Source: Octopus bimaculoides
Taxonomy: Eukaryota
NCBI RefSeq assembly: GCF_001194135.2
Contig: NC_068991.1
Location: 16,146,438 to 16,206,991 of the forward strand
Direction: 5' to 3'
Length of the DNA stretch: 60,554 nucleotides
Shown here piece by piece: positions 1 through 60,554 of this stretch. How positions within the stretch are numbered: position 1 is the stretch's first letter; every line of letters starts with the position of its first letter. The position numbers and the translations under genes were made by a program. The notes under the pieces were generated by a model. The model worked only from the letters and a program-made list of their open reading frames with translations. It was not told where the DNA came from and did not search any database.

Positions 1-247
1 GGGAAGTTGGAAGTGGAAGGAAAGGAAAAAAAAACAAAGAAAAATTAAAATAAATTACAAGTAAAAAAACAATGAATTAATTTCTTGTGCAAACCACCGA
101 GAGAACAGACGGGACAAGTTTGCTTTTAGCTTCATTTTTTTTTCTTTCCTGTTCCATTATTGTCATTTTTTTCTTTAATTCTTGTGTATCGTACTGACCA
201 AATTTTAGAATTTTTTTTTTTTTTTTGTTCAATGGATTAACTCATTT

Positions 248-358
248 TTAATTACCAATACTCTTCCACGCATAGACGCCAACACTGATAAGAACACCGG
301 CTATTAAAACGCCAAAGGCTTGCCTCTTTGGGGTGCCAAAATATTCCACAATGGCTTC
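248..358 (-). CDS. BAX: BAX-like terminal coding exon with C-terminal membrane anchor and stop
   Basis: Acceptor ttttctttgtatttacAG|(358). Translates EAIVEYFGTPKRQAFGVLIAGVLISVGVYAWKSIGN then TAA (250-248), matching BAX DGLLSYFGTPTWQTVTIFVAGVLTASLTIWKKMG. Confidence 0.93.
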   Translation of the reverse strand, partial: EAIVEYFGTPKRQAFGVLIAGVLISVGVYAWKSIGN

Positions 359-384
359 CTGTAAATACAAAGAAAATGTAAATT

Positions 385-530
385 AATCACTGGTTTCAAA
401 TTTTGGGGAGAGGGGCTAAGTTGTCAGTTAATCGACCCCAGTGCTCAACTGATACTTATTCTATCAACCCTGAAAGAATGAAAGGTAATGTTGACCTTAG
501 TGGAATTAGAACTCAGAACATAACAAATAT
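385..530 (-). mobile_element. SINE family C fragment in the last BAX intron
   Basis: Matches the recurrent ...gttctgagttcaaattc...gactttgcctttcatcctttcggggtcgat...aagtaccag...ctggggtcgat... consensus seen more than 10 times in the window. Confidence 0.75.
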
Positions 531-591
531 CAGGGAACTAATTGTCTCTCCCTAACCGAATTTTACCAAAAATTCTCAAATATTTACTCAC

Positions 592-690
592 CCATCCACC
601 TCGAGATAGAATCCAATCAGCAAGATTGTCTACTATAAAATTAATAACTAAGTTGATGATGGCTCGGATTAAAGGAATCCGGTCCAATGC
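592..690 (-). CDS. BAX: BAX-like exon encoding alpha6/BH2, phase 0 to 0, 99 nt
   Basis: Acceptor tttatatatttcAG|(690) and donor TGG|GTGAGT(591). Translates ALDRIPLIRAIINLVINFIVDNLADWILSRGGW, with the BH2 WIxxxGGW motif. Confidence 0.93.
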
Positions 691-764
691 CTGAAATATA
701 TAAAAGGAAAAGATTTTGACATTCAGCATGAGAAACAAACAAAAAAAACATAACAAAAACAATC

Positions 765-1760
765 CCTTCTACCATAGGCACAAAGCCTGAAATTTGGGGG
801 GTGGGGAGAATGGGGCTAGTTGGCTACAACAACCCCTACTTAATTTATCGACCCCAAAAGGATAAAAGGCAAAGTTGACTTCCAAGCAATTTGAATTCAG
901 AACATTAAGAGGGACAAAATGCTGCTAAGCGTTTTGGCCAGTCTGCTAGTGACTCTACCAGTTCACTGCCCTCGAAACAAAAACTAAATAATAATCATTA
1001 TTATCTGTGATATAGGCTAGTAATTTATGGACGAGGAAAGGAAGTTAGTTTCCAGTGACCCCCACCAATACTGAACTAGCACTTCATTTTATCAACCCTG
1101 AAAGGAAGAAAAACAAAGTCAACTTCAGTAGGATATGAACTCAGAACATGAAGAGGCAGAAGAAATACCACAAGGCATTGTGGTATTGTCCAAAGTTCTA
1201 ATGATTTTGCCAGCTCACCACCTTAATATTAATAATAATCCTTTCTGCTATAGGCGCAAGGCCTGGAATTTGTGGATACTCAATCACATTGATCCCAGTA
1301 CTAAACTGGTACTTATTTTATCAACCCTGAAAGGATGAAAGGCAAAGTCATAATAATAATAATAATAATAATGATAATAATAATAATAATAAATGATGGT
1401 TCCAAATTTTGCCACAAGGGCAGCAATTTTGGGGGAGGAGATGAGTCAATTACATTGACCCCAGTAATCAACTGCTACTTATTTTATCGACCCCCTAAAG
1501 GACGAAAGGTAAAGTCAACCTCTGTGGAATTTGAACTCAGACATAGTGATAGGCAAAATACCACTAAGCATTTCATTCAGAGCACTAACGGTTCTGCAAG
1601 CCCGCCGTCGCCGCCACCAACGACAATAATAGTTTCAAATTTTGGCACAAGGCCAGCAAATTCTGGGGCAGATGTAAGTTGATTGCATTGACCTTCCAGT
1701 GCTAAACTGGTAGTTATTTTATTGATCTCAAAAGGATGAAAGGCAAAGTCGACTTCAGAC
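765..1760 (-). mobile_element. five head-to-tail SINE family C copies separated by (AAT)n tails
   Basis: Copies at ~765-965, 1005-1200, 1245-1350, 1395-1610 and 1625-1760, all in the same orientation. Confidence 0.8.
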
Positions 1761-2009
1761 TTCAGGCTAGAGGGATTCCAAGAAGCAGACCAGTCTGGAA
1801 AAGAAGGATTTGCAAGCATAAGGACCCTTTAAGCTTAAAAGATCCTTCTAATATTGCGGTGCAGAGACAAACAGATGCATGTGTATATTTGCAAGTTTTC
1901 CCAGAATGATGGAATTGATGCAGCTACCAATAACTGACCCTCTGCCAAATGGAGCAGAAAGAAAACAAAAAGAAGAAAAAAAAACTATAAAGCAGTTGTT
2001 AGAACTCAC

Positions 2010-2142
2010 CTTGATGGCCATTTTGTAGGCAAAGTAAAAGAACCGAACCACTATATCCCAAGTAAGGTTTACAGAGACAATAGCACTGGCAACATTGAGA
2101 AATGTATTGGGAATATCTTCAGGCTCTATTCTTGATACCAAA
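2010..2142 (-). CDS. BAX: BAX-like exon encoding divergent BH1, phase 2 to 0, 133 nt
   Basis: Acceptor tattctcttacAG|(2142) and donor AAG|GTGAGT(2009). Translates LVSRIEPEDIPNTFLNVASAIVSVNLTWDIVVRFFYFAYKMAIK, aligning to BAX VFFRVAADMFSDGNFNWGRVVALFYFASKLVLK. Confidence 0.92.
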
Positions 2143-2330
2143 CTGTAAGAGAATAACGGAAAGTCAGGATTAAATCAGACATTAGAAAATGTATTCCTTA
2201 ACATAATCATTATTTAATGTCCACTTTTCCATACTTGCATGGGTCACACAGAAATTACGAAGCAGATTTTTGTACGACAGCTGGATGCCACTCCTGTCAC
2301 CAACACTCACCCAGTTCCAAGTAAGATTAC

Positions 2331-2560
2331 ATTGGGTTATCTGGAAAGTTCATGCCGATTTATAGTAGCTTACCTTTCGACTTATTTGCTATGAAACCAC
2401 CTCAATTCTGGGAAGAGGGTATTTTCAAGTTAAAGGAAAGATGGAAACGCATTGTGCAACAAAATGGTTCATATTTGGTTGATTAAAAATGTAATGGCAA
2501 GTATTTATTGACCTTTTTCTTTCATTTAAAAATCGGCATGAACTTTCCGGACAACCCAAT
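2331..2560 (+). mobile_element. mariner internal-deletion derivative
   Basis: ~30-bp TIRs (attgggttatctggaaagttcatgccgattt / aaatcggcatgaactttccggacaacccaat). The interior encodes EEGIFKLKERWKRIVQQNGSYLVD*, a mariner transposase C-terminus. Confidence 0.85.
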
Positions 2561-2788
2561 ATTTTTCCATAGTTAAACATGTTTTTCATGAAAATGACAG
2601 CAATACTTACTTGCTATCATCACATAATGTCAAAATAAGTGCACACACACATACGCATTGTCATACATATACTGGCATTCATTGATATTTTATACTTCAA
2701 CAAGGATTGTCTTCAACAGAAAGCACCTCCATCATACTTGGTTCTTAGATCTAAATGCAAAGTAGCTTTTCATTTACATCAGCGAGAT

Positions 2789-3078
2789 CAGTAGTTCCCA
2801 AACTTTTGCAGGCTGCTGCCCCCTTGGCATCCAGGACATATTCCTAGTGCCCCCTTCACCCTCCCCACCACAAATATAGACCACTTTCTGCAGCAAATTC
2901 AAAACAACTGTATTTCACAAATAGAACTTAAACCTAATTAACCTATTAAAATATATTTTTTTTTTACATCTATCACCCCATCTTGGCCGCCCCATTATCA
3001 TTCTACTTTTCTTCAATGACCCCCTGGATCTTTCCACCACCCACAAGGGGGCAGTACAGCCCACTTTGGGAACCACTG
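2789..3078. mobile_element. hAT (Charlie-type) MITE
   Basis: TIRs cagtagttcccaaa / tttgggaaccactg; 8-bp TSD agcgagat / agctagat. Confidence 0.85.
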
Positions 3079-3392
3079 AGCTAGATGAACAGCACAGAAG
3101 TATAATAATAAGAGGCTTAGTGTAAAGACATCCCCTTGCTTCACACCACTTTTGACCTCAAATGATGGTGATGCTGACCCATTTGATAACAATGAACTCT
3201 ATGTTGTCATGAAGAGAGCAAATGATAGCGAGGAAATTCTTCAGAGATATGATTCATGAATTCGATGTGATGATTCCTCTCTCATGGGTATCTCTCTATG
3301 GGAACCTAAGCTGACGAAGAGAAAGAATACAGGTGACAGATAAAGAAATAACTATCAGGTATGGACGTTTGCTGCAGATTACTATTTACTCT

Positions 3393-3586
3393 TGTACCTG
3401 TATTTCAAAGGGTCAGCCTTGTCACACTGTGTCACGCTGAATATCCCCGAGAACTATGTTAAGAGTACACGTGTCTGTGGAGTGCTCAGCCACTTACACG
3501 TTAATTTCACGAGCAAGCTGTTCCGTTGATTGGATCAACTGGAACCCTCGTCGTCGTAAGTGACGGAGTGCCAACCAACAACAACA
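3393..3586 (+). mobile_element. SINE family B, 5'-truncated
   Basis: 3' half of the B consensus with (CAA)n tail; 12-bp TSD actatttactct (3381 / 3587). Confidence 0.9.
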
Positions 3587-3745
3587 ACTATTTACTCTAA
3601 TGAAGAAAAAGAAAAAAAGGGAAAGGCCAAAAGGAGGGGATAAACGACAAAAAAAATGTGTAATGGGGAGCATCATCCTGAAAACAATAATGAAGACAGG
3701 GACAAAGAAAAAGGTGAATTGAAATTCAGTATCCTACATAGGAAT

Positions 3746-4137
3746 GTTGTTGTTGTTGTTGGCACTCCGTCGCTTACAACGTCGAGAGTTCCAGTTGATC
3801 CGATCAACGGAACAGCCTGCTCGTGAAATTAATGTGCAAGTGGCTGAGCACTCCACAGACACGTGTACCCTTAACGTAGTTCTCGGGGATATTCAGCGTG
3901 ACACAGTGTGACAAGGCTGAGCCTTTGAATTACAGGCACAACAGAAACAGGAAGTAAGAGCGAGAGAAAGTTGTGGTGAGAGAGTACAGCAGGGTTCGCC
4001 ACCATCCCCTGCCGGAGCCTCGTGGAGCTTTAGGTGTTTTGGCTCAATAAACACTCACAACGCCCAGTCTGGGAATCGAAACCGCGATCCTATGACCGCG
4101 AGTCCGCTGCCCTAACCACTGGGCCATTGCGCCTCCA
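3746..4137 (-). mobile_element. SINE family B, full length (tRNA-derived head, (CAA)n tail)
   Basis: Head GGCGCAATGGCCCAGTGGTTAGGG...GGTTTCGATTCCC carries Pol III A/B boxes; 13-bp TSD cctacataggaat. Confidence 0.92.
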
Positions 4138-4472
4138 CCTACATAGGAATAACCAGTGCCTTATTAACACAATGACATATTTTTGCGGTAAGTACTGTGC
4201 TTGGAAGTACAAATCAATGAAAAGCAATTAAGTTCACACTATAAGAGATAATTCATGCAGAAAATGTTAATGAGTACCTTTTATTCCACCAGACAGTAGT
4301 GCAAATAGTGGCAGGTGGGTAGAGACAATGATGGGGTGTTGTAACATGACCTGACAAGTGATTTCTCACTCATATGTGGGTGAGAATCCTAGATGTTTTC
4401 CAGATATTGTCTTCCCTTTTTTTTTTATTGTTTACAGTATATTTTGTTTTAGTTTTAATCTTATCGTTTATT

Positions 4473-4845
4473 TTTTACTTGTTTCAGTCATTTGACTGTG
4501 GCCATGCTGGGACATCACCTTGAAAGGTTCAGTCGAACAAATTAACCCCAAGACTTATGATTGCTATTTTTAAGCCTAGTAATTATTCTATTGGTCTTTT
4601 TCGCTGAACCGCTAAATTACAGGGACGTAAACACACCACCACTGGTTGTCAAGCAAAGGTGGGGGACAAACACAGACACACACACACACACACATAGATA
4701 TATGCAAATATACTACAGGCTTCTTTGAATTTCTGTCAACTAAATCTACTCACAAGGCTTTGGTCAGCCTGAGGCTATAAGTAGAAGACACTAGCCCAAG
4801 GTGCTACACAGTGAGACTGAACCCGGAACCATGTGATTGAAAAGT
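4473..4845 (-). mobile_element. SINE family A (tRNA head, ggcaccttgggcaagtgtctt core, internal (TA/CA)n, gagtaaaa tail)
   Basis: Same consensus recurs at ~9170, 9730, 15420, 20637, 24170, 28305, 33470, 33720, 34760, 35470, 36690, 43255, 43350, 44410, 44712, 49880, 51050 and 51330. Confidence 0.85.
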
Positions 4846-5527
4846 TTATCCTCTCTTTTTTTTTTTTAAATTTATTTCTGCATAATTACTTGAGTTCTTA
4901 TTAATTTTAAAAGTTGTCTCCACTTCGATTACATAACATCTTTCACTTCTCTCATTTCTGCGTAAATTTTTTTCCTCTGACTCCACGCATATCTTTGCAA
5001 ACCCCTTGATTAACATTCTTCATGTTTATTGTGTATCTCTGTGAGCTCTCGTGGCTAATGAAGAAAAGATAATTATTACTATTACTGGTACAATTAATAG
5101 AGTTAAAGGACTACCAGGAAAAAAGAAAACGGGACAGTGAAAGGATAACCCACATTACAGTAGTACAAGCAGCTGTTATACACACGCACATTCCAAACTA
5201 CATGGAAAAATTAGGCCAGTCAAGTGATAAGCAAGCTTGACTCACCAAAACGATAAAATCTCTTTTTTGTTTGTTTGTTTTCTATTCCCCTTTTGCTCCC
5301 ATCCAATAATTTCAATGAACATAAGAAAGTGGCCCTGACTATTGCAGGCCTTCCATCCTTACTAGTGAGACCGATGTCCAGTCTAAACATCTGCAGTATA
5401 AAAACTGATAGGTTTTGGATGAAAACATGAATCTAGTTTGAATGCATAGAGGAGAGTGAACTCATCTTAAAAGGTCATTAGAAGGACCAGGCATTTTGAC
5501 GTTAGATTGGGTGGTTTGTTAAACCTT

Positions 5528-5597
5528 TTAAATACAGTAATCATTATCATTATTAGAAATTAACATTGCAGTATTCATCTCAATTTCATACACATCA

Positions 5598-5640
<43 letters not shown>

Positions 5641-5662
5641 CATCATCATTATTATTATTATT
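5528..5662 (+). repeat. (ATT)n/(ATC)n microsatellite preceding a SINE C copy (5662-5775)
   Basis: Direct sequence; source of the poly-Asn ORF. Confidence 0.9.
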
Positions 5663-6469
5663 AAGGCAGCAAGCTGGCAGAATCATTAGCACACTGGGCA
5701 AAATGCTTGGCAGTATTTCATCCATCTTCATGTTCCGAGTTCAAATTCTGTTGAGGTCAGCTTTGCCTTTCGTTCTTTGTTTGACCATGGACAAGATATC
5801 TCAAGAACTGCTGGATGGATTTGGATGAAACTTTCAGGAATGTTTGGCTTTGTGACTGGCATGGTCTCATTAGATTTTGCGATCGATCCAGTACCAAACA
5901 AGGATTCTGGATTATTTTTCTGATTTTTTTTTTTACTTTACATGTACATGTAAAGTTTTACATAGTTCTCTTGTACATGCACACACATACACTCACACAT
6001 TTTCAGCATTGAACATTACCATCCCATTTCCATTGTACACACACATGCACACAAAGATACTTCTCTTTTACACACACACATATACTCACACTTCAAATGC
6101 TGTTTATCGGCTTTTTCACTCCTTTCTTCGTTATTCATCTATCACCCCTTCCTTTCCCATTCATATGATGCTCTCTTTGCCACTTCATCTCTCTCTCAGT
6201 CATGGCTATTACTCTCACTACTTCTCCTTCACTGTATTAGTATTTCATCTCCTCTCCCTCAGTATATATGTATATATTTAGATTATTTTTCTGTTTGAGA
6301 GAAGTCAGGTTCATTTTTAGTATTCTCGTTTGTGAGAGCAGCCCTGTTTATTTCAGATATTCTCATTTTAAAAATCATCTCCGGCTAATCGTTGAGAGGA
6401 CATTGGTGTTGCCTAGGCAGAGGTTTGTGCTCTTGTCATCGTCAGCGTCATCATCATCATTATTATTCA

Positions 6470-6660
6470 GGAAGCAAGCTGGCAGCACTGTTTGCAGTTC
6501 AGACAAAATGCTTAGTAGCCATTTCATTGGACTCTGATTTCTGAGTTCAAATTCCACTGAGGTCAACTTTTCCTTTCATCCTATCAATAAAATGAAGTAC
6601 CCTTCAGGATGTGGGGCTGATGTAATCAACCACCAACCCTTTTCCCAAATTTTAGGCCTT
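6470..6660 (+). mobile_element. SINE family C
   Basis: aagcaagctggcagcactgtttgc...ctgagttcaaattccactgaggtcaacttttcctttcatcc...ttttaggccttg. Confidence 0.75.
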
Positions 6661-6661
6661 G

Positions 6662-6935
6662 AGTCGTCGTCGTCGTCGTCGTTTAACGTCCGCTTTCCCT
6701 GCTAGCATGGGTTGGACGATTTGACTGAGGACTGGTGAAACCAGATGGCTACACCAGGCTCCAATCTGATTTGGCCGAGTTTCTACAGTTGGATGCCCTT
6801 CCTAACGCCAACCACTCAGAGAGTGTAGTGGGTGCTTTTACGTGTCACCGGCACGCAGGCCAGTCAGGCGGTACTGGCAACGGCCACGCTCATCTTGCTC
6901 GAAAAACCTCATGTGTCACCCGCACATGAGGTTTT
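6662..6935 (-). mobile_element. family D element (RTE LINE 3' end), (GAC)n tail variant
   Basis: cgtttaacgtccgctttccctgctagcatgggttggacg... consensus, shared with 10722, 12355, 13570, 32055 and 43020. Confidence 0.85.
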
Positions 6936-7224
6936 TTGAGCGAGTGAGTGTAGATTAGAAACAATCAGTCACATTAGTATTGAAAGGGTAGTGTATTGGC
7001 AGAACCAGTACAGTGAAGGACAACCTATGCCTTGCAGTAGTTCATCAGGTACTTTGCATTATGAGTTCATATCCCACTGATGCTGATATAAAGCAAATGG
7101 CAGATTTAACCCTGTGTCAGTGTAATTGTGTCCGCACTCAAAATGCATGTCGTTATTATTGATGGTTGGATTGAATGCAATACAGAACTTAGTTTGTTCA
7201 TGTACATTTAAAAATTAATTACTA

Positions 7225-7434
7225 TTTATTCCCTCCAGAGAGAGAGTGGGAAAGAAAGAGAGAGGTAAAGAGAGATACAGTTAAAGGAGAGAGGAAGAAA
7301 GAGAAAAAAGGGTAGCTAGAAAGACAAAAGAGCAAAAAAAGAGAAGTAGAGATAAGAAAGACAGCTGGAGAGAAAGTGAAAATCAGAGAGACACAGAGAA
7401 ATGAACTAGACAATGAGAGAGAGAGAGAGAGAAT

Positions 7435-7468
<34 letters not shown>

Positions 7469-7830
7469 ATAGAGAGAGAGAGAGAGAGAGAGAGAGAATG
7501 GAGAGAGAGGATAGAGAATAGAGAGAGAATAGAGAGAGAGAGAAAATAGAGAGAGAGAGAATAGAAGAGAGAGAGAAAATAGAGAGAGAGAATAGAGAGA
7601 GAGAGAGAGAGAGAGAGTAGAGAGAGAGAGAGTAGAGAGAGAGAATAGAGAGAGAGAGAATAAAGAGAGAGAGAGAATAAAGAGAGAGAGAGAATAAAGA
7701 GACAGGCAGATAGACAGATAGATAGACGGAAAGAGCAAGAGAGAGCCTAGAAGATATAGGATGAGAGATGTGGGCTAGAGAGCAAATGAGATATGAGAGT
7801 GAGAGAGAGAAAAAGAGATAGAGACAAACA
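7225..7830 (+). repeat. ~600-bp (AG)n/GAATA purine-rich tract
   Basis: Direct sequence; source of the LSLSLS ORFs. Confidence 0.95.
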
Positions 7831-7859
7831 GACAAATACTACTGAAGTGAGTCACTTAC

Positions 7860-7944
7860 TCTTGCAGTCTTTGGTCTCCATCTAATTCGTCACCAATACA
7901 CCGTAGAGCACGTCCTATTTCTTCTAGCTGAGACATCGGTGGAC
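7860..7944 (-). CDS. BAX: BAX-like exon encoding BH3, phase 1 to 2, 85 nt (absent from ORF track)
   Basis: Acceptor tattttgatccAG|(7944) and donor GA|GTAAGT(7859). Translates GPPMSQLEEIGRALRCIGDELDGDQRLQ(D), a canonical BH3 LxxIGDELD. Phases match both neighbouring exons. Confidence 0.93.
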
Positions 7945-8289
7945 CTGGATCAAAATACAAACACATTGCACTGGTTAGAACCGGGCAATGGTCACTGCTA
8001 TCTAACAATGGATAAAAACCTTAAAGGAAGTTCTATTGACTATGTGTTGATGTATTTAATGCAAGGAACATTAAAAAAAGAATTCTAATTAGGAATAATG
8101 TGGTAACAAAAAGTCAACATTGGATCAATGACTAATACTTTAATAACATTTCAGCAAGTGTGGGAGACAACTCTCGACATGTTTTGGTCTTATTAGTCCT
8201 CATCAGCAAAAGCATAGATTTTACTGAACTTGATGAAGTAGCAATGATAGAACCATAAAGTAGTAGACACTTAATGTTTTTATCCTTAT

Positions 8290-8475
8290 TCTTTAGCCCT
8301 GAGTTAGCACTGGCTGAGCAGACCTATGATTAAATGCCACTATCCTAATCTCCTTCTAAGCACTATACATCTAGGACTACATTATCCAATTTTTATCTTC
8401 CTTTTCAGTACAGTTAGGGTTATTTGAATGAGATTTGACAGCAATTTCCAGCAGGGTGAGTGACCACTTAAAAGT
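8290..8475 (-). mobile_element. family F interspersed repeat (ends ...gacctggggctaaacaacaac)
   Basis: Motifs ggactacattatccaat and gatttgagggagatttggctgctatttctagc recur at ~34140, 39330, 39600, 50690, 52595, 53715 and 55625. Confidence 0.6.
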
Positions 8476-8838
8476 TTGGATTAGCTAATTACGCAATATA
8501 TTGAAAAATATTTGATAAATTTACTTTTTAATAAGTTGCTGATTACTTCAACTTTAACTCAGCAAACTTATGATCAAAAGCATTCCAACCATGGCCATCC
8601 TTTTAAGTGGTTTTAGGCCTATATTATCTATGTGGTTGATGCCTGATCAATGTTTGTAGAAACAGCATGAGATAAGTAGCAATCCAATAATACTATATAT
8701 GTGTATATTATAAGCTTTCCCAGAGTGATGAAATCAACTTGTATAGATGGGTGGCTGCAAAAGAAAAAAACATGAAACAAGGAGCAAGTACAAGAAGCAA
8801 GTTAATGCTGAGTTATGACTGAATAGATAGTGACTTAC

Positions 8839-8985
8839 CTGTTGGTGTGTCTGGTTCGATGAGGTTGGACTCTTGCAGAGGATTTTCAAAGCCTTCATTT
8901 TCCATTCTGTCATGGATGAACTGGTTCAGCAAACACCGCGCCTGGTTGCCCACGTCATCTCTGTTTAAGTTTTTCCTGGGCGGTT
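8839..8985 (-). CDS. BAX: BAX-like apoptosis regulator, internal coding exon (helix alpha1), phase 1 to 1, 147 nt
   Basis: Acceptor ttttatttctgcAG|(8985) and donor G|GTAAGT(8838). Translates PPRKNLNRDDVGNQARCLLNQFIHDRMENEGFENPLQESNLIEPDTPT; LLNQFIHDR matches the BAX alpha1 LLQGFIQDR pattern. Confidence 0.9.
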
Positions 8986-9729
8986 CTGCAGAAATAAAAT
9001 AAAATAAAATAATTGAAGGGCAATGGTCATACAACAAATAACATAAGAAGAAGCAAAAAGAAGTGAAAATTTCAGTTCTACAGAGGAACCAATGGCAGAA
9101 AAAAACAAAACAAAACAAAACCCTCTCTCAATATATTTCAAACCTATTTACAATGAATATATACACACATAGTCAGTAGCTGTGTGGTTAGGAAGTTTGT
9201 TTCCATATCATGAGGTTTGAGGTTCAGCCCCATTGTGTGGAACACTAGGCAATTGTTGTTCTACTATACCTCAGGTTGACCCAAACCTTCCAGATGGATT
9301 TGGCAGACAGAAACTGAAAGAGAGTGTGTGTGTGTTATCATTATTGTAATGCCCTCTTTTCCATGCTTGCATGGTTCAGGTGGAGTTGAGGTGGATTTTC
9401 TACAGCTGGATGCCCTTCCTGTCACCAACACTTATTTGTTTCTGTTATGTCTCAATGCTACTGCTATCTAGCACCTTCAGATTATCTCTACTCAACCACT
9501 ACACAACTGCTACTCGACTGCTACTCAACACTCTACCACAGTCAGACTACCTCTATTTATGTCTTGGGAGATCCTACTTTTTCGCCTGGGTGCGACGACA
9601 CAACAGTTATTTCCTCATGGCCAGACAAGTTTCTGCAGAATAATGGAAATGAATGGTATTCATTGACAACAGTCATGTGATATCATGACAAGGAGAGAGA
9701 AACACACACACACACCTGACTGTGTATAT

Positions 9730-10115
9730 TACTCTTTTACTTGTTTCAGTCATTTTACTGCGGCCATGCTGGAGCACCGCCTTTAGTCGAGAAAATCGAC
9801 CCCAGGACTTATTCTTTGAAAGCTTAGTACTTATTCTATCGGTCTCTTTTTGCCGAACCGCTAAGTTACGGGGACGTAAACACACCAGCATCGGTTGTCA
9901 AGCAATGGTGGGGGGACAAACACAGACACACATACATATATACATATATACGACGGGCTTCTTTCAGTTTCCGTCCACCAAATCCACTCACAAGGCTTTG
10001 GTCGGCCCGAGGCCATAGTAGAAGACACTTGCCCAAGGTGCCATGCAGTGGGACTGAAATTGGAACCATGTGGTTGGGAAGCAAGGTTCTTACCACACAG
10101 CCACTCCTGCGCCCT
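9730..10115 (-). mobile_element. SINE family A, near full length
   Basis: tactcttttacttgtttcagtc...ccacacagccactcctgcgcc. Confidence 0.9.
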
Positions 10116-10530
10116 ATGTTTGTATTTCCTTGTCCTGACTTTGCACAATAGTTGTAAATGTGTGTCACTGTCACACAAGCACTACCATTCATTTTCAGTA
10201 CTTTATGTAAATGTGTTTGGCTATGGAGGTATTTAACCTTGCTTGGAAACAGGTGTGGCTTGGTAACAAGAAGCATATCTAGCCATAGAAAAATCTGTCT
10301 CTATAAACAATAAACATGTAGATGATGATGATACAGTATGTTTCGCAATCATGTGATTTCATGTCCTGTTCAACAGCATAACATCTTAACTATTTTCTGA
10401 TCAAATTTCTATTGAAACGATTTTTAAAATAACACCAACATTAGTAAAATAAAATAGTCATTATTGATATGCTTTTTGGTACAAAAGTTAACATAAAAAT
10501 TTTGACAAAAAAGGCTTAATTTAGATCCCT

Positions 10531-11361
10531 TTAACCCTTTCGTTACAATAGTTCTGACCAAAAACACTGCCTTTGTTTCAATTAATTTCAAAGATTATAA
10601 AAAATTTAGTAAAAATAATTGTCATTATCAATCTGATGATTAAGGCAGCAATCTGGCAGAATTGTTAGCATGCCAGGCAACATGCTTAGCAGCATTTTGT
10701 CCGTCTTTCTATATTCATCATCATCATCGTTTAACGTCCGCTTTCCATGCTAGCATGGGTTGGACGATTTGACTGAGGACTGGTGAACCAGATGGCTACA
10801 CCAGGCTCCAATCTGATTTGGCAGAGTTTCTACAGCTGGATGCCCTTCCTAACGCCAACCACTCCGAGAGTGTAGTGGGTGCTTTTATGTGCCACCGGCA
10901 CAAAGGCCAGTCAGGAGGTACTGGTAACGGCCACGCTCAAAATGGTGTATTTTACGTGCCACCTGCACAGGAGCCAGTCCAGCGGCACTGGCAACGATCT
11001 CACTCGAATGTCTTTTCACATGCCACTGGCACAAGTGCCAGGAAGGCGATGTTGGTAACAGTCACGCTCAAATGGTGCTCTGAGTTCAAATTCTTTCACA
11101 GTCTACTTTGTCTTTCATCCTTTCAGGGTCAATGAAGTAAGTACCAGTTATGTACTGGGGTTAATATAATTGACTAGCACCTCCCCTAAAATTTAAGACC
11201 TTGGGCCTATAGTAGAGAGGATTATTAATCTAATGATTGGAACATAAAATAACATGAAATTTAGATGAAAAGTGTTTTAGATCACAGCACAAGGGGCTGG
11301 TATTAAAACAGAAAGCTTGTATCATAGAACCAAGTGGCAAGGTTAGTACCGAGAGGGTTAA
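10531..11361. mobile_element. TTAA-flanked piggyBac-like MITE (E2) carrying nested SINE C and family D
   Basis: TTAA|ccctttcgttac ... gtaccgagaggg|TTAA. SINE C at 10640-11225 is split by D at 10722-11075. Confidence 0.75.
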
Positions 11362-11458
11362 AACAGGAAAGTTTTGCAACACAGAACAGTGGACAGCCTT
11401 GGGCAGGTTTGTATCAACAAGGTTAAAAAAAAAGGAAGTCTGTATCACAAAACTAGAG

Positions 11459-11683
11459 AACTCTTTAGCATTTAAACTGGCCATAACCGGCCCAATATTC
11501 TATGTGCTTTATGCTAAAACTGACCAGATCCAACATCTCACACCTCCTCAGCAATATCATTCTAAAAATATACTGTCTCAACATCAATATCATGAAGCTA
11601 CAAGATAATGCATGATTAATTCAAAACAACATGAATAAATAAGCATTATATTTGATGAAGTAAGCTGAATGTTAAAGGGTTAA
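11459..11683. mobile_element. TTAA-flanked piggyBac-like MITE (E1)
   Basis: aactctttagcatt ... aatgttaaagggTTAA; other copies at 31467-31713, 31929-32470, 38543-38769 and 47865-48088. Confidence 0.75.
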
Positions 11684-12354
11684 GGCAGGTTTGTGTGAAG
11701 AGAGTTAAGCAGCTGTCTCCTGTCTTAATGCCTTGTAAATGAAGTTTGGTACAGACAGAATAGCAATCACGAAATATGGATATCGATATGCTAATAAAGT
11801 CATGTAAAATGATTCTGAACAAATATGTATCAGGCTTCATTAGAGTCTTTACAAATAAACATTTTGATGTAGGCCAAGAAATATTGATTTATGAAAGCTC
11901 CTATACAAATGTTTTTTAAAAGAGTTCTAAATTTTCAATTCAATACTAACTGAGTTGTGCGTATGAAGTTTATACCAATAGAAAGGGTACACAGTATAAT
12001 TGTTTTGATTCATTTCAATTTGCTTTATTTCCATTTTGTGATAAACGCATTAAGTGATAACCACAGCTGTTTTATGCAATATATCCATATAGAAAAATTG
12101 ATGTATAAACTTCAAAGAATATATCCTCAATATGAAGAGTTCAATTAATACATTGTTGTTAGACCAGAATACTTTATTATACTGCAATAAATCCAAGTGT
12201 GACCAACTTGGGTTTATATACATGATCAACTAAAACAATCTTTAAGAACAACATATTTTAGCATAAAAAGCATAAAATTGCATATAGAGTTCATACTTTA
12301 ATTGTAGTCAACAGCTGTTTCATTATGATAAACACAATGAAATGTATAATAATC

Positions 12355-12540
12355 ATCATCATCGTTTAACGTCCGCCCTCCATGCTAGCATGGGTTGGAC
12401 GATTTGACTGAGGACTGGTGAAACCGGATGGCAACACCAGGCTCCAATCTAATTTGGCAGAGTTTCTACAGCTGGATGCCCTTCCTAACGCCAACCACTC
12501 AGAGAGTGTAGTGGGCGCTTTTACGTGTCACCCGCACAAA
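12355..12540 (-). mobile_element. family D element whose internal unit is expanded into a minisatellite
   Basis: catcatcatcgtttaacgtccgcc... consensus runs directly into the 60-bp array. Confidence 0.85.
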
Positions 12541-13403
12541 AACGGCCACGCTCGAAATGGTGTCTTTTATGTGCCACCCGCACAAGAGCCAGTCCAGGGG
12601 CACCGGCAACGATCCCGCTCGGAAGATTTTATGTGTCGCCCGCACATGAGCCAATCCACGGGCACTGGCAACGATCCCGCTCGAGAGACTTCATGTGTCA
12701 CCCGCACAAGAGCCAGCCCAGGGGCACCAGCAACGATCCCGCCCGAAAGATTCCATGTGTCGCCCGCACACGAGCCAGCCCAGGGGCAANNNNNNNNNNN
12801 NNNNNNNNNNNNNNNNNNNNNNNNNNNNNNNNNNNNNNNNNNNNNNNNNNNNNNNNNNNNNNNNNNNNNNNNNNNNNNNNNNNNNNNNNNNNNNNNNNNN
12901 NNNNNNNNNNNNNNNNNNNNNNNNNNNNNNNNNNNNNNNNNNNNNNNNNNNNNNNNNNNNNNNNNNNNNNNNNNNNNNNNNNNNNNNNNNNNNNNNNNNN
13001 NNNNNNNNNNNNNNNNNNNNNNNNNNNNNNNNNNNNNNNNNNNNNNNNNNNNNNNNNNNNNNNNNNNNNNNNNNNNGCCAGCCCAGGGGCACCAGCAACG
13101 ATCCCGCTCGAAGAAATTTCATGTGTCACCAGCACAAGAGCCAGTCCAGGGGGACTGGCAACGATCTCGCTCGAAAAACCTCATGCGTCACCCGCACAAG
13201 AGCCAGTCCAGGGGCACCGGCAACGATCCCGCTCGGAAGATTTTATGTGTCGCCCGCACATGAGCCAATCCACGGGCACTGGCAACGATCCCGCTCGAGA
13301 GACTTCATGTGTCACCCGCACAAGAGCCAGCCCAGGGGCACCAGCAACGATCCCGCCCGAAAGATTCCATGTGTCGCCCGCACACGAGCCAGCCCAGGGG
13401 CAA
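12540..13403 (+). repeat. GC-rich ~60-bp minisatellite interrupted by an N gap
   Basis: Unit ~ttttatgtgtcacccgcacaagagccagtccaggggcaccggcaacgatcccgctcggaaga, about 4 units left and 5-6 right of the gap. Confidence 0.92.
12790..13076. other. assembly gap (others: 15619-16490, 17752-18125, 23596-24170, 25021-25688, 44748-44842, 53265-53433, 54500-54584)
   Basis: N runs; most abut (TA)n or other repeats. Confidence 1.
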
Positions 13404-13569
13404 ATTGTAAAACAGTGTTTACTCAAACCATCAAGAATATTATGCTATGTTAATCAGAAAAACATTACTGTTTATATAACAGAGGAGAATTTTACATGCT
13501 GCCTCTCTGCTGTTGCAAAACATTGACACTAAGGTGTGAAACTCAAACTTAAGTCTATCATTGTCATCA

Positions 13570-14188
13570 TCATCATCATCATCGTTTAACGTCTGCTTTC
13601 CATGCTAGCATGTGTTGGACGAAGCCAGAAGGCTGCACCAGGCTCCAGTCTGATCTGGCAGAGTTTCTACAGCTGGATGCCCTTCCCAATGCCAACCACT
13701 CTGAGAGTGTAGTGGGTGCTTTTACGTGCCACCGGCACGAAGGCCAGGCAGGCAGTACTGGCAACGGCCACGCTCTAAATGGTGTATTTTATGTGCCACT
13801 TGCACAGGAGCCAGTCCAGCGGCACTGGCAACGATCTCGCTCGAATGTCTTTACAAGTGCCAGGAAGGCAACGCTGGGCACAAGTGTCATCACGATTTTG
13901 CTTTTGCTTGCCACGACAGGTCTTCGCAAGCCGAGTTTCATGTCCAATGAAGGAGACGACATTGGCATGGATGCCAGTCGTCGAATTTAGTTCGATTTCG
14001 ATTGCCTCAACAGGTCTTTGCAGGCGGAGTTTAGTGTCCAATGAAGGAAAGGTACACATAGGTGGGCTGGCCACACTCCTGACAAAGGCCTTGGATTTAG
14101 GTCTCACTTGGCTTGCCAGGTCTTCTCATGCACAGCATATTTCCAAAGGTCTCGGTCAGAAGTCATCGCCTCGGTGATGCCCAAAGTT
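13570..14188 (-). mobile_element. RTE-clade LINE 3' fragment (last RT codons + 3'UTR + (GAT)n tail)
   Basis: Its 13920-14188 part is the reverse complement of 35180-35430, which follows RTE RT coding sequence. It is contiguous with the family D motif, linking D to the RTE 3' end. Confidence 0.8.
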
Positions 14189-14196
14189 CAAAGGTC

Positions 14197-14227
<31 letters not shown>

Positions 14228-14879
14228 CATTCCAAGATTTTTAATCAAGACATCTATTTACACTTAAAGATTGTGCCTTTGCAATGCATTTTTAGTAAGA
14301 TGGCCAGCAAGATAATCACCAGATGGAAGTGGATGAGTCTATTTTAAATTCTTGAAGAGGTGGCAATATTGTAGTCACCAGGTGAAAATGGGTGAGTCTA
14401 TTTTTGATGCTCAGAGGGGATACTGTAGTTGGCTGGTGCATGCAGGCATATCAATTTTAGATACTGTAGTTTGTTACAATGTATTCCTGAATATTCTGTT
14501 AATTCTATTCTATTTCCTCTATATTCCCATCCATTTCAACAATGAATATACCAGTACTTGCTTATTGACTTAAAAATCAGCAAAGAGCTAATGGCAGAAT
14601 TTGGCACCTTTACTGGTTTACAGGTAAGTGCTCTACCTGCATCACATTCTTGCATTCGACTTCCTCATTCTTATTTTGCAAAATAAAAAACTCAGATGGA
14701 ATCCAAGCAGGAGCAACTATCACATCCTGCTGGTTATAAGCCATTGGTTACCGAATACACTAGAATACACAACAATAGAACTACTACTAGGCATTTTAGA
14801 CCATCACCTACTGAAAGTGCCTTTTGTGTATGGCAAACAAAGAAAAAGTCAAGACTTTAGGATGAACAAAATACAATTT

Positions 14880-15320
14880 TTAAAAGGGGAATTATTAAAT
14901 GATCAAAATTGGAAGAATAACCAAATTCTTAGACTATTGACAACAGAAATTCTGGGAGTGCTTTATCAACAATGACGGTTAATATTTTTGAAGTAAAGAA
15001 AATTGTACAGGATTTAAAAATAAACAGATTTTAAAGGTACAGCACGAGAATGTGAAAGATTTATGAAAAGACACAATTTACAATTGCATACAAGAACTAG
15101 AATTTCCCAGAAAATGTCCAAAGCTTGTGAAGATAAAATATTGGAATTTCACAAGTTTCATGATAGACGAAAAAGCAGAAAGGTTTTGAAATGGCACAAA
15201 ATTGAAAACAAAGATGAAATTCCGCTCAATTTTGGTGGATCCAAAACTATCACAAAACAACTGGACATTAAAAACATATTATACAATCCTTCTGGCTTAT
15301 AGAGCTTGTAGGAGTATGAG
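14880..15320 (+). mobile_element. decayed pogo/Tigger-type transposase fragment
   Basis: FMKRHNLQLHTRTRISQKMSKACEDKILEFHKF...IENKDEIPLNF...KTYYTILLA resembles the pogo CENP-B HTH end plus the GNMDExPLTF first-Asp motif. Frameshifted. Confidence 0.75.
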
Positions 15321-15577
15321 AGCATGTGTTGTAACAGTACATCACTGCATCCACCATTTGTTGGTGATTCACAACTCTTGGTAGATAACACCTTTGCATC
15401 ACTCATGTAACAACACACATCTTTATCTGTTATTTGCTTCAACCATTAGACTGTGGCCATGCTGGGGCACCTCCGTGAAAAATTATCATCAAATGAATAT
15501 CGTACCTGATATTCTTTTTTAAAGCCTGGGGGACAAACACCGACACAAGACACACATAGTTATATATCTTTTACTTG

Positions 15578-15618
<41 letters not shown>

Positions 15619-16611
15619 NNNNNNNNNNNNNNNNNNNNNNNNNNNNNNNNNNNNNNNNNNNNNNNNNNNNNNNNNNNNNNNNNNNNNNNNNNNNNNNNNN
15701 NNNNNNNNNNNNNNNNNNNNNNNNNNNNNNNNNNNNNNNNNNNNNNNNNNNNNNNNNNNNNNNNNNNNNNNNNNNNNNNNNNNNNNNNNNNNNNNNNNNN
15801 NNNNNNNNNNNNNNNNNNNNNNNNNNNNNNNNNNNNNNNNNNNNNNNNNNNNNNNNNNNNNNNNNNNNNNNNNNNNNNNNNNNNNNNNNNNNNNNNNNNN
15901 NNNNNNNNNNNNNNNNNNNNNNNNNNNNNNNNNNNNNNNNNNNNNNNNNNNNNNNNNNNNNNNNNNNNNNNNNNNNNNNNNNNNNNNNNNNNNNNNNNNN
16001 NNNNNNNNNNNNNNNNNNNNNNNNNNNNNNNNNNNNNNNNNNNNNNNNNNNNNNNNNNNNNNNNNNNNNNNNNNNNNNNNNNNNNNNNNNNNNNNNNNNN
16101 NNNNNNNNNNNNNNNNNNNNNNNNNNNNNNNNNNNNNNNNNNNNNNNNNNNNNNNNNNNNNNNNNNNNNNNNNNNNNNNNNNNNNNNNNNNNNNNNNNNN
16201 NNNNNNNNNNNNNNNNNNNNNNNNNNNNNNNNNNNNNNNNNNNNNNNNNNNNNNNNNNNNNNNNNNNNNNNNNNNNNNNNNNNNNNNNNNNNNNNNNNNN
16301 NNNNNNNNNNNNNNNNNNNNNNNNNNNNNNNNNNNNNNNNNNNNNNNNNNNNNNNNNNNNNNNNNNNNNNNNNNNNNNNNNNNNNNNNNNNNNNNNNNNN
16401 NNNNNNNNNNNNNNNNNNNNNNNNNNNNNNNNNNNNNNNNNNNNNNNNNNNNNNNNNNNNNNNNNNNNNNNNNNNNNNNNNNNNNNNNNNCTATCAAGTG
16501 ATCACAAAGTAATATCAACCTTTACTTGTTTAAAAAAACACACAAAAAGGTCAGAGAAAAAAACGATATTTTACTTTGTATTTATTGATTAAAAAAATGT
16601 GGATTTCCTAC

Positions 16612-16657
16612 CTTGTGTAGATTTGATCATGGTGCAATGGACATTCAAGGAATACAT
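16612..16657 (-). CDS. candidate start-codon exon of BAX (MYSLNVHCTMIKSTQ-E, or from the second ATG at 16630)
   Basis: In-frame ATGs at 16657 and 16630 run to CAAG|GTAGGA(16611) in phase 1; G+AA gives Glu on joining exon 8985. It lies ~400 bp downstream of the p53-site cluster. No homology support. Confidence 0.3.
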
Positions 16658-17053
16658 AATATAAATAGGGAACTAGTTTGGATGATGTTGGATGAAGAAG
16701 AAAGCGATAATGATTGTGATGGTGGTAATGATGATGGATATTAATTATTCACTTGAAGACTGGGCCGTCTCCAAAAACAATTTCCTTCTCACAGCACATT
16801 ACAGCTGATCTATTATTATTTTTTTTTTTTGTTTCGTCACGAATAAACAAACCAGTTTTTCTTTAAAATAAATTGTTTTTATTTTCAGTGTGCACTAAAA
16901 AAAAACGATGTCTTTTTACAATAATATCTCAATATTTTTTTTTTCTTTTCTTAAGCCATTGCTAGAGACTTTTTTTTTTCCACTTTTTACTTTCACTTCA
17001 ATACACCACCAACTGATATGTTTTCACCCAAGTTTCACCTTTCAATATCCTTC

Positions 17054-17710
17054 AGGCAAGTCTTCTTCACATATTTTTATACTGCAGCCATGCTAGACAT
17101 GATATTACAAGCTTACAGACAGGTCTTCTTCATATGAGATTTTACTTCACAGCCAAGCTAGACACTTACAAAAGTTCTTTCACTTCAACAAAGATCTAGC
17201 CAACATTTTGTTTGCTGGGATTTTTTTTTTTCCTGTTTATTTTCCTTTTATACTTCAGTCAAGCGAATCAAGTTTCGGCAAGCTCTTTAAACTTTAACTA
17301 CGCTACACGCAACTTTACTTCAACCAAGCAGCAGCAGCAACAAGACAACTTTGTGCATGCACGTTCCTTTCACTTTCAGACTTACTTCAGACAAGATTCA
17401 ACCTGTTCTGTCTTCAGCCAAGCCACAGACACGTCTGAACAGATAACATCCCCGCACCAAGTTATAAACAAGTCTTGACACGTTCTGTTAAGGGGCTTGC
17501 ACAGACTTGCACTATGCAAGGCCCCCCCCCCACTTCCATAAAACACGTCTCAACATGGCTGTGCAAGCCTTCTTTCACTAAACAAGTCTCAACATGTTCT
17601 ATGAATGCTGGGAACATGTCTGTGCAGGCTTTTGTTACTGCTTCAGCGTGCAGCTGAAGACAAGTTTCAACATGAAATTTTAAAATTCAAAGTTGTTTCG
17701 AAACAGGTTC
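17054..17710. promoter_or_regulatory. homotypic cluster of p53/p63/p73-type response elements (RRRCWWGYYY)
   Basis: Perfect decamers at 17054 AGGCAAGTCT, 17466 AAACAAGTCT, 17580 AAACAAGTCT, 17612 GAACATGTCT and 17658 AGACAAGTTT. Many 1-2 mismatch decamers sit back-to-back with zero spacer, e.g. 17580-17599 AAACAAGTCT|CAACATGTTC. Confidence 0.75.
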
Positions 17711-18254
17711 CTGGCACATTAAGTCTAAAAAGTATATAAATGCATATAACGNNNNNNNNNNNNNNNNNNNNNNNNNNNNNNNNNNNNNNNNNNNNNNNNN
17801 NNNNNNNNNNNNNNNNNNNNNNNNNNNNNNNNNNNNNNNNNNNNNNNNNNNNNNNNNNNNNNNNNNNNNNNNNNNNNNNNNNNNNNNNNNNNNNNNNNNN
17901 NNNNNNNNNNNNNNNNNNNNNNNNNNNNNNNNNNNNNNNNNNNNNNNNNNNNNNNNNNNNNNNNNNNNNNNNNNNNNNNNNNNNNNNNNNNNNNNNNNNN
18001 NNNNNNNNNNNNNNNNNNNNNNNNNNNNNNNNNNNNNNNNNNNNNNNNNNNNNNNNNNNNNNNNNNNNNNNNNNNNNNNNNNNNNNNNNNNNNNNNNNNN
18101 NNNNNNNNNNNNNNNNNNNNNNNNNATATATATATATATATATATATATAAAATGGTATTTTTGCTGCAACTTGAATGTTTAGACCACAATGTAGTCTGC
18201 TGTGGCATGTTGAGTATACGACTACTTCACTGCTCCACTTCACATTTCTTCAGC

Positions 18255-18600
18255 AACTTATACGTAGCTAACTAACTACCATCAATACCACCAACTATAT
18301 ACCCTTACAGTTAACCCTACCACCACTCCTCGGCTATTGCTACCACCACTCTCACTACTACTACTACTACTACTTCTACCACCTCTATACCCGTTTCACT
18401 GTGACCATCATTATTCTGCCACCACTACCATTCCTCTCGCTGCTACCCCTACTACATATACCACTACTCTGCTCCAGTCACTGCTACCATCACTCCTCAG
18501 CTACCACTATCTCTGCAACTACTATCCCTATCACCACCAACACCATATTCACCATTGTAATTATTTTCTGCCACTACATTCATGACCAACTTCTACCATA
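18255..18600 (+). repeat. degenerate (ACT/ACC)n trinucleotide tract
   Basis: Direct sequence. Confidence 0.8.
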
Positions 18601-19344
18601 CTTTTGTGGTGAGTGGCCACGACTGAGTTGGTAGGCCCCAAAAGTATTTCCTATGATCTGACATGTTTTTCACAGAATATAGAAATGCCACCCTTCACCA
18701 TTGGCCAACTAGTAGTTTTGTTTTATTATGAGGGTGATCTATATGCAAGATATGATGCAAACTGCACATTTTATATGTACTTATGTCTTGAGTAAGACAT
18801 TAAACTACATCTGACAGTGAAGCTCCAATTATGAGTTTGTGTTTAGGGTAGTACAGAATTAACTTTTAATCACTACTATTTCCAGGTCCACTTTGATTCA
18901 GGGAGGTAGTGCCAGTCAAGTGCTTGAACATTAGATCAAAAACCAAAGGATATCCCTGTAGTTACGATATACAGGAGTTGGAGAAGGGCTGGCCCCTAGC
19001 CATTTATCACACAGGTTCTCCTATGTGTGGACATGCCTTGACATTGCATAAACTTGCATAAGTGTTAAACAGACCACCTGCCTCATGATTAAGCCCACAA
19101 GAGACAACAGAATAGACTGAACTGACAAATGACCAAAGGAAACAATTTTATCTTCCCCATCAAAAATTCAGAATTTTCAGGCTCTAGCATAGAGAGAGAG
19201 AGAGAGAGAGAGTGTGTGTTTTGGTTCCTTTTAGTCCATCATACAGCTATGCTTGTATGCCATTGTTATTTCTATCTGTGGACTAAATGGAGTATCTGTG
19301 ATACTAAACTAAGAATGTTCATCTTTTGTTTTTCTTTCATAGCT

Positions 19345-19640
19345 ATAAACATCAAAACATTGCATAGAGTGGGCAGAAGACCAAAGAGATTTATGGACAC
19401 ATTCCACTCATCTCTAGTGATATTGCTCAGTCCAGGGTAAGCTTTGCCGGTTACTGCGTTCATGCTGAACAACCTGATACCATATCAGATGATGTATTTT
19501 AGAGACTAGCGCACCCCAATAGAAGACACAGACTACTCATCTACACTGATGTTATTGGCAAAGACACACAACAGAAAATTGAGGACCTACCAAAGCTAGC
19601 CGGGGAACTGAGATTCCTAGCATGGCAGGCTATGACATCT
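19345..19640 (+). mobile_element. decayed non-LTR retrotransposon RT C-terminus (RTE-like)
   Basis: QNIA*SGQKTKEIYGHIPLISSDIAQSRVSFAGYCVHAEQPDTISDDVF*RLAHPNRRHRLLIYTDVIGKDT resembles the RxRFAGHC...LLW...RGR post-RT region. Confidence 0.7.
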
Positions 19641-19732
19641 TGGTTGCGGCCACTTGAAGCAGAATGTCTTCTATTTGTCTTGTAAGTGTTGCGGAGATGT
19701 TGTATACAAATCATATTTACATACGCTGTGCG

Positions 19733-19769
<37 letters not shown>

Positions 19770-20636
19770 TATGTTTATATGTTTATGTTGTTGAATATGA
19801 AGGTTGTATTTGATATTTTCTCTCACTCTTCCTCTCTCTCTATGTTGTTTGTATCAAGGCAGACAGTGGATTTGGTAGGTGCTATTTTAAGTCTGTTGTT
19901 GTGGAGCCAAATTTCTGAAGTGATTTCTATCACGTTGGAGCAGTTTATTCAGCAGTATCTGAAGACTGATGGGAGGAAGTGAGCATGGTGTGATCTGCAT
20001 ATGAGGTTGTGTACATGCTTTCTGGAAATGGGGGATGGCTCCAGGACAGATAGCTGATGGCATTTGGCTGAACAGGTATTTCACCAGTGGACATTCAATC
20101 AAATCCATTAAGATTTGTGATTAAATTAAAGGTTGATATTTATAATAAATTTGCCATTTGCAATGGGTATGCAGCACACACCTAGCACACCTGGAATATA
20201 TGCCCCTGGTGTCTGCCCACTTGAAGTTGAAAGTACATTTCTTAAAAAGAATCTCTTAGCAGTATAGGTGTGAAGCAAATGGTCACTCTCCGACCAGCCA
20301 TAACAAAAGTTTATGAACACACACACACACGTCACAAATGTATTTTAACTAACCTAAAGTTCCTATATATATTCTTCAAGTGCCTTCTTACAATCCAGTA
20401 TCAATCACTCCCACTCTTCCTCCTCCATCTCCCACTTTGTAATAAATAAAGAGCTTTACATAGAAATTATATTAGAAAGGCAGAACCAACAAGCATAACA
20501 TCTGGAACCACTTTAGAGCATGGATTTATGATTCAAACATAATTGCAGCAACTTGTTATGGATATGAAAAATATCCATTCTCCTCATCATTATTAATGCT
20601 TATATATATAGATATATATAAATATAAATACTCTCT

Positions 20637-20807
20637 CTTTTTTACTCTTTTACTTGTTTCAGTCATTTGACAGCGGCCATGCTGGAGCACCACCTTTAGT
20701 CGAAGAAATCAACCCCAGGACTTATTCTTTGTAAGCCTAGTACTTATTCTATCGGTCACTGTTGCTGAACCTCTAAGTTACAGGGACGTAAACACAGACA
20801 CACAAAC

Positions 20808-20854
<47 letters not shown>

Positions 20855-21020
20855 CACGACGGGCTTCTTTCAGTTTCCGTCTACCAAATCCACTCACAAG
20901 GCTTTGGTTGGCCCAAAGCTATAGTAGAAGACACTTGCCCAAGGTGCCACGGAGTGGGGCTGAACCCGGAACCATGTGGTTGGTAAGCAACCTACTTACC
21001 ACACGCCACTCCTGCACCTA
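20637..21020 (-). mobile_element. SINE family A
   Basis: Full consensus with internal (TA)n. Confidence 0.88.
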
Positions 21021-21574
21021 TATATATATATAAACAAATATACATGCATACATACTTGTAAAAAAAAATTACTTTCTCTCTTTATTCACCACTTTCTTTT
21101 TGGTGTCATTTTTCTAAATAATGATTATTCCACCACCACCACCACCACCACCACAACCACCACCGTCACACCTAGTATCATTTTCTCATGCAGGTGATAA
21201 AACGATTATGGATGTGGTAGTTATGGAATGAACTGAATTGACTTTAGAATATAAATAACTTTGACCTTAAAACAAGGAAGAGTTGAGAAGACATTTTTAT
21301 GAAAAAATGATTTTCTGTCAACAGCTTATTAGTATTGTATTTTCTCTTGTTAGGCACAATGGCCCCGTGGTTAGGGCAGCGGACTCACGGTCGGAGGATT
21401 GTGGTTTCGAATCCCAGACCGGGCGTTGTGTGTGTTTATTGAGCAAAAACACCTAAAGCTCCATGAGGTTCCAGCAGGGAACAGTTATATACAGTTAAGT
21501 GAAGGCACATATATACAGTTATATACAGTCAAGTGAAGTTAAGTGATATGATTGATGTAGAATTATAATATAAT

Positions 21575-21785
21575 CCTTTCTACTAAAGGCACAAGGCCTG
21601 AAATTTTGGAGGGAGGGGACTTGTCAATTATAACGACCCCAGTGTTTCACTGGTACTTAATTTATCGACCCCAAAATGATGAAAGGCAGAGACGACCTTG
21701 GCAGAATTTGAACTCAGAACATGAAGACAGATGAAAGACTGCTAAGCATTTTACCCAGTGTCCTAATGATTCTGCCACTCGCCAC
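21575..21785 (-). mobile_element. SINE family C
   Basis: taatcctttctactaaaggcacaaggcctgaaatttt...gattctgccactcgccacc. Confidence 0.85.
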
Positions 21786-22222
21786 CTGTTATTTTTATTA
21801 TTATTACACCTGTGTGTGCTTTGTTATTAAGGCTGGAAAACATTAACCTTGTTTATTGAAAATTTTGGATCCGGGTTTGCACCCGCTATGTATATTTTAG
21901 TCACACACTAATGTCCAGAAATAAATCTTTCAAAAATGATGGTATCTGTTTATTTTACGAGATGTCTGTGTACACATATCAGCAATTAATTTATTTGCAA
22001 ATAGCAATCATTATATTATTCCTACTAATATTAGGAATCCCAAGACTTCATTAAGCTGATTGAACACATCAGGGAAAATTCTAAAGGACCTTTTAAAATT
22101 ATGCATAGTGTGCAAACAAAATTTTCAAGTTGCTTCAATGAATTTATGAGGATGAATCCCACAATAATAATGTGTGGATGTGTTTGTATAGTTAGAAGCC
22201 TAACTGGTAGACTAAACAATAT

Positions 22223-22597
22223 GTTGTTGGCATTCCGTGGCTTACGGACGTCGAGGGTTCCAGTTGATCCAATCAACAGAACAGCCTGCTCGTGAAATTA
22301 ACATGCAAGTGGCTGAGCACTCCACAGACATGTGTACTCTTAACGTAGTTCTCGGGGATATTCAGTGTGACAAGGCTGACCCTTTGAATTACAGGCACAA
22401 CAGAAACAGGAAGTAAGAGGGAGAGAAAGTTGTGCTGAAAGAGTACAGCAGGGTTCGCCACCATCCCTGCCAGAGCCTCGTGGAGCTTTAGGTGTTTTGG
22501 CTCAATAAACACTCACAACGCCCAGGTCTGGGAATCGAAACCGCGATCCTATGACCGCGAGTCCGCTGCCCTAACCACTGGGCCATTGCGCCTCCAC
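22223..22597 (-). mobile_element. SINE family B, full length
   Basis: 14-bp TSD agactaaacaatat (22209 / 22598). Confidence 0.92.
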
Positions 22598-24672
22598 AGA
22601 CTAAACAATATACAATTCTCTTTATATACAATTTCTTTGTGCATGCATGTGTGTATTATGAGGGGTGGCATCTTTAGTAACTGACAGTTTCCTTTTCTCT
22701 CTTCCTGAATTTCTTAATTGCCTCTGTGTACATACATTAATACATATGTATATATTTACACATACATGCATATACACACATATTTACATGTATGTACAGA
22801 AAAATAAACATGAATATACATATAAATACACGTGTATATACATCATTTAAACATCTGTCTTTAATACTAGCAAGGGTCAGATGGTTTGACAGGATCTAAC
22901 ATGGTAGAGGACTCTATTGTGCTGCAATGTCTGTTTTGACATGGTTTCTCTGGCAGGAAGCCCTTCCTCATTAGGGTGTAACGAGTGCTATTTTCATGAC
23001 ATGAGTACTGGTGAAGTCACCAAGTAACTCACAAGACAAAGAAGAGACCCTTGACTGAGTAGGGTTGGTGTAGAAGGGGAAATGATATTATGCAAGATGG
23101 TGGGGAGCTAAAGTAATGATAGAAGGACAGGCACAAGTGTCTTGCAATAGAAAAGATACATGGTTACCCTACAGTAAATAAGAGTGAGCACCAGTAGCTG
23201 GAAAGAAGACGAGGGTGACAATGAGAAATCAGACCATATTGTTGAGATTCATGAACATGTGTAAAGGAGAGAATATAGACGAACCGAAAGGGTGTGCGGA
23301 CACATTTCCATCATTGCTTTAACATCCACTTTTCAATGTTTGCATGGGTTAGATGGAATTTCTATAGCCAAATGCCCTTCCTGTCACTAACACTCACCTC
23401 TTTCCAAGGGAGATAATATTGTCCTATGCAGAGCCATATCCACAGATTACTGGAAATTAGGGAACACACACACACAAGGGAAAGGTTGATAGTGTTTTCA
23501 ATGTTTTGGCTCTGTTACCTCCACCAGATTGTCTGACAAAAGTAACTGAGCCAAAACTTCAAAGTCACACACACACTATATATATATATATATATNNNNN
23601 NNNNNNNNNNNNNNNNNNNNNNNNNNNNNNNNNNNNNNNNNNNNNNNNNNNNNNNNNNNNNNNNNNNNNNNNNNNNNNNNNNNNNNNNNNNNNNNNNNNN
23701 NNNNNNNNNNNNNNNNNNNNNNNNNNNNNNNNNNNNNNNNNNNNNNNNNNNNNNNNNNNNNNNNNNNNNNNNNNNNNNNNNNNNNNNNNNNNNNNNNNNN
23801 NNNNNNNNNNNNNNNNNNNNNNNNNNNNNNNNNNNNNNNNNNNNNNNNNNNNNNNNNNNNNNNNNNNNNNNNNNNNNNNNNNNNNNNNNNNNNNNNNNNN
23901 NNNNNNNNNNNNNNNNNNNNNNNNNNNNNNNNNNNNNNNNNNNNNNNNNNNNNNNNNNNNNNNNNNNNNNNNNNNNNNNNNNNNNNNNNNNNNNNNNNNN
24001 NNNNNNNNNNNNNNNNNNNNNNNNNNNNNNNNNNNNNNNNNNNNNNNNNNNNNNNNNNNNNNNNNNNNNNNNNNNNNNNNNNNNNNNNNNNNNNNNNNNN
24101 NNNNNNNNNNNNNNNNNNNNNNNNNNNNNNNNNNNNNNNNNNNNNNNNNNNNNNNNNNNNNNNNNNNNNNATACATATATATATATATACATATATACAA
24201 CGGGCTTCTTTCAGTTTCCATCTACCAAATCCACTCACAAGGCTTTGGTCGGCCCGAGGCTATAGTAGAAGACACTTGCCCAAGATGCCACGCAGTAGGA
24301 CTGAACCCGGGACCATGTGGTTGGTAAGCAAGCTACTTACCACACAGCCCCCATGTAATTTGCACACCTGTATAATTTAAGCAGGTGATTTTCAGGATAA
24401 AATTTGTTAAAAAAACAGCTTCTACTCATGTAAAATTTCTGTTTAAAAGGTATCACATTGAAAGTTATTAAATTACAAAATGTTTGTGTTGTTTATGGCT
24501 CTGCGGAGTTGTGGTTATGCTTAATCAATCGAATTGTCCTTTATGTTTGAAGTTGATGCGGTCATCTGACAAAAATGGTTTCTTTGCAATGATGTAATGT
24601 TTTCATTAATAATCAATTAAGAAGTCGCTTGAAAAGGCCGTAATGAATTGACACCTGTATTATTGTTACTCA

Positions 24673-24704
<32 letters not shown>

Positions 24705-26116
24705 GAAAGAAGGTTTGAAAATGCACTTAATTTTAAAAATATTTATTTACTTAACCGGTTTCACTTTTTTAGAAAAAGATTATCAAAAGTCTTTGAGAAT
24801 AATAAAAAATGTTAAAAAACAGTTTGAGTATTAAAATGCATATATACATTCTTTGATGATAAAATATATTTAAAGTATAAAGCTTTGTATGAACTTTGTA
24901 GTGTTACATACTGATTGTCACACATTCTCTGATATTAAGATGAAATTGTTAAAAACAGTGTATGAAAATACACATATGGAAAAATACATATACATATTCT
25001 TATACATATTCTTTGATAATNNNNNNNNNNNNNNNNNNNNNNNNNNNNNNNNNNNNNNNNNNNNNNNNNNNNNNNNNNNNNNNNNNNNNNNNNNNNNNNN
25101 NNNNNNNNNNNNNNNNNNNNNNNNNNNNNNNNNNNNNNNNNNNNNNNNNNNNNNNNNNNNNNNNNNNNNNNNNNNNNNNNNNNNNNNNNNNNNNNNNNNN
25201 NNNNNNNNNNNNNNNNNNNNNNNNNNNNNNNNNNNNNNNNNNNNNNNNNNNNNNNNNNNNNNNNNNNNNNNNNNNNNNNNNNNNNNNNNNNNNNNNNNNN
25301 NNNNNNNNNNNNNNNNNNNNNNNNNNNNNNNNNNNNNNNNNNNNNNNNNNNNNNNNNNNNNNNNNNNNNNNNNNNNNNNNNNNNNNNNNNNNNNNNNNNN
25401 NNNNNNNNNNNNNNNNNNNNNNNNNNNNNNNNNNNNNNNNNNNNNNNNNNNNNNNNNNNNNNNNNNNNNNNNNNNNNNNNNNNNNNNNNNNNNNNNNNNN
25501 NNNNNNNNNNNNNNNNNNNNNNNNNNNNNNNNNNNNNNNNNNNNNNNNNNNNNNNNNNNNNNNNNNNNNNNNNNNNNNNNNNNNNNNNNNNNNNNNNNNN
25601 NNNNNNNNNNNNNNNNNNNNNNNNNNNNNNNNNNNNNNNNNNNNNNNNNNNNNNNNNNNNNNNNNNNNNNNNNNNNNNNNNNNNNNNNATCTTATTTTTG
25701 TTTACTTTTCCGAAATGAATCAGATTTTTCTTTTCCTTTTATTAGATAAACATTTTTATTTTCAAGAATACTATTTATTAGTTAATTAGACGATGGTGCT
25801 GAGGAAACAAAGAAGAAAAAAAGCAGTACCTGCTATTAGTATCCTTATCTATAAATGTTGATTTGATGGCAGAATTCTGGCTTAAGCAACCCCATATAAC
25901 CCCTCGTAAATTTTTTATCTTTTGGAATTTTTAGAAAATGTTTGCATATGTGTAGTCTACACATTAGAATTCATGATTATGAAAAAAAAAATGTTTGTGT
26001 GTGATTTAAGGGCGATTTAGTTGTTATTTTTAGCACATCTGTCAATCACCCGATACCTTCCTTGTTTCTTTGTCACTGTAACATAAATTGATGTTTTTCT
26101 ATATTTTTCTCCTTAT

Positions 26117-26290
26117 AGGGCGGCAAGCTGTCAGAATCATTAGCACGCCAGGCAAAATGCTTAGCGGTATTTCGTCTGCTGTTACGTTCTGAGTTCAAAT
26201 TCCGTCGAGGTCGACTTTGCCTTTCATCCTCTGGGGGTCAATTAAATAAGTACAAGTTACACACTGGGTCGATGTAATCGACTTAATCCC
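26117..26290 (+). mobile_element. SINE family C, well preserved head
   Basis: agggcggcaagctgtcagaatcattagcacgccaggc...gttctgagttcaaattccgtcgaggtcgactttgcctttcatcc. Confidence 0.85.
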
Positions 26291-27019
26291 TTTGTTTATC
26301 CTTGTTTGTCCCCTCTATGTTTAGCTCCCGGTGGGCAATAAAGAAATATTTTTCTCCCCATAAATACATTTAATAGAATGATGATGCACCCAAGGGAGGT
26401 CCATTGCTGGGGATTTAAGCAAAAAAATACCACAAAGCATTCTTTCGACATTTCTAATGATACTGCTCTCCGCCGGTAAACATGAGGGCGGTATAATGAC
26501 TCTTTCTACTGTAGGTACAAGGATAAAAGTCGAACTCGACCTCGGCAGAATTTGAATCTAGAACAATAATATGCCGAATGAAATGCCGCTCAGCATTTTG
26601 TCCGGTGTGCTGATGATTCTGTCAGTCCATCGCCCTTTTTATCAGTAATAATATAACCTACTTTTAAGCATTTAGGATAAACAAGTTATTTTTGTATATT
26701 CGCCACTATTGTTGGTCACATTTGAATTAATAGGCACGTGTAGACACACACACACACACACACACACGCATGAAAGACAGTGGCATTCTTTTGATTAATT
26801 CAGCTTAAGGTTTACCACACACATGCGCACATACATCTATTTAGCGACAGTGGTATTCCCTATTATTGTTGGTGTCATTTTAATTAACATAGCTTTGGTC
26901 AAAGATTACCACACCCACACATACATACATAAACCAGCTGTTTAACAAAAGCATTGCCTTGATTCGGTAACCCCACCCTAACCCTAACCCCCACCGCACT
27001 CAAGGACGACTGAACTGAC

Positions 27020-27960
27020 CTTAGTGAATGTGCAATGACGTTTATCTGTTGAGAGGAAGATAGAAAGCAAAAATAGAACGTGTAACGGAAGAGGTAGGAG
27101 AAAAAAAAAGTAAGAAGAAAAGCGTTAGAAACAGAAAGAATACGTGTCGAAAAAGAAGACATCAGAAAAAAAAAAGTAAAAGACGAAATAATAGCTCGTT
27201 TGTTGTAGAGCAATGTGTAGAAATTAGGGTAAAAATGCAGTTCGTGTGACTGAAATACACGTGAGCAAATGGTGCGCGTTGGCACGTATGTACTTGTGAG
27301 TTTGCGTGTGTATTTTTGTGTATGTGGCTGAATTTGTGTATATGTGTCAGTGAGGATGTGGGGACGGCCGTTTGATGGCGAAGTTGGTATGATAAAGAGT
27401 GTCGTGCCGTGGCTCTTTGCAATAGAATGGCGGGAATTATCGACATATATACACACACACACACACACATATATAAGGAGAGAAGAAGGATCAAAATATA
27501 TTATCTATTTATTATCTCTAGCAGTGACAGAGTGGCTTTACAATTTCCAGGAATTCTGATAAGTAATTCTCTTGTAATAGCGATGAGTCGAAAGGAAACG
27601 GGGTCGAAATAAGCCGATTATTATTTAAACCCTGGCCACAAGCAGGCCTCTACGTAATTACTCCACTTAGCAGATATAGCAGTCAAATCGCTCTTGAGCC
27701 ACACACACACACACACACCACTCTCTCTTTATCACCAGGAAAATGACACATAAGATAATGTAGTCAGGGATATACAAAGAGAAAGTGGGCGATCTCGACT
27801 CGATTACAGGGTTAACAAGCTCTGAGGTGTTTTCTTTCCCCCCTTCATACACACTAATAGCTCTGTAGAGGAGCATGAAGCCGCCCTTCCTCATCTGACT
27901 AAGCAATAGACCCCCCGTCGTCACGCGCTACGCTAGGCCAGTTTAAAAGGAATTCTTATG
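27020..27960 (-). promoter_or_regulatory. CpG-rich candidate promoter / non-coding first exon
   Basis: Local CpG enrichment, E-box CACGTG (~27258), GC-rich elements near 27880-27935, and a consensus minus-strand donor AAG|GTCAGT at 27019. No transcript evidence. Confidence 0.4.
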
Positions 27961-28404
27961 CAGGAGATAATCGATGTGGTTGGAAAGGAATTTTTTATAC
28001 AGGATATAATCAATGTAGAACTACAGGACAGCTGATTTTGCTAGAATTCTGATTGGTGATTTCTCAGTACTTACAAACAAATCACGTTTTGCCAATAACC
28101 TGAAGTTATAAAATAGCTAGTCATTCAAAATATAGATTTAAGAAAACTACTCTTAGTCATTTTTCTCATGGTTTAATTGTTTTTAGTGAAAAGGAGGAAA
28201 TTAATAATGTTATGTATGGGTAAAAAAGGATAGCTTAAACTTTTTGATAAACCCTGCCTTACATTAATACTAATTTAAGGCAATATATATTTTCAAATAT
28301 GTATATAGGTGCAGGCGCGGCCCTGGTGAGAAGCTTGCTTCCCTACCACATGGTTTCAGGTTCAGTCCCACTGCATGGCACCTTGGGTAAGTCTCTTCTA
28401 CTAT

Positions 28405-28781
28405 GTTGTTGTTGGCACTCCGTCGCTTATGACGTCGAGGGTTCCAGTTGATCCGATCAACGAAACAGCCTGCTCATGAAATTAACGTGCAAGTGGTTGA
28501 GCACTCTACCAACACATGTACCCTCAACGTAGTTCTCGGGAATATTCAGCGTGACAGTGTGACAAGGCTGACCCTTTGAATTACAGGCACAACAGAAACA
28601 GGAAGTAAGAGGGAGAGAAAGTTGTGGTGAAAGAGTACAGCAGGGTTCGCCACCATCCCCTGCCGGAGCCTCGTGGAGCTTTAGGTGTTTTCGCTCAATA
28701 AACACTCACAACACCCGGTCTGGGAATCGAAACTGCGATCCTATGACCGCGAGTCCGCTGCCCTAACCACTGGGCCTCCAC
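28405..28781 (-). mobile_element. SINE family B inserted into a family A SINE (28305-29065)
   Basis: 12-bp TSD ctcttctactat (28393 / 28782) lies inside the A core; small deletion at the B 5' end. Confidence 0.9.
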
Positions 28782-31700
28782 CTCTTCTACTATAGCCTTG
28801 GGCCAACCAAAGCCTTGTGAGTGGATCTGGCAGACGGAAACTGAGAGAAACCAGTCGTGTGTGTGTGCATGCGTGTGCTTGTGTGTGTGTCTGTGTTTGT
28901 CCTCCTTCCACTGCTTGAGAACTGGTGTTGGTGTGTTTACGTTCTCAGTTCAGTAAAAATGACTGATAGTCTTTAAAAAAGAAGTCCTGGGGTCGATTCG
29001 TTTGGCTAAAACCGTTTAAGGCAGTACCCCAGCATGGCCGCAGTCTAATGACTGAAAATAGTAAAGATATAAGATATGATTTTGGAGATGCTAATTGCGG
29101 TGAACGTATAAATTCTAAGTTTGAAACATAAAATAAGATAAGGAGGAAAACGGGTGAGTTAGTGAAGAAGAGCAATCATTGTAAGAGATAGAGGGGAGAG
29201 AGAGAGAGGAAAGTGACATAAGGGTGTTTTTGTTCTTCTTTTACCCATTAAAAAATAAATAAATAAAAGCTGCTAAAACATGCAGAAATTAGCAAGAACT
29301 ACTGTAGGTATGTGGGCAGAGAAGTAATTGTTGTACCATGTGAGATGGCAGAAAGATGTGTGTGTGTGTGTATGTGTTTTGGGCTGAAGTTGTTATTTTA
29401 AAAACAAGTTTAAAAGCAACAACAACAGAACATTCACCGACTGGGGAACTCAATACTTGGTGTAGAGTCAACTTTAAAATATAAATTCGTTTTTAGAGTG
29501 AAACTTGAAATTTCACCAAACAATTTATTCAACTGGTTCAGCACATTGAACAAGCCATAAGGCGAAACTGAAAAGTCACAGTCAAAAGGGATTTTATAAA
29601 ATCTGTATGTGTGCACATACTTACGAGCACGCGTGCGCTTTTTGTAGATAAAACTAATATGTATCATGCATGGAATTTTCCACCCATAACCCTTTAGCAT
29701 TCAAGGGAGAGAGATCAAGAATGACCATATTAGAAATGTCTCTGAAAGCAAGTTATGCAGGATTGGAGTTAGATCAAATGGTTCGATATTTTCTATCATC
29801 TTGTTACCCTACTCCTGTTGAAATATACTGTCTTTTATGTACTACACTTAACATATATATTGATAGAAAGGACAACAAAAGAAAGAAAGAGACCTCGATA
29901 TTTTGTAAATAGAGGAATTTATCTGTAAAAATATGTGACATTTATTCGGTAGCCATGATAAAACTCAGTTTCGGATGCCGGGGCAGAAACCCACGCTTGT
30001 CCCAGCAGGGCCTAGCAAGAACACCAGCTGCATTTCAGCCTTTTTGAACCTTCTCAATGACATGTACTCACTGCCACATGTCTAGATGAAATTTTTTGCC
30101 CCCAACAAATAGGAATCAATGAATAACTCAGACACTGATTTTGCAAACAGCTAACAGGCTGAATTAAAACTCAGTGTGCACAATTGAAACAGTGTTAAAT
30201 AAATTAGAACAGCAATCTATGTTACATACTTAATCTATGTACACTGTTGATATGCAAGACCCTGTGACTTTTGTTTTCATTAATTTTGAAAATAATAAAA
30301 AGTTCAGTAAAATAGCATTGTCTTTATTAAGCTGGTGTTTGGAAATTAATTTAACATGAAATTTAAATGAAAGGTTTTAATTTTGATCACTTTAAAACAG
30401 TGAATTCGTATCAAAAGGATTTATCTTGCCTCAAATTCTAGTAAACAGTCATCTCACATTTTCCAGTCAAACTTCAATTTTCTAAAGGATTACCTTTTGT
30501 AAAACTGTGCAAACATTAAATGTATCAACTACCACCAAAACTGGTCACCACTAATGTTCCCTCAAATTCTATATGATTATATTTAAGTGACAATCAAATA
30601 TTGTTGTATATAGTTATATCCTTTGTAAAGCTGTGCCAACATTTATAATACTTATTCAACTAACATTCTCTCAGATTCAAGTGTTTATATTTAAGTGACA
30701 AAGCTCTGTTGTTAACAATCACACCTCTTGTATTAAGCTGCGCTGGCCTGGCCGGCTTTCACTATATTCACACTACCATGGCTTATATAGGTGTCTTTAA
30801 TTTTAGTGAATACATTTTGGTGACAAAGCTCTGTTGTACACCTGTGCAGACACTGTCAGCTTTATATTGACTCTAAACCACCATAGTCACCTTGTTTGAA
30901 AATATAAGGACACAGATTGTGTCTTGTAGCCAGCTGGAGACGATGTCCTAAACCAGGACTGCCATGTTATGTTGGCAAAAATCTTTACTCTAAAGTATTG
31001 TTGCTGAATATCTCTCGTGGCATTTAAAATTAGTAATTTTATAATTTATAGATCAGTGACTAGTTGTCACTTTGAAAACTATATAGTTCGAACGGGAATT
31101 TGGCAGCGCCACCTCTAGCTGAACAATTACTCTCTGCTGATGAAGGGAAATAACGCGATACACAGATATTGTTTTGAGCTGAGTGGGGGTGCTAGATTCC
31201 CTTGTTCGAAAATATAAGAACACAGATCATGTCGCATAGCCAGCTGGAGATGATGTCTCCTGGAGCTAAATTACAGCAACATTCGTCCTAAACCAGGACT
31301 GCCATGTCATGTTGGCAAAAATCTTTACTCCAAAATACTGTTGCTGAATATCTTTCAGTGTGATATTTAAAAATAGTAATTTTCTAACCTTCAATCATCA
31401 TCATCATTTAACGTCCATTTTCCTTGCTGGCATGGGTTAATCTTTTATTAAATTCTAATGAATATATTTAACTTTTTAGCATTTAATTTAAACAAGCAAT
31501 ATCCAGTCAAAATAATCTACTTGCTTTATCTTCAAACTGGCCAGACTTACCTACAATATCATTTTAATCACACTTACCCTACAATATTATTTTACTCATA
31601 AACAATCACACTTTTAAAATCTCAGAGCTACAAAGTAATGCATGATTAATTCATATCAATATGACTAAATAAGTATTACATTTGACAGAGAAATCTGAAT

Positions 31701-31928
31701 ACTAAAGGCTTAATCGATAAACCTTAGTGGTCTTTAGTAACAACTTTTTGTTAAAGCTTTCAAATACGTCTTTATTAAGCATTTTATCACATTTCTGTTG
31801 AAACACAGGCTTTGTTCCAGTAAATTTTGAAAATAAATGATTAGTAAAATAACTTTGTCATTATCAAATTGGTGTTTAAAACATAAATTAACATGAAGTT
31901 TTGATGGAAGGTTTTAATCTAGGTCAGT

Positions 31929-32470
31929 TTAACTCTTTAGTGTTTAAATTGGTCATATCCGGCTCATGTATGCTACTTGTTTATACTCTAGCCTGCCAGA
32001 TCCAGCCTGTCACATCTTTCTTTCAATGCTATTATAAAATACACAATCATCATTATCATCATCATTCGTTTAACGTCCGCTTTCCATGCAAGCATGGGTT
32101 GGACGATTTGACAGAGGACTGGCGAGCCAGATGGCTGCACCAGGCTCCAATCTGATCTGGCAGAGTTTCTACAACTGGATGCCCTTCCTAATGCCAACCA
32201 CTCCGAGAGTGTAGTAGGTGCTTTTACGTACCACCGGCACGAGGGCCAGTCAGGCAGTACTGGCAATGGCCACACTCAAATGGTGTTTTTTACGTGCTAC
32301 CTGCACAGGAACCAGTCCAGCAGCACTGGCAACGACCTCGCTCGAATGTTTTTTCATATGCCACCGGCACAAGTGCCAGTAAGGCAACACTGGTAAGCAT
32401 GATTAATTAAAAATAATGTGAATGAAAAATCATTACATTTGACAGAATAATGTGAATGCTAAAGGGTTAA
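31929..32470. mobile_element. E1 TTAA-MITE containing a family D insertion (32055-32395), itself inside an E2 MITE
   Basis: TTAA|ctctttagtg ... gaatgctaaaggg|TTAA; the flanks rejoin as ggtcagt-TTAA-aacagg. Confidence 0.8.
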
Positions 32471-32725
32471 AACAGGAAGTTAGTATCATAGTATCAGGGG
32501 TAGTCTTGGGCAGGTTGGTACCAAAAGGGCTGATAAAAAAAAAAGGCAGTGAATTGGCAAAGTGTGTTAGAGCATTGGACGGATCTTTTTTAAAACGGGG
32601 TCCACATTTTTCATTAACGAAACACTTTGAAACTTGGAACACTGGTAGAATGTGTCATATAAAACATCTTTTTCTCTTAATCTTCTTAAAAAAAAAAGAA
32701 ATCCATAACTTATTCCATGTTAAAG

Positions 32726-33004
32726 TTGTCGTATTTCTGTAATTTCAACCAATCACTGACATCCATTCAGCCGATATACATTAAGTGCCAACTACATAAA
32801 CAAACGATTCTGAAACAATTAACCCTAACCCTAACCCCAGGGTTAGGGTTAGAGTTAGGGTTAAAGCAAATTTAAAATGAAAAAAGCAAATAAAACGAAG
32901 TTATGGAGATTAAATACGCTTTACATCGCTTAATCAGCCAAAGGAGTAAATGTAAACAACTGAATACTTGTCAGTGATTCGTTGAAATTATCGAAATAAG
33001 ACAA
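32726..33004. mobile_element. foldback/MITE-like element with ~36-bp inverted ends and a central telomere-like hairpin
   Basis: ttgtcgtatttctgtaatttcaaccaatcactgaca / tgtcagtgattcgttgaaattatcgaaataagacaa; (CCCTAA)n-ca-(GGGTTA)n at 32820-32863. Confidence 0.7.
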
Positions 33005-34038
33005 TTTTTTACATGAAATAAATTCGAATACAAAACTATTTTTCTGTTCTATAACACAAAATAGATAAGTATACGAAGTTTAAAAGTCTTTCGGTACCAA
33101 AAACACTACGTAAAACATTAATGAAAAATGTGGCCCCCATTTTAAAATAGATCCCATTGGACTACTTCACGGTATTTGTTCCAACTCTCTACACCCTCAG
33201 TTCAAATCCTGCTAAGGTCAACTCTGCTTTGCATTCTTTCAAGGTTGATTAAAAGTACCAGTTCATGACAGTAGATTGTCCGAACTGTTAGAGGGTTGGG
33301 TAAGATACCTTGTGGTATCTGTTCTGGATTTTTGCATTCTGACAGCAACGCCTGCAACAACACTGGCACCAAGTTATATTGGCTCAAGTCGGTGCCTTCC
33401 TTGTAGATAAACATTGGTAGGGTAGAAACAAGAAACATGTGAAACTTTCCCCATACATGTGTACATATTTGTATGTATCTTTTATCTTTTACTTGTTTCA
33501 GTCATTTAATACCGGGGACGCCACCTTGAATCAAATGAATCAACCCCAGTGCTTTTTTTTTAAAATTATTTATTTACTTATTTATGTCTTGTACTTATTC
33601 TATCATTCTTTTGCCAAACCACTAAGGCATGGGAATAAAAAAAGTGACCAACAAGCCTCTACAGAGACTCGAACCTTGGACCTCTGAAATTTTGGCTAAG
33701 TGCTCTGTACCATTGTATAGGAGCAGGCTTAGCTGTGTGGTAAGAAGGTTACTTCCCAACCACATGGTTCTGGATTCAGTTCCACTGCACGGCACCTTGG
33801 GTAAGTCTATTCTACTGGTAGATGGAAACTGAAAGAAGCCCATTATGTATATATATATATATATAAGCGTCCAATAACATTTGTTCCACATCCTTGCGTT
33901 GTTTTTTCTTGCTTGTTTTTGTTCGGATTGACTACATATATATATATATTCACCATTACACTAGTTTTAATAATCAATGTAAATACACATACACAAACAT
34001 GCATAGGCAACAAACCTCCATTCTACACAGTTAGAATG

Positions 34039-34073
<35 letters not shown>

Positions 34074-34924
34074 GGTTTTTAGAAAGTGTCCTCATTCAAA
34101 CAATTTCAACAAACCATTGAAAAAAAAATAACTCCTATGTGACTGCTCAGCCAACTAGAAATAGTAGCCAGGTCTCACCCAAATCACATCCTACTATTTT
34201 AATAGAAACGTCAAAAAAGGAAGGACACATTGGACAATATGGAGCAATATATACCTCTACGCCAGTGATTAAAGATGGGATGGTCATGGCCGGAACATTT
34301 TTAATCATCGGGCCTACTGGATCAGAGCCAAATATGTTGGTGACTAAGCAACAGACAATAGCCATAGCAACAATTGCACTCTGAGTCCTGGCAGATAAAT
34401 TTTACGAACTGAAAAGCTTATCTTTTCTTTTTTATCAGTGAAACACACAAGATATAAAATGGACACATTCATTTTATTTTCGTTTTTTACCAGTGCAAGC
34501 AAAGGTTAAATGAGAAGGTATTTGAGGTAGTTTTTTTTTGTTTTTTACAGCCAGATGTTCTTACTGCAACTAACTTTCAGCTGTTTTTCAAGTTTTCAGG
34601 TTAAGAAATTTTGATTCCATAGAAATTCACAAATGCAAAGCCAGTATATAATATGATTTGTTGACAGGATATGTCAATATCACTAAGCACAGCACAACTG
34701 TATGTACATACACACATGTACATTAGTGTGTGTGTATCTATGTTATACTTAAGTATTATAATAGGTGCAAGTATGTGGCTGAGTGGTTAAGAGGTCCACT
34801 TCCCAACCATGTTGGTCTGAGTTCAATCTTACTGCATAGCACATTTGGTAAGTATCTTCTACCAACCTAAGGTTGACCAATGCCTTGTGAGTGGATTTGG
34901 TAGGTATAAACTGGAAGAACGATA

Positions 34925-34968
<44 letters not shown>

Positions 34969-34977
34969 GTCAATGTG

Positions 34978-35465
34978 CATACTCGACAGAGTGTAAGTAC
35001 CTTGAGAGAAAAGTTGGACCTAAGAAGCATCAGATGTGGTGTGCAAGAGAGACAATTGCGCTGGTATGGTCATGTGGCGAGAATGGATAAGGATAGCTGT
35101 GTGAAAAAGTGCCATACCCTAGCGCTTGAGAGAACCTGTAGAAGAGGTAGACCTGGGATGAGGTGGTGAAGCACAACCTTTGAACATTAGGCCTCATAGA
35201 GGCAATGGCCAGTGACTGAGGCCTTTGGAAATATGCTGTGCATGAGAAGACCCAGCAAGCCAAGTGAGACCATAACTCATGGCCTATGACAGGGGTGTAA
35301 CCAGCCCACTTATGTGTACCTTTCCTTCATTGGACACTAAACTCTGCTTGCAAAGACCTGTTGAGGTAAGTGAAATCGAAATCAAATCAAATTCACAAAT
35401 TCGATGACTGGCACCCATGCCGGTGGAGCGCAAAGAGCACCATCCGAGTGTGATCGTTGCCAGAG
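34978..35465 (+). mobile_element. RTE-clade LINE 3' fragment
   Basis: RQSVSTLREKLDLRSIRCGVQERQLRWYGHVARMDKDSCVKKCHTLALERTCRRGRPGMRW carries the RTE-type LRWYGHVxRM...RGRP signature. Confidence 0.88.
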
Positions 35466-36689
35466 CACTTATTCTATCCATCTCCTTTTGCCAAACTGCT
35501 AACTGATGGAAACATAAACAAACCAGTGTTGGATGTCAACAGTGGACAAACAAAGATATACATACACACATACATATATAATGGGCTTCCACAAAGTTTC
35601 CATCAATCAAATTTACTTATAGGGCATTTATTGGTTAGTCAAAGCAATAGTAAAAAACACTCAAGGTACCGTGCAATATATTTGAACCTGAAATCATGTA
35701 TTTATGAAGTGAATTTCTTAACCACACAGCCATACCTGCACTTATATTCTAAATGAGTGTGTGAGTGTGTGCACACATGCAAATATCTATAAATGTTGAT
35801 ATCACACAGCTTCATTTGTTACCACTTGACCAAAACAGTGAGATGTTTACGTTTCTTGGTGACATTAGGACTGGTCATTCTTCATCAGTACATCATTTGA
35901 CCAGTCTCAGAGAAATGAGCAGCCAAACTACTAATCCACTCAACAAATCTAGTAACTACAGAGAACTGGAGCTACTAATTTGTATAACATAAGTGTTTCA
36001 CACTTCATTTAAAATATCAGCAGTCTGTCAACAGCTAAATATATACACATATATGCACAGTTGGTATTTTGCTCAAAATATTTTGAATATTTTGTGTAAA
36101 AGAATTCAACTTACTGCAATATAGGGCAAGAAGGAAAATGAAAACATTTTGTAGCATAATTTTCCTTAGAGTTTTACAAAACTGGATTGCTTCATGAACG
36201 ACAAAATGCCTAATAAAACTTATTTGTGATAAATAATAATAAAAAAACCAAAACAAATCAAGTAGCTAATAATTGAATAATTGTATGACATTTTTATGGG
36301 GGTGAAATGTTGCTGGTAATTTAAAACTAAAACATGAGTTGATCTTTTAATCAGAAAACCTACAAACTGTTAAAAGTTCAGCAAGTACTCTGTACAAGTT
36401 TACGGAGAACAAAAATTCTTTGTTACAAAACCTTTGATTCAAGGGTTGTTTTTTTCATGAAACTGAAGGATTTTGTCGCACTTATAAATTTAGGGTTAAA
36501 AATTTTAACAATTTCAGGTAATGCTACAAGTCAATGATGTGCATTGGGTAACATTGGCTAAAATGTTATGCTATTTTTACCACTGAATGTGGCATCACTG
36601 TTACACAGCCACTGGACTTGGGAATTTCAGTAATGTTCAAGATGACCTGCTTGTGGAAGGCTTTTGTCCAGGATAACGGTACGAAAATA

Positions 36690-37058
36690 TATCTTTTACT
36701 TGTTTCAGTCATTAGACTGGGGCACCACCACGAAGAATTTTTAGTTGAATGAATTGATCCTGGTACTTATGCCTTTTGTTAAGCCCGGTACTTATACTAT
36801 TGGTCTCTTTTGCCAAACTGCTAAGTCATGGGGAGTAAACACACCAAAACTGGTTTTCAAGCAGTGGTGGAGGACAAACACACACACACATATGATGGGC
36901 TTCTTTCAGTTTCTGCCTACCAATTCCATTCACAAGGCTTTGGTTAGCCTGAGGCTATAGTAGAAGACACTTGCCTAAGGTGCTAAAGGGGGGGACTGAA
37001 CCCAGAACCATGTGTTTAGGAAGCAAGATCTTTACCACACAGTGATGCCTGCACCTAT
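36690..37058 (-). mobile_element. SINE family A
   Basis: Consensus match. Confidence 0.8.
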
Positions 37059-37674
37059 ATGAAGTAAATTTTTAATTTTTTGAAATATCTTACAGAAAAC
37101 AACATAAAAATCAATATAACTAGAAAAAGAAATTAAATAAGATTCAGTTTATTTTATGAATGTATTGACATGAATCAGCAAATGCAAAAACAGTTTCTTT
37201 AAATATTTCTAAAACAGATGTTTGCTTTGATATATTTTATTTTCATTGTACATGACCCTGTAGCTGTTGAGTGCATTTTTAATTTGTTTTCTGATTTGTG
37301 TTGTTTTCTGTACATTTGAATCTTTATCTATTAATCATGGTGTTAAGAAGAACATCCAACTATAAAAAAAAAACATGTCAACTAAATCATTGGAACAAGA
37401 TATGATTCTTCTGACTTGGATGCTGTCAACCCATCCAGTACATTACCAGTAAGGAAAACAGGCATAGAATAATAAAAATTATGATTTTCCCAAAATTTTA
37501 AGTTAACTTTGAGATCTTTAATCCATTTGTTACTATATTTCCCTTGAAAAAAAACTGACTTTATTTCAATTAATTTTTAAAATAATGAAGAATTTACTCA
37601 AAATAATTTTGTTGTTATTAAACTGGTGTTTGGAAAAAAAAGTAACTAAAAAAATTTGATGGGAAATTTTAACC

Positions 37675-38343
37675 CAGGCGTTCTCAACTGGAGTCCATAT
37701 AAGATTATTGGGGTCCATGGATGCAATATAATAAATTGGGGTGGGGGGGTCAATGGTAATTTTTCAGGGGCCATGGAAAAAATTGTGCTTTAGACCAGTA
37801 AAGTTTACATATAATAAACTGATTATACATTCACAATACACAAAATATTTTGACAATTTTTTTGTGTGTTGGCACTCCATCGCTTACAACGTCGAGGGTT
37901 CCAGTTGATCCGATCAACGGAACATGTGTACCCTTAACGTAGTTCTCGGGGATATTCAGCGTGACACAGTGTGACAAGGCTGACCCTTTGAATTACAGGC
38001 ACAACAGAAACAGGAAGTAAGAGTGAGAGAAAGTTGTGGTGAAAGAGTACAACAGGGTTTGCCACCATCCCCTGCCGGAGCCTCATGGAGCTTTAGGTGT
38101 TTTCGCTCAATAAACACTCACAACACCCGGTCTGGGAATCGAAACCACGATCCTATGACCACGAGTCCGCTGCCCTAACCACTGGGCCATTGCGCCTCCA
38201 CTGACAATTTTTATACAAGTCCTAATAATATTTAATTATGAAAATGCAATAGGATTTTCTAAACATCAAATGGCTATGGGGGTCCACCCAAATAAAATAG
38301 GAATCAAAGGGGTCCATAAGTAAAAAATGGTTGAGAACCCCTA
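37675..38343. mobile_element. hAT-like MITE split by a SINE B insertion
   Basis: Termini caggcgttctcaac / gttgagaaccccta; TSD not recognisable. Confidence 0.65.
37862..38201 (-). mobile_element. SINE family B with a ~47-bp internal deletion
   Basis: 11-bp TSD tgacaattttt (37851 / 38202); reads ggaac|atgtgtac instead of the full consensus. Confidence 0.9.
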
Positions 38344-38542
38344 GCATGCAGATTACTTTATCAAATATAATTCTCATTTATTCACATTGCTTTGAATTAA
38401 TCACGTATTATCTAGTAGCTTCATGATTCCAAATGATGTGATTGTTTACTTTCCGAATGACATTGTAGGGTAGGTGTGAGAAGTCAAACCTGGCTAGCTT
38501 GAACTTAAAACAGGCAGCCTATTTGGGCCGGATATGGTTGAT

Positions 38543-38769
38543 TTAACCCTTTAGCATTTAAATTGGCCATATGTGGCCCGAATATTTTACCTGTTTTATG
38601 TTCAAACCAGCCAGATTTGGCCTCTCATACCTATCCTACAATGTCATTCTAAAACTGAACAATTACATCATCAAAATCTCAGAGCTACAAGATAATGCAT
38701 GATCAATTGAAAACTATGTGAATAAATCAATGTTACATTTGACAGAGTAAGCTGAATGCTAAAGGTTAA
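38543..38769. mobile_element. E1 TTAA-MITE
   Basis: TTAAccctttagcatt ... aatgctaaaggTTAA. Confidence 0.85.
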
Positions 38770-38784
38770 TAGGCTCATCTATAC

Positions 38785-39035
38785 CAGGGGTTTTCAAACT
38801 TTTTGACTTGCGGGACCCCTTTATATAAACGCTTATGAAATTTATACATAAATATTTGCTTAAAATAACATATATTTTTACATTTATTTATTTAACAGTA
38901 TTTAACAAATAGGTTTATTGTCAATTAAAAGATTTCGATTAAAAAACATATATAAAATCAAATTGCCCATAAAAAGTATTTGCTGTCTACGGACCCCCTG
39001 TCTTGTCCTTGCGGACCACAGTTTGAAAACCCCTG
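38785..39035. mobile_element. hAT (Charlie-type) MITE
   Basis: Perfect 16-bp TIR caggggttttcaaact / agtttgaaaacccctg; perfect 8-bp TSD atctatac. Confidence 0.93.
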
Positions 39036-40119
39036 ATCTATACCACTTAGACGGTGAAGGTACCGCAGCAGAGTTTTATACTTGGATGCTTTTCTTGTTG
39101 CTAATTCTTTACCTGTTTTTCAAGAAAAAAATCTTTTTTTTTTAATTCCAGAGGAATTGAAAAGTACAGAGAGCAGTTGTTTTGTTGATAGGAAATGTCA
39201 ACAAACATCACCAGCTGCAGCCTAACCACAAGCAGTGTAGATTGTAAACATTCACACACATACACATGTGTATGTGCATGCACCCGTGCGCACACACACA
39301 CACACACAGAGTCCGAATTAGAAACAGCATGATCAAAGAGTGCCTTCGACTGTATAACTAATCAATGAGAGCTGACCTGAGGCTAAGCACAACTTTATGG
39401 GTCAAAAACAAGCTTCTATGTGATCACTCAAATGGCTAAAAATAGCAGCCAAATCTACCTCAAATCACATCCTACTGTTTTTGAAAAGTAAGGATGCATT
39501 AGGCAATAGATATACAAAACAGGGGATGGTCAAAATTGGAATGTCAAGTCTGATTGATGAAAGCTGACCTGAGATCAAATAACAATAATACACAATAGTT
39601 CAACTTTTTAGAAACAGCAGCCACATGTCTCCCAAATCACACCCTCTCCACCTTAAAAAGAAAGATATCACTTGAGATAATGTAGTCCTAGATACATTAT
39701 ACTTGGGAGGGGAAATGTCCAAGATGGTTACAAGTAGAACAGTTTTGATTGTACATAGGTCTACTCGATCAGAGCTCACCTGGAGCTAAACAGCAACTTC
39801 AAGACAGAGCTTAGAACATTCCATGGCTTATTTATGTATTTGCTTTGTTGCATGACTCCATCTGAGAATGAGGGCTTAAAAGAACTTGAGTCTAAGTCTC
39901 CATAATAACAACTTCACCAATATCAGAGGTCACCTGAAAACACACAATGACCTAGAAATTTTCAAAGGAAAGAAAAATTTAGTGTACAAGTATCAAATAT
40001 TACAACCAGGAAATGCAATGATGTGTGGATCCAAAGACACAGTTTTCAGTGATGTAAAAGTATTGACAAGGTACTAACACAGATTAGACATATGAATGAC
40101 TCATCTGTTTCGAGTTTGA

Positions 40120-40330
40120 AATACTAGTTTCAAATTTTAGTATAAGGCCAGCAATTTTTGTGGGAGGGAGTAAGTCAATTACATCGCCCCTAGTGCTCAA
40201 CTGGTACTTATGTTATCAACCCCAAAAGGATGAAAGGCAAACTTGACCCCGTTGAAATTTGAACATAGAACTTAAAAACAGATGAAATGCTGTTAAGTAT
40301 TTTGTATAGGGTGCTAATGATTCTGCCAAC
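40120..40330 (-). mobile_element. SINE family C
   Basis: Consensus match. Confidence 0.75.
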
Positions 40331-41091
40331 TAGCCACATTATAAGCTTGAAATATTAACCTCTCTTTATATTTCACATATATATATCTACCTACACAAAC
40401 CCACCAACATTTATTTTGCCAAATTGTGTGTGTAGATAAACATATATATGGGTACACACACACACACACATTGTAATCCCAGGTATATTCGGCAATATCG
40501 TTGACAAGCAGCAATGTTTAGGCATAAGTGAACTTTTACATTCATTAAAAATTATGTTTGTGACATAAACTACGACAGACAATTCACTACAGTTACCAAG
40601 GAGAAAACATTCTCTCTTGTGGTGAAAGGTGCAAAAACACCATATCTGCCCAGTGTTGCCCCCATATCAGATTCCCAGAGAGCATTTCTAGCTCTTTAGC
40701 CATTATCAATGGGAAATACTGAATAGAGATAACTCTGGGCAGATTTGAAGCCATAACTTTAACTAAAACACTGTCAACAACATTGACTGGGTTGCACTAT
40801 CAGACCACCAGGTCAGGCGAAACCCAGCAGTATCAGAGCCAAGCAGTGTTTAGATATGATGTTTTCATACCTTTTACTGTGAGAGAGAATTTTTTCCCCT
40901 GCAGTAACTGCAGTGAATTTGCCTTTAGCAGTTGAAATATGTCACAAACATTATCTAAACTAACCTAAAGTTCACATAAAATGTATATTCCTAATCATCA
41001 GCATCATCATCATTTAACATCCATTGAATGATGTTAAGTATAATATATATATGCATATGTATGTATGCATGTGGGTGGGTGTGTGTGTGTG

Positions 41092-41134
<43 letters not shown>

Positions 41135-41739
41135 ACCTACATACATATACATAAATGCATCGTTTCGAATAGTTTACTGAGATTCTGTGAAAACCATCTC
41201 GGACAACTAACTACACTAGCCGGTTTGACAGCTAATAGATGCAAAAGAAAAGACAGTAGACAGAGAATGGGTTGAGGAGGTGAGGTTGTAGGGGGGGGTT
41301 TTCTATAATTTCAAAAAAAAAAAAAAACCTGTAACATTGAGAAAATGAGGAAGGGAGGAAATAAAAAGGACAAAATAAATATATTTATATCTTTAGAACA
41401 GCCTTTTCTTTTTATTTCTTGTTTGTCTAGTCTTTCATTATCTTCTCTCACACTCTACACACTTTCATTTCAAATGTCAAGTGGAAAACAGTGGCCTTGA
41501 AATAAGCCATGAAATTTACTTTCTAAAGAAAGTGATTTGACATAAAAATAATTGATCAACAGAATTGGTAAAACTTCGCATGAAATAACTTAGTTGTTGT
41601 TTTTACTTGCTGGGGGTCTCAAGGAAGGGGTAATAGTTTTTGTTTCAAACTCACCAGTTTAGAAAGGTCTGTGAAGGCCCTCCTAGATTGGTGCAATTAA
41701 CACCACTGCTACTCCTTCTGAACCTTCGTAAGTCAACAT

Positions 41740-42100
41740 CTAAACCAGGAGGGAATTCTAAGGAGCTGATGTTCTGGGAAGTAAGGACTGGGTAAAGTGA
41801 TTAGTGTAAGGTGGAGCCCGAGGCAGGGATAGACACTGCAACAGTTATGAGACAAGGAGAGATGTGTGAGTGAGAAGCACCCAGTGGGGTTGGCACAAAC
41901 TCAGCTATTTCCCTGGAACAGAGGCCATTATAGTAGTAGCTGAAAAAGGTAAAGAGCAGAGACAGCATAACTGAGGGCCAAAGACTGGAATGTTTGTGAG
42001 CAACTTTATGCCAACCAGTCTTGTGGCCCTTTTCTGGATATGATTGAGGATGTCGCTGTGTACAATGGCAGCACTGTCTTAGACGTGGGGGTAGTAGTCT
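41740..42100 (-). mobile_element. CR1/Jockey-like LINE post-RT fragment
   Basis: HSDILNHIQKRATRLVG ... SALYLFSYYYNGLCSREIAEFVP resembles the LDRIQxxAxRLI...LSxFYRYFxGxCSxEL region. Confidence 0.65.
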
Positions 42101-42182
42101 GTTGCAGGTTCTACTTGGACTTTGTAGAATATCTCTTTACATTCTAAGTTCAAAGCCCACCAAAGATATTTCCATTCATCCT

Positions 42183-42466
42183 TTAACCCATTACCTACCA
42201 GTGATCTCATATGAGATCACTTAAAAATTACAAATTTCGTAATTATCTGTCAATATTTACACATATCTAACCTTTTTGCTATATCTACTAGGTATATTTT
42301 CTGATATTCAAATGAGGTTTGCTAATTTTTCACCCAATATCTTGCTTATTTCTATTTAAAATGTTATTTTGATCATTCCAGCATGTTTCTAAGGCTGTTT
42401 TATGCTAGAAATCAAAGTTTCATAAAAAAATTCCAGTTAATAGAATTATGGGAGGTAATGGGTTAA
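42183..42466. mobile_element. TTAA-flanked piggyBac-like MITE (third family)
   Basis: Perfect 14-bp inverted ends including TTAA: ttaacccattacct / aggtaatgggttaa. Confidence 0.8.
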
Positions 42467-44711
42467 AGAAAGTGTGTGACAAAACTGATTAGCCATCCTT
42501 CCAAATTCATAGCTTTGTGCTTATTCTTTTATTCTCTTACTAGATTTAGGTCGAGAGCTGCAGCCATGCTGGAGCAACTGGAAGAATTGTTAGAGCCTTG
42601 TACAAAATACCTTGTGGTACTTGGTGACAATCCTTTATGACCAGAGTTCAAATCCCAGCAAGGTCAATTTTGCACTTCATCTTTGCCAATAACCAGGAAG
42701 TAATTTGATGAAAATCAACCCCCAATACTTGACTGGTACCTATTCATCAACCCTGAGAGGATGAAGAGGTGAAGTCAACCATGGCAGGATTTGAATTGAG
42801 AAAATAAAGAACCAAAGCTTTTTTTTTTTTTTTTTACCTGACTGCTCTAACAAATTTGCCAGTCTAATAATTCTAAAAACTTCACCAAAACTCAGCTGGA
42901 ACTGCACAAACTGAAAAATCCTATTCAATAACAACTGCCTTGGTGAGACCTCATTAATTTTTAGTCCACTCTGTGGGGTGGCTGGTGTTAGGAAGAGCAT
43001 CCAGCCATAAAAATTGTGCCAAAACAGACACAGAAGTCTGGTGCAGTCTTCAACCTGGCCAGCTCTTGTCAAACTGTCCAACCCATGCCAGCATGGAAGG
43101 CAGACGGTAAATGATAACGATGATGATGTTGACATCATCAATCCACACATGCAACTATCCAACATTAGAACATAGGTTCAAACCCCACACTATTCAAACC
43201 ACTGTTTCATCCTAACAATAGATAACATAAGAAATTCTATAGTAACACCACTCAGGTGCAGATATGGCTGTGTGGTTAAAAAGTTTGCTTCTCAACCATG
43301 TAGTGTTGGGTTCAGTCCTACTGTGAAGCACCTGGGGCAAATGTTTCCTACGATAGTCCTACTCTTTTACTCTTTTACTTGTTTCAGTCATTTGACTGTG
43401 GCCATGCTGGAGCACCACCTTTAGTCGAGCAAATTGACCCCAGGACTTATTCTTTGTAAGCCTAGCACTTATTCTATCGGTCTCTTTTTGCCGAACCGCT
43501 AAGTGACGGGGACATAAACACACCAGCATCGGTTGTCAAGCAATGCTAGGGGGACAAACACAGACACATACATACATATATATACATATATATGACGGGC
43601 TTCTTTCAGTTTCCGTCTACCAAATCCACCCACAAGGCTACGCTGAACAATGCTTTATGAGTGAATTTGGTAGATGTAATATTTACAGAAGCCAGTAATA
43701 TCATCATCACCATTTAACATCCATTTTCCATGCTGGTATGGATTGGACAGTTTGACAGGGGCTGGCTAGGCAGAAGATTGCACCAGGTTTTGGTAGCTGA
43801 ATATCCTTCCTAATATCATACATATACATATGTATTCATACATGCATGTGTGTGTGCTTGTGTGAATGTTTGAGCTACACAACCAGTGATGTCAGTTGGG
43901 ATTTGCCCTCAATAAATTGTTTACTAGTTCTGTAATTTTGAAGACAAATAGAAAAGAAAAAAATCTGTTACTTGAAAAATAAGTAAGAGTTAAAGACAAG
44001 AAGGGCACTTAGCTGTAAAACAATGCCTCAATAATATGTACCCACCTAACTCATGCTAGCATGGGAAGACAAATGAACCTATATAATCAATTGGTACAAC
44101 ACAACTGTGTCAATGTTTTCTTGATTGTAATCTTTTTAGAATTTAGAAGCTAGTAATTCTATCTTAAAATCAATGCCTTGCCCAACCAGACAAGAAGAAA
44201 AAAGGTTGCATCATCTATATTACTCAACTTCTATTTATTTATTTTTAGAGTGGTTAACAGAGCAGTTTGCTACATTTATTTAGTAATATATGACAAATGC
44301 GGTAAACAATCTACATAAATTATGCACTGAAAAACAACGAAACAAAACAATGCCATATGAAATTACATTTCTGAATTTGTGACAAGCTAAAGACCAAATT
44401 TTAAAAATTACTAGCATGTGGTAAGAAATTTGCTTCCCAGTTACATGATTCCAGGTTCGGTCCCACTGCATTGCACCTTAGGCAAGTGTCTTCTACAATA
44501 GCCTCAGAATGACCAGACTTGTGAGTGGATTTGGTAGATGGAAACTGAAAGAAGCCCATCATATGTGAGTGTATGTGTGTGTGTTTATATTTGTTTGTCC
44601 CCGCCTCCACCACTTGACAACCAGTGTTGGTGTGTTTACATCCCAATAACTAGCAGTTCAACAAAAGTGACCGATAGAATAAGTATCAGGTTTAAAAAAA
44701 AAAAAAAACTA

Positions 44712-44974
44712 TAGGTGCAGGAGTGGCTGTGTGGTAAGTAGCTTGCTNNNNNNNNNNNNNNNNNNNNNNNNNNNNNNNNNNNNNNNNNNNNNNNNNNNNN
44801 NNNNNNNNNNNNNNNNNNNNNNNNNNNNNNNNNNNNNNNNNNAGTCCCACTGCGTGGCACCTTGGGCAAGTGTCTTCTACTATAGCCTCGGGCCGACCAA
44901 TGCCCTGTGAGTGGATTTGGTAGACGGAAACTGAAAGAAGCCCGCCGTATATATGAATATATATATATACATAC

Positions 44975-45011
<37 letters not shown>

Positions 45012-45208
45012 TGTGTTTGTCCCCCCAACATCGCTTGACAACCGATGCTGGTGTGTTTATGTCCCTGTAACTTAGCAGTTCGGCAAAAGAGACCGTTAGA
45101 ATAAGTACTAGGCTTCCAAAGAATAAGTCCTGGGGTCAATTTGCTCGACTAAAGGCGGTGCTCCAGTACAGCCACAGTCAAAAGACTGAAACAAGTAAAA
45201 GAGTAAAA
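44712..45208 (+). mobile_element. SINE family A, full length, with an N gap in the head
   Basis: ggtgcaggagtggctgtgtggtaag...gaaacaagtaaaagagtaaaag. Confidence 0.9.
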
Positions 45209-45254
45209 GCATTATTATAGATTTTGTAAAGCCAATAATTAGGATTGCCTTATT

Positions 45255-45430
45255 GTGGAAGTGTGTGGATTAGTGGTTAGGGGTGTTGGATTAAAGATTG
45301 TAAGATTGTGGTTTCAATTCCTGGACTGAGTGAAGTGTTGTGTTCTTGAGGAAAACAGGATTTCACGTTGCTCCAGTCCACTCAGCTGGTAAAAATGAAT
45401 AACCCTGCAACAGACCGTCTGTCCAGCGAT
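45255..45430 (+). mobile_element. SINE family G (tRNA head + ttcttgag...tttcacgttgctccagtccactcagctg core)
   Basis: A second copy lies at ~47345-47690. Confidence 0.7.
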
Positions 45431-45693
45431 GAATATATATGCCAGAGAAATCAGCCTTATGAGTCTGTATGACTCGGGAAGGACCTTTATCCTATCCTAT
45501 CCTTATTGAAAGAGTTCTATCATCTTAAACAATGTAGAGTATGCTTTGTTGGTGATTTGATTTCGGAGTAGCTAACAGTGAGATAAAACTAACCAAACAA
45601 AATCTGTGAATTGCTCAAGTGTGACACTACATGTCATAGATAGTTTGTTACTGAGGTGGCTTAATTTGAACTGGAGATGGCTATGGTGAAACT

Positions 45694-45852
45694 CAAATCG
45701 GGACAATTACCCCCCAAAGGACAATTATTCTCCTTGGTTAATTACCCCCTCTCCAATATATTAAGAAGTTTTAAATCATCATTTGTTGTCCTCAGGGGTA
45801 AATGTCCTTTGGGGGTTATTGTCCATGAGGGAGGGGTAAATGTCCTAGACTC
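45694..45852. mobile_element. short foldback element with GGACAATTACCCC subrepeats and 9-bp TSD
   Basis: Direct repeat ggtgaaact at 45685 and 45853; inverted ggacaattacccc / ggggtaaatgtcc arrays. Confidence 0.65.
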
Positions 45853-45946
45853 GGTGAAACTGTAACTGCTAAAATAAAGAAGAAAGGTGGTAGAGAAAGT
45901 TTTGAGACCTCTATCGGCAACAAAAGTCTCTACTTCAATAAGCAAG

Positions 45947-46338
45947 GTGGAGGCGCAATGGCCCAGTGGTTAGGGCAGAGGACTCGCGGTCGTAGGATCA
46001 CGGTTTCGATTCCCAGACCAGGCGTTGTGAGTGTTTATTGAGCAAAAACACCTAAAGCTCCACGATGCTCCGGCAGGGGATGGTGGCGAACCCTGCTGGA
46101 CTCTTTCACCACAACTTTCTCTCACTCTTACTTCCTGTTTTTGTTGTGCCTGTAATTCAAAAGGGTCAGCCTTGTCACACTGTGTCACGCTGAATATCCT
46201 CAAGAGCTACGTTAAGGGTGCACGTGTCTGTGGAGTGCTCAGCCACTTGCACGTTAATTTCATGAGCAGGCTGTTCCATTGATCGGATCAACTGGAACCC
46301 TCGACGTCGTAAGCGACGGAGTGCCAACAACAACAACG
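45947..46338 (+). mobile_element. SINE family B, full length
   Basis: 9-bp TSD ataagcaag (45938 / 46339); (CAA)n tail. Confidence 0.92.
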
Positions 46339-48939
46339 ATAAGCAAGACTACCTCAAGCATGTGTAAGGAAAGCTGTGGTTTCATAACCCCAGGTCAGCT
46401 CTGGTGAAACAGGATCAAAGTATGCAAAAAGACAGTCAGCTGGAATGAGTGGGCAAGATTCACAGATCTATTTTCCTAGTTATACCCTGTCCCCTCTGCC
46501 AAACTGAGAACCAATGATACTGCACAATTTGACATGCAGGGACAAAAGGGATGGAGTAATGCAACAGTATGCACGCATCACATTTTTGCTACTGTCCAGT
46601 TTATTTATGGATGCCTACAGATATAAGGCCATACATAGCAGAGAAAGCCAAGTGGACTCACTCATAGCATGACAGCTGCTGCTCTTTTGCAATAGTTGAA
46701 GATGTTGCACACTGCAGCATAGTAGTTAGCACTAATGAAAATATTAATGTTGCAGCTATTTCTGTGCTCTTTTTATTTTTTCCTACTGCATGCATTACGT
46801 CTGCTTTTCCATGCCAGCATGGATCAGACAATTACATACTGATGTGCTGTTTTGCAGCTGGCAGCCCTTCCTATCACTGCCTGTTTTATTTTTTATTTTT
46901 ATTTTTCAAGGGGTTATTCATCCCACTCAACTTTAAAAACGTAGAACTACTGGATGATTTGTCGACTGAGAAATGCCAACAACACTACTCATAACTCAGC
47001 TGCGTGTGTGTGTGTGTATGGGTAGGGATAACGGATGTAGGAGAAATAGACAGACAGACAACTAGATAGATGTACACACACACAATGGGATTTGAACAGT
47101 TTCCATCAATGAAATTCACTCATAAAGCATTGGTTAGTCAAAGGTTATAGCAGTTGACATTTGCACAAGGTGAAACTCAAAACAAGGGGGAGAGATAATG
47201 GCTTTATAAGATGTACTCCTGGATAATCGTATATATGCCTGAATGTTTAGAGGTGATTATTCATGTGGTGGCAAGGACTGGAGGGGGGGTGTTAAAGTTA
47301 CTTGCCGAAATGACCTGTGTCACTTGGATATAAACTGTGATGGTATGTAGTGCACAGCTCAGTGGTTAGAACGTCGGGCTCACAATCATGAAGTAGTGAG
47401 TTCAATTCCTGGACCAGACAGTGTGCTGTGTTCTTCAGCAAGACACTTTATTTCACGTTGCTCCAGTTCACTCAGCTGTAGAAATGAGTTGCAACATCAC
47501 TGGTGCCAAGCTGTATCAGCCTTAGCCTTTCCCTTGGATAACATTGGTGGCTAGGAGTGGGGAGGATGGTATGCATGGGTGACTGCTAGTCTTCCATAAA
47601 CAACCTTGCATGGACTTGTGCCTCTGAGGGTAACTTTCTTGGTACAACCCCTTGATCATTCATAACAGAAGGAGTTCTTTACCCGTTATGTAGTGCACTG
47701 TTTTGTGCTTTATATAGAGAGATCATGAGCTCAGCCCAGACTAGACTATTTTATGAACATATTTCTTTTGTGCTGTTTGTGAATGATCTAAAGTATGTTT
47801 GTGTGTCATTTTGCTTTCTTCATTGTGTCTTTTATGTGTTACAGATTTCGTGGAATAATTCTATTTAACCCTCTATCATTTAAATCAACGTTCTATGGCC
47901 AAAATATTCTGCCTGTTTTATCTTCAAACCAGCCAGATCTGCCCTCTCATCCACCTTACAATGTCATTATAAAAATAAGCAATTACATCTTTAAAATCTC
48001 CAAGCTATAAGATAGTGCATGATTAATTCCAAACAATGTGAATAAATAAGCATTACATTTGACAATAATTTGAATGCTGAAGAGTTAACCTGTAGTATTG
48101 TAATCCTCAGTGTGGATATTTAGTATATTATATTGTCAAGTGTGGTATTTGTTTGTATCTGATGTTCATGGTGTTGCTAGTAAGAAGAGACCCAACGGAT
48201 CTGGTAGGTGCGGATTTAAGTTTTATTTCTGGAGCTAGATTCCTAAGCAATTGATGTAGAATTAGAGTAGTTGTGCCGCAGTGTCTGGAGAATAGTGAGA
48301 AGATATGAATATGATGTCATTTGTGTATATGTTTCAAGGTGTAGGATGGTCATATAGGTATATGGTGATACTCCTTTCAGGAATTTACAAGTTCTGGAAG
48401 TGTTGTTCATATGTTTGGCAACTTGACAGACAGATTGCAAGCCTTAAGAAGAGTGTGTTCCTATTTGATTGTGAAGGTAATGGGTATTAACCCTTTTGTT
48501 ACAATATTTGTGCTGTGTTTCTTTCAATTAATTTTAAATATAACAAAGAATTTTGTAAAATAACTTAGTTATCATTAAGCTAGAGTTGGGTACATAAATT
48601 GTAACTAAGGTTTGGTGGAAGATTTTAATTCAGAACTTTTGAAAACAAGACATTTGTATTACAAAGCTAGAGGCGGTTCCAGGCGGCTTGGTATTGAAAT
48701 GGTTAATCATGAGTAGAAGATCTTTAGAGGATAGAGAAGAAATAAAAGAAGCTTGATTGCCCACCTTGTCTCTTATAACAGCGAAAACACATAGACAACT
48801 TATATTAAAAATACCACAAAACAACACCTTTTCTAAACAAGAGAAAGAAGCACTCCACTAAAGCCCTTTCACCCCAAATACAGGGCTTCAATATCACTGA
48901 GGACGATCGCAAATCTTTAGCACCTAGGACTATGTCCCA

Positions 48940-49330
48940 AAGAGAGGTTCTCTTTAGGCCAAATGTTTCAACCCCAACAGCTGCTGATACTCCACAAGGC
49001 TCAGATGAGGTCCACAATGGAATACCGCTCCCACATCTGGGACAGTGCCACTGCTACACACACTGACAGCCTAAATTGCATTCAAAGAAGGACCACTCGA
49101 ATGACTGGCACTCCATATCTAATAGACTCACACCTACAGGCATGCTGTCAACACCCTCTGACTTTTCTATCACTACTATAATAACCTTGCTTCTCAGATC
49201 TGGCTGATTTTGTACTGCCACAAATCAGTGACCCCCACCTCTTATCACCTTTGGTGCATCCAACAACCCCTTTTCCTGGTGCTGTAACAGTAAGAGCCAT
49301 ATCACATCTGCTTTGATGTTCTGATGGGCT
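48940..49330 (+). mobile_element. CR1/Jockey-like LINE RT C-terminal fragment
   Basis: FQPQQLLILHKAQMRSTMEYRSHIWDSATATHTDSLNCIQRRTTRM resembles LYKAQIRPxLEYCSHIW...LDRIQ. Confidence 0.8.
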
Positions 49331-51329
49331 GCCTGCACTTTTAACAGAGTCATTCTTTTATAAAACTCTAGATCTCTCTTTGCCTATGTCTCTTATTGCA
49401 GACGTTGACACAATCTACATATGTTCAGGTTGAACATTAACCAGCCATCAGCGAAAGGAAGAGAGTCCTGCAAATGACATAGGTACTGCTTCTACTCCTC
49501 CTCTTTCTTGTCTTATCAATTCTCAAAGTTCAAAAATTTGTATTGTGAAAACTGTTATCTATGAGATCATTGAAGAAGTCCTCCGATGGTGAGTAAGAAG
49601 CTCTCAAATGGTGGTCTAGCAACACACACACACACACACAGATGTATATCATTGCCATCATTTAACATACATTTTTCCTTGATTGTACGGACCACAATGA
49701 ATCTATCAAAGCAGATTTTCTAGGGCAAGATGTCCTTTGTGTCATGAACCATCACCTGTTTCCAAGCAAGGTTATACTGCCCAAGACCAGATATGGTTTT
49801 CAAGGAAACTGAAAATGAAGAACACCTCAGAATGATGGTGATGGTCATTTACTACCACCATATGATGCCAAGACAAGGATACACACACACACACAACACT
49901 CTCCTTCCACCAAATCCATTCACAAGGCTTTGGTCAGCACAGGGATACAGTACAAGACACCCAAAAGTACCATACAGTGGGACTGAACCCAAAAGCACTT
50001 AACTAGGAGACAAGCTTTACAACCATACCTGTGCCTTACACACACACACACACATGCACTTACATGTATACACAAATATATAATATATATATATATATAT
50101 ACATGCATTAGGAAGGGCATCCAGCTGTAGAAGAGCTACCCAGGCTTCATGTCTGTTTTGGCATGGTTTCTACAGCTGGATGCCCTTCCTAATGTCAACC
50201 ACTTAACAGAGCATACTGGGTGCTGTTATGCAGCACCAGCATGGGTGCTTTTTATGTGGCACCAGCAAGATTAAGAAAGCTGAGTTGAAGAGGGATGCAG
50301 GGGACACCTCTGTTTTGGTAAAATGTAACAGTTGTAAATGAACATCACCACCATAAAAGCGATGTTGTTCATTTCTAGTCTTGCATGGTAAAACATGCCT
50401 AGCTACAGGGAAATATTACCTTGCATTAAAACAGGTCGAAGTTGGCAACAGGAAGGGCATCTGGCTGCAGAAAATCTGCCTCAACAAATTCTGTCTGAAC
50501 CATACAAGCATGGAAAACTGGACATTAAACGATGAAGTCAATCTAATAAATATCAGTGAAATTGGGAGCCCTTAACACATTAAAATACACTTTACATCTA
50601 CTAGGAGTCAGTACATCAGTACATTTTTACCAATCCCCCTGACTTCAGTAACCCAGTAATTGGTTCAGACCGACTCCACAGCTGTGGCTAGAATGCCTTT
50701 GATCTTAGCAGTTTAATCGTGGTTGATGTGAAGCTAAAAACAATAACAAAAGGAAAGGCATATTAGATAATGTAGTCCAAGATAAGTCTAAAAATATATA
50801 GGATTGACATGGATTTTCCACCTTTTATCATGAGTGTACTTGTTTAGGGTTGGTTGATCTTGAATAAACAACAGCTTGAGACTTTGGCCCTGCCTTGTTG
50901 TTGTAACTGCAGGTGTTACCACAAGTGGTACAAAGAGATCTAAAGATCTACACGAGCAACACCAACCTTTCCTTTAAGCCATAAACCACAGACAAAAAGA
51001 GGAGGTGGGACTATGCACATGTTTGTATGTGTGTACACATACACATATATATATCTTTTACTTGTTTCAGATACTGAGCTGCAGTCATGCTGGAGCACTG
51101 CCTTGAAGGGTTTATTAGCTGCATAAATCAACCCCAATACTTATAAACAGAGCTGTGTAAGACGAATAGTCTTCATACTGATGACATGCAAGAATGCAGA
51201 AGTGCAAGCATCCGACAATCTGATGATATCATTCATAGCTTAATGTGTTTTCCTACATTCTGTCTGTGAGAAGAATTTTCTTCTCAGACTATTTTTACAG
51301 AGAAAGATTTTCCCATGTTTCAGTGTTCT

Positions 51330-51710
51330 TTTATTTGTTTCAGTCACTTGACTGTGGCCATGCTGGAGCACCGCCTTTAGTCGAACAAATCAACCCCAGG
51401 AGTGAATCTTTGTAAGTGTAGTACTTATTCTATCAGTCTCTTTTGCTGAACCACTAGGTTACAGGGACGTAAACAAACCAACATCGGTTGTCAAGCAATG
51501 GTGGGAGACAAACAGACACACAAACATATACATATATATATATACAACGGGCTTCTTTCAGTTTCTGTCTACCAAATCCACTCACAAGGCTTTGGTTGAC
51601 CCGAGGCTATAGTAGAAGACACTTGCCCAAGATGCCATGCAGTGAGACTGAACCTGGAACCATGTGGTTGGGAAGCAAGTTTCTTACCACACAGCGATGC
51701 CTGCACCTAT
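51330..51710 (-). mobile_element. SINE family A
   Basis: Consensus match. Confidence 0.85.
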
Positions 51711-51733
51711 AATGAACATGTTAAATAAGGTTG

Positions 51734-52227
51734 TATTGGGTCATCCCATAAATAATGCGGATTTTTTATACTTCTTTTAATTTTCAGAATTAAGATAAAG
51801 TTTTTTTAATTTAGAATATACTCTCCTTCATTTTCTACAATGCTCTTCCATCTATTTGGTAGACTTGCAAGGCCCTTCTTCCAAAATTCACTTGTCTGTG
51901 ATGAAAAATACTCCTCTACTACAGTTCTGACCTCGTCTACAGAATTCATATTTTTTCTGTCCAAATGATTTTGAAGACTGCAGAATAATTAGATGGGGCA
52001 ATGTCCGGCAAATATGGTGGGTGGAGCATTGTTACCCATTCAAACTGTTCCAGCTTTTGGAATGTCATCCTCACTGTATGTGGCCGAGCATCATCCTCAC
52101 ACTAAGCATAAGGGCAAGGTAAAATTACTACCTACTTTTAAAGCAAGTTGATGCAGGTAGTTTATCCTGGCCCCTCCGTTAGTTCATGCAATTGAAAAAA
52201 TTGCATTATTTATGGGATGACCCAATA
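51734..52227 (-). mobile_element. mariner internal-deletion derivative with TA TSD
   Basis: Perfect 25-bp inverted ends tattgggtcatcccataaataatgc. The minus strand encodes FEWVTMLHPPYLPDIAPSNY/...SLQNHLDRKNMNSVDEVRTVVEEYFSSQTSEFWKKGLASLPNRWKSIVENEGEYILN* (YSPDLAP motif; frameshift). Confidence 0.92.
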
Positions 52228-52879
52228 CATTATGTATGTGTGTGTGTATTTACACACACATGTACAACATGGTCCAAGACAGTTTCTGTTTACTAAATTC
52301 ACTCACAAACCATTGGTTGATTCAGGCTAGGCGTGCCATTCAGAATGTTGTAGTTAGCCCATGACTAGAATAGCCTATGCAATATGAAAGAGGTGCGTGG
52401 TACAACAATCATCACAGCTGTTTAACAACATATGTATAGCTCCCCAATCTTACTGGAAAAGTTTAACAGCTAGCCAGTCAGTCAACCAGCCAGCCACCTT
52501 TACGTTGAAGGTTCACTACATATCAATAATTATTTTCTTAAATTAGCTAAAACGGAAACATTAAAAACAAGGTGACTCTCTCCTCCGAATCCGATGTTGT
52601 TTAGTCCCCTAGGTCACCTCTGACGAAAGGCGTTCCACTCATGAACACACCGTTTTTTCTTTTGGTATACTGTATCTAAGACTATATTATTCGATGTAGG
52701 CTTAGATACAGTATGTATCCTCCCTCTCTCCATTTTTTTTTTACGATAGGAAAAAGTGGTTTGAAAGAGATTTAGCTGTAATTTCTAGCAATCAAATCGA
52801 GCACGCAGGAAGCCCTACAAAACCTGACATTTTGAAGACATGTAATTGTAAGGTAAGAACAAAAAATATATAAACAAAA

Positions 52880-53080
52880 TCAAAGGCGGAGGAGGTGGGT
52901 ATCACATGTGATAGCTAATAGATACGAACGGGGGCGGTGTCACGTGGGCGAGTAATCGATATTCCAAAGAACACAAGAGTGCATGGTGCTACCACTGGCA
53001 AGTCCAATAAACCGAGCATGCGCTTTCTTGTGAATGCAGTTAGCTTCCTGTGGTGTCTCGATTAGATATGCTATACATCA
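52880..53080. promoter_or_regulatory. promoter-like motif cluster
   Basis: GGCGGAGG (52885), GC box GGGGGCGG (52930), GTCACGTG (52939), CCAAT (53004) and NRF1-like GCATGCGC (53016), at the edge of a CpG-rich domain. Confidence 0.4.
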
Positions 53081-53229
53081 TAACCGAAAGAGTTCAGGGT
53101 CGAATGAAGTAAAAAAATAATAATAAGTCACCGACAAACCACATCGGTCTAACGATGATAACCGTGAAGCTTCAGAACTGTGTCAGGAGCTAAAAGTATT
53201 AACATTCGTGTATGTGCGTATGCATATAC

Positions 53230-53264
<35 letters not shown>

Positions 53265-54304
53265 NNNNNNNNNNNNNNNNNNNNNNNNNNNNNNNNNNNN
53301 NNNNNNNNNNNNNNNNNNNNNNNNNNNNNNNNNNNNNNNNNNNNNNNNNNNNNNNNNNNNNNNNNNNNNNNNNNNNNNNNNNNNNNNNNNNNNNNNNNNN
53401 NNNNNNNNNNNNNNNNNNNNNNNNNNNNNNNNNNCAAACACAATGTCCGTGCGTGTGAATATCGAATGACCCCATTACTGAAATATGGCTCGTAAATTAG
53501 TTAAAATAACAAAATAAAGTCATTAAATATTAAATATTTCCGACGAGTGAAGGTGTTTTGCAAGTTCTCCTTAGCAGCTGATGCGCATCTTTAAACAGCT
53601 GACCTTATATGAGTTTAGTTGCCTGTGTACAAACAACAGGTCACCGACACACGGATACGCTGGACCTGAACGTGTTCGCTGGGTTTGCTAACACCCTTTT
53701 AATCTTTAAGTGAAAGTGACTTTAGATAATGTAGTCCTTGATATATCGCTGCAAAGACGAAACAGTCACAAATAGAATATGCCTTTAATCACACGTCTGC
53801 TCAATCAATGTTGACACAGAGCTGAACGACAACAACAATCTGATCAGAAAATAATGGACTTAACAAAAACAAAACGTATGTAGTATAAAATAAACTAACA
53901 GGGATCCAAAGTAACTCCAATCAGATTTGACATGTCTATCAACTGGTTAAATTTTGTAGAAATTTAGTTTAAAACCTGAAAACCTGATCAGAAAAGCAAT
54001 AGACTTAAATAGTAGAGATCAAAGGTTTCTATATTAGCACCGTTCACCATTAACAAGTTTGCCAGTGGTTACTAAAATTTTCATAGTTGGCATGAAGCAT
54101 TAATAAACTTCTTATCTTTTTTTACCTAACGTTCATTTTAAAAAATGGTTAAGCCTTAGTGTTTTACAAGAAGTGCATAAGAAGAGGGGAAATGAATGAA
54201 AAAATAAACTAATTATACTCGAAAATGACTGAACCGATTATAATACCCTTTGACATAGATTTCTAAACCTTCACAACAAAAACTTATTGACTATATATAT
54301 GAGC

Positions 54305-54351
<47 letters not shown>

Positions 54352-56329
54352 CATGGAGAGAGAGAGAGAGAGAATAAGGAAGTAGGTGGTAAAAATTAAA
54401 AACTGTGTGTGTGTGTATATATATTGATATATATATATAAAATGCTTAATCGTCAGAAGTCATTAAGTTGACAATCCAGAATTAATTATAGAGCAATTTN
54501 NNNNNNNNNNNNNNNNNNNNNNNNNNNNNNNNNNNNNNNNNNNNNNNNNNNNNNNNNNNNNNNNNNNNNNNNNNNNNNNNNNNNTATATATATTTAAACT
54601 CAGATTTTGATGTCGTTTGATAAATGACATGCACGAAATTCTCGGTGAAGTCACTTTTTTAAGAGGGAGAGAGACAAAATTCATGAAAACAGTATCATTG
54701 CTAAGTGTTGTTTAGCCCCTGGACAGCTGATGGAGTAAACCTACTCACAATAAAAATGAATCCACCCTCGACTATCCCTTATTTCCATATATTTTTCTTC
54801 ACTTTCATCTGTTCATTCGCTTATGTTTCCCCCCGCCCCACATAAGCGTTTTGTCTGTCCTTGTGTTGTCCCCTCTGTGTTAGGCCTTTATGGCTGGTGT
54901 AGGTGCAGTATATAATAAAGACCGCCTAATCTAATGCATCATCGTTCATTATTTTAAAGACAGAAGACGGTTTTATGGAAATTTGACTGTTATTTCTCAC
55001 AGATCGAGCAACCATTTAGAGGCTATTTCGCTAATAGCAAACAAAACATGGATGAAGTGTGTGGGGTAGGTAGAAAATATTCTAACAGCAAAAGAGAAAA
55101 AAAAAACCAAGGTGCTGTTTACTAACCAAAATAGCAAAAGCCAAAATGTTGAACAAGAAATAAAATTACAGAAGACAGAAGAAAAAAAACACGCAAGGAA
55201 CGAAAAAGATCAGATTTTATATAAAAAATATATTGTCTTGGTAATATTACTAGAAGCAAACATTACTAGAAAACAGGAAGTAAATTGAGGTTGATCTCAT
55301 TGCTTCTTTTTTTTTTAATATCGACCTGAGATTTAGATTTTTATAAGGTAGAGTGGGGGTTGGAGGTTGTGAGTAACATTTCCCAAGGACATTCTAACGA
55401 TGTTAGAGGAATTAAGGTGGTTTCAGGTGAGAAATAAAACCGCCACACCAAATCATAAAATAATAGTTTTTTTGTAAAGATTTTTTTTTTTAAATATTAG
55501 GCTAATATATCGTATTGTTCGAGTCGATCTGTTCAACAATATATTAGGTACATGACCACATACTGTCACACACGCTGAAGCAACGAGGGAGGAAAACGAG
55601 CCTGTACATGGTCGCACGAAATGCCATAAATAGCAGCCAAACCCCTTCTTAACTCATATACACTGTCGTCTTAAAAGAAAAATGAAGATATGTTAGATGA
55701 TTTAATCTTGAATATATAGAGAAAAAAATACTTGTGGGCTGACCTGGGGGTTTAACAACAACTACAACTAATACGTTGTTAGAGAAAAGGGGCAATATAG
55801 AATAATGCATAGAATAAACACTGTAACTAGATGAACATGGTTTAACGCCTTTGTTCATAGGCGTATGAGATCAGAACTGACCTGGGGCTAAATTACAACA
55901 CTAATAATATCTGGTTAGTTAGTTGGTAGTGCAAAACTTCATAAACAGGCATCATTGAACGAAGATAGCAAGTGCTTGTTGGCGGAGCCAGCAATGGGCG
56001 GTGTAAGATAAGAAAGGTCACCGCTGCTGCAAAGTGGTAGGGAGATCATAAGGAGTCGATATAGAGGACAAGCTGATATTTAAGAAAGGAAAGATTCAAA
56101 TCAAAAACTGACAAGGGTATGATGAGGTGGGTATACTTAGGAAATTCAGTGAAGAGGTGTAATGAGTAGGGAAGCTGGTCTTGTCACGTAAGAAGGTAAC
56201 CATCCCAAAGAAGAAATTTAGTGGAAATAAGACCTAAAATATATATATATATATATAAACTGAATAATAAATATTTTAAATTTAGGCATTTGGCGAGCTA
56301 TCTTGAAGGGAGACATTCAGCCGATTATA

Positions 56330-56690
56330 TAGCCCCAATACTGGAGTGATACTTTATTTCATCAACCCTGGTGGGGCCAAAAGACAGAGTTGACCTTGGC
56401 GGAATTGGGACTCACAAAAAGAGTAAAGCGCCGAAAATAAAATACTGTAAGGTATTTTATCCGACGCTCTAACGATAATAATAATGGTTTCAGATTCTGG
56501 CACAAGGCCTGAAATTTTAGCGGAGGAGCCTAGTCGATTTCATTGACCCAAGTACTTGACTGATACTTATTTCATAGACCCCGTAAAGATGAAAAGCAAT
56601 GTTGATCTGGACGGGAATTGGATTTAGGGCTAAGAGCCGTAACAAATACTGCAAAGCATTTTGTCTGACGCTCTAACCTAATAACTATAA
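56330..56690 (-). mobile_element. two tandem degenerate SINE family C copies
   Basis: Consensus fragments separated by an (AAT)n tail. Confidence 0.65.
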
Positions 56691-59600
56691 TTATGATGTC
56701 AAATATAAAAATAAAGTGAAAATAGAATAAAATAAAGAGTGATATGTGGGCCAGCAATGACCACTTAAGGTTTTTTTTTAAATATCCTAACGGTAATAAT
56801 TATTAAAAAAAAAAATAAGGGCGTTATTTAAACAGATGTGTTGTGTGTACATTAGACAGAAAGATAAACTGACTAGACAGTCACTTACTTATTTTATTTA
56901 TGAATGTATCATAAATAGTTCGAGTACTAAAGGATAGTTGGTTTTTATAAATTATACACGATACATATATATAAACACGTACACAAAAATCTAAAATGCT
57001 TTTAAGATACAGACATACATTTAAAAGAATATACACTCCACAGCGGATATTTAGCACTGTTGGTAATATAAGCATAACCTATTAATGATAATTTGTGTGT
57101 CTGTGTATGTATATATAAAGATGTGTGTTGTTTTTCAAAAACGATTGATTGTGAGTGGGGTGGCGTGAAGGACGAGAAAACTAGTAACAGTCTGTGGAGG
57201 CAAAGAAAAAAGATAAATTAATGCAATTAATAAGTTAGCTTAGTGTAAACACGAGGGTGTGATACATGGATTGCCCTAACCAGAATTCCGCCAAGAAATA
57301 TATATAAAGACTATTCACTTAAAAGTTGTTTCGCGCCAAGTAAATACTAATCAATCAAGATCCACCAGTGACCATCCTGTTTTATTTTCTTTTAGGTATA
57401 ATGGCTGTGTGGTTAAAATGCTCTTCTCAACCACGTGGTTCGATCCCATTGCACATTTTGGGCAGGTTACCATAGCTTCCAAAACCCCTAAGCGTGAAGA
57501 TCTAAGATCAAAGAACTCCATCTTTTTCATATATACAGGACCATATCATTCAATGTAACAATTGTTTAAGTCGATGGGGTGTGATTTTTATTACCATATT
57601 TCTGTCGAAATATGTTGCCTTTGCTTCAATCAATTTTAAAATGATAGTGAATTAAGTAAAAAACAACTTTGTTATTAATAAGCTAATGTTCAGAACTAAT
57701 ATTAATACGAAATTTTGATGGAAGATTTTAATTTTGATCACTTCAAAACAGCAAATTTATATAAATATATCCAGAGCTAGACATAAGCCCATTTTATAAC
57801 CCTTCCTTGACGGTTAAGTACTTAAAATTTAAAATGTTTTTTGAGATAGCCAGGCGTGATTCGATGAAGATTTGATGACAAACAGGTCAAGCATCACCTA
57901 TTTTACTTAAAAGTACAAGGTGATGGGGAAGGGTATAAGAGATTGATTAGAGAAAGCATAGGGGAATTAGGGAGGGGGAAAAAAGAGAGAAACAAATAGA
58001 ATAGGAATTGAAAAGTCAGCAGTTTTATTAGAAACGTTATGAGGGCAATTTCAATGGTCAGAGTAATATGCGAATTACATGTAATGCGATATTGTTACCA
58101 GCGGTATCCTACTTCACCATCGTAAAATAAATTAAGGAAACAGTTTTGTTTAAACTGATGCGAAGAAAACAAAGCATTTATTAATGTTAAAGAGCATACA
58201 TATGCGGAAGTTTATCACCAAATAAAAAAAAAACTATAAGGCATATTGTTCACGAATTGCTAGTAATATTCGACTGAAATGATTGTTGCCAACAGTCCAA
58301 TTGCGCCAAATAAATTCAGAAAGATACGAGTGAATGCTCGGTTCGTCCCACACTGACGACGAATTTTCCTTTCAGTGTGGCTCCACAGCCCTTCAATTCG
58401 TTCGGTATGCGTTTCTAGATCATTCGGATCAACGAAGTTCCGCGAGTGGTCGATAGTGGATTGGGGATAAATTAAACAAAATTGTTTCCTTAATTTATTT
58501 TACAACAGTAAAATAGAAGACCGCCGTTATTGCCACTGCCTGGCCCGATCATAAATGTTCCAACCGTGACAATTCTGCAATTTTTCTTTCAGTGTAACCA
58601 GGACTACATAAATTAAAGACTGTTTTTATTCAGCCGGTGAGTAGGGTTTGAGGGAGATTTAGCAGTGGTAGTACGAATAGCAGTATATTGTTGTTCAGAG
58701 TTCCAGTCGTGAACATGTCATTTTTACTTTTTAGACATGAAGCTAATTCGTTACTTTTTAAAGACTGCATGTATGCGATTTGAGGAAGATCTTGGTGATA
58801 TTTCTAACAGGCCAAATAATCACAGAAAGAGGTTTGCTCAATAATTCGAATTATTAACGGAAGTTTGATCATAAAACAGAATTAGAACCACGCCTTAGTA
58901 AACTCACGTATTCTGTAACAAGCCTCTCGTCTCTAATACCTTGAAATTAACTATACAATATAATACAGCTGTTTATTTGCTTAGTATTGAGATATTGTGC
59001 AAGGTATCATAGCAGATAGCAATGACAAATATCATAGAAAGACACCGTTGTAGGCAAACCCTTAGCTTCTATCACTTTTCAATCACCGAAAAGTGCTTAT
59101 ATTCATTCTATTCAATAAACTGACACGAAAGAAATGAGTAAAAGATCACGATCGATAAATAGATGTATATACAAACATATGCACTTAGATGTAGAAACGA
59201 GAGAAAAGTACACGATGCATGTAGAGTTTTATTTATTCATTTGAAGCTGAGGCTCGTTTGGAGCGGAGAGTGAAGCCTCAGCTTGGAATGAATGAATGAT
59301 TACACACACGTACATTGAAAGACTAGTTTTATCTAGAGAAATAGGCAAGTGAAGTCAATCATCTGACTTCCTCCCATCCTAGAACTCCATACATCGCCGG
59401 TTACTTTCATACACAAACATAGTACATCTATCTCTATAGATTTACGATTCAGTAAAGCAGTTGAAATAACATCTTTTCTATATTATGATTGACAAAACGG
59501 ATTATTATTTATTTATTTTTTTGCTACTAGCAATATATTTTGTAAACAAATTCGAATGTGTATCTTGATTCTGAATGGATATATTTGTTAGTGTTTGTAC

Positions 59601-60554
59601 ACTACATATACACAGATGTGTGTGTGTGTATATATACATATATACACTCTTGCACACACTTAAAAAGAAAGTGAAAGACTATTTGCAACAGCGAGTGTTT
59701 AACGGCAAAATTAAATATTTGTTGTGAGTTGTTGAAGACTATAATCAGACTACATAATCATGTTACTAATCACTTGAGTATAAGTATTTTCATTAAGAAA
59801 ATAGTTCTTTTCTGGTTAATTTCTTTTTTTTTTTTTACATTGTTTTCGTTTTATACAACACTTTTCCCTCCTAGCCGCTGTCCATTTTTTTTTCCAGACG
59901 ATAGCATTGGCAAGAAGAAAAGAATAGCGTAAAAAATAAAAACGTAACACAACGTGAAAGAGTAACACATGAATATAGTAAGATAAGTCTGACTGACTGA
60001 TAGATGACAAGCGAAAAAACAGATCGACTTACTAGCCCGTATTTTTCTCTCCTCGAGATCCATGGTATTTCGTGAAAAAACGTAGTTTTAGACTGTATGT
60101 TTAATATATATATATTTCTGTGTGTGCGTATATGAGTTTTCCACTTTCTTTCGATTATAAATATATCTGTTTATATATAAATATCTTTTTTTTTTAGCTT
60201 CCCACTCGCTTGCTCATTAGGTACGACCCATGAATTACAAGTCCATGTGTATGCTGGAAGCTAATGCTAAAGTGCCCGACACGTGGCGCCACCACACCAA
60301 TTAGCAAAATACTTGCGGGGAGACAATTAAATGACAGGAGCAGATAACTCTTGTCATATGTTTCGCTGAGTTTTATCTCTTCATAGACAAGGAAAAAGTA
60401 TTAGAGACCAGTGTCTTCTATTATAGCCCCGGGCTGACCAAAGTTCTGTGAGCGTATTTAGTAGAAGGAAAGTAAAAGAAGCCTGTCGTGTGTGTGTATG
60501 CATGTATGTACGTAAAAAAAGACATTTATATATAGATAGATGTATGTATGTATA

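Follow-up and report, generated by a model that had tools for sequence, protein, structure and literature searches.

The BAX gene of Octopus bimaculoides encodes a rewritten BH1 corner in which the Gly, the Arg and the partner Asp102 of the canonical groove have all been replaced, and comparison across coleoids indicates that the resulting W-D form of BH1 has become fixed in the lineage, where strong purifying selection preserves it in octopuses, argonauts and cuttlefish. BH1 N-W-G-R is among the most conserved features of the Bcl-2 family. The gene was already annotated as BAX; what is new, as read from sequence, is the selectively maintained rewiring of the BH1 corner in coleoids ("coleoid-wide" here meaning the octopods and cuttlefish sampled, with Nautilus and true squids outside the sample), and literature searches found no earlier description of this BH1 variant of cephalopod BAX. 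Replacement of Gly, Arg and Asp102 under purifying selection provides a natural test of the groove contacts needed for activation, dimerisation and pore formation. Coleoid BAX could in addition show how compensatory changes re-register a binding site, and the variant bears on the wiring of apoptosis in cephalopods, about which, to our knowledge, almost nothing is known experimentally.

The window, by which we mean the whole stretch of 60,554 nucleotides analysed, is eukaryotic genomic DNA with long introns, microsatellites, dispersed repeats and several N-run assembly gaps. The core coding sequence of BAX lies on its minus strand in five exons with AG/GT at all junctions, and splices into a single open frame of 190 codons plus stop that is identical to the matching part of the NCBI entry "apoptosis regulator BAX isoform X2 [Octopus bimaculoides]". 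The coding exons are as follows.

8839..8985, minus strand: exon 2, N-terminal helix alpha1, PPRKNLNRDDVGNQARCLLNQFIHDRM..., common to all isoforms
7860..7944, minus strand: exon 3, carrying BH3 (GPPMSQLEEIGRALRCIGDELDGDQRLQ; EEIGRALRCIGDELD)
2010..2142, minus strand: exon 4, alpha3-alpha4, BH1 and the start of alpha5, with AG acceptor at 2144-2143 and GT donor at 2009-2008
592..690, minus strand: exon 5, end of alpha5, alpha6 and the first half of BH2, stopping directly after the GGW Trp codon
248..358, minus strand: exon 6, rest of BH2, alpha8, the C-terminal membrane anchor AFGVLIAGVLISVGVYAWK and the stop codon TAA at 250..248
16613..16657, minus strand: alternative first coding exon of isoform X3, MYSLNVHCTMIKSTQ
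19592..19714, minus strand: alternative first coding exon of isoform X1, MICIQHLRNTYK...SPASF
60034..60063, minus strand: alternative first coding exon of isoform X4, MDLEERKIRA

The isoforms differ at the extreme N-terminus only, with at least three alternative first coding exons within the window; the first exon of a fourth isoform was not found within it. Given the first exons at 16657..16613, 19714..19592 and 60063..60034, the BAX gene (248-60063, minus strand) takes up nearly all of the 60-kb window, in which a stop-to-stop ORF scan showed no further convincing protein-coding gene. Exon 5 ends in GGT GGA TGG, followed immediately by gt, at 592, and O. sinensis and Argonauta share this junction; an intron that splits BH2 just after the GGW Trp is a conserved feature of the Bcl-2 family (PMC7527217).

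The introns hold several further elements. N runs lie at 12790-13076, 15619-16490, 17752-18125, 23596-24170, 25021-25688, 44748-44842, 53265-53434 and 54500-54584; they touch no coding exon and account for the very low GC seen in the composition profile. The intron between the BH3 and BH1 exons contains an inverted repeat of 190 nt (arms 3386-3575 and 3758-3947, 92% complementary, 182 nt between the arms), after which comes a tRNA-like, SINE-looking stretch at about 3990-4140 in which ARAGORN called no tRNA. A long CT-rich, microsatellite-like tract (7225-7840, minus strand) lies directly downstream of the donor site of the BH3 exon, and a dispersed repeat family with similar ORF fragments (GEPDG.TRLQSDLAEFLQLDALPNANHSESVVGAF...) recurs on the plus strand at about 10773-11132, 12418-13526, 13553-13987 and 32112-32393.

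The octopus gene is the BAX orthologue of coleoid cephalopods. The Pfam Bcl-2 profile PF00452 scores 56.7 bits against a cut-off of 31.4, with residues 73-165 covering profile positions 1-100, and phmmer against the PDB returns BAX at E = 2e-26 and all other proteins at 4.5e-11 or weaker (Bcl-xL and BAK at about 1e-10). All database relatives are named BAX. The initial annotation, which described the protein as BAX-like, was right in this. The BH3 segment, LRCIGDELD, is identical to that of other mollusc BAX, conforms to the L-x3-G-D-E motif and lies in a predicted helix spanning residues 66-80, and the protein ends in a hydrophobic tail anchor with basic residues (AFGVLIAGVLISVGVYAWK), predicted as a helix at 175-200 with pLDDT of 57-71. 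The AlphaFold2 model of octopus BAX has the Bcl-2 fold, with a mean pLDDT of 82.1 and eight main helices (nine DSSP segments); Foldseek places BAX structures on top, with BAX, BOK, Bcl-xL and BAK all at probability 1.00. When octopus BAX and the canonical BAX of Haliotis are modelled from the same alignment, pLDDT over the tail helix is 57-71 versus 72-91, and neither model fits full-length BAX well or better than the other does (TM about 0.6 for both); the comparison does not set octopus apart from canonical BAX. In the models alpha5 begins at the Trp, the residue before it being T115 in octopus and N119 in Haliotis.

Within exon 4, window positions 2063..2043 (minus strand) read ACT TGG GAT ATA GTG GTT CGG, that is T-W-D-I-V-V-R, in the frame ...NVASAIVSVNLTWDIVVRFFYFAYKMAIK. 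The presence of TWDI(VVR) in place of BH1 NWGR, the central claim of the initial annotation, is thereby confirmed to the base, and its description of an undamaged gene holds as well, with BH3 (LRCIGDELD), BH2 (GGW), frame and splice sites all intact. The phmmer alignment sets nltwdivvrffyfay of octopus against nfnwgrvvalfyfas of human BAX with W107 kept; of the N-W-G-R signature the Trp alone survives, in T-W-D-I of octopods and in S-W-D-T of cuttlefish. Two nested features describe the change.

2043..2063, minus strand: variant BH1 core T-W-D-I-V-V-R, with Asp at 2057..2055 (G108D), Ile at 2054..2052 (R109I) and Arg at 2045..2043 (A112R)
2043..2078, minus strand: remodelled alpha4-alpha5 corner V-S-V-N-L-T-W-D-I-V-V-R, with, relative to human, F100V, D102V, G103N, a one-residue loop deletion, N106T, G108D, R109I and A112R

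This corner sets coleoid BAX apart from its relatives. Among non-cephalopod mollusc BAX (n = 38) the BH1 Gly is present in 38/38 and the Arg in 37/38. A profile search of 1.84 billion cluster representatives gave 150 of BAX/BAK type (50%-identity clusters), of which 147 were informative: W-G-[R/K] occurs in 131/147 and W-D in none of the 147, and most of the proteins that depart from Gly are extra paralogues. The suggestion that the Arg has moved by about one helical turn to the A112 position fits these data as far as residue positions go, since that column is basic in every coleoid sequence (R in octopods, K in cuttlefish) and in 0/147 of the other clusters; the functional half of the suggestion is taken up below. 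Among alignment columns with at least 80% conservation in other molluscs, 11 differ in all five cephalopod sequences, and five of these fall in human positions 100-109 (F100V/I, D102V/A, G103N/S, G108D and R109I/T). Five of the six conserved columns in this interval have changed, W107 being the sole survivor, versus 6/79 elsewhere (Fisher p = 7.9e-5), and the one-residue deletion in the alpha4-alpha5 loop and A112R/K come beside them. Overall divergence is ordinary: identity to human BAX is 34% for cephalopods and 37% for other molluscs, and cephalopod-gastropod identity is 52.5% versus 53.3% between gastropods and bivalves. A general rate acceleration was rejected as the cause on this ground, and the clustering of changes at 100-109 against such a background points to concerted local remodelling rather than general drift.

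The remodelled corner recurs throughout the coleoids sampled. L-T-W-D-I-V-V-R is found in O. bimaculoides, O. sinensis and O. vulgaris (90%-identity clusters) and in Argonauta hians, and F-S-W-D-T-V-V-K in the cuttlefish cluster, which comprises Acanthosepion pharaonis and two transcriptome-derived forms; none of the members of the 90% clusters bears Gly at the BH1 position. Database searches recovered from cephalopods no BAX-type protein other than the product of this variant gene. Orthologous exons taken from the O. sinensis and Argonauta genomes conserve every splice site. By the Nei-Gojobori method O. bimaculoides differs from O. sinensis by seven synonymous and zero non-synonymous changes (dS 0.058), while dN/dS is 0.064 against Argonauta and about 0.06, with dS saturated, against cuttlefish. 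Octopus encodes the Asp by GAT, Argonauta and cuttlefish by GAC, and the Ile and Val codons also vary synonymously; such synonymous change at these very codons, together with the low dN/dS, argues that the variant residues are maintained by selection. Because the variant is present in both Octopodiformes and Decapodiformes, it most likely arose in the coleoid stem. The initial annotation had left open whether TWDI is lineage-wide. The answer is W-D-[I/T]-V-V-[R/K] in octopuses, argonaut and cuttlefish, and the concerted remodelling, the loss of D102 and the acidic residue that another BAX lineage, that of teleost baxb, has at the Gly position go beyond what it had noticed.

These data bear directly on two readings in which the genomic Asp would not be what it seems. 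That the motif is an assembly or annotation artefact, or that the gene is a decaying pseudogene, is refuted: nothing was found in favour of either, the N-run gaps of the window sparing every coding exon, the motif recurs in four independent genome assemblies and many transcriptome assemblies, and intact frames and splice sites with dN/dS of about 0.06 speak against decay. One cuttlefish form is indexed in 58 blocks, and the 10 places listed are all contigs of RNA-seq runs, from which it follows that the BAX gene is transcribed.

A second such reading, and one that we hold to be very improbable, is that A-to-I RNA editing of GAU/GAC to GGU/GGC restores Gly in part of the transcripts, which would make the genomic Asp one of two states between which the protein can switch. 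With GAT or GAC as the Asp codon in each of the four lineages, a single A-to-G change, at window position 2056 in the present gene, would give Gly, and heavy RNA recoding is established in coleoids; nothing further speaks for editing. Against editing, Asp is encoded in 14/14 of the cuttlefish RNA-seq contigs fetched (of more than 60), though these were retrieved by exact protein match and edited forms would be missed, and the 90% clusters, likewise retrieved through the unedited protein, have no Gly-bearing member. Moreover, Ile or Thr at position 109 cannot be edited to Arg, and ADARs disfavour a 5' G, the neighbour that the target A has here.

We then considered what the variant corner may do to the BH3-binding groove. 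The groove residues of human BAX include G108, V111, A112 and L113, and A112C has served for a disulphide lock of alpha9 into the groove (PMC9004659). In BAX crystal structures R109 and D102 contact BH3 ligands directly, D102 being the partner of R109 in a polar network that holds the BH3 Asp (PMC4650713), and either of the human substitutions G108V and R109D is by itself a potent inhibitor of BAX homodimerisation and function (PMC9004659). As judged from the aligned residues, coleoid BAX is without both protein members of the D102-R109 network and without the Gly; new are an Asp in the first alpha5 turn and, four positions on, a basic residue. The alpha4-alpha5 corner (BH1) was rebuilt, most likely in the coleoid common ancestor, and then frozen: the ancestral D102/G103/G108/R109 became V(A)/N(S)/D/I(T), with the loss of a single loop residue and the gain of R/K at 112. 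The new i/i+4 pair of D108 and R/K112 may have replaced the D102-R109 clamp, with R/K112 on the groove floor and its long side chain able to reach the retained BH3 Asp. The protein would still be a tail-anchored, BH3-in-groove pro-apoptotic effector with altered groove electrostatics, and its ligand specificity or activation threshold would probably be altered too.

The reading that we prefer is such a compensated relocation of the BH3-Asp clamp, from D102-R109 to D108 with R/K112, the protein remaining a working effector, and on comparative grounds we give it an even chance. A functional effector with an altered groove is favoured by the strong constraint under which the new residues, the alpha5-alpha6 hairpin and the tail anchor all stand. 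Set against the relocated clamp is that loss of G108 and R109 could be disabling rather than compensated, since the human substitutions at either position block dimerisation and function. A side chain at 108 should also crowd the small residue of an incoming BH3, and an Asp there could repel a BH3 Asp or Glu; the coleoid BH3 has no change that matches the loss of the Gly.

If the loss were indeed disabling, coleoid BAX would be without efficient BH3-in-groove homodimerisation and would act mainly as a membrane-anchored BH3 donor or sensitiser, neutralising pro-survival Bcl-2 proteins, or would oligomerise through another interface, with pores left to BAK or BOK. This main rival, in essence the alternative raised in the initial annotation, we regard as possible though on the whole unlikely. 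The effects of G108V and R109D (PMC9004659) count for it, as do the precedent of Trichoplax Bak, whose BH1 is without Gly and which releases no cytochrome c (PMC8998228, PMC7527217), the fully canonical and conserved coleoid BH3, and Bak-annotated transcripts in the squid Euprymna (PMC9389742). Purifying selection, however, extends over the whole fold, variant groove residues included, and the D plus R/K pair, the alpha5-alpha6 hairpin and the anchor are kept in octopods and cuttlefish despite saturated synonymous divergence. The basic residue newly acquired on the groove floor, too, resembles compensation and not decay, and a BAK that could serve as back-up effector was not recovered from cephalopods by a profile search in which 8000 word-sharing candidates were scored.

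That search used a 13-sequence BAK profile and recovered BAK from bivalves, gastropods, a chiton, annelids, nemerteans and vertebrates; among the 8000 candidates scored there was no named cephalopod BAK, in a database that includes Argonauta, a cuttlefish and three Octopus proteomes. The gap could stem from divergent sequence, from the limits of the search or from real loss, and Bak transcripts have been reported in Euprymna (PMC9389742). Among the sequences met along the way was a BAK-like transcript, P0254 (loci L007/L008; Logan SRR22428381 and SRR22428377), in which BH1 reads S-W-S-R, with Ser in place of Gly; among named sequences it comes nearest to gastropod BAKs (46-49% identity).

The new residues might also serve structural housekeeping only, with a Thr/Ser N-cap, an Asp in the first turn and an Asp-Arg/Lys i/i+4 bridge re-stabilising the start of alpha5 after the loop deletion, BH3 binding being independent of R/K112 and function unchanged. 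Helices are classically stabilised by an Asp in their first turn and by i/i+4 acid-base pairs, and the start of alpha5 at the Trp in the models, with T115 (octopus) or N119 (Haliotis) just before it, and the normal overall evolutionary rate agree with such a role. We nevertheless find it quite improbable: R109 and D102 contact BH3 ligands (PMC4650713) and G108 and A112 line the groove (PMC9004659), and a change of all four without an effect on binding is unlikely.

The boldest proposal is that the only BAX-type gene of the coleoid class encodes a groove unable to make the Gly-packing and Arg109-Asp contacts, such that either the relocated clamp would have co-evolved with a different BH3 specificity or the protein would be a BH3 donor without canonical homodimerisation, an editing toggle from Asp to Gly being the most extreme and least likely form. 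As a whole we rate this proposal decidedly unlikely.

Compared with canonical BAX (human and mouse, PDB 1F16 and 4BD2; Haliotis, Mytilus and Argopecten), coleoid BAX has the same fold and domain order, and octopus BAX is 51-57% identical to other mollusc BAX. Common to both are alpha1, the BH3 segment LRCIGDELD, W107, FYFAYK, the alpha5-alpha6 hairpin, GGW, the tail anchor and the BH2-splitting intron. The two part at BH1, where canonical W-G-R-V-V-A stands against W-D-I/T-V-V-R/K, with coleoid BAX lacking D102 and G103 and having a loop one residue shorter. The human substitutions G108V and R109D fall on the same two positions, but they are single engineered or tumour changes, whereas the coleoid state is a fixed multi-site combination that includes a new basic residue.

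In other BAX-family paralogues the Gly or the Arg was lost independently, giving W-E-R/N, W-K-T, W-S-K, W-A-R and W-G-T. The BH1 Gly is likewise gone from the gastropod BAX-like proteins of Bulinus (W-K-T, P0167), Physella (W-S-K, P0139) and Elysia (W-A-R, P0067). These proteins are divergent extra copies; in Bulinus and Physella they stand beside a canonical BAX (P0026 and P0016), and the BH3 of these two variants is without the canonical G-D core; searches recovered no canonical BAX from Elysia chlorotica itself. A second catfish BAX (Ictalurus, P0086) reads W-G-T, with Gly kept and Arg lost. Catfish BAX was considered as a functional precedent for the loss of R109 and rejected, the crystallised protein (5W63) being canonical and W-G-T belonging to a different paralogue.

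The protein trBcl-2L4 (trBak) of Trichoplax adhaerens is, like coleoid BAX, without the BH1 Gly, being a multi-BH pro-apoptotic protein with BH1 ISWRR. An altered groove has been proposed for it (PMC8998228), and by experiment it brings about no MOMP and behaves as a BH3-only-like sensitiser (PMC7527217). It differs from coleoid BAX in being Bak-like and in having Arg, not Asp, at the Gly position.

The closest likeness at the Gly position itself is with teleost baxb-type proteins (P0122, P0195 and P0189), which are acidic there as coleoids are, with W-E-R in the tarpon and cichlid proteins named "BCL2 associated X, apoptosis regulator b" and W-E-N in pipefishes; the comparison indicates that the acidic residue arose independently in the teleost baxb lineage. 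Unlike the coleoid gene, teleost baxb is a paralogue beside canonical baxa; it retains the preceding D-G and, in most species, R109, and its position 112 is not basic. Papers on zebrafish baxb (zBax2) describe it as pro-apoptotic and report less camptothecin-induced apoptosis in baxb mutants (PMC6736209, PMC3920936). With W-E-R read in tarpon and cichlid and activity reported for the zebrafish protein, teleost baxb would speak for tolerance of an acidic residue in place of the Gly, a partial precedent, R109 being kept, for coleoid BAX.

What the first reader, a model, noticed from the sequence alone, without database searches (positions are those of the whole stretch)
17054..17710. Dense phased array of p53-family response elements upstream of BAX exon 2
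Seen: five perfect RRRCWWGYYY decamers in ~615 bp. A rough base-composition estimate gives ~2e-4 per position, i.e. about 0.15 expected. Eight blocks of contiguous zero-spacer half-sites occur at 17266-17285, 17389-17408, 17466-17485, 17493-17512, 17541-17570 (triplet), 17580-17599 (one mismatch in total), 17612-17631 and 17658-17677. The segment is not part of any repeat family seen elsewhere in the window. Established: p53/p63/p73 tetramers bind paired decamers, and mammalian BAX is a direct p53 target. Inference: this is a multimerised p53-family enhancer or promoter wiring a mollusc BAX to p53, much denser than a single site. It would imply an ancient or convergently rebuilt p53-to-BAX circuit.
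Basis: partly seen in the sequence, partly recalled or inferred. Interest (0 to 1): 0.9.

Follow-up and report, generated by a model that had tools for sequence, protein, structure and literature searches.

The report
p53-like site array in octopus BAX intron
A 300-650 bp stretch inside the first intron of the Octopus bimaculoides BAX gene carries an unusually dense set of sequences that look like binding sites for the p53 protein family. A matching cluster sits at the same place in three other octopods, so it is a good but untested candidate for a switch linking p53 to this cell-death gene.

Summary
There are five perfect RRRCWWGYYY decamers in 17054-17710 against about 0.2-0.4 expected. Five of the window's seven zero-spacer 20-mers with two or fewer mismatches lie here.

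The window is Octopus bimaculoides BAX, on the minus strand. The cluster lies in the canonical intron 1. It is 8.07 kb upstream of the shared exon 2 and 397 bp upstream of an alternative 5' coding exon (isoform X3).

It is a degenerate array of old local duplications at irregular 27-77 bp spacing, so it is not phased. It is not a dispersed repeat: no second copy was found in about 360 kb.

It is the top p53-like cluster in the BAX loci of O. sinensis and O. vulgaris, where it aligns to the window. It is also the top cluster in Argonauta hians, where only the motifs are shared, at the same relative place. It is absent from five gastropod and bivalve BAX loci.

Between Octopus species it evolves at the neutral intronic rate. 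Neutral survival of a once-perfect tandem array is disfavoured but not excluded.

Best reading, at about 0.5: an octopod-specific p53/p63/p73-responsive intronic enhancer or internal promoter. No binding data exist.

The parts
17054..17710 (.). Whole flagged segment: a degenerate array of p53-family-like half-sites and full sites.
   Evidence: It holds 5 perfect decamers, 19 half-sites with one mismatch or fewer and 5 full sites with two or fewer. Local shuffles give 0.36, 4.1 and 0.04.
17389..17677 (.). Core of the array. It holds seven of the eight blocks and is the part best kept in O. sinensis and O. vulgaris.
   Evidence: The orthologous full sites with two mismatches or fewer are at L002 64940-65056 and L006 64289-64405.
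17580..17599 (.). Best full site: AAACAAGTCT CAACATGTTC, with one mismatch and zero spacer.
   Evidence: It is identical in O. sinensis.
17466..17485 (.). Full site AAACAAGTCT TGACACGTTC (0+2 mismatches).
   Evidence: In O. sinensis the second core is CATG, which leaves one mismatch.
17493..17512 (.). Full site GGGCTTGCAC AGACTTGCAC (1+1 mismatches), in inverted orientation relative to its neighbours.
   Evidence: (inverted repeats I1 and I2).
17541..17570 (.). Triple half-site AAACACGTCT CAACATGGCT GTGCAAGCCT (1,2,1 mismatches).
   Evidence: The middle decamer is CAACATGTCT in O. sinensis.
17612..17631 (.). Full site GAACATGTCT GTGCAGGCTT (0+2 mismatches).
   Evidence: The first core is CGTG in O. 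sinensis.
17658..17677 (.). Perfect half-site AGACAAGTTT followed by a poor second decamer (4 mismatches).
   Evidence: It is identical in O. sinensis.
17389..17408 (.). Weak full site AGACAAGATT CAACCTGTTC (1+2 mismatches).
17266..17285 (.). Peripheral full site AATCAAGTTT CGGCAAGCTC (1+1 mismatches).
   Evidence: In O. sinensis it is broken by a core change and a 1-bp insertion.
17054..17063 (.). Isolated perfect half-site AGGCAAGTCT at the edge of the array nearest the exon.
   Evidence: It is shifted by an indel in O. sinensis.
16612..16657 (-). Alternative 5' coding exon of BAX isoform X3 (MYSLNVHCTMIKSTQ), 397 bp downstream of the array in the sense of transcription.
   Evidence: tblastn gives 100% identity, and the coordinates come. 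The exon is also present in O. sinensis and O. vulgaris. A pyrimidine-rich tract followed by AG lies just upstream, so it may be a cassette exon rather than a true first exon.
19591..19714 (-). Alternative 5' coding exon of isoform X1 (MICIQHLRNTYK...), 1.9 kb upstream of the array.
8839..8985 (-). Shared BAX exon 2 (xPPRKNLNRDD...), 8.07 kb downstream of the array.
60033..60063 (-). Coding part of the canonical exon 1 (MDLEERKIRA; isoform X4).
   Evidence: It matches the Argonauta start MDIGDIKTR.
60271..60351 (-). Canonical promoter block conserved with Argonauta hians, inside a CpG-rich zone at about 57.9-60.5 kb.
   Evidence: It is 79.5% identical over 83 bp to L001 9727-9807. CpG observed/expected is 1.1-1.3.
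17752..18125 (.). Assembly gap that bounds the array on its upstream side.
   Evidence: The corresponding O. sinensis DNA (L002 about 64355-64773) is (TA)n plus a SINE-like insert. It has no further p53-like sites, except a half-site that corresponds to window 17701-17710.

Best explanation
The segment is a homotypic cluster of response elements for the single octopod p53/p63/p73-type transcription factor. It probably arose by local tandem duplication of a unit of about 40 bp that carried one 20-bp site. The sense-strand consensus is GAACATGTTG AGACTTGTTT.

The cluster lies in the canonical intron 1 of BAX, 0.4-1.05 kb upstream of an alternative 5' coding exon. The proposed mechanism is as follows. 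After genotoxic or other stress, several p53-family tetramers bind the six to nine sites. The array then acts as an inducible intronic enhancer or internal promoter that raises BAX transcription. This would work much like the intron-1 element of mammalian BAX or the P2 promoter of MDM2.

Shown here:
- the motif density;
- the zero-spacer architecture of the sites;
- the position in the gene;
- the presence of an equivalent cluster in four octopod species.

Inferred, not shown:
- binding by the octopod p53-family protein;
- inducibility;
- the effect on BAX expression.
For: 1. Local enrichment is far beyond composition. The segment has 5 full sites with two mismatches or fewer against 0.04 in shuffles, and none of 1000 shuffles reached this.
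2. Zero-spacer decamer pairs are present, not only half-sites. A Haliotis 25-bp satellite has 13 perfect half-sites but no full site.
3. This is the top cluster by a wide margin in the 60-kb window and in the 100-kb loci of O. sinensis and O. vulgaris. It is also the top cluster in the 40-kb Argonauta locus, in intron 1, 1.3-1.6 kb upstream of exon 2.
4. In Argonauta the repeat finder, which uses no p53 prior, returns the unit AAARRCATGTCAGRACA five times. K-mer enrichment picks AACATG and related words in both genera.
5. Octopus and Argonauta differ at 49% of four-fold degenerate sites (Jukes-Cantor distance 0.78). Nothing else in the intron aligns, yet the motif content and orientation persist. 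Two weak colinear nhmmer hits in the cluster (E = 0.23 and 0.91) are the only non-microsatellite hits.
6. A neutral site stays within two mismatches with probability 0.10-0.20 at d = 0.39, and 0.01-0.02 at d = 0.78.
7. The DNA-binding specificity of the p53 family is conserved as far as Drosophila (PMC2807882).
8. Molluscs, including squids, have a four-domain p53/p63/p73 gene (PMC5543598).
9. BAX is a core p53 target in human and mouse and has an intronic element (PMC5511239 and PMC6755996).
Against: - The sites are copies of one duplicated unit. The counts are therefore not independent, and a single chance resemblance could have been amplified.
- Between O. bimaculoides and O. sinensis the cluster has 0.93 substitution identity, against 0.90-0.94 for other intronic blocks. 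Motif positions (0.917) are not better kept than spacer positions (0.935; Fisher p = 0.49).
- No 20-mer is perfect. Several cores are CACG, CCTG or CAGG.
- CpG observed/expected is 0.42, about the window average (0.46). The canonical promoter is at 1.1-1.3.
- The neighbouring exon may be a cassette exon, not a transcription start.
- An ancestral array of 10-20 near-perfect units could leave this many sites by neutral decay, with a joint probability of roughly 0.04 under the most favourable assumptions (my own binomial arithmetic on the per-site probabilities, not a tool result).
- There is no cluster in five other mollusc BAX loci.
- There are no binding, chromatin or expression data.
Confidence: 0.5

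Rival explanations
1. It is a neutral relic. An old local tandem duplication (a decayed minisatellite, possibly of transposon origin) had a unit that happened to resemble a p53 site. The resemblance in Argonauta would then be residual shared ancestry with no regulatory role.
For: - The internal repeat families and the 253-bp and 39-65-bp duplications.
- A neutral substitution rate between Octopus species, with no preference for motif positions.
- An average CpG observed/expected ratio.
- Tandem repeats can carry perfect half-sites by chance, as in Haliotis L003 27000-27560.
- Neutral survival of sites is not negligible, at 0.1-0.2 per site for d = 0.39.
Against: - The units share almost nothing outside the 20-bp motif. 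Flank information content is 0.2 bits against 0.76 bits in the site, although that comparison is partly circular because sites were chosen by match.
- Tandem Repeats Finder sees no array.
- No other copy exists in about 360 kb.
- The same motif class, in the same orientation and at the same gene position, survives at about 0.78 substitutions per site, while the rest of the intron is unalignable.
- A random 40-bp unit has only about a 1 in 1000 chance of holding a full site with two mismatches or fewer (my estimate). Here the host gene is a canonical p53 target.
Confidence: 0.28
2. It is a functional cis-regulatory array, but it is read by a different factor that recognises ACATGT/CAAGTC-type palindromes or the accompanying CTTCAG and GTGCAAGCC words. 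The p53 family would not be involved.
For: Words other than the p53 core are also enriched: CTGAAG, CTGTGCA and CAAGCC in Octopus, and AGGCAC and CTGACA in Argonauta. Position 10 of the first decamer is repeatedly a purine, which departs from the consensus.
Against: The only words shared by both genera are the p53-type core words, AACATG and ACATGTC. The extra words differ between genera. Zero-spacer pairs of RRRCWWGYYY are the signature of p53-family tetramers. Positions 1 and 10 are the least constrained in known sites (my own knowledge).
Confidence: 0.13
3. The palindrome-rich array encodes a structured RNA or long hairpin, for example a small-RNA precursor within the intron.
For: The sense-strand RNA of 17380-17700 folds with a z-score of -6.1 against shuffles.
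Against: - The Argonauta array does not fold unusually (z = -0.74).
- There is no Rfam match.
- Excess folding is expected from any set of palindromic sites present in both orientations (inverted repeats I1 and I2).
Confidence: 0.03

Closest known systems
p53 response elements of mammalian BAX: the promoter element (Miyashita and Reed 1995) and the conserved intron-1 element (Thornborrow et al. 2002), both cited in PMC5511239
   Same: The target gene is the same. The motif class is RRRCWWGYYY pairs. The position is intronic, in intron 1.
   Different: The mammalian elements are single sites or a few overlapping half-sites, and they are validated experimentally. This is an array of six to nine sites over 300-650 bp with no sequence homology to them. 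It is octopod-specific and untested.
MDM2 P2 internal promoter with p53 sites in intron 1 (my own knowledge)
   Same: p53 sites lie inside intron 1, just upstream of an alternative 5' exon, and give an inducible transcript.
   Different: MDM2 has two sites and a defined transcription start. Here the start site of the X3 transcript is unknown, and the exon may be a cassette exon.
Synthetic multimer reporters such as PG13, with 13 tandem p53 sites (my own knowledge)
   Same: Many tandem zero-spacer p53 sites at short intervals.
   Different: This array is natural and degenerate, with irregular spacing and imperfect sites.
Repeat-derived p53 sites: the TP53I3/PIG3 pentanucleotide microsatellite and the LTR10/MER61 retroviral LTR sites (my own knowledge)
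   Same: Repetitive DNA supplies p53 binding sites.
   Different: Those are either a non-canonical microsatellite or dispersed families with many copies. This is one locus with canonical 20-bp sites, and no other copy was found in about 360 kb.
An ordinary satellite that carries a half-site by chance: Haliotis cracherodii L003 27000-27560
   Same: A cluster of perfect RRRCWWGYYY decamers produced by tandem repetition.
   Different: It is homogeneous with a strict 25-bp period. It has no zero-spacer pairs and has no positional relation to BAX exons.

Membership tests
p53-family response element | Two RRRCWWGYYY decamers with a 0-13 bp spacer, usually 0 | tested here: met
   There is one zero-spacer pair with one mismatch, five with two or fewer and nine with three or fewer in 657 bp. 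None is perfect.
p53-family response element | C at position 4 and G at position 7, with a W-W core, in both halves | tested here: inconclusive
   This holds in blocks 17266, 17493 and 17580, and in the first halves of 17466, 17612 and 17658. The cores are CACG, CCTG or CAGG in one half of blocks 17389, 17466, 17541 and 17612.
p53-family response element | Specific binding by a p53-family tetramer (EMSA, ChIP) | not testable with these tools
   No binding data exist. Conserved specificity across the family is known only from the literature (PMC2807882).
p53-family response element | p53-dependent activation of the linked gene | not testable with these tools
   In cephalopods the link from p53 to Bax is only speculated (PMC10607546).
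Conserved cis-regulatory module | Present at the orthologous position in related species | tested here: met
   O. sinensis and O. vulgaris align to the window. Argonauta hians shares the cluster at motif level. It is absent in five non-cephalopod molluscs.
Conserved cis-regulatory module | Evolves more slowly than neutral flanks | tested here: not met
   Substitution identity is 0.93 against a background of 0.90-0.94. Motif positions score 0.917 and spacer positions 0.935. Power is low at about 7% divergence.
CpG-island-type promoter | CpG observed/expected near 1 | tested here: not met
   The ratio is 0.42 in the cluster and 1.1-1.3 at the canonical promoter.
Tandem repeat or minisatellite | Head-to-tail units with a regular period and detectable unit identity | tested here: inconclusive
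   Tandem Repeats Finder finds no array. The repeat finder finds degenerate families with irregular spacing and 64-93% identity. This fits an old, decayed duplication array.
Dispersed repeat or transposable element | Multiple copies elsewhere, with terminal repeats | tested here: not met
   There is no second copy in the window or in eight further loci, about 360 kb in all. No terminal inverted repeats were seen. A genome-wide copy count could not be made.
Structured RNA | Conserved stable fold or a match to a known family | tested here: not met
   The z-score is -6.1 in Octopus but -0.74 in Argonauta. There is no Rfam hit.

The most novel reading that the evidence does not exclude
Octopods carry a natural multimer of six or more p53-family response elements inside BAX intron 1. 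It was built by tandem duplication and has been kept by selection since before the split of Octopus and Argonauta. It works as a stress-inducible internal enhancer or promoter. This would be an independent, convergent wiring of p53 to BAX outside vertebrates, and a natural counterpart of multimerised p53 reporters.
Probability: 0.4. Interest if true: 0.75.

Novelty: new member of a known kind. Interest (0 to 1): 0.6.

Why it matters
In the two classic protostome models, p53 does not induce apoptosis through a BAX-type gene. It acts through reaper/hid/sickle in flies and through egl-1/ced-13 in worms (my own knowledge). It is therefore unclear whether the link from p53 to BAX predates vertebrates or arose more than once.

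Molluscs keep a vertebrate-like set of apoptosis genes and a four-domain p53/p63/p73 gene (PMC5543598). A dense, lineage-conserved array of canonical p53-type sites inside octopod BAX gives a concrete element that can be tested. It is absent from the gastropod and bivalve loci examined, which points to lineage-specific acquisition.

It would also be an example of a binding-site array created by tandem duplication.

If the array proves non-functional, it is a useful caution. Duplicated DNA next to a famous target gene can closely mimic a regulatory module.

Tried and rejected
- Tandem Repeats Finder on 16500-18500 reported only short T-rich and AT repeats and no array.
- Self-BLAST of the segment against the window, and BLAST against all fetched loci, found no other copy.
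- The 253-bp three-unit model holds only weakly. Units 1 and 2 are about 66% identical, and unit 3 does not fit.
- BLAST of Octopus against Argonauta aligned only exons, SINE-like repeats, the canonical promoter and CATCAT microsatellite. The array itself did not align.
- An nhmmer profile of three Octopus species gave only non-significant colinear hits in the Argonauta cluster.
- The structured-RNA reading was rejected, because the fold is not conserved in Argonauta and there is no Rfam hit.
- The CpG-island promoter reading was rejected.
- The test for constraint within Octopus gave no signal.
- The first exon of isoform X2 (MRNLPYV...) is not in the window.
- The gap-free O. bimaculoides assembly could not be fetched because the gene range is too long.
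- A Mya arenaria hit at the BAX start codon is coding sequence with a lost second core, so it is a chance match.
- I did not search for the octopus p53 protein itself. A search with a vertebrate query would have been swamped by vertebrate hits, so I relied on the literature instead.

Full report
**What is in the sequence**

The stretch 17054-17710 contains five perfect RRRCWWGYYY decamers, starting at 17054, 17466, 17580, 17612 and 17658. The whole 60.5-kb window has 19, which is what dinucleotide shuffles give (17.6 +/- 3.9). The excess is therefore purely local. About 0.2 are expected per 657 bp from the window rate and 0.36 from shuffles of the segment itself. None of 1000 shuffles reached five.

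Their quality varies:
- One block has one mismatch in 20 (17580 AAACAAGTCT CAACATGTTC).
- Five blocks have two or fewer.
- Block 17658 is a single half-site followed by a poor second decamer.

Five of the seven zero-spacer 20-mers with two or fewer mismatches in the window fall in this segment.

The array is not phased. Block starts are 27-77 bp apart, and Tandem Repeats Finder reports nothing. The sites are not independent either. The repeat finder shows that they belong to degenerate duplicated units such as TAAACAAGTCTYRACAYGTTCT and AACATGKCTGTGCARGCYTT, and there is an older duplication of about 253 bp.

**Where it is**

The window is Octopus bimaculoides, and the gene is BAX on the minus strand. 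The spliced exons match 'apoptosis regulator BAX' at 100% identity.

| Feature (minus strand) | Window coordinates |
|---|---|
| Canonical first coding exon (MDLEERKIRA) | 60063-60033 |
| Alternative 5' coding exon, isoform X1 | 19714-19591 |
| Flagged array | 17710-17054 |
| Alternative 5' coding exon, isoform X3 (MYSLNVHCTMIKSTQ) | 16657-16612 |
| Shared exon 2 | 8985-8839 |
| Exon 3 | 7944-7860 |
| Exon 4 | 2142-2010 |
| Exon 5 | 690-592 |
| Exon 6, coding part | 358-248 |

The canonical first exon sits behind a promoter block that is 79.5% identical to the Argonauta promoter. That block lies in a CpG-rich zone, with CpG observed/expected of 1.1-1.3.

The array therefore lies deep in the canonical intron 1. 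It is 8.07 kb upstream of exon 2, 397-1053 bp upstream of the X3 exon and 1.9 kb downstream of the X1 exon.

A pyrimidine-rich tract plus AG lies directly upstream of the X3 exon. That exon may therefore be a cassette exon rather than a transcription start. The array's own CpG observed/expected ratio is 0.42, close to the window average of 0.46.

The assembly gap at 17752-18125 hides nothing relevant. In O. sinensis that stretch is (TA)n plus a SINE-like insert.

**Related loci**

I fetched the BAX loci of eight further molluscs. The table gives the largest number of zero-spacer full sites (two or fewer mismatches) found in any 400 bp of each locus.

| Species | Locus | Maximum full sites in 400 bp |
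|---|---|---|
| O. bimaculoides | window | 5 |
| O. sinensis | L002 (103 kb) | 5 |
| O. vulgaris | L006 (100 kb) | 5 |
| Argonauta hians | L001 (40 kb) | 3 |
| Haliotis cracherodii | L003 | 1 |
| Patella vulgata | L005 | 0 |
| Argopecten irradians | L004 | 0 |
| Mya arenaria | L007 | 1 |
| Mytilus coruscus | L008 | 1 |

The window is colinear with L002. The array aligns to L002 about 64814-65537. In all three Octopus species it is by far the top-scoring p53-like cluster of the locus.

In Argonauta nothing in intron 1 aligns by BLAST. Even so, the top p53-like cluster of that locus lies in intron 1, 1.3-1.6 kb upstream of exon 2:
- Zero-spacer pairs start at 22247 (AATCATGTTC AGACTTGTCA), 22289 (AAACATGTCA GTGCATGTCT) and 22342 (ATGCATGTTT GGACCTGTTT).
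- Further sites start at 22205, 22441 and 22490.
- Spacing is 42-53 bp, apart from one 99-bp gap.
- Local shuffles give 0.02 full sites against 3 observed.

The motif emerges without any p53 prior. The repeat finder returns AAARRCATGTCAGRACA five times in Argonauta. K-mer enrichment gives AACATG and CATGTC-type words in both genera. The orientation relative to the gene also agrees: GAACATGTTG AGACTTGTTT in Octopus and AATCATGTTC AGACTTGTCA in Argonauta. The only non-microsatellite nhmmer hits of an Octopus profile on the Argonauta locus are two colinear plus-strand hits inside the cluster. They are not significant (E = 0.23 and 0.91).

The five gastropod and bivalve loci have at most one full site in any 400 bp. 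The Mya hit is coding sequence.

The Haliotis locus holds a strict 25-bp satellite with a perfect half-site in 13 of its units and no full site. This shows that counts of perfect decamers alone are weak evidence.

**Is it under selection?**

Between O. bimaculoides and O. sinensis, substitution identity in the cluster is 0.93. Ten other intronic blocks score 0.90-0.94. Positions inside the blocks (0.917) are not better kept than those between them (0.935; Fisher p = 0.49). Some changes improve a site and others damage it. At about 7% divergence this test has little power, but it gives no support.

Octopus and Argonauta differ at 49% of four-fold degenerate sites in BAX (Jukes-Cantor distance 0.78). 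In a simple neutral simulation, a site that starts with no or one mismatch stays within two mismatches with the probabilities below.

| Distance (substitutions per site) | Probability of staying within two mismatches |
|---|---|
| 0.39 | 0.10-0.20 |
| 0.78 | 0.01-0.02 |

Keeping 5 good sites of about 16 units in Octopus and 3 of about 8 in Argonauta is then unlikely. My own binomial arithmetic gives a joint probability of roughly 0.04 down to 0.0006. It is not impossible if the ancestor had a long, near-perfect tandem array. Motif-level persistence is therefore moderate evidence of constraint, not decisive evidence.

**Rivals**

- *Dispersed repeat.* There is no second copy in about 360 kb and no terminal repeats. 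A genome-wide count could not be made.
- *Structured RNA.* The Octopus array folds well (z = -6.1), as any set of palindromes present in both orientations would. The Argonauta array does not (z = -0.74), and Rfam finds nothing.
- *Another transcription factor.* This cannot be excluded. However, the extra enriched words differ between the genera, while the p53-type core is shared.
- *Neutral relic of a tandem duplication.* This remains the main rival.

**Comparison with what is known**

- The DNA-binding specificity of the p53 family is conserved as far as Drosophila (PMC2807882).
- Molluscs, including the squids Euprymna and Loligo, have one p53/p63/p73 gene (PMC5543598). In molluscs generally it carries all four domains.
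- BAX is a core direct target in human and mouse. It has a promoter element and a conserved intron-1 element (PMC5511239 and PMC6755996).
- In cephalopods the link from p53 to Bax is only speculated (PMC10607546).

The closest analogues are the mammalian BAX intron-1 element and the MDM2 P2 promoter. The difference here is multimerisation (six to nine sites), origin by duplication and restriction to octopods. I file it as a candidate new member of a known kind. The sequence criteria for membership are largely met. The two functional criteria, binding and transactivation, could not be tested.

**Verdict**

The array is a real, locus-specific p53-like site array shared by four octopods, in a plausible regulatory position in BAX. 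It is not phased, it is not ancient across molluscs and it has not been shown to function.

| Reading | Probability |
|---|---|
| Functional p53-family element | about 0.5 |
| Neutral relic | about 0.28 |
| Other factor | about 0.13 |
| Structured RNA | about 0.03 |

Interest: 0.6.

Noticed in passing
window 2010-2142 (minus strand; BAX exon 4): The BH1 signature NWGR, which is conserved in human, gastropod and bivalve BAX, reads TWDI in O. bimaculoides and Argonauta and SWDT in a third cephalopod-like sequence (P0003). There is also a one-residue deletion just before it. This is a lineage-specific change in a motif normally important for BCL-2-family function.
   Followed up: partly
window 57900-60554, especially 60271-60351 (minus strand): This is the canonical BAX promoter zone, with CpG observed/expected of 1.1-1.3. 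An 83-bp block is 79.5% identical to Argonauta and includes the palindrome GGTGGCGCCAC. It is the only non-coding, non-repeat stretch that BLAST aligns between the two genera.
   Followed up: partly
window 19591-19714 and 16612-16657 (minus strand): Two alternative 5' coding exons (isoforms X1 and X3) lie inside the 51-kb canonical intron 1. The first exon of isoform X2 (MRNLPYV...) is not in the window. In the newer assembly the gene range is 134 kb, with TatD-DNase and EGF-domain genes nested on the other strand.
   Followed up: partly
window 27000-27700: A second CpG-rich island lies in the middle of the intron, with CpG observed/expected of about 1.2-1.3. Its nature was not examined.
   Followed up: no
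window 9725-10108, 20640-21012, 36687-37059, 44843-45209, 51327-51695; also 10715-11032, 12352-12651, 13556-13847, 32046-32370; also 3762-4144, 22230-22597, 28415-28776, 45946-46324: At least three SINE-like repeat families of about 300-400 bp have many copies in the window and in the O. sinensis and Argonauta loci. The tandem copies at 10.7-13.9 kb produce long spurious open reading frames.
   Followed up: partly
window 34891-35169 (+): An open reading frame with the motif ...RQLRWYGHVARM... looks like the C-terminal fragment of a LINE/RTE-type reverse transcriptase (recognised from memory and not tested).
   Followed up: no
window 7383-7835: A long purine/pyrimidine-asymmetric microsatellite lies between BAX exons 2 and 3. 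GC skew is +0.46, and the frames read SLSLSL....
   Followed up: no
L003 27000-27560 (Haliotis cracherodii, about 10 kb downstream of BAX): A homogeneous 25-bp satellite (ACAGGACAAGTTCCTGCAGATAC) gives 13 perfect RRRCWWGYYY half-sites (GGACAAGTTC-type) over its units but has no zero-spacer pairs. It is a useful negative control for counts of decamers.
   Followed up: yes
window versus L002, BAX coding exons and introns: Between O. bimaculoides and O. sinensis, four-fold degenerate sites in BAX differ at 1 of 77 (1.3%), while the introns differ by about 7%. The contrast is unexplained and the sample is small.
   Followed up: no
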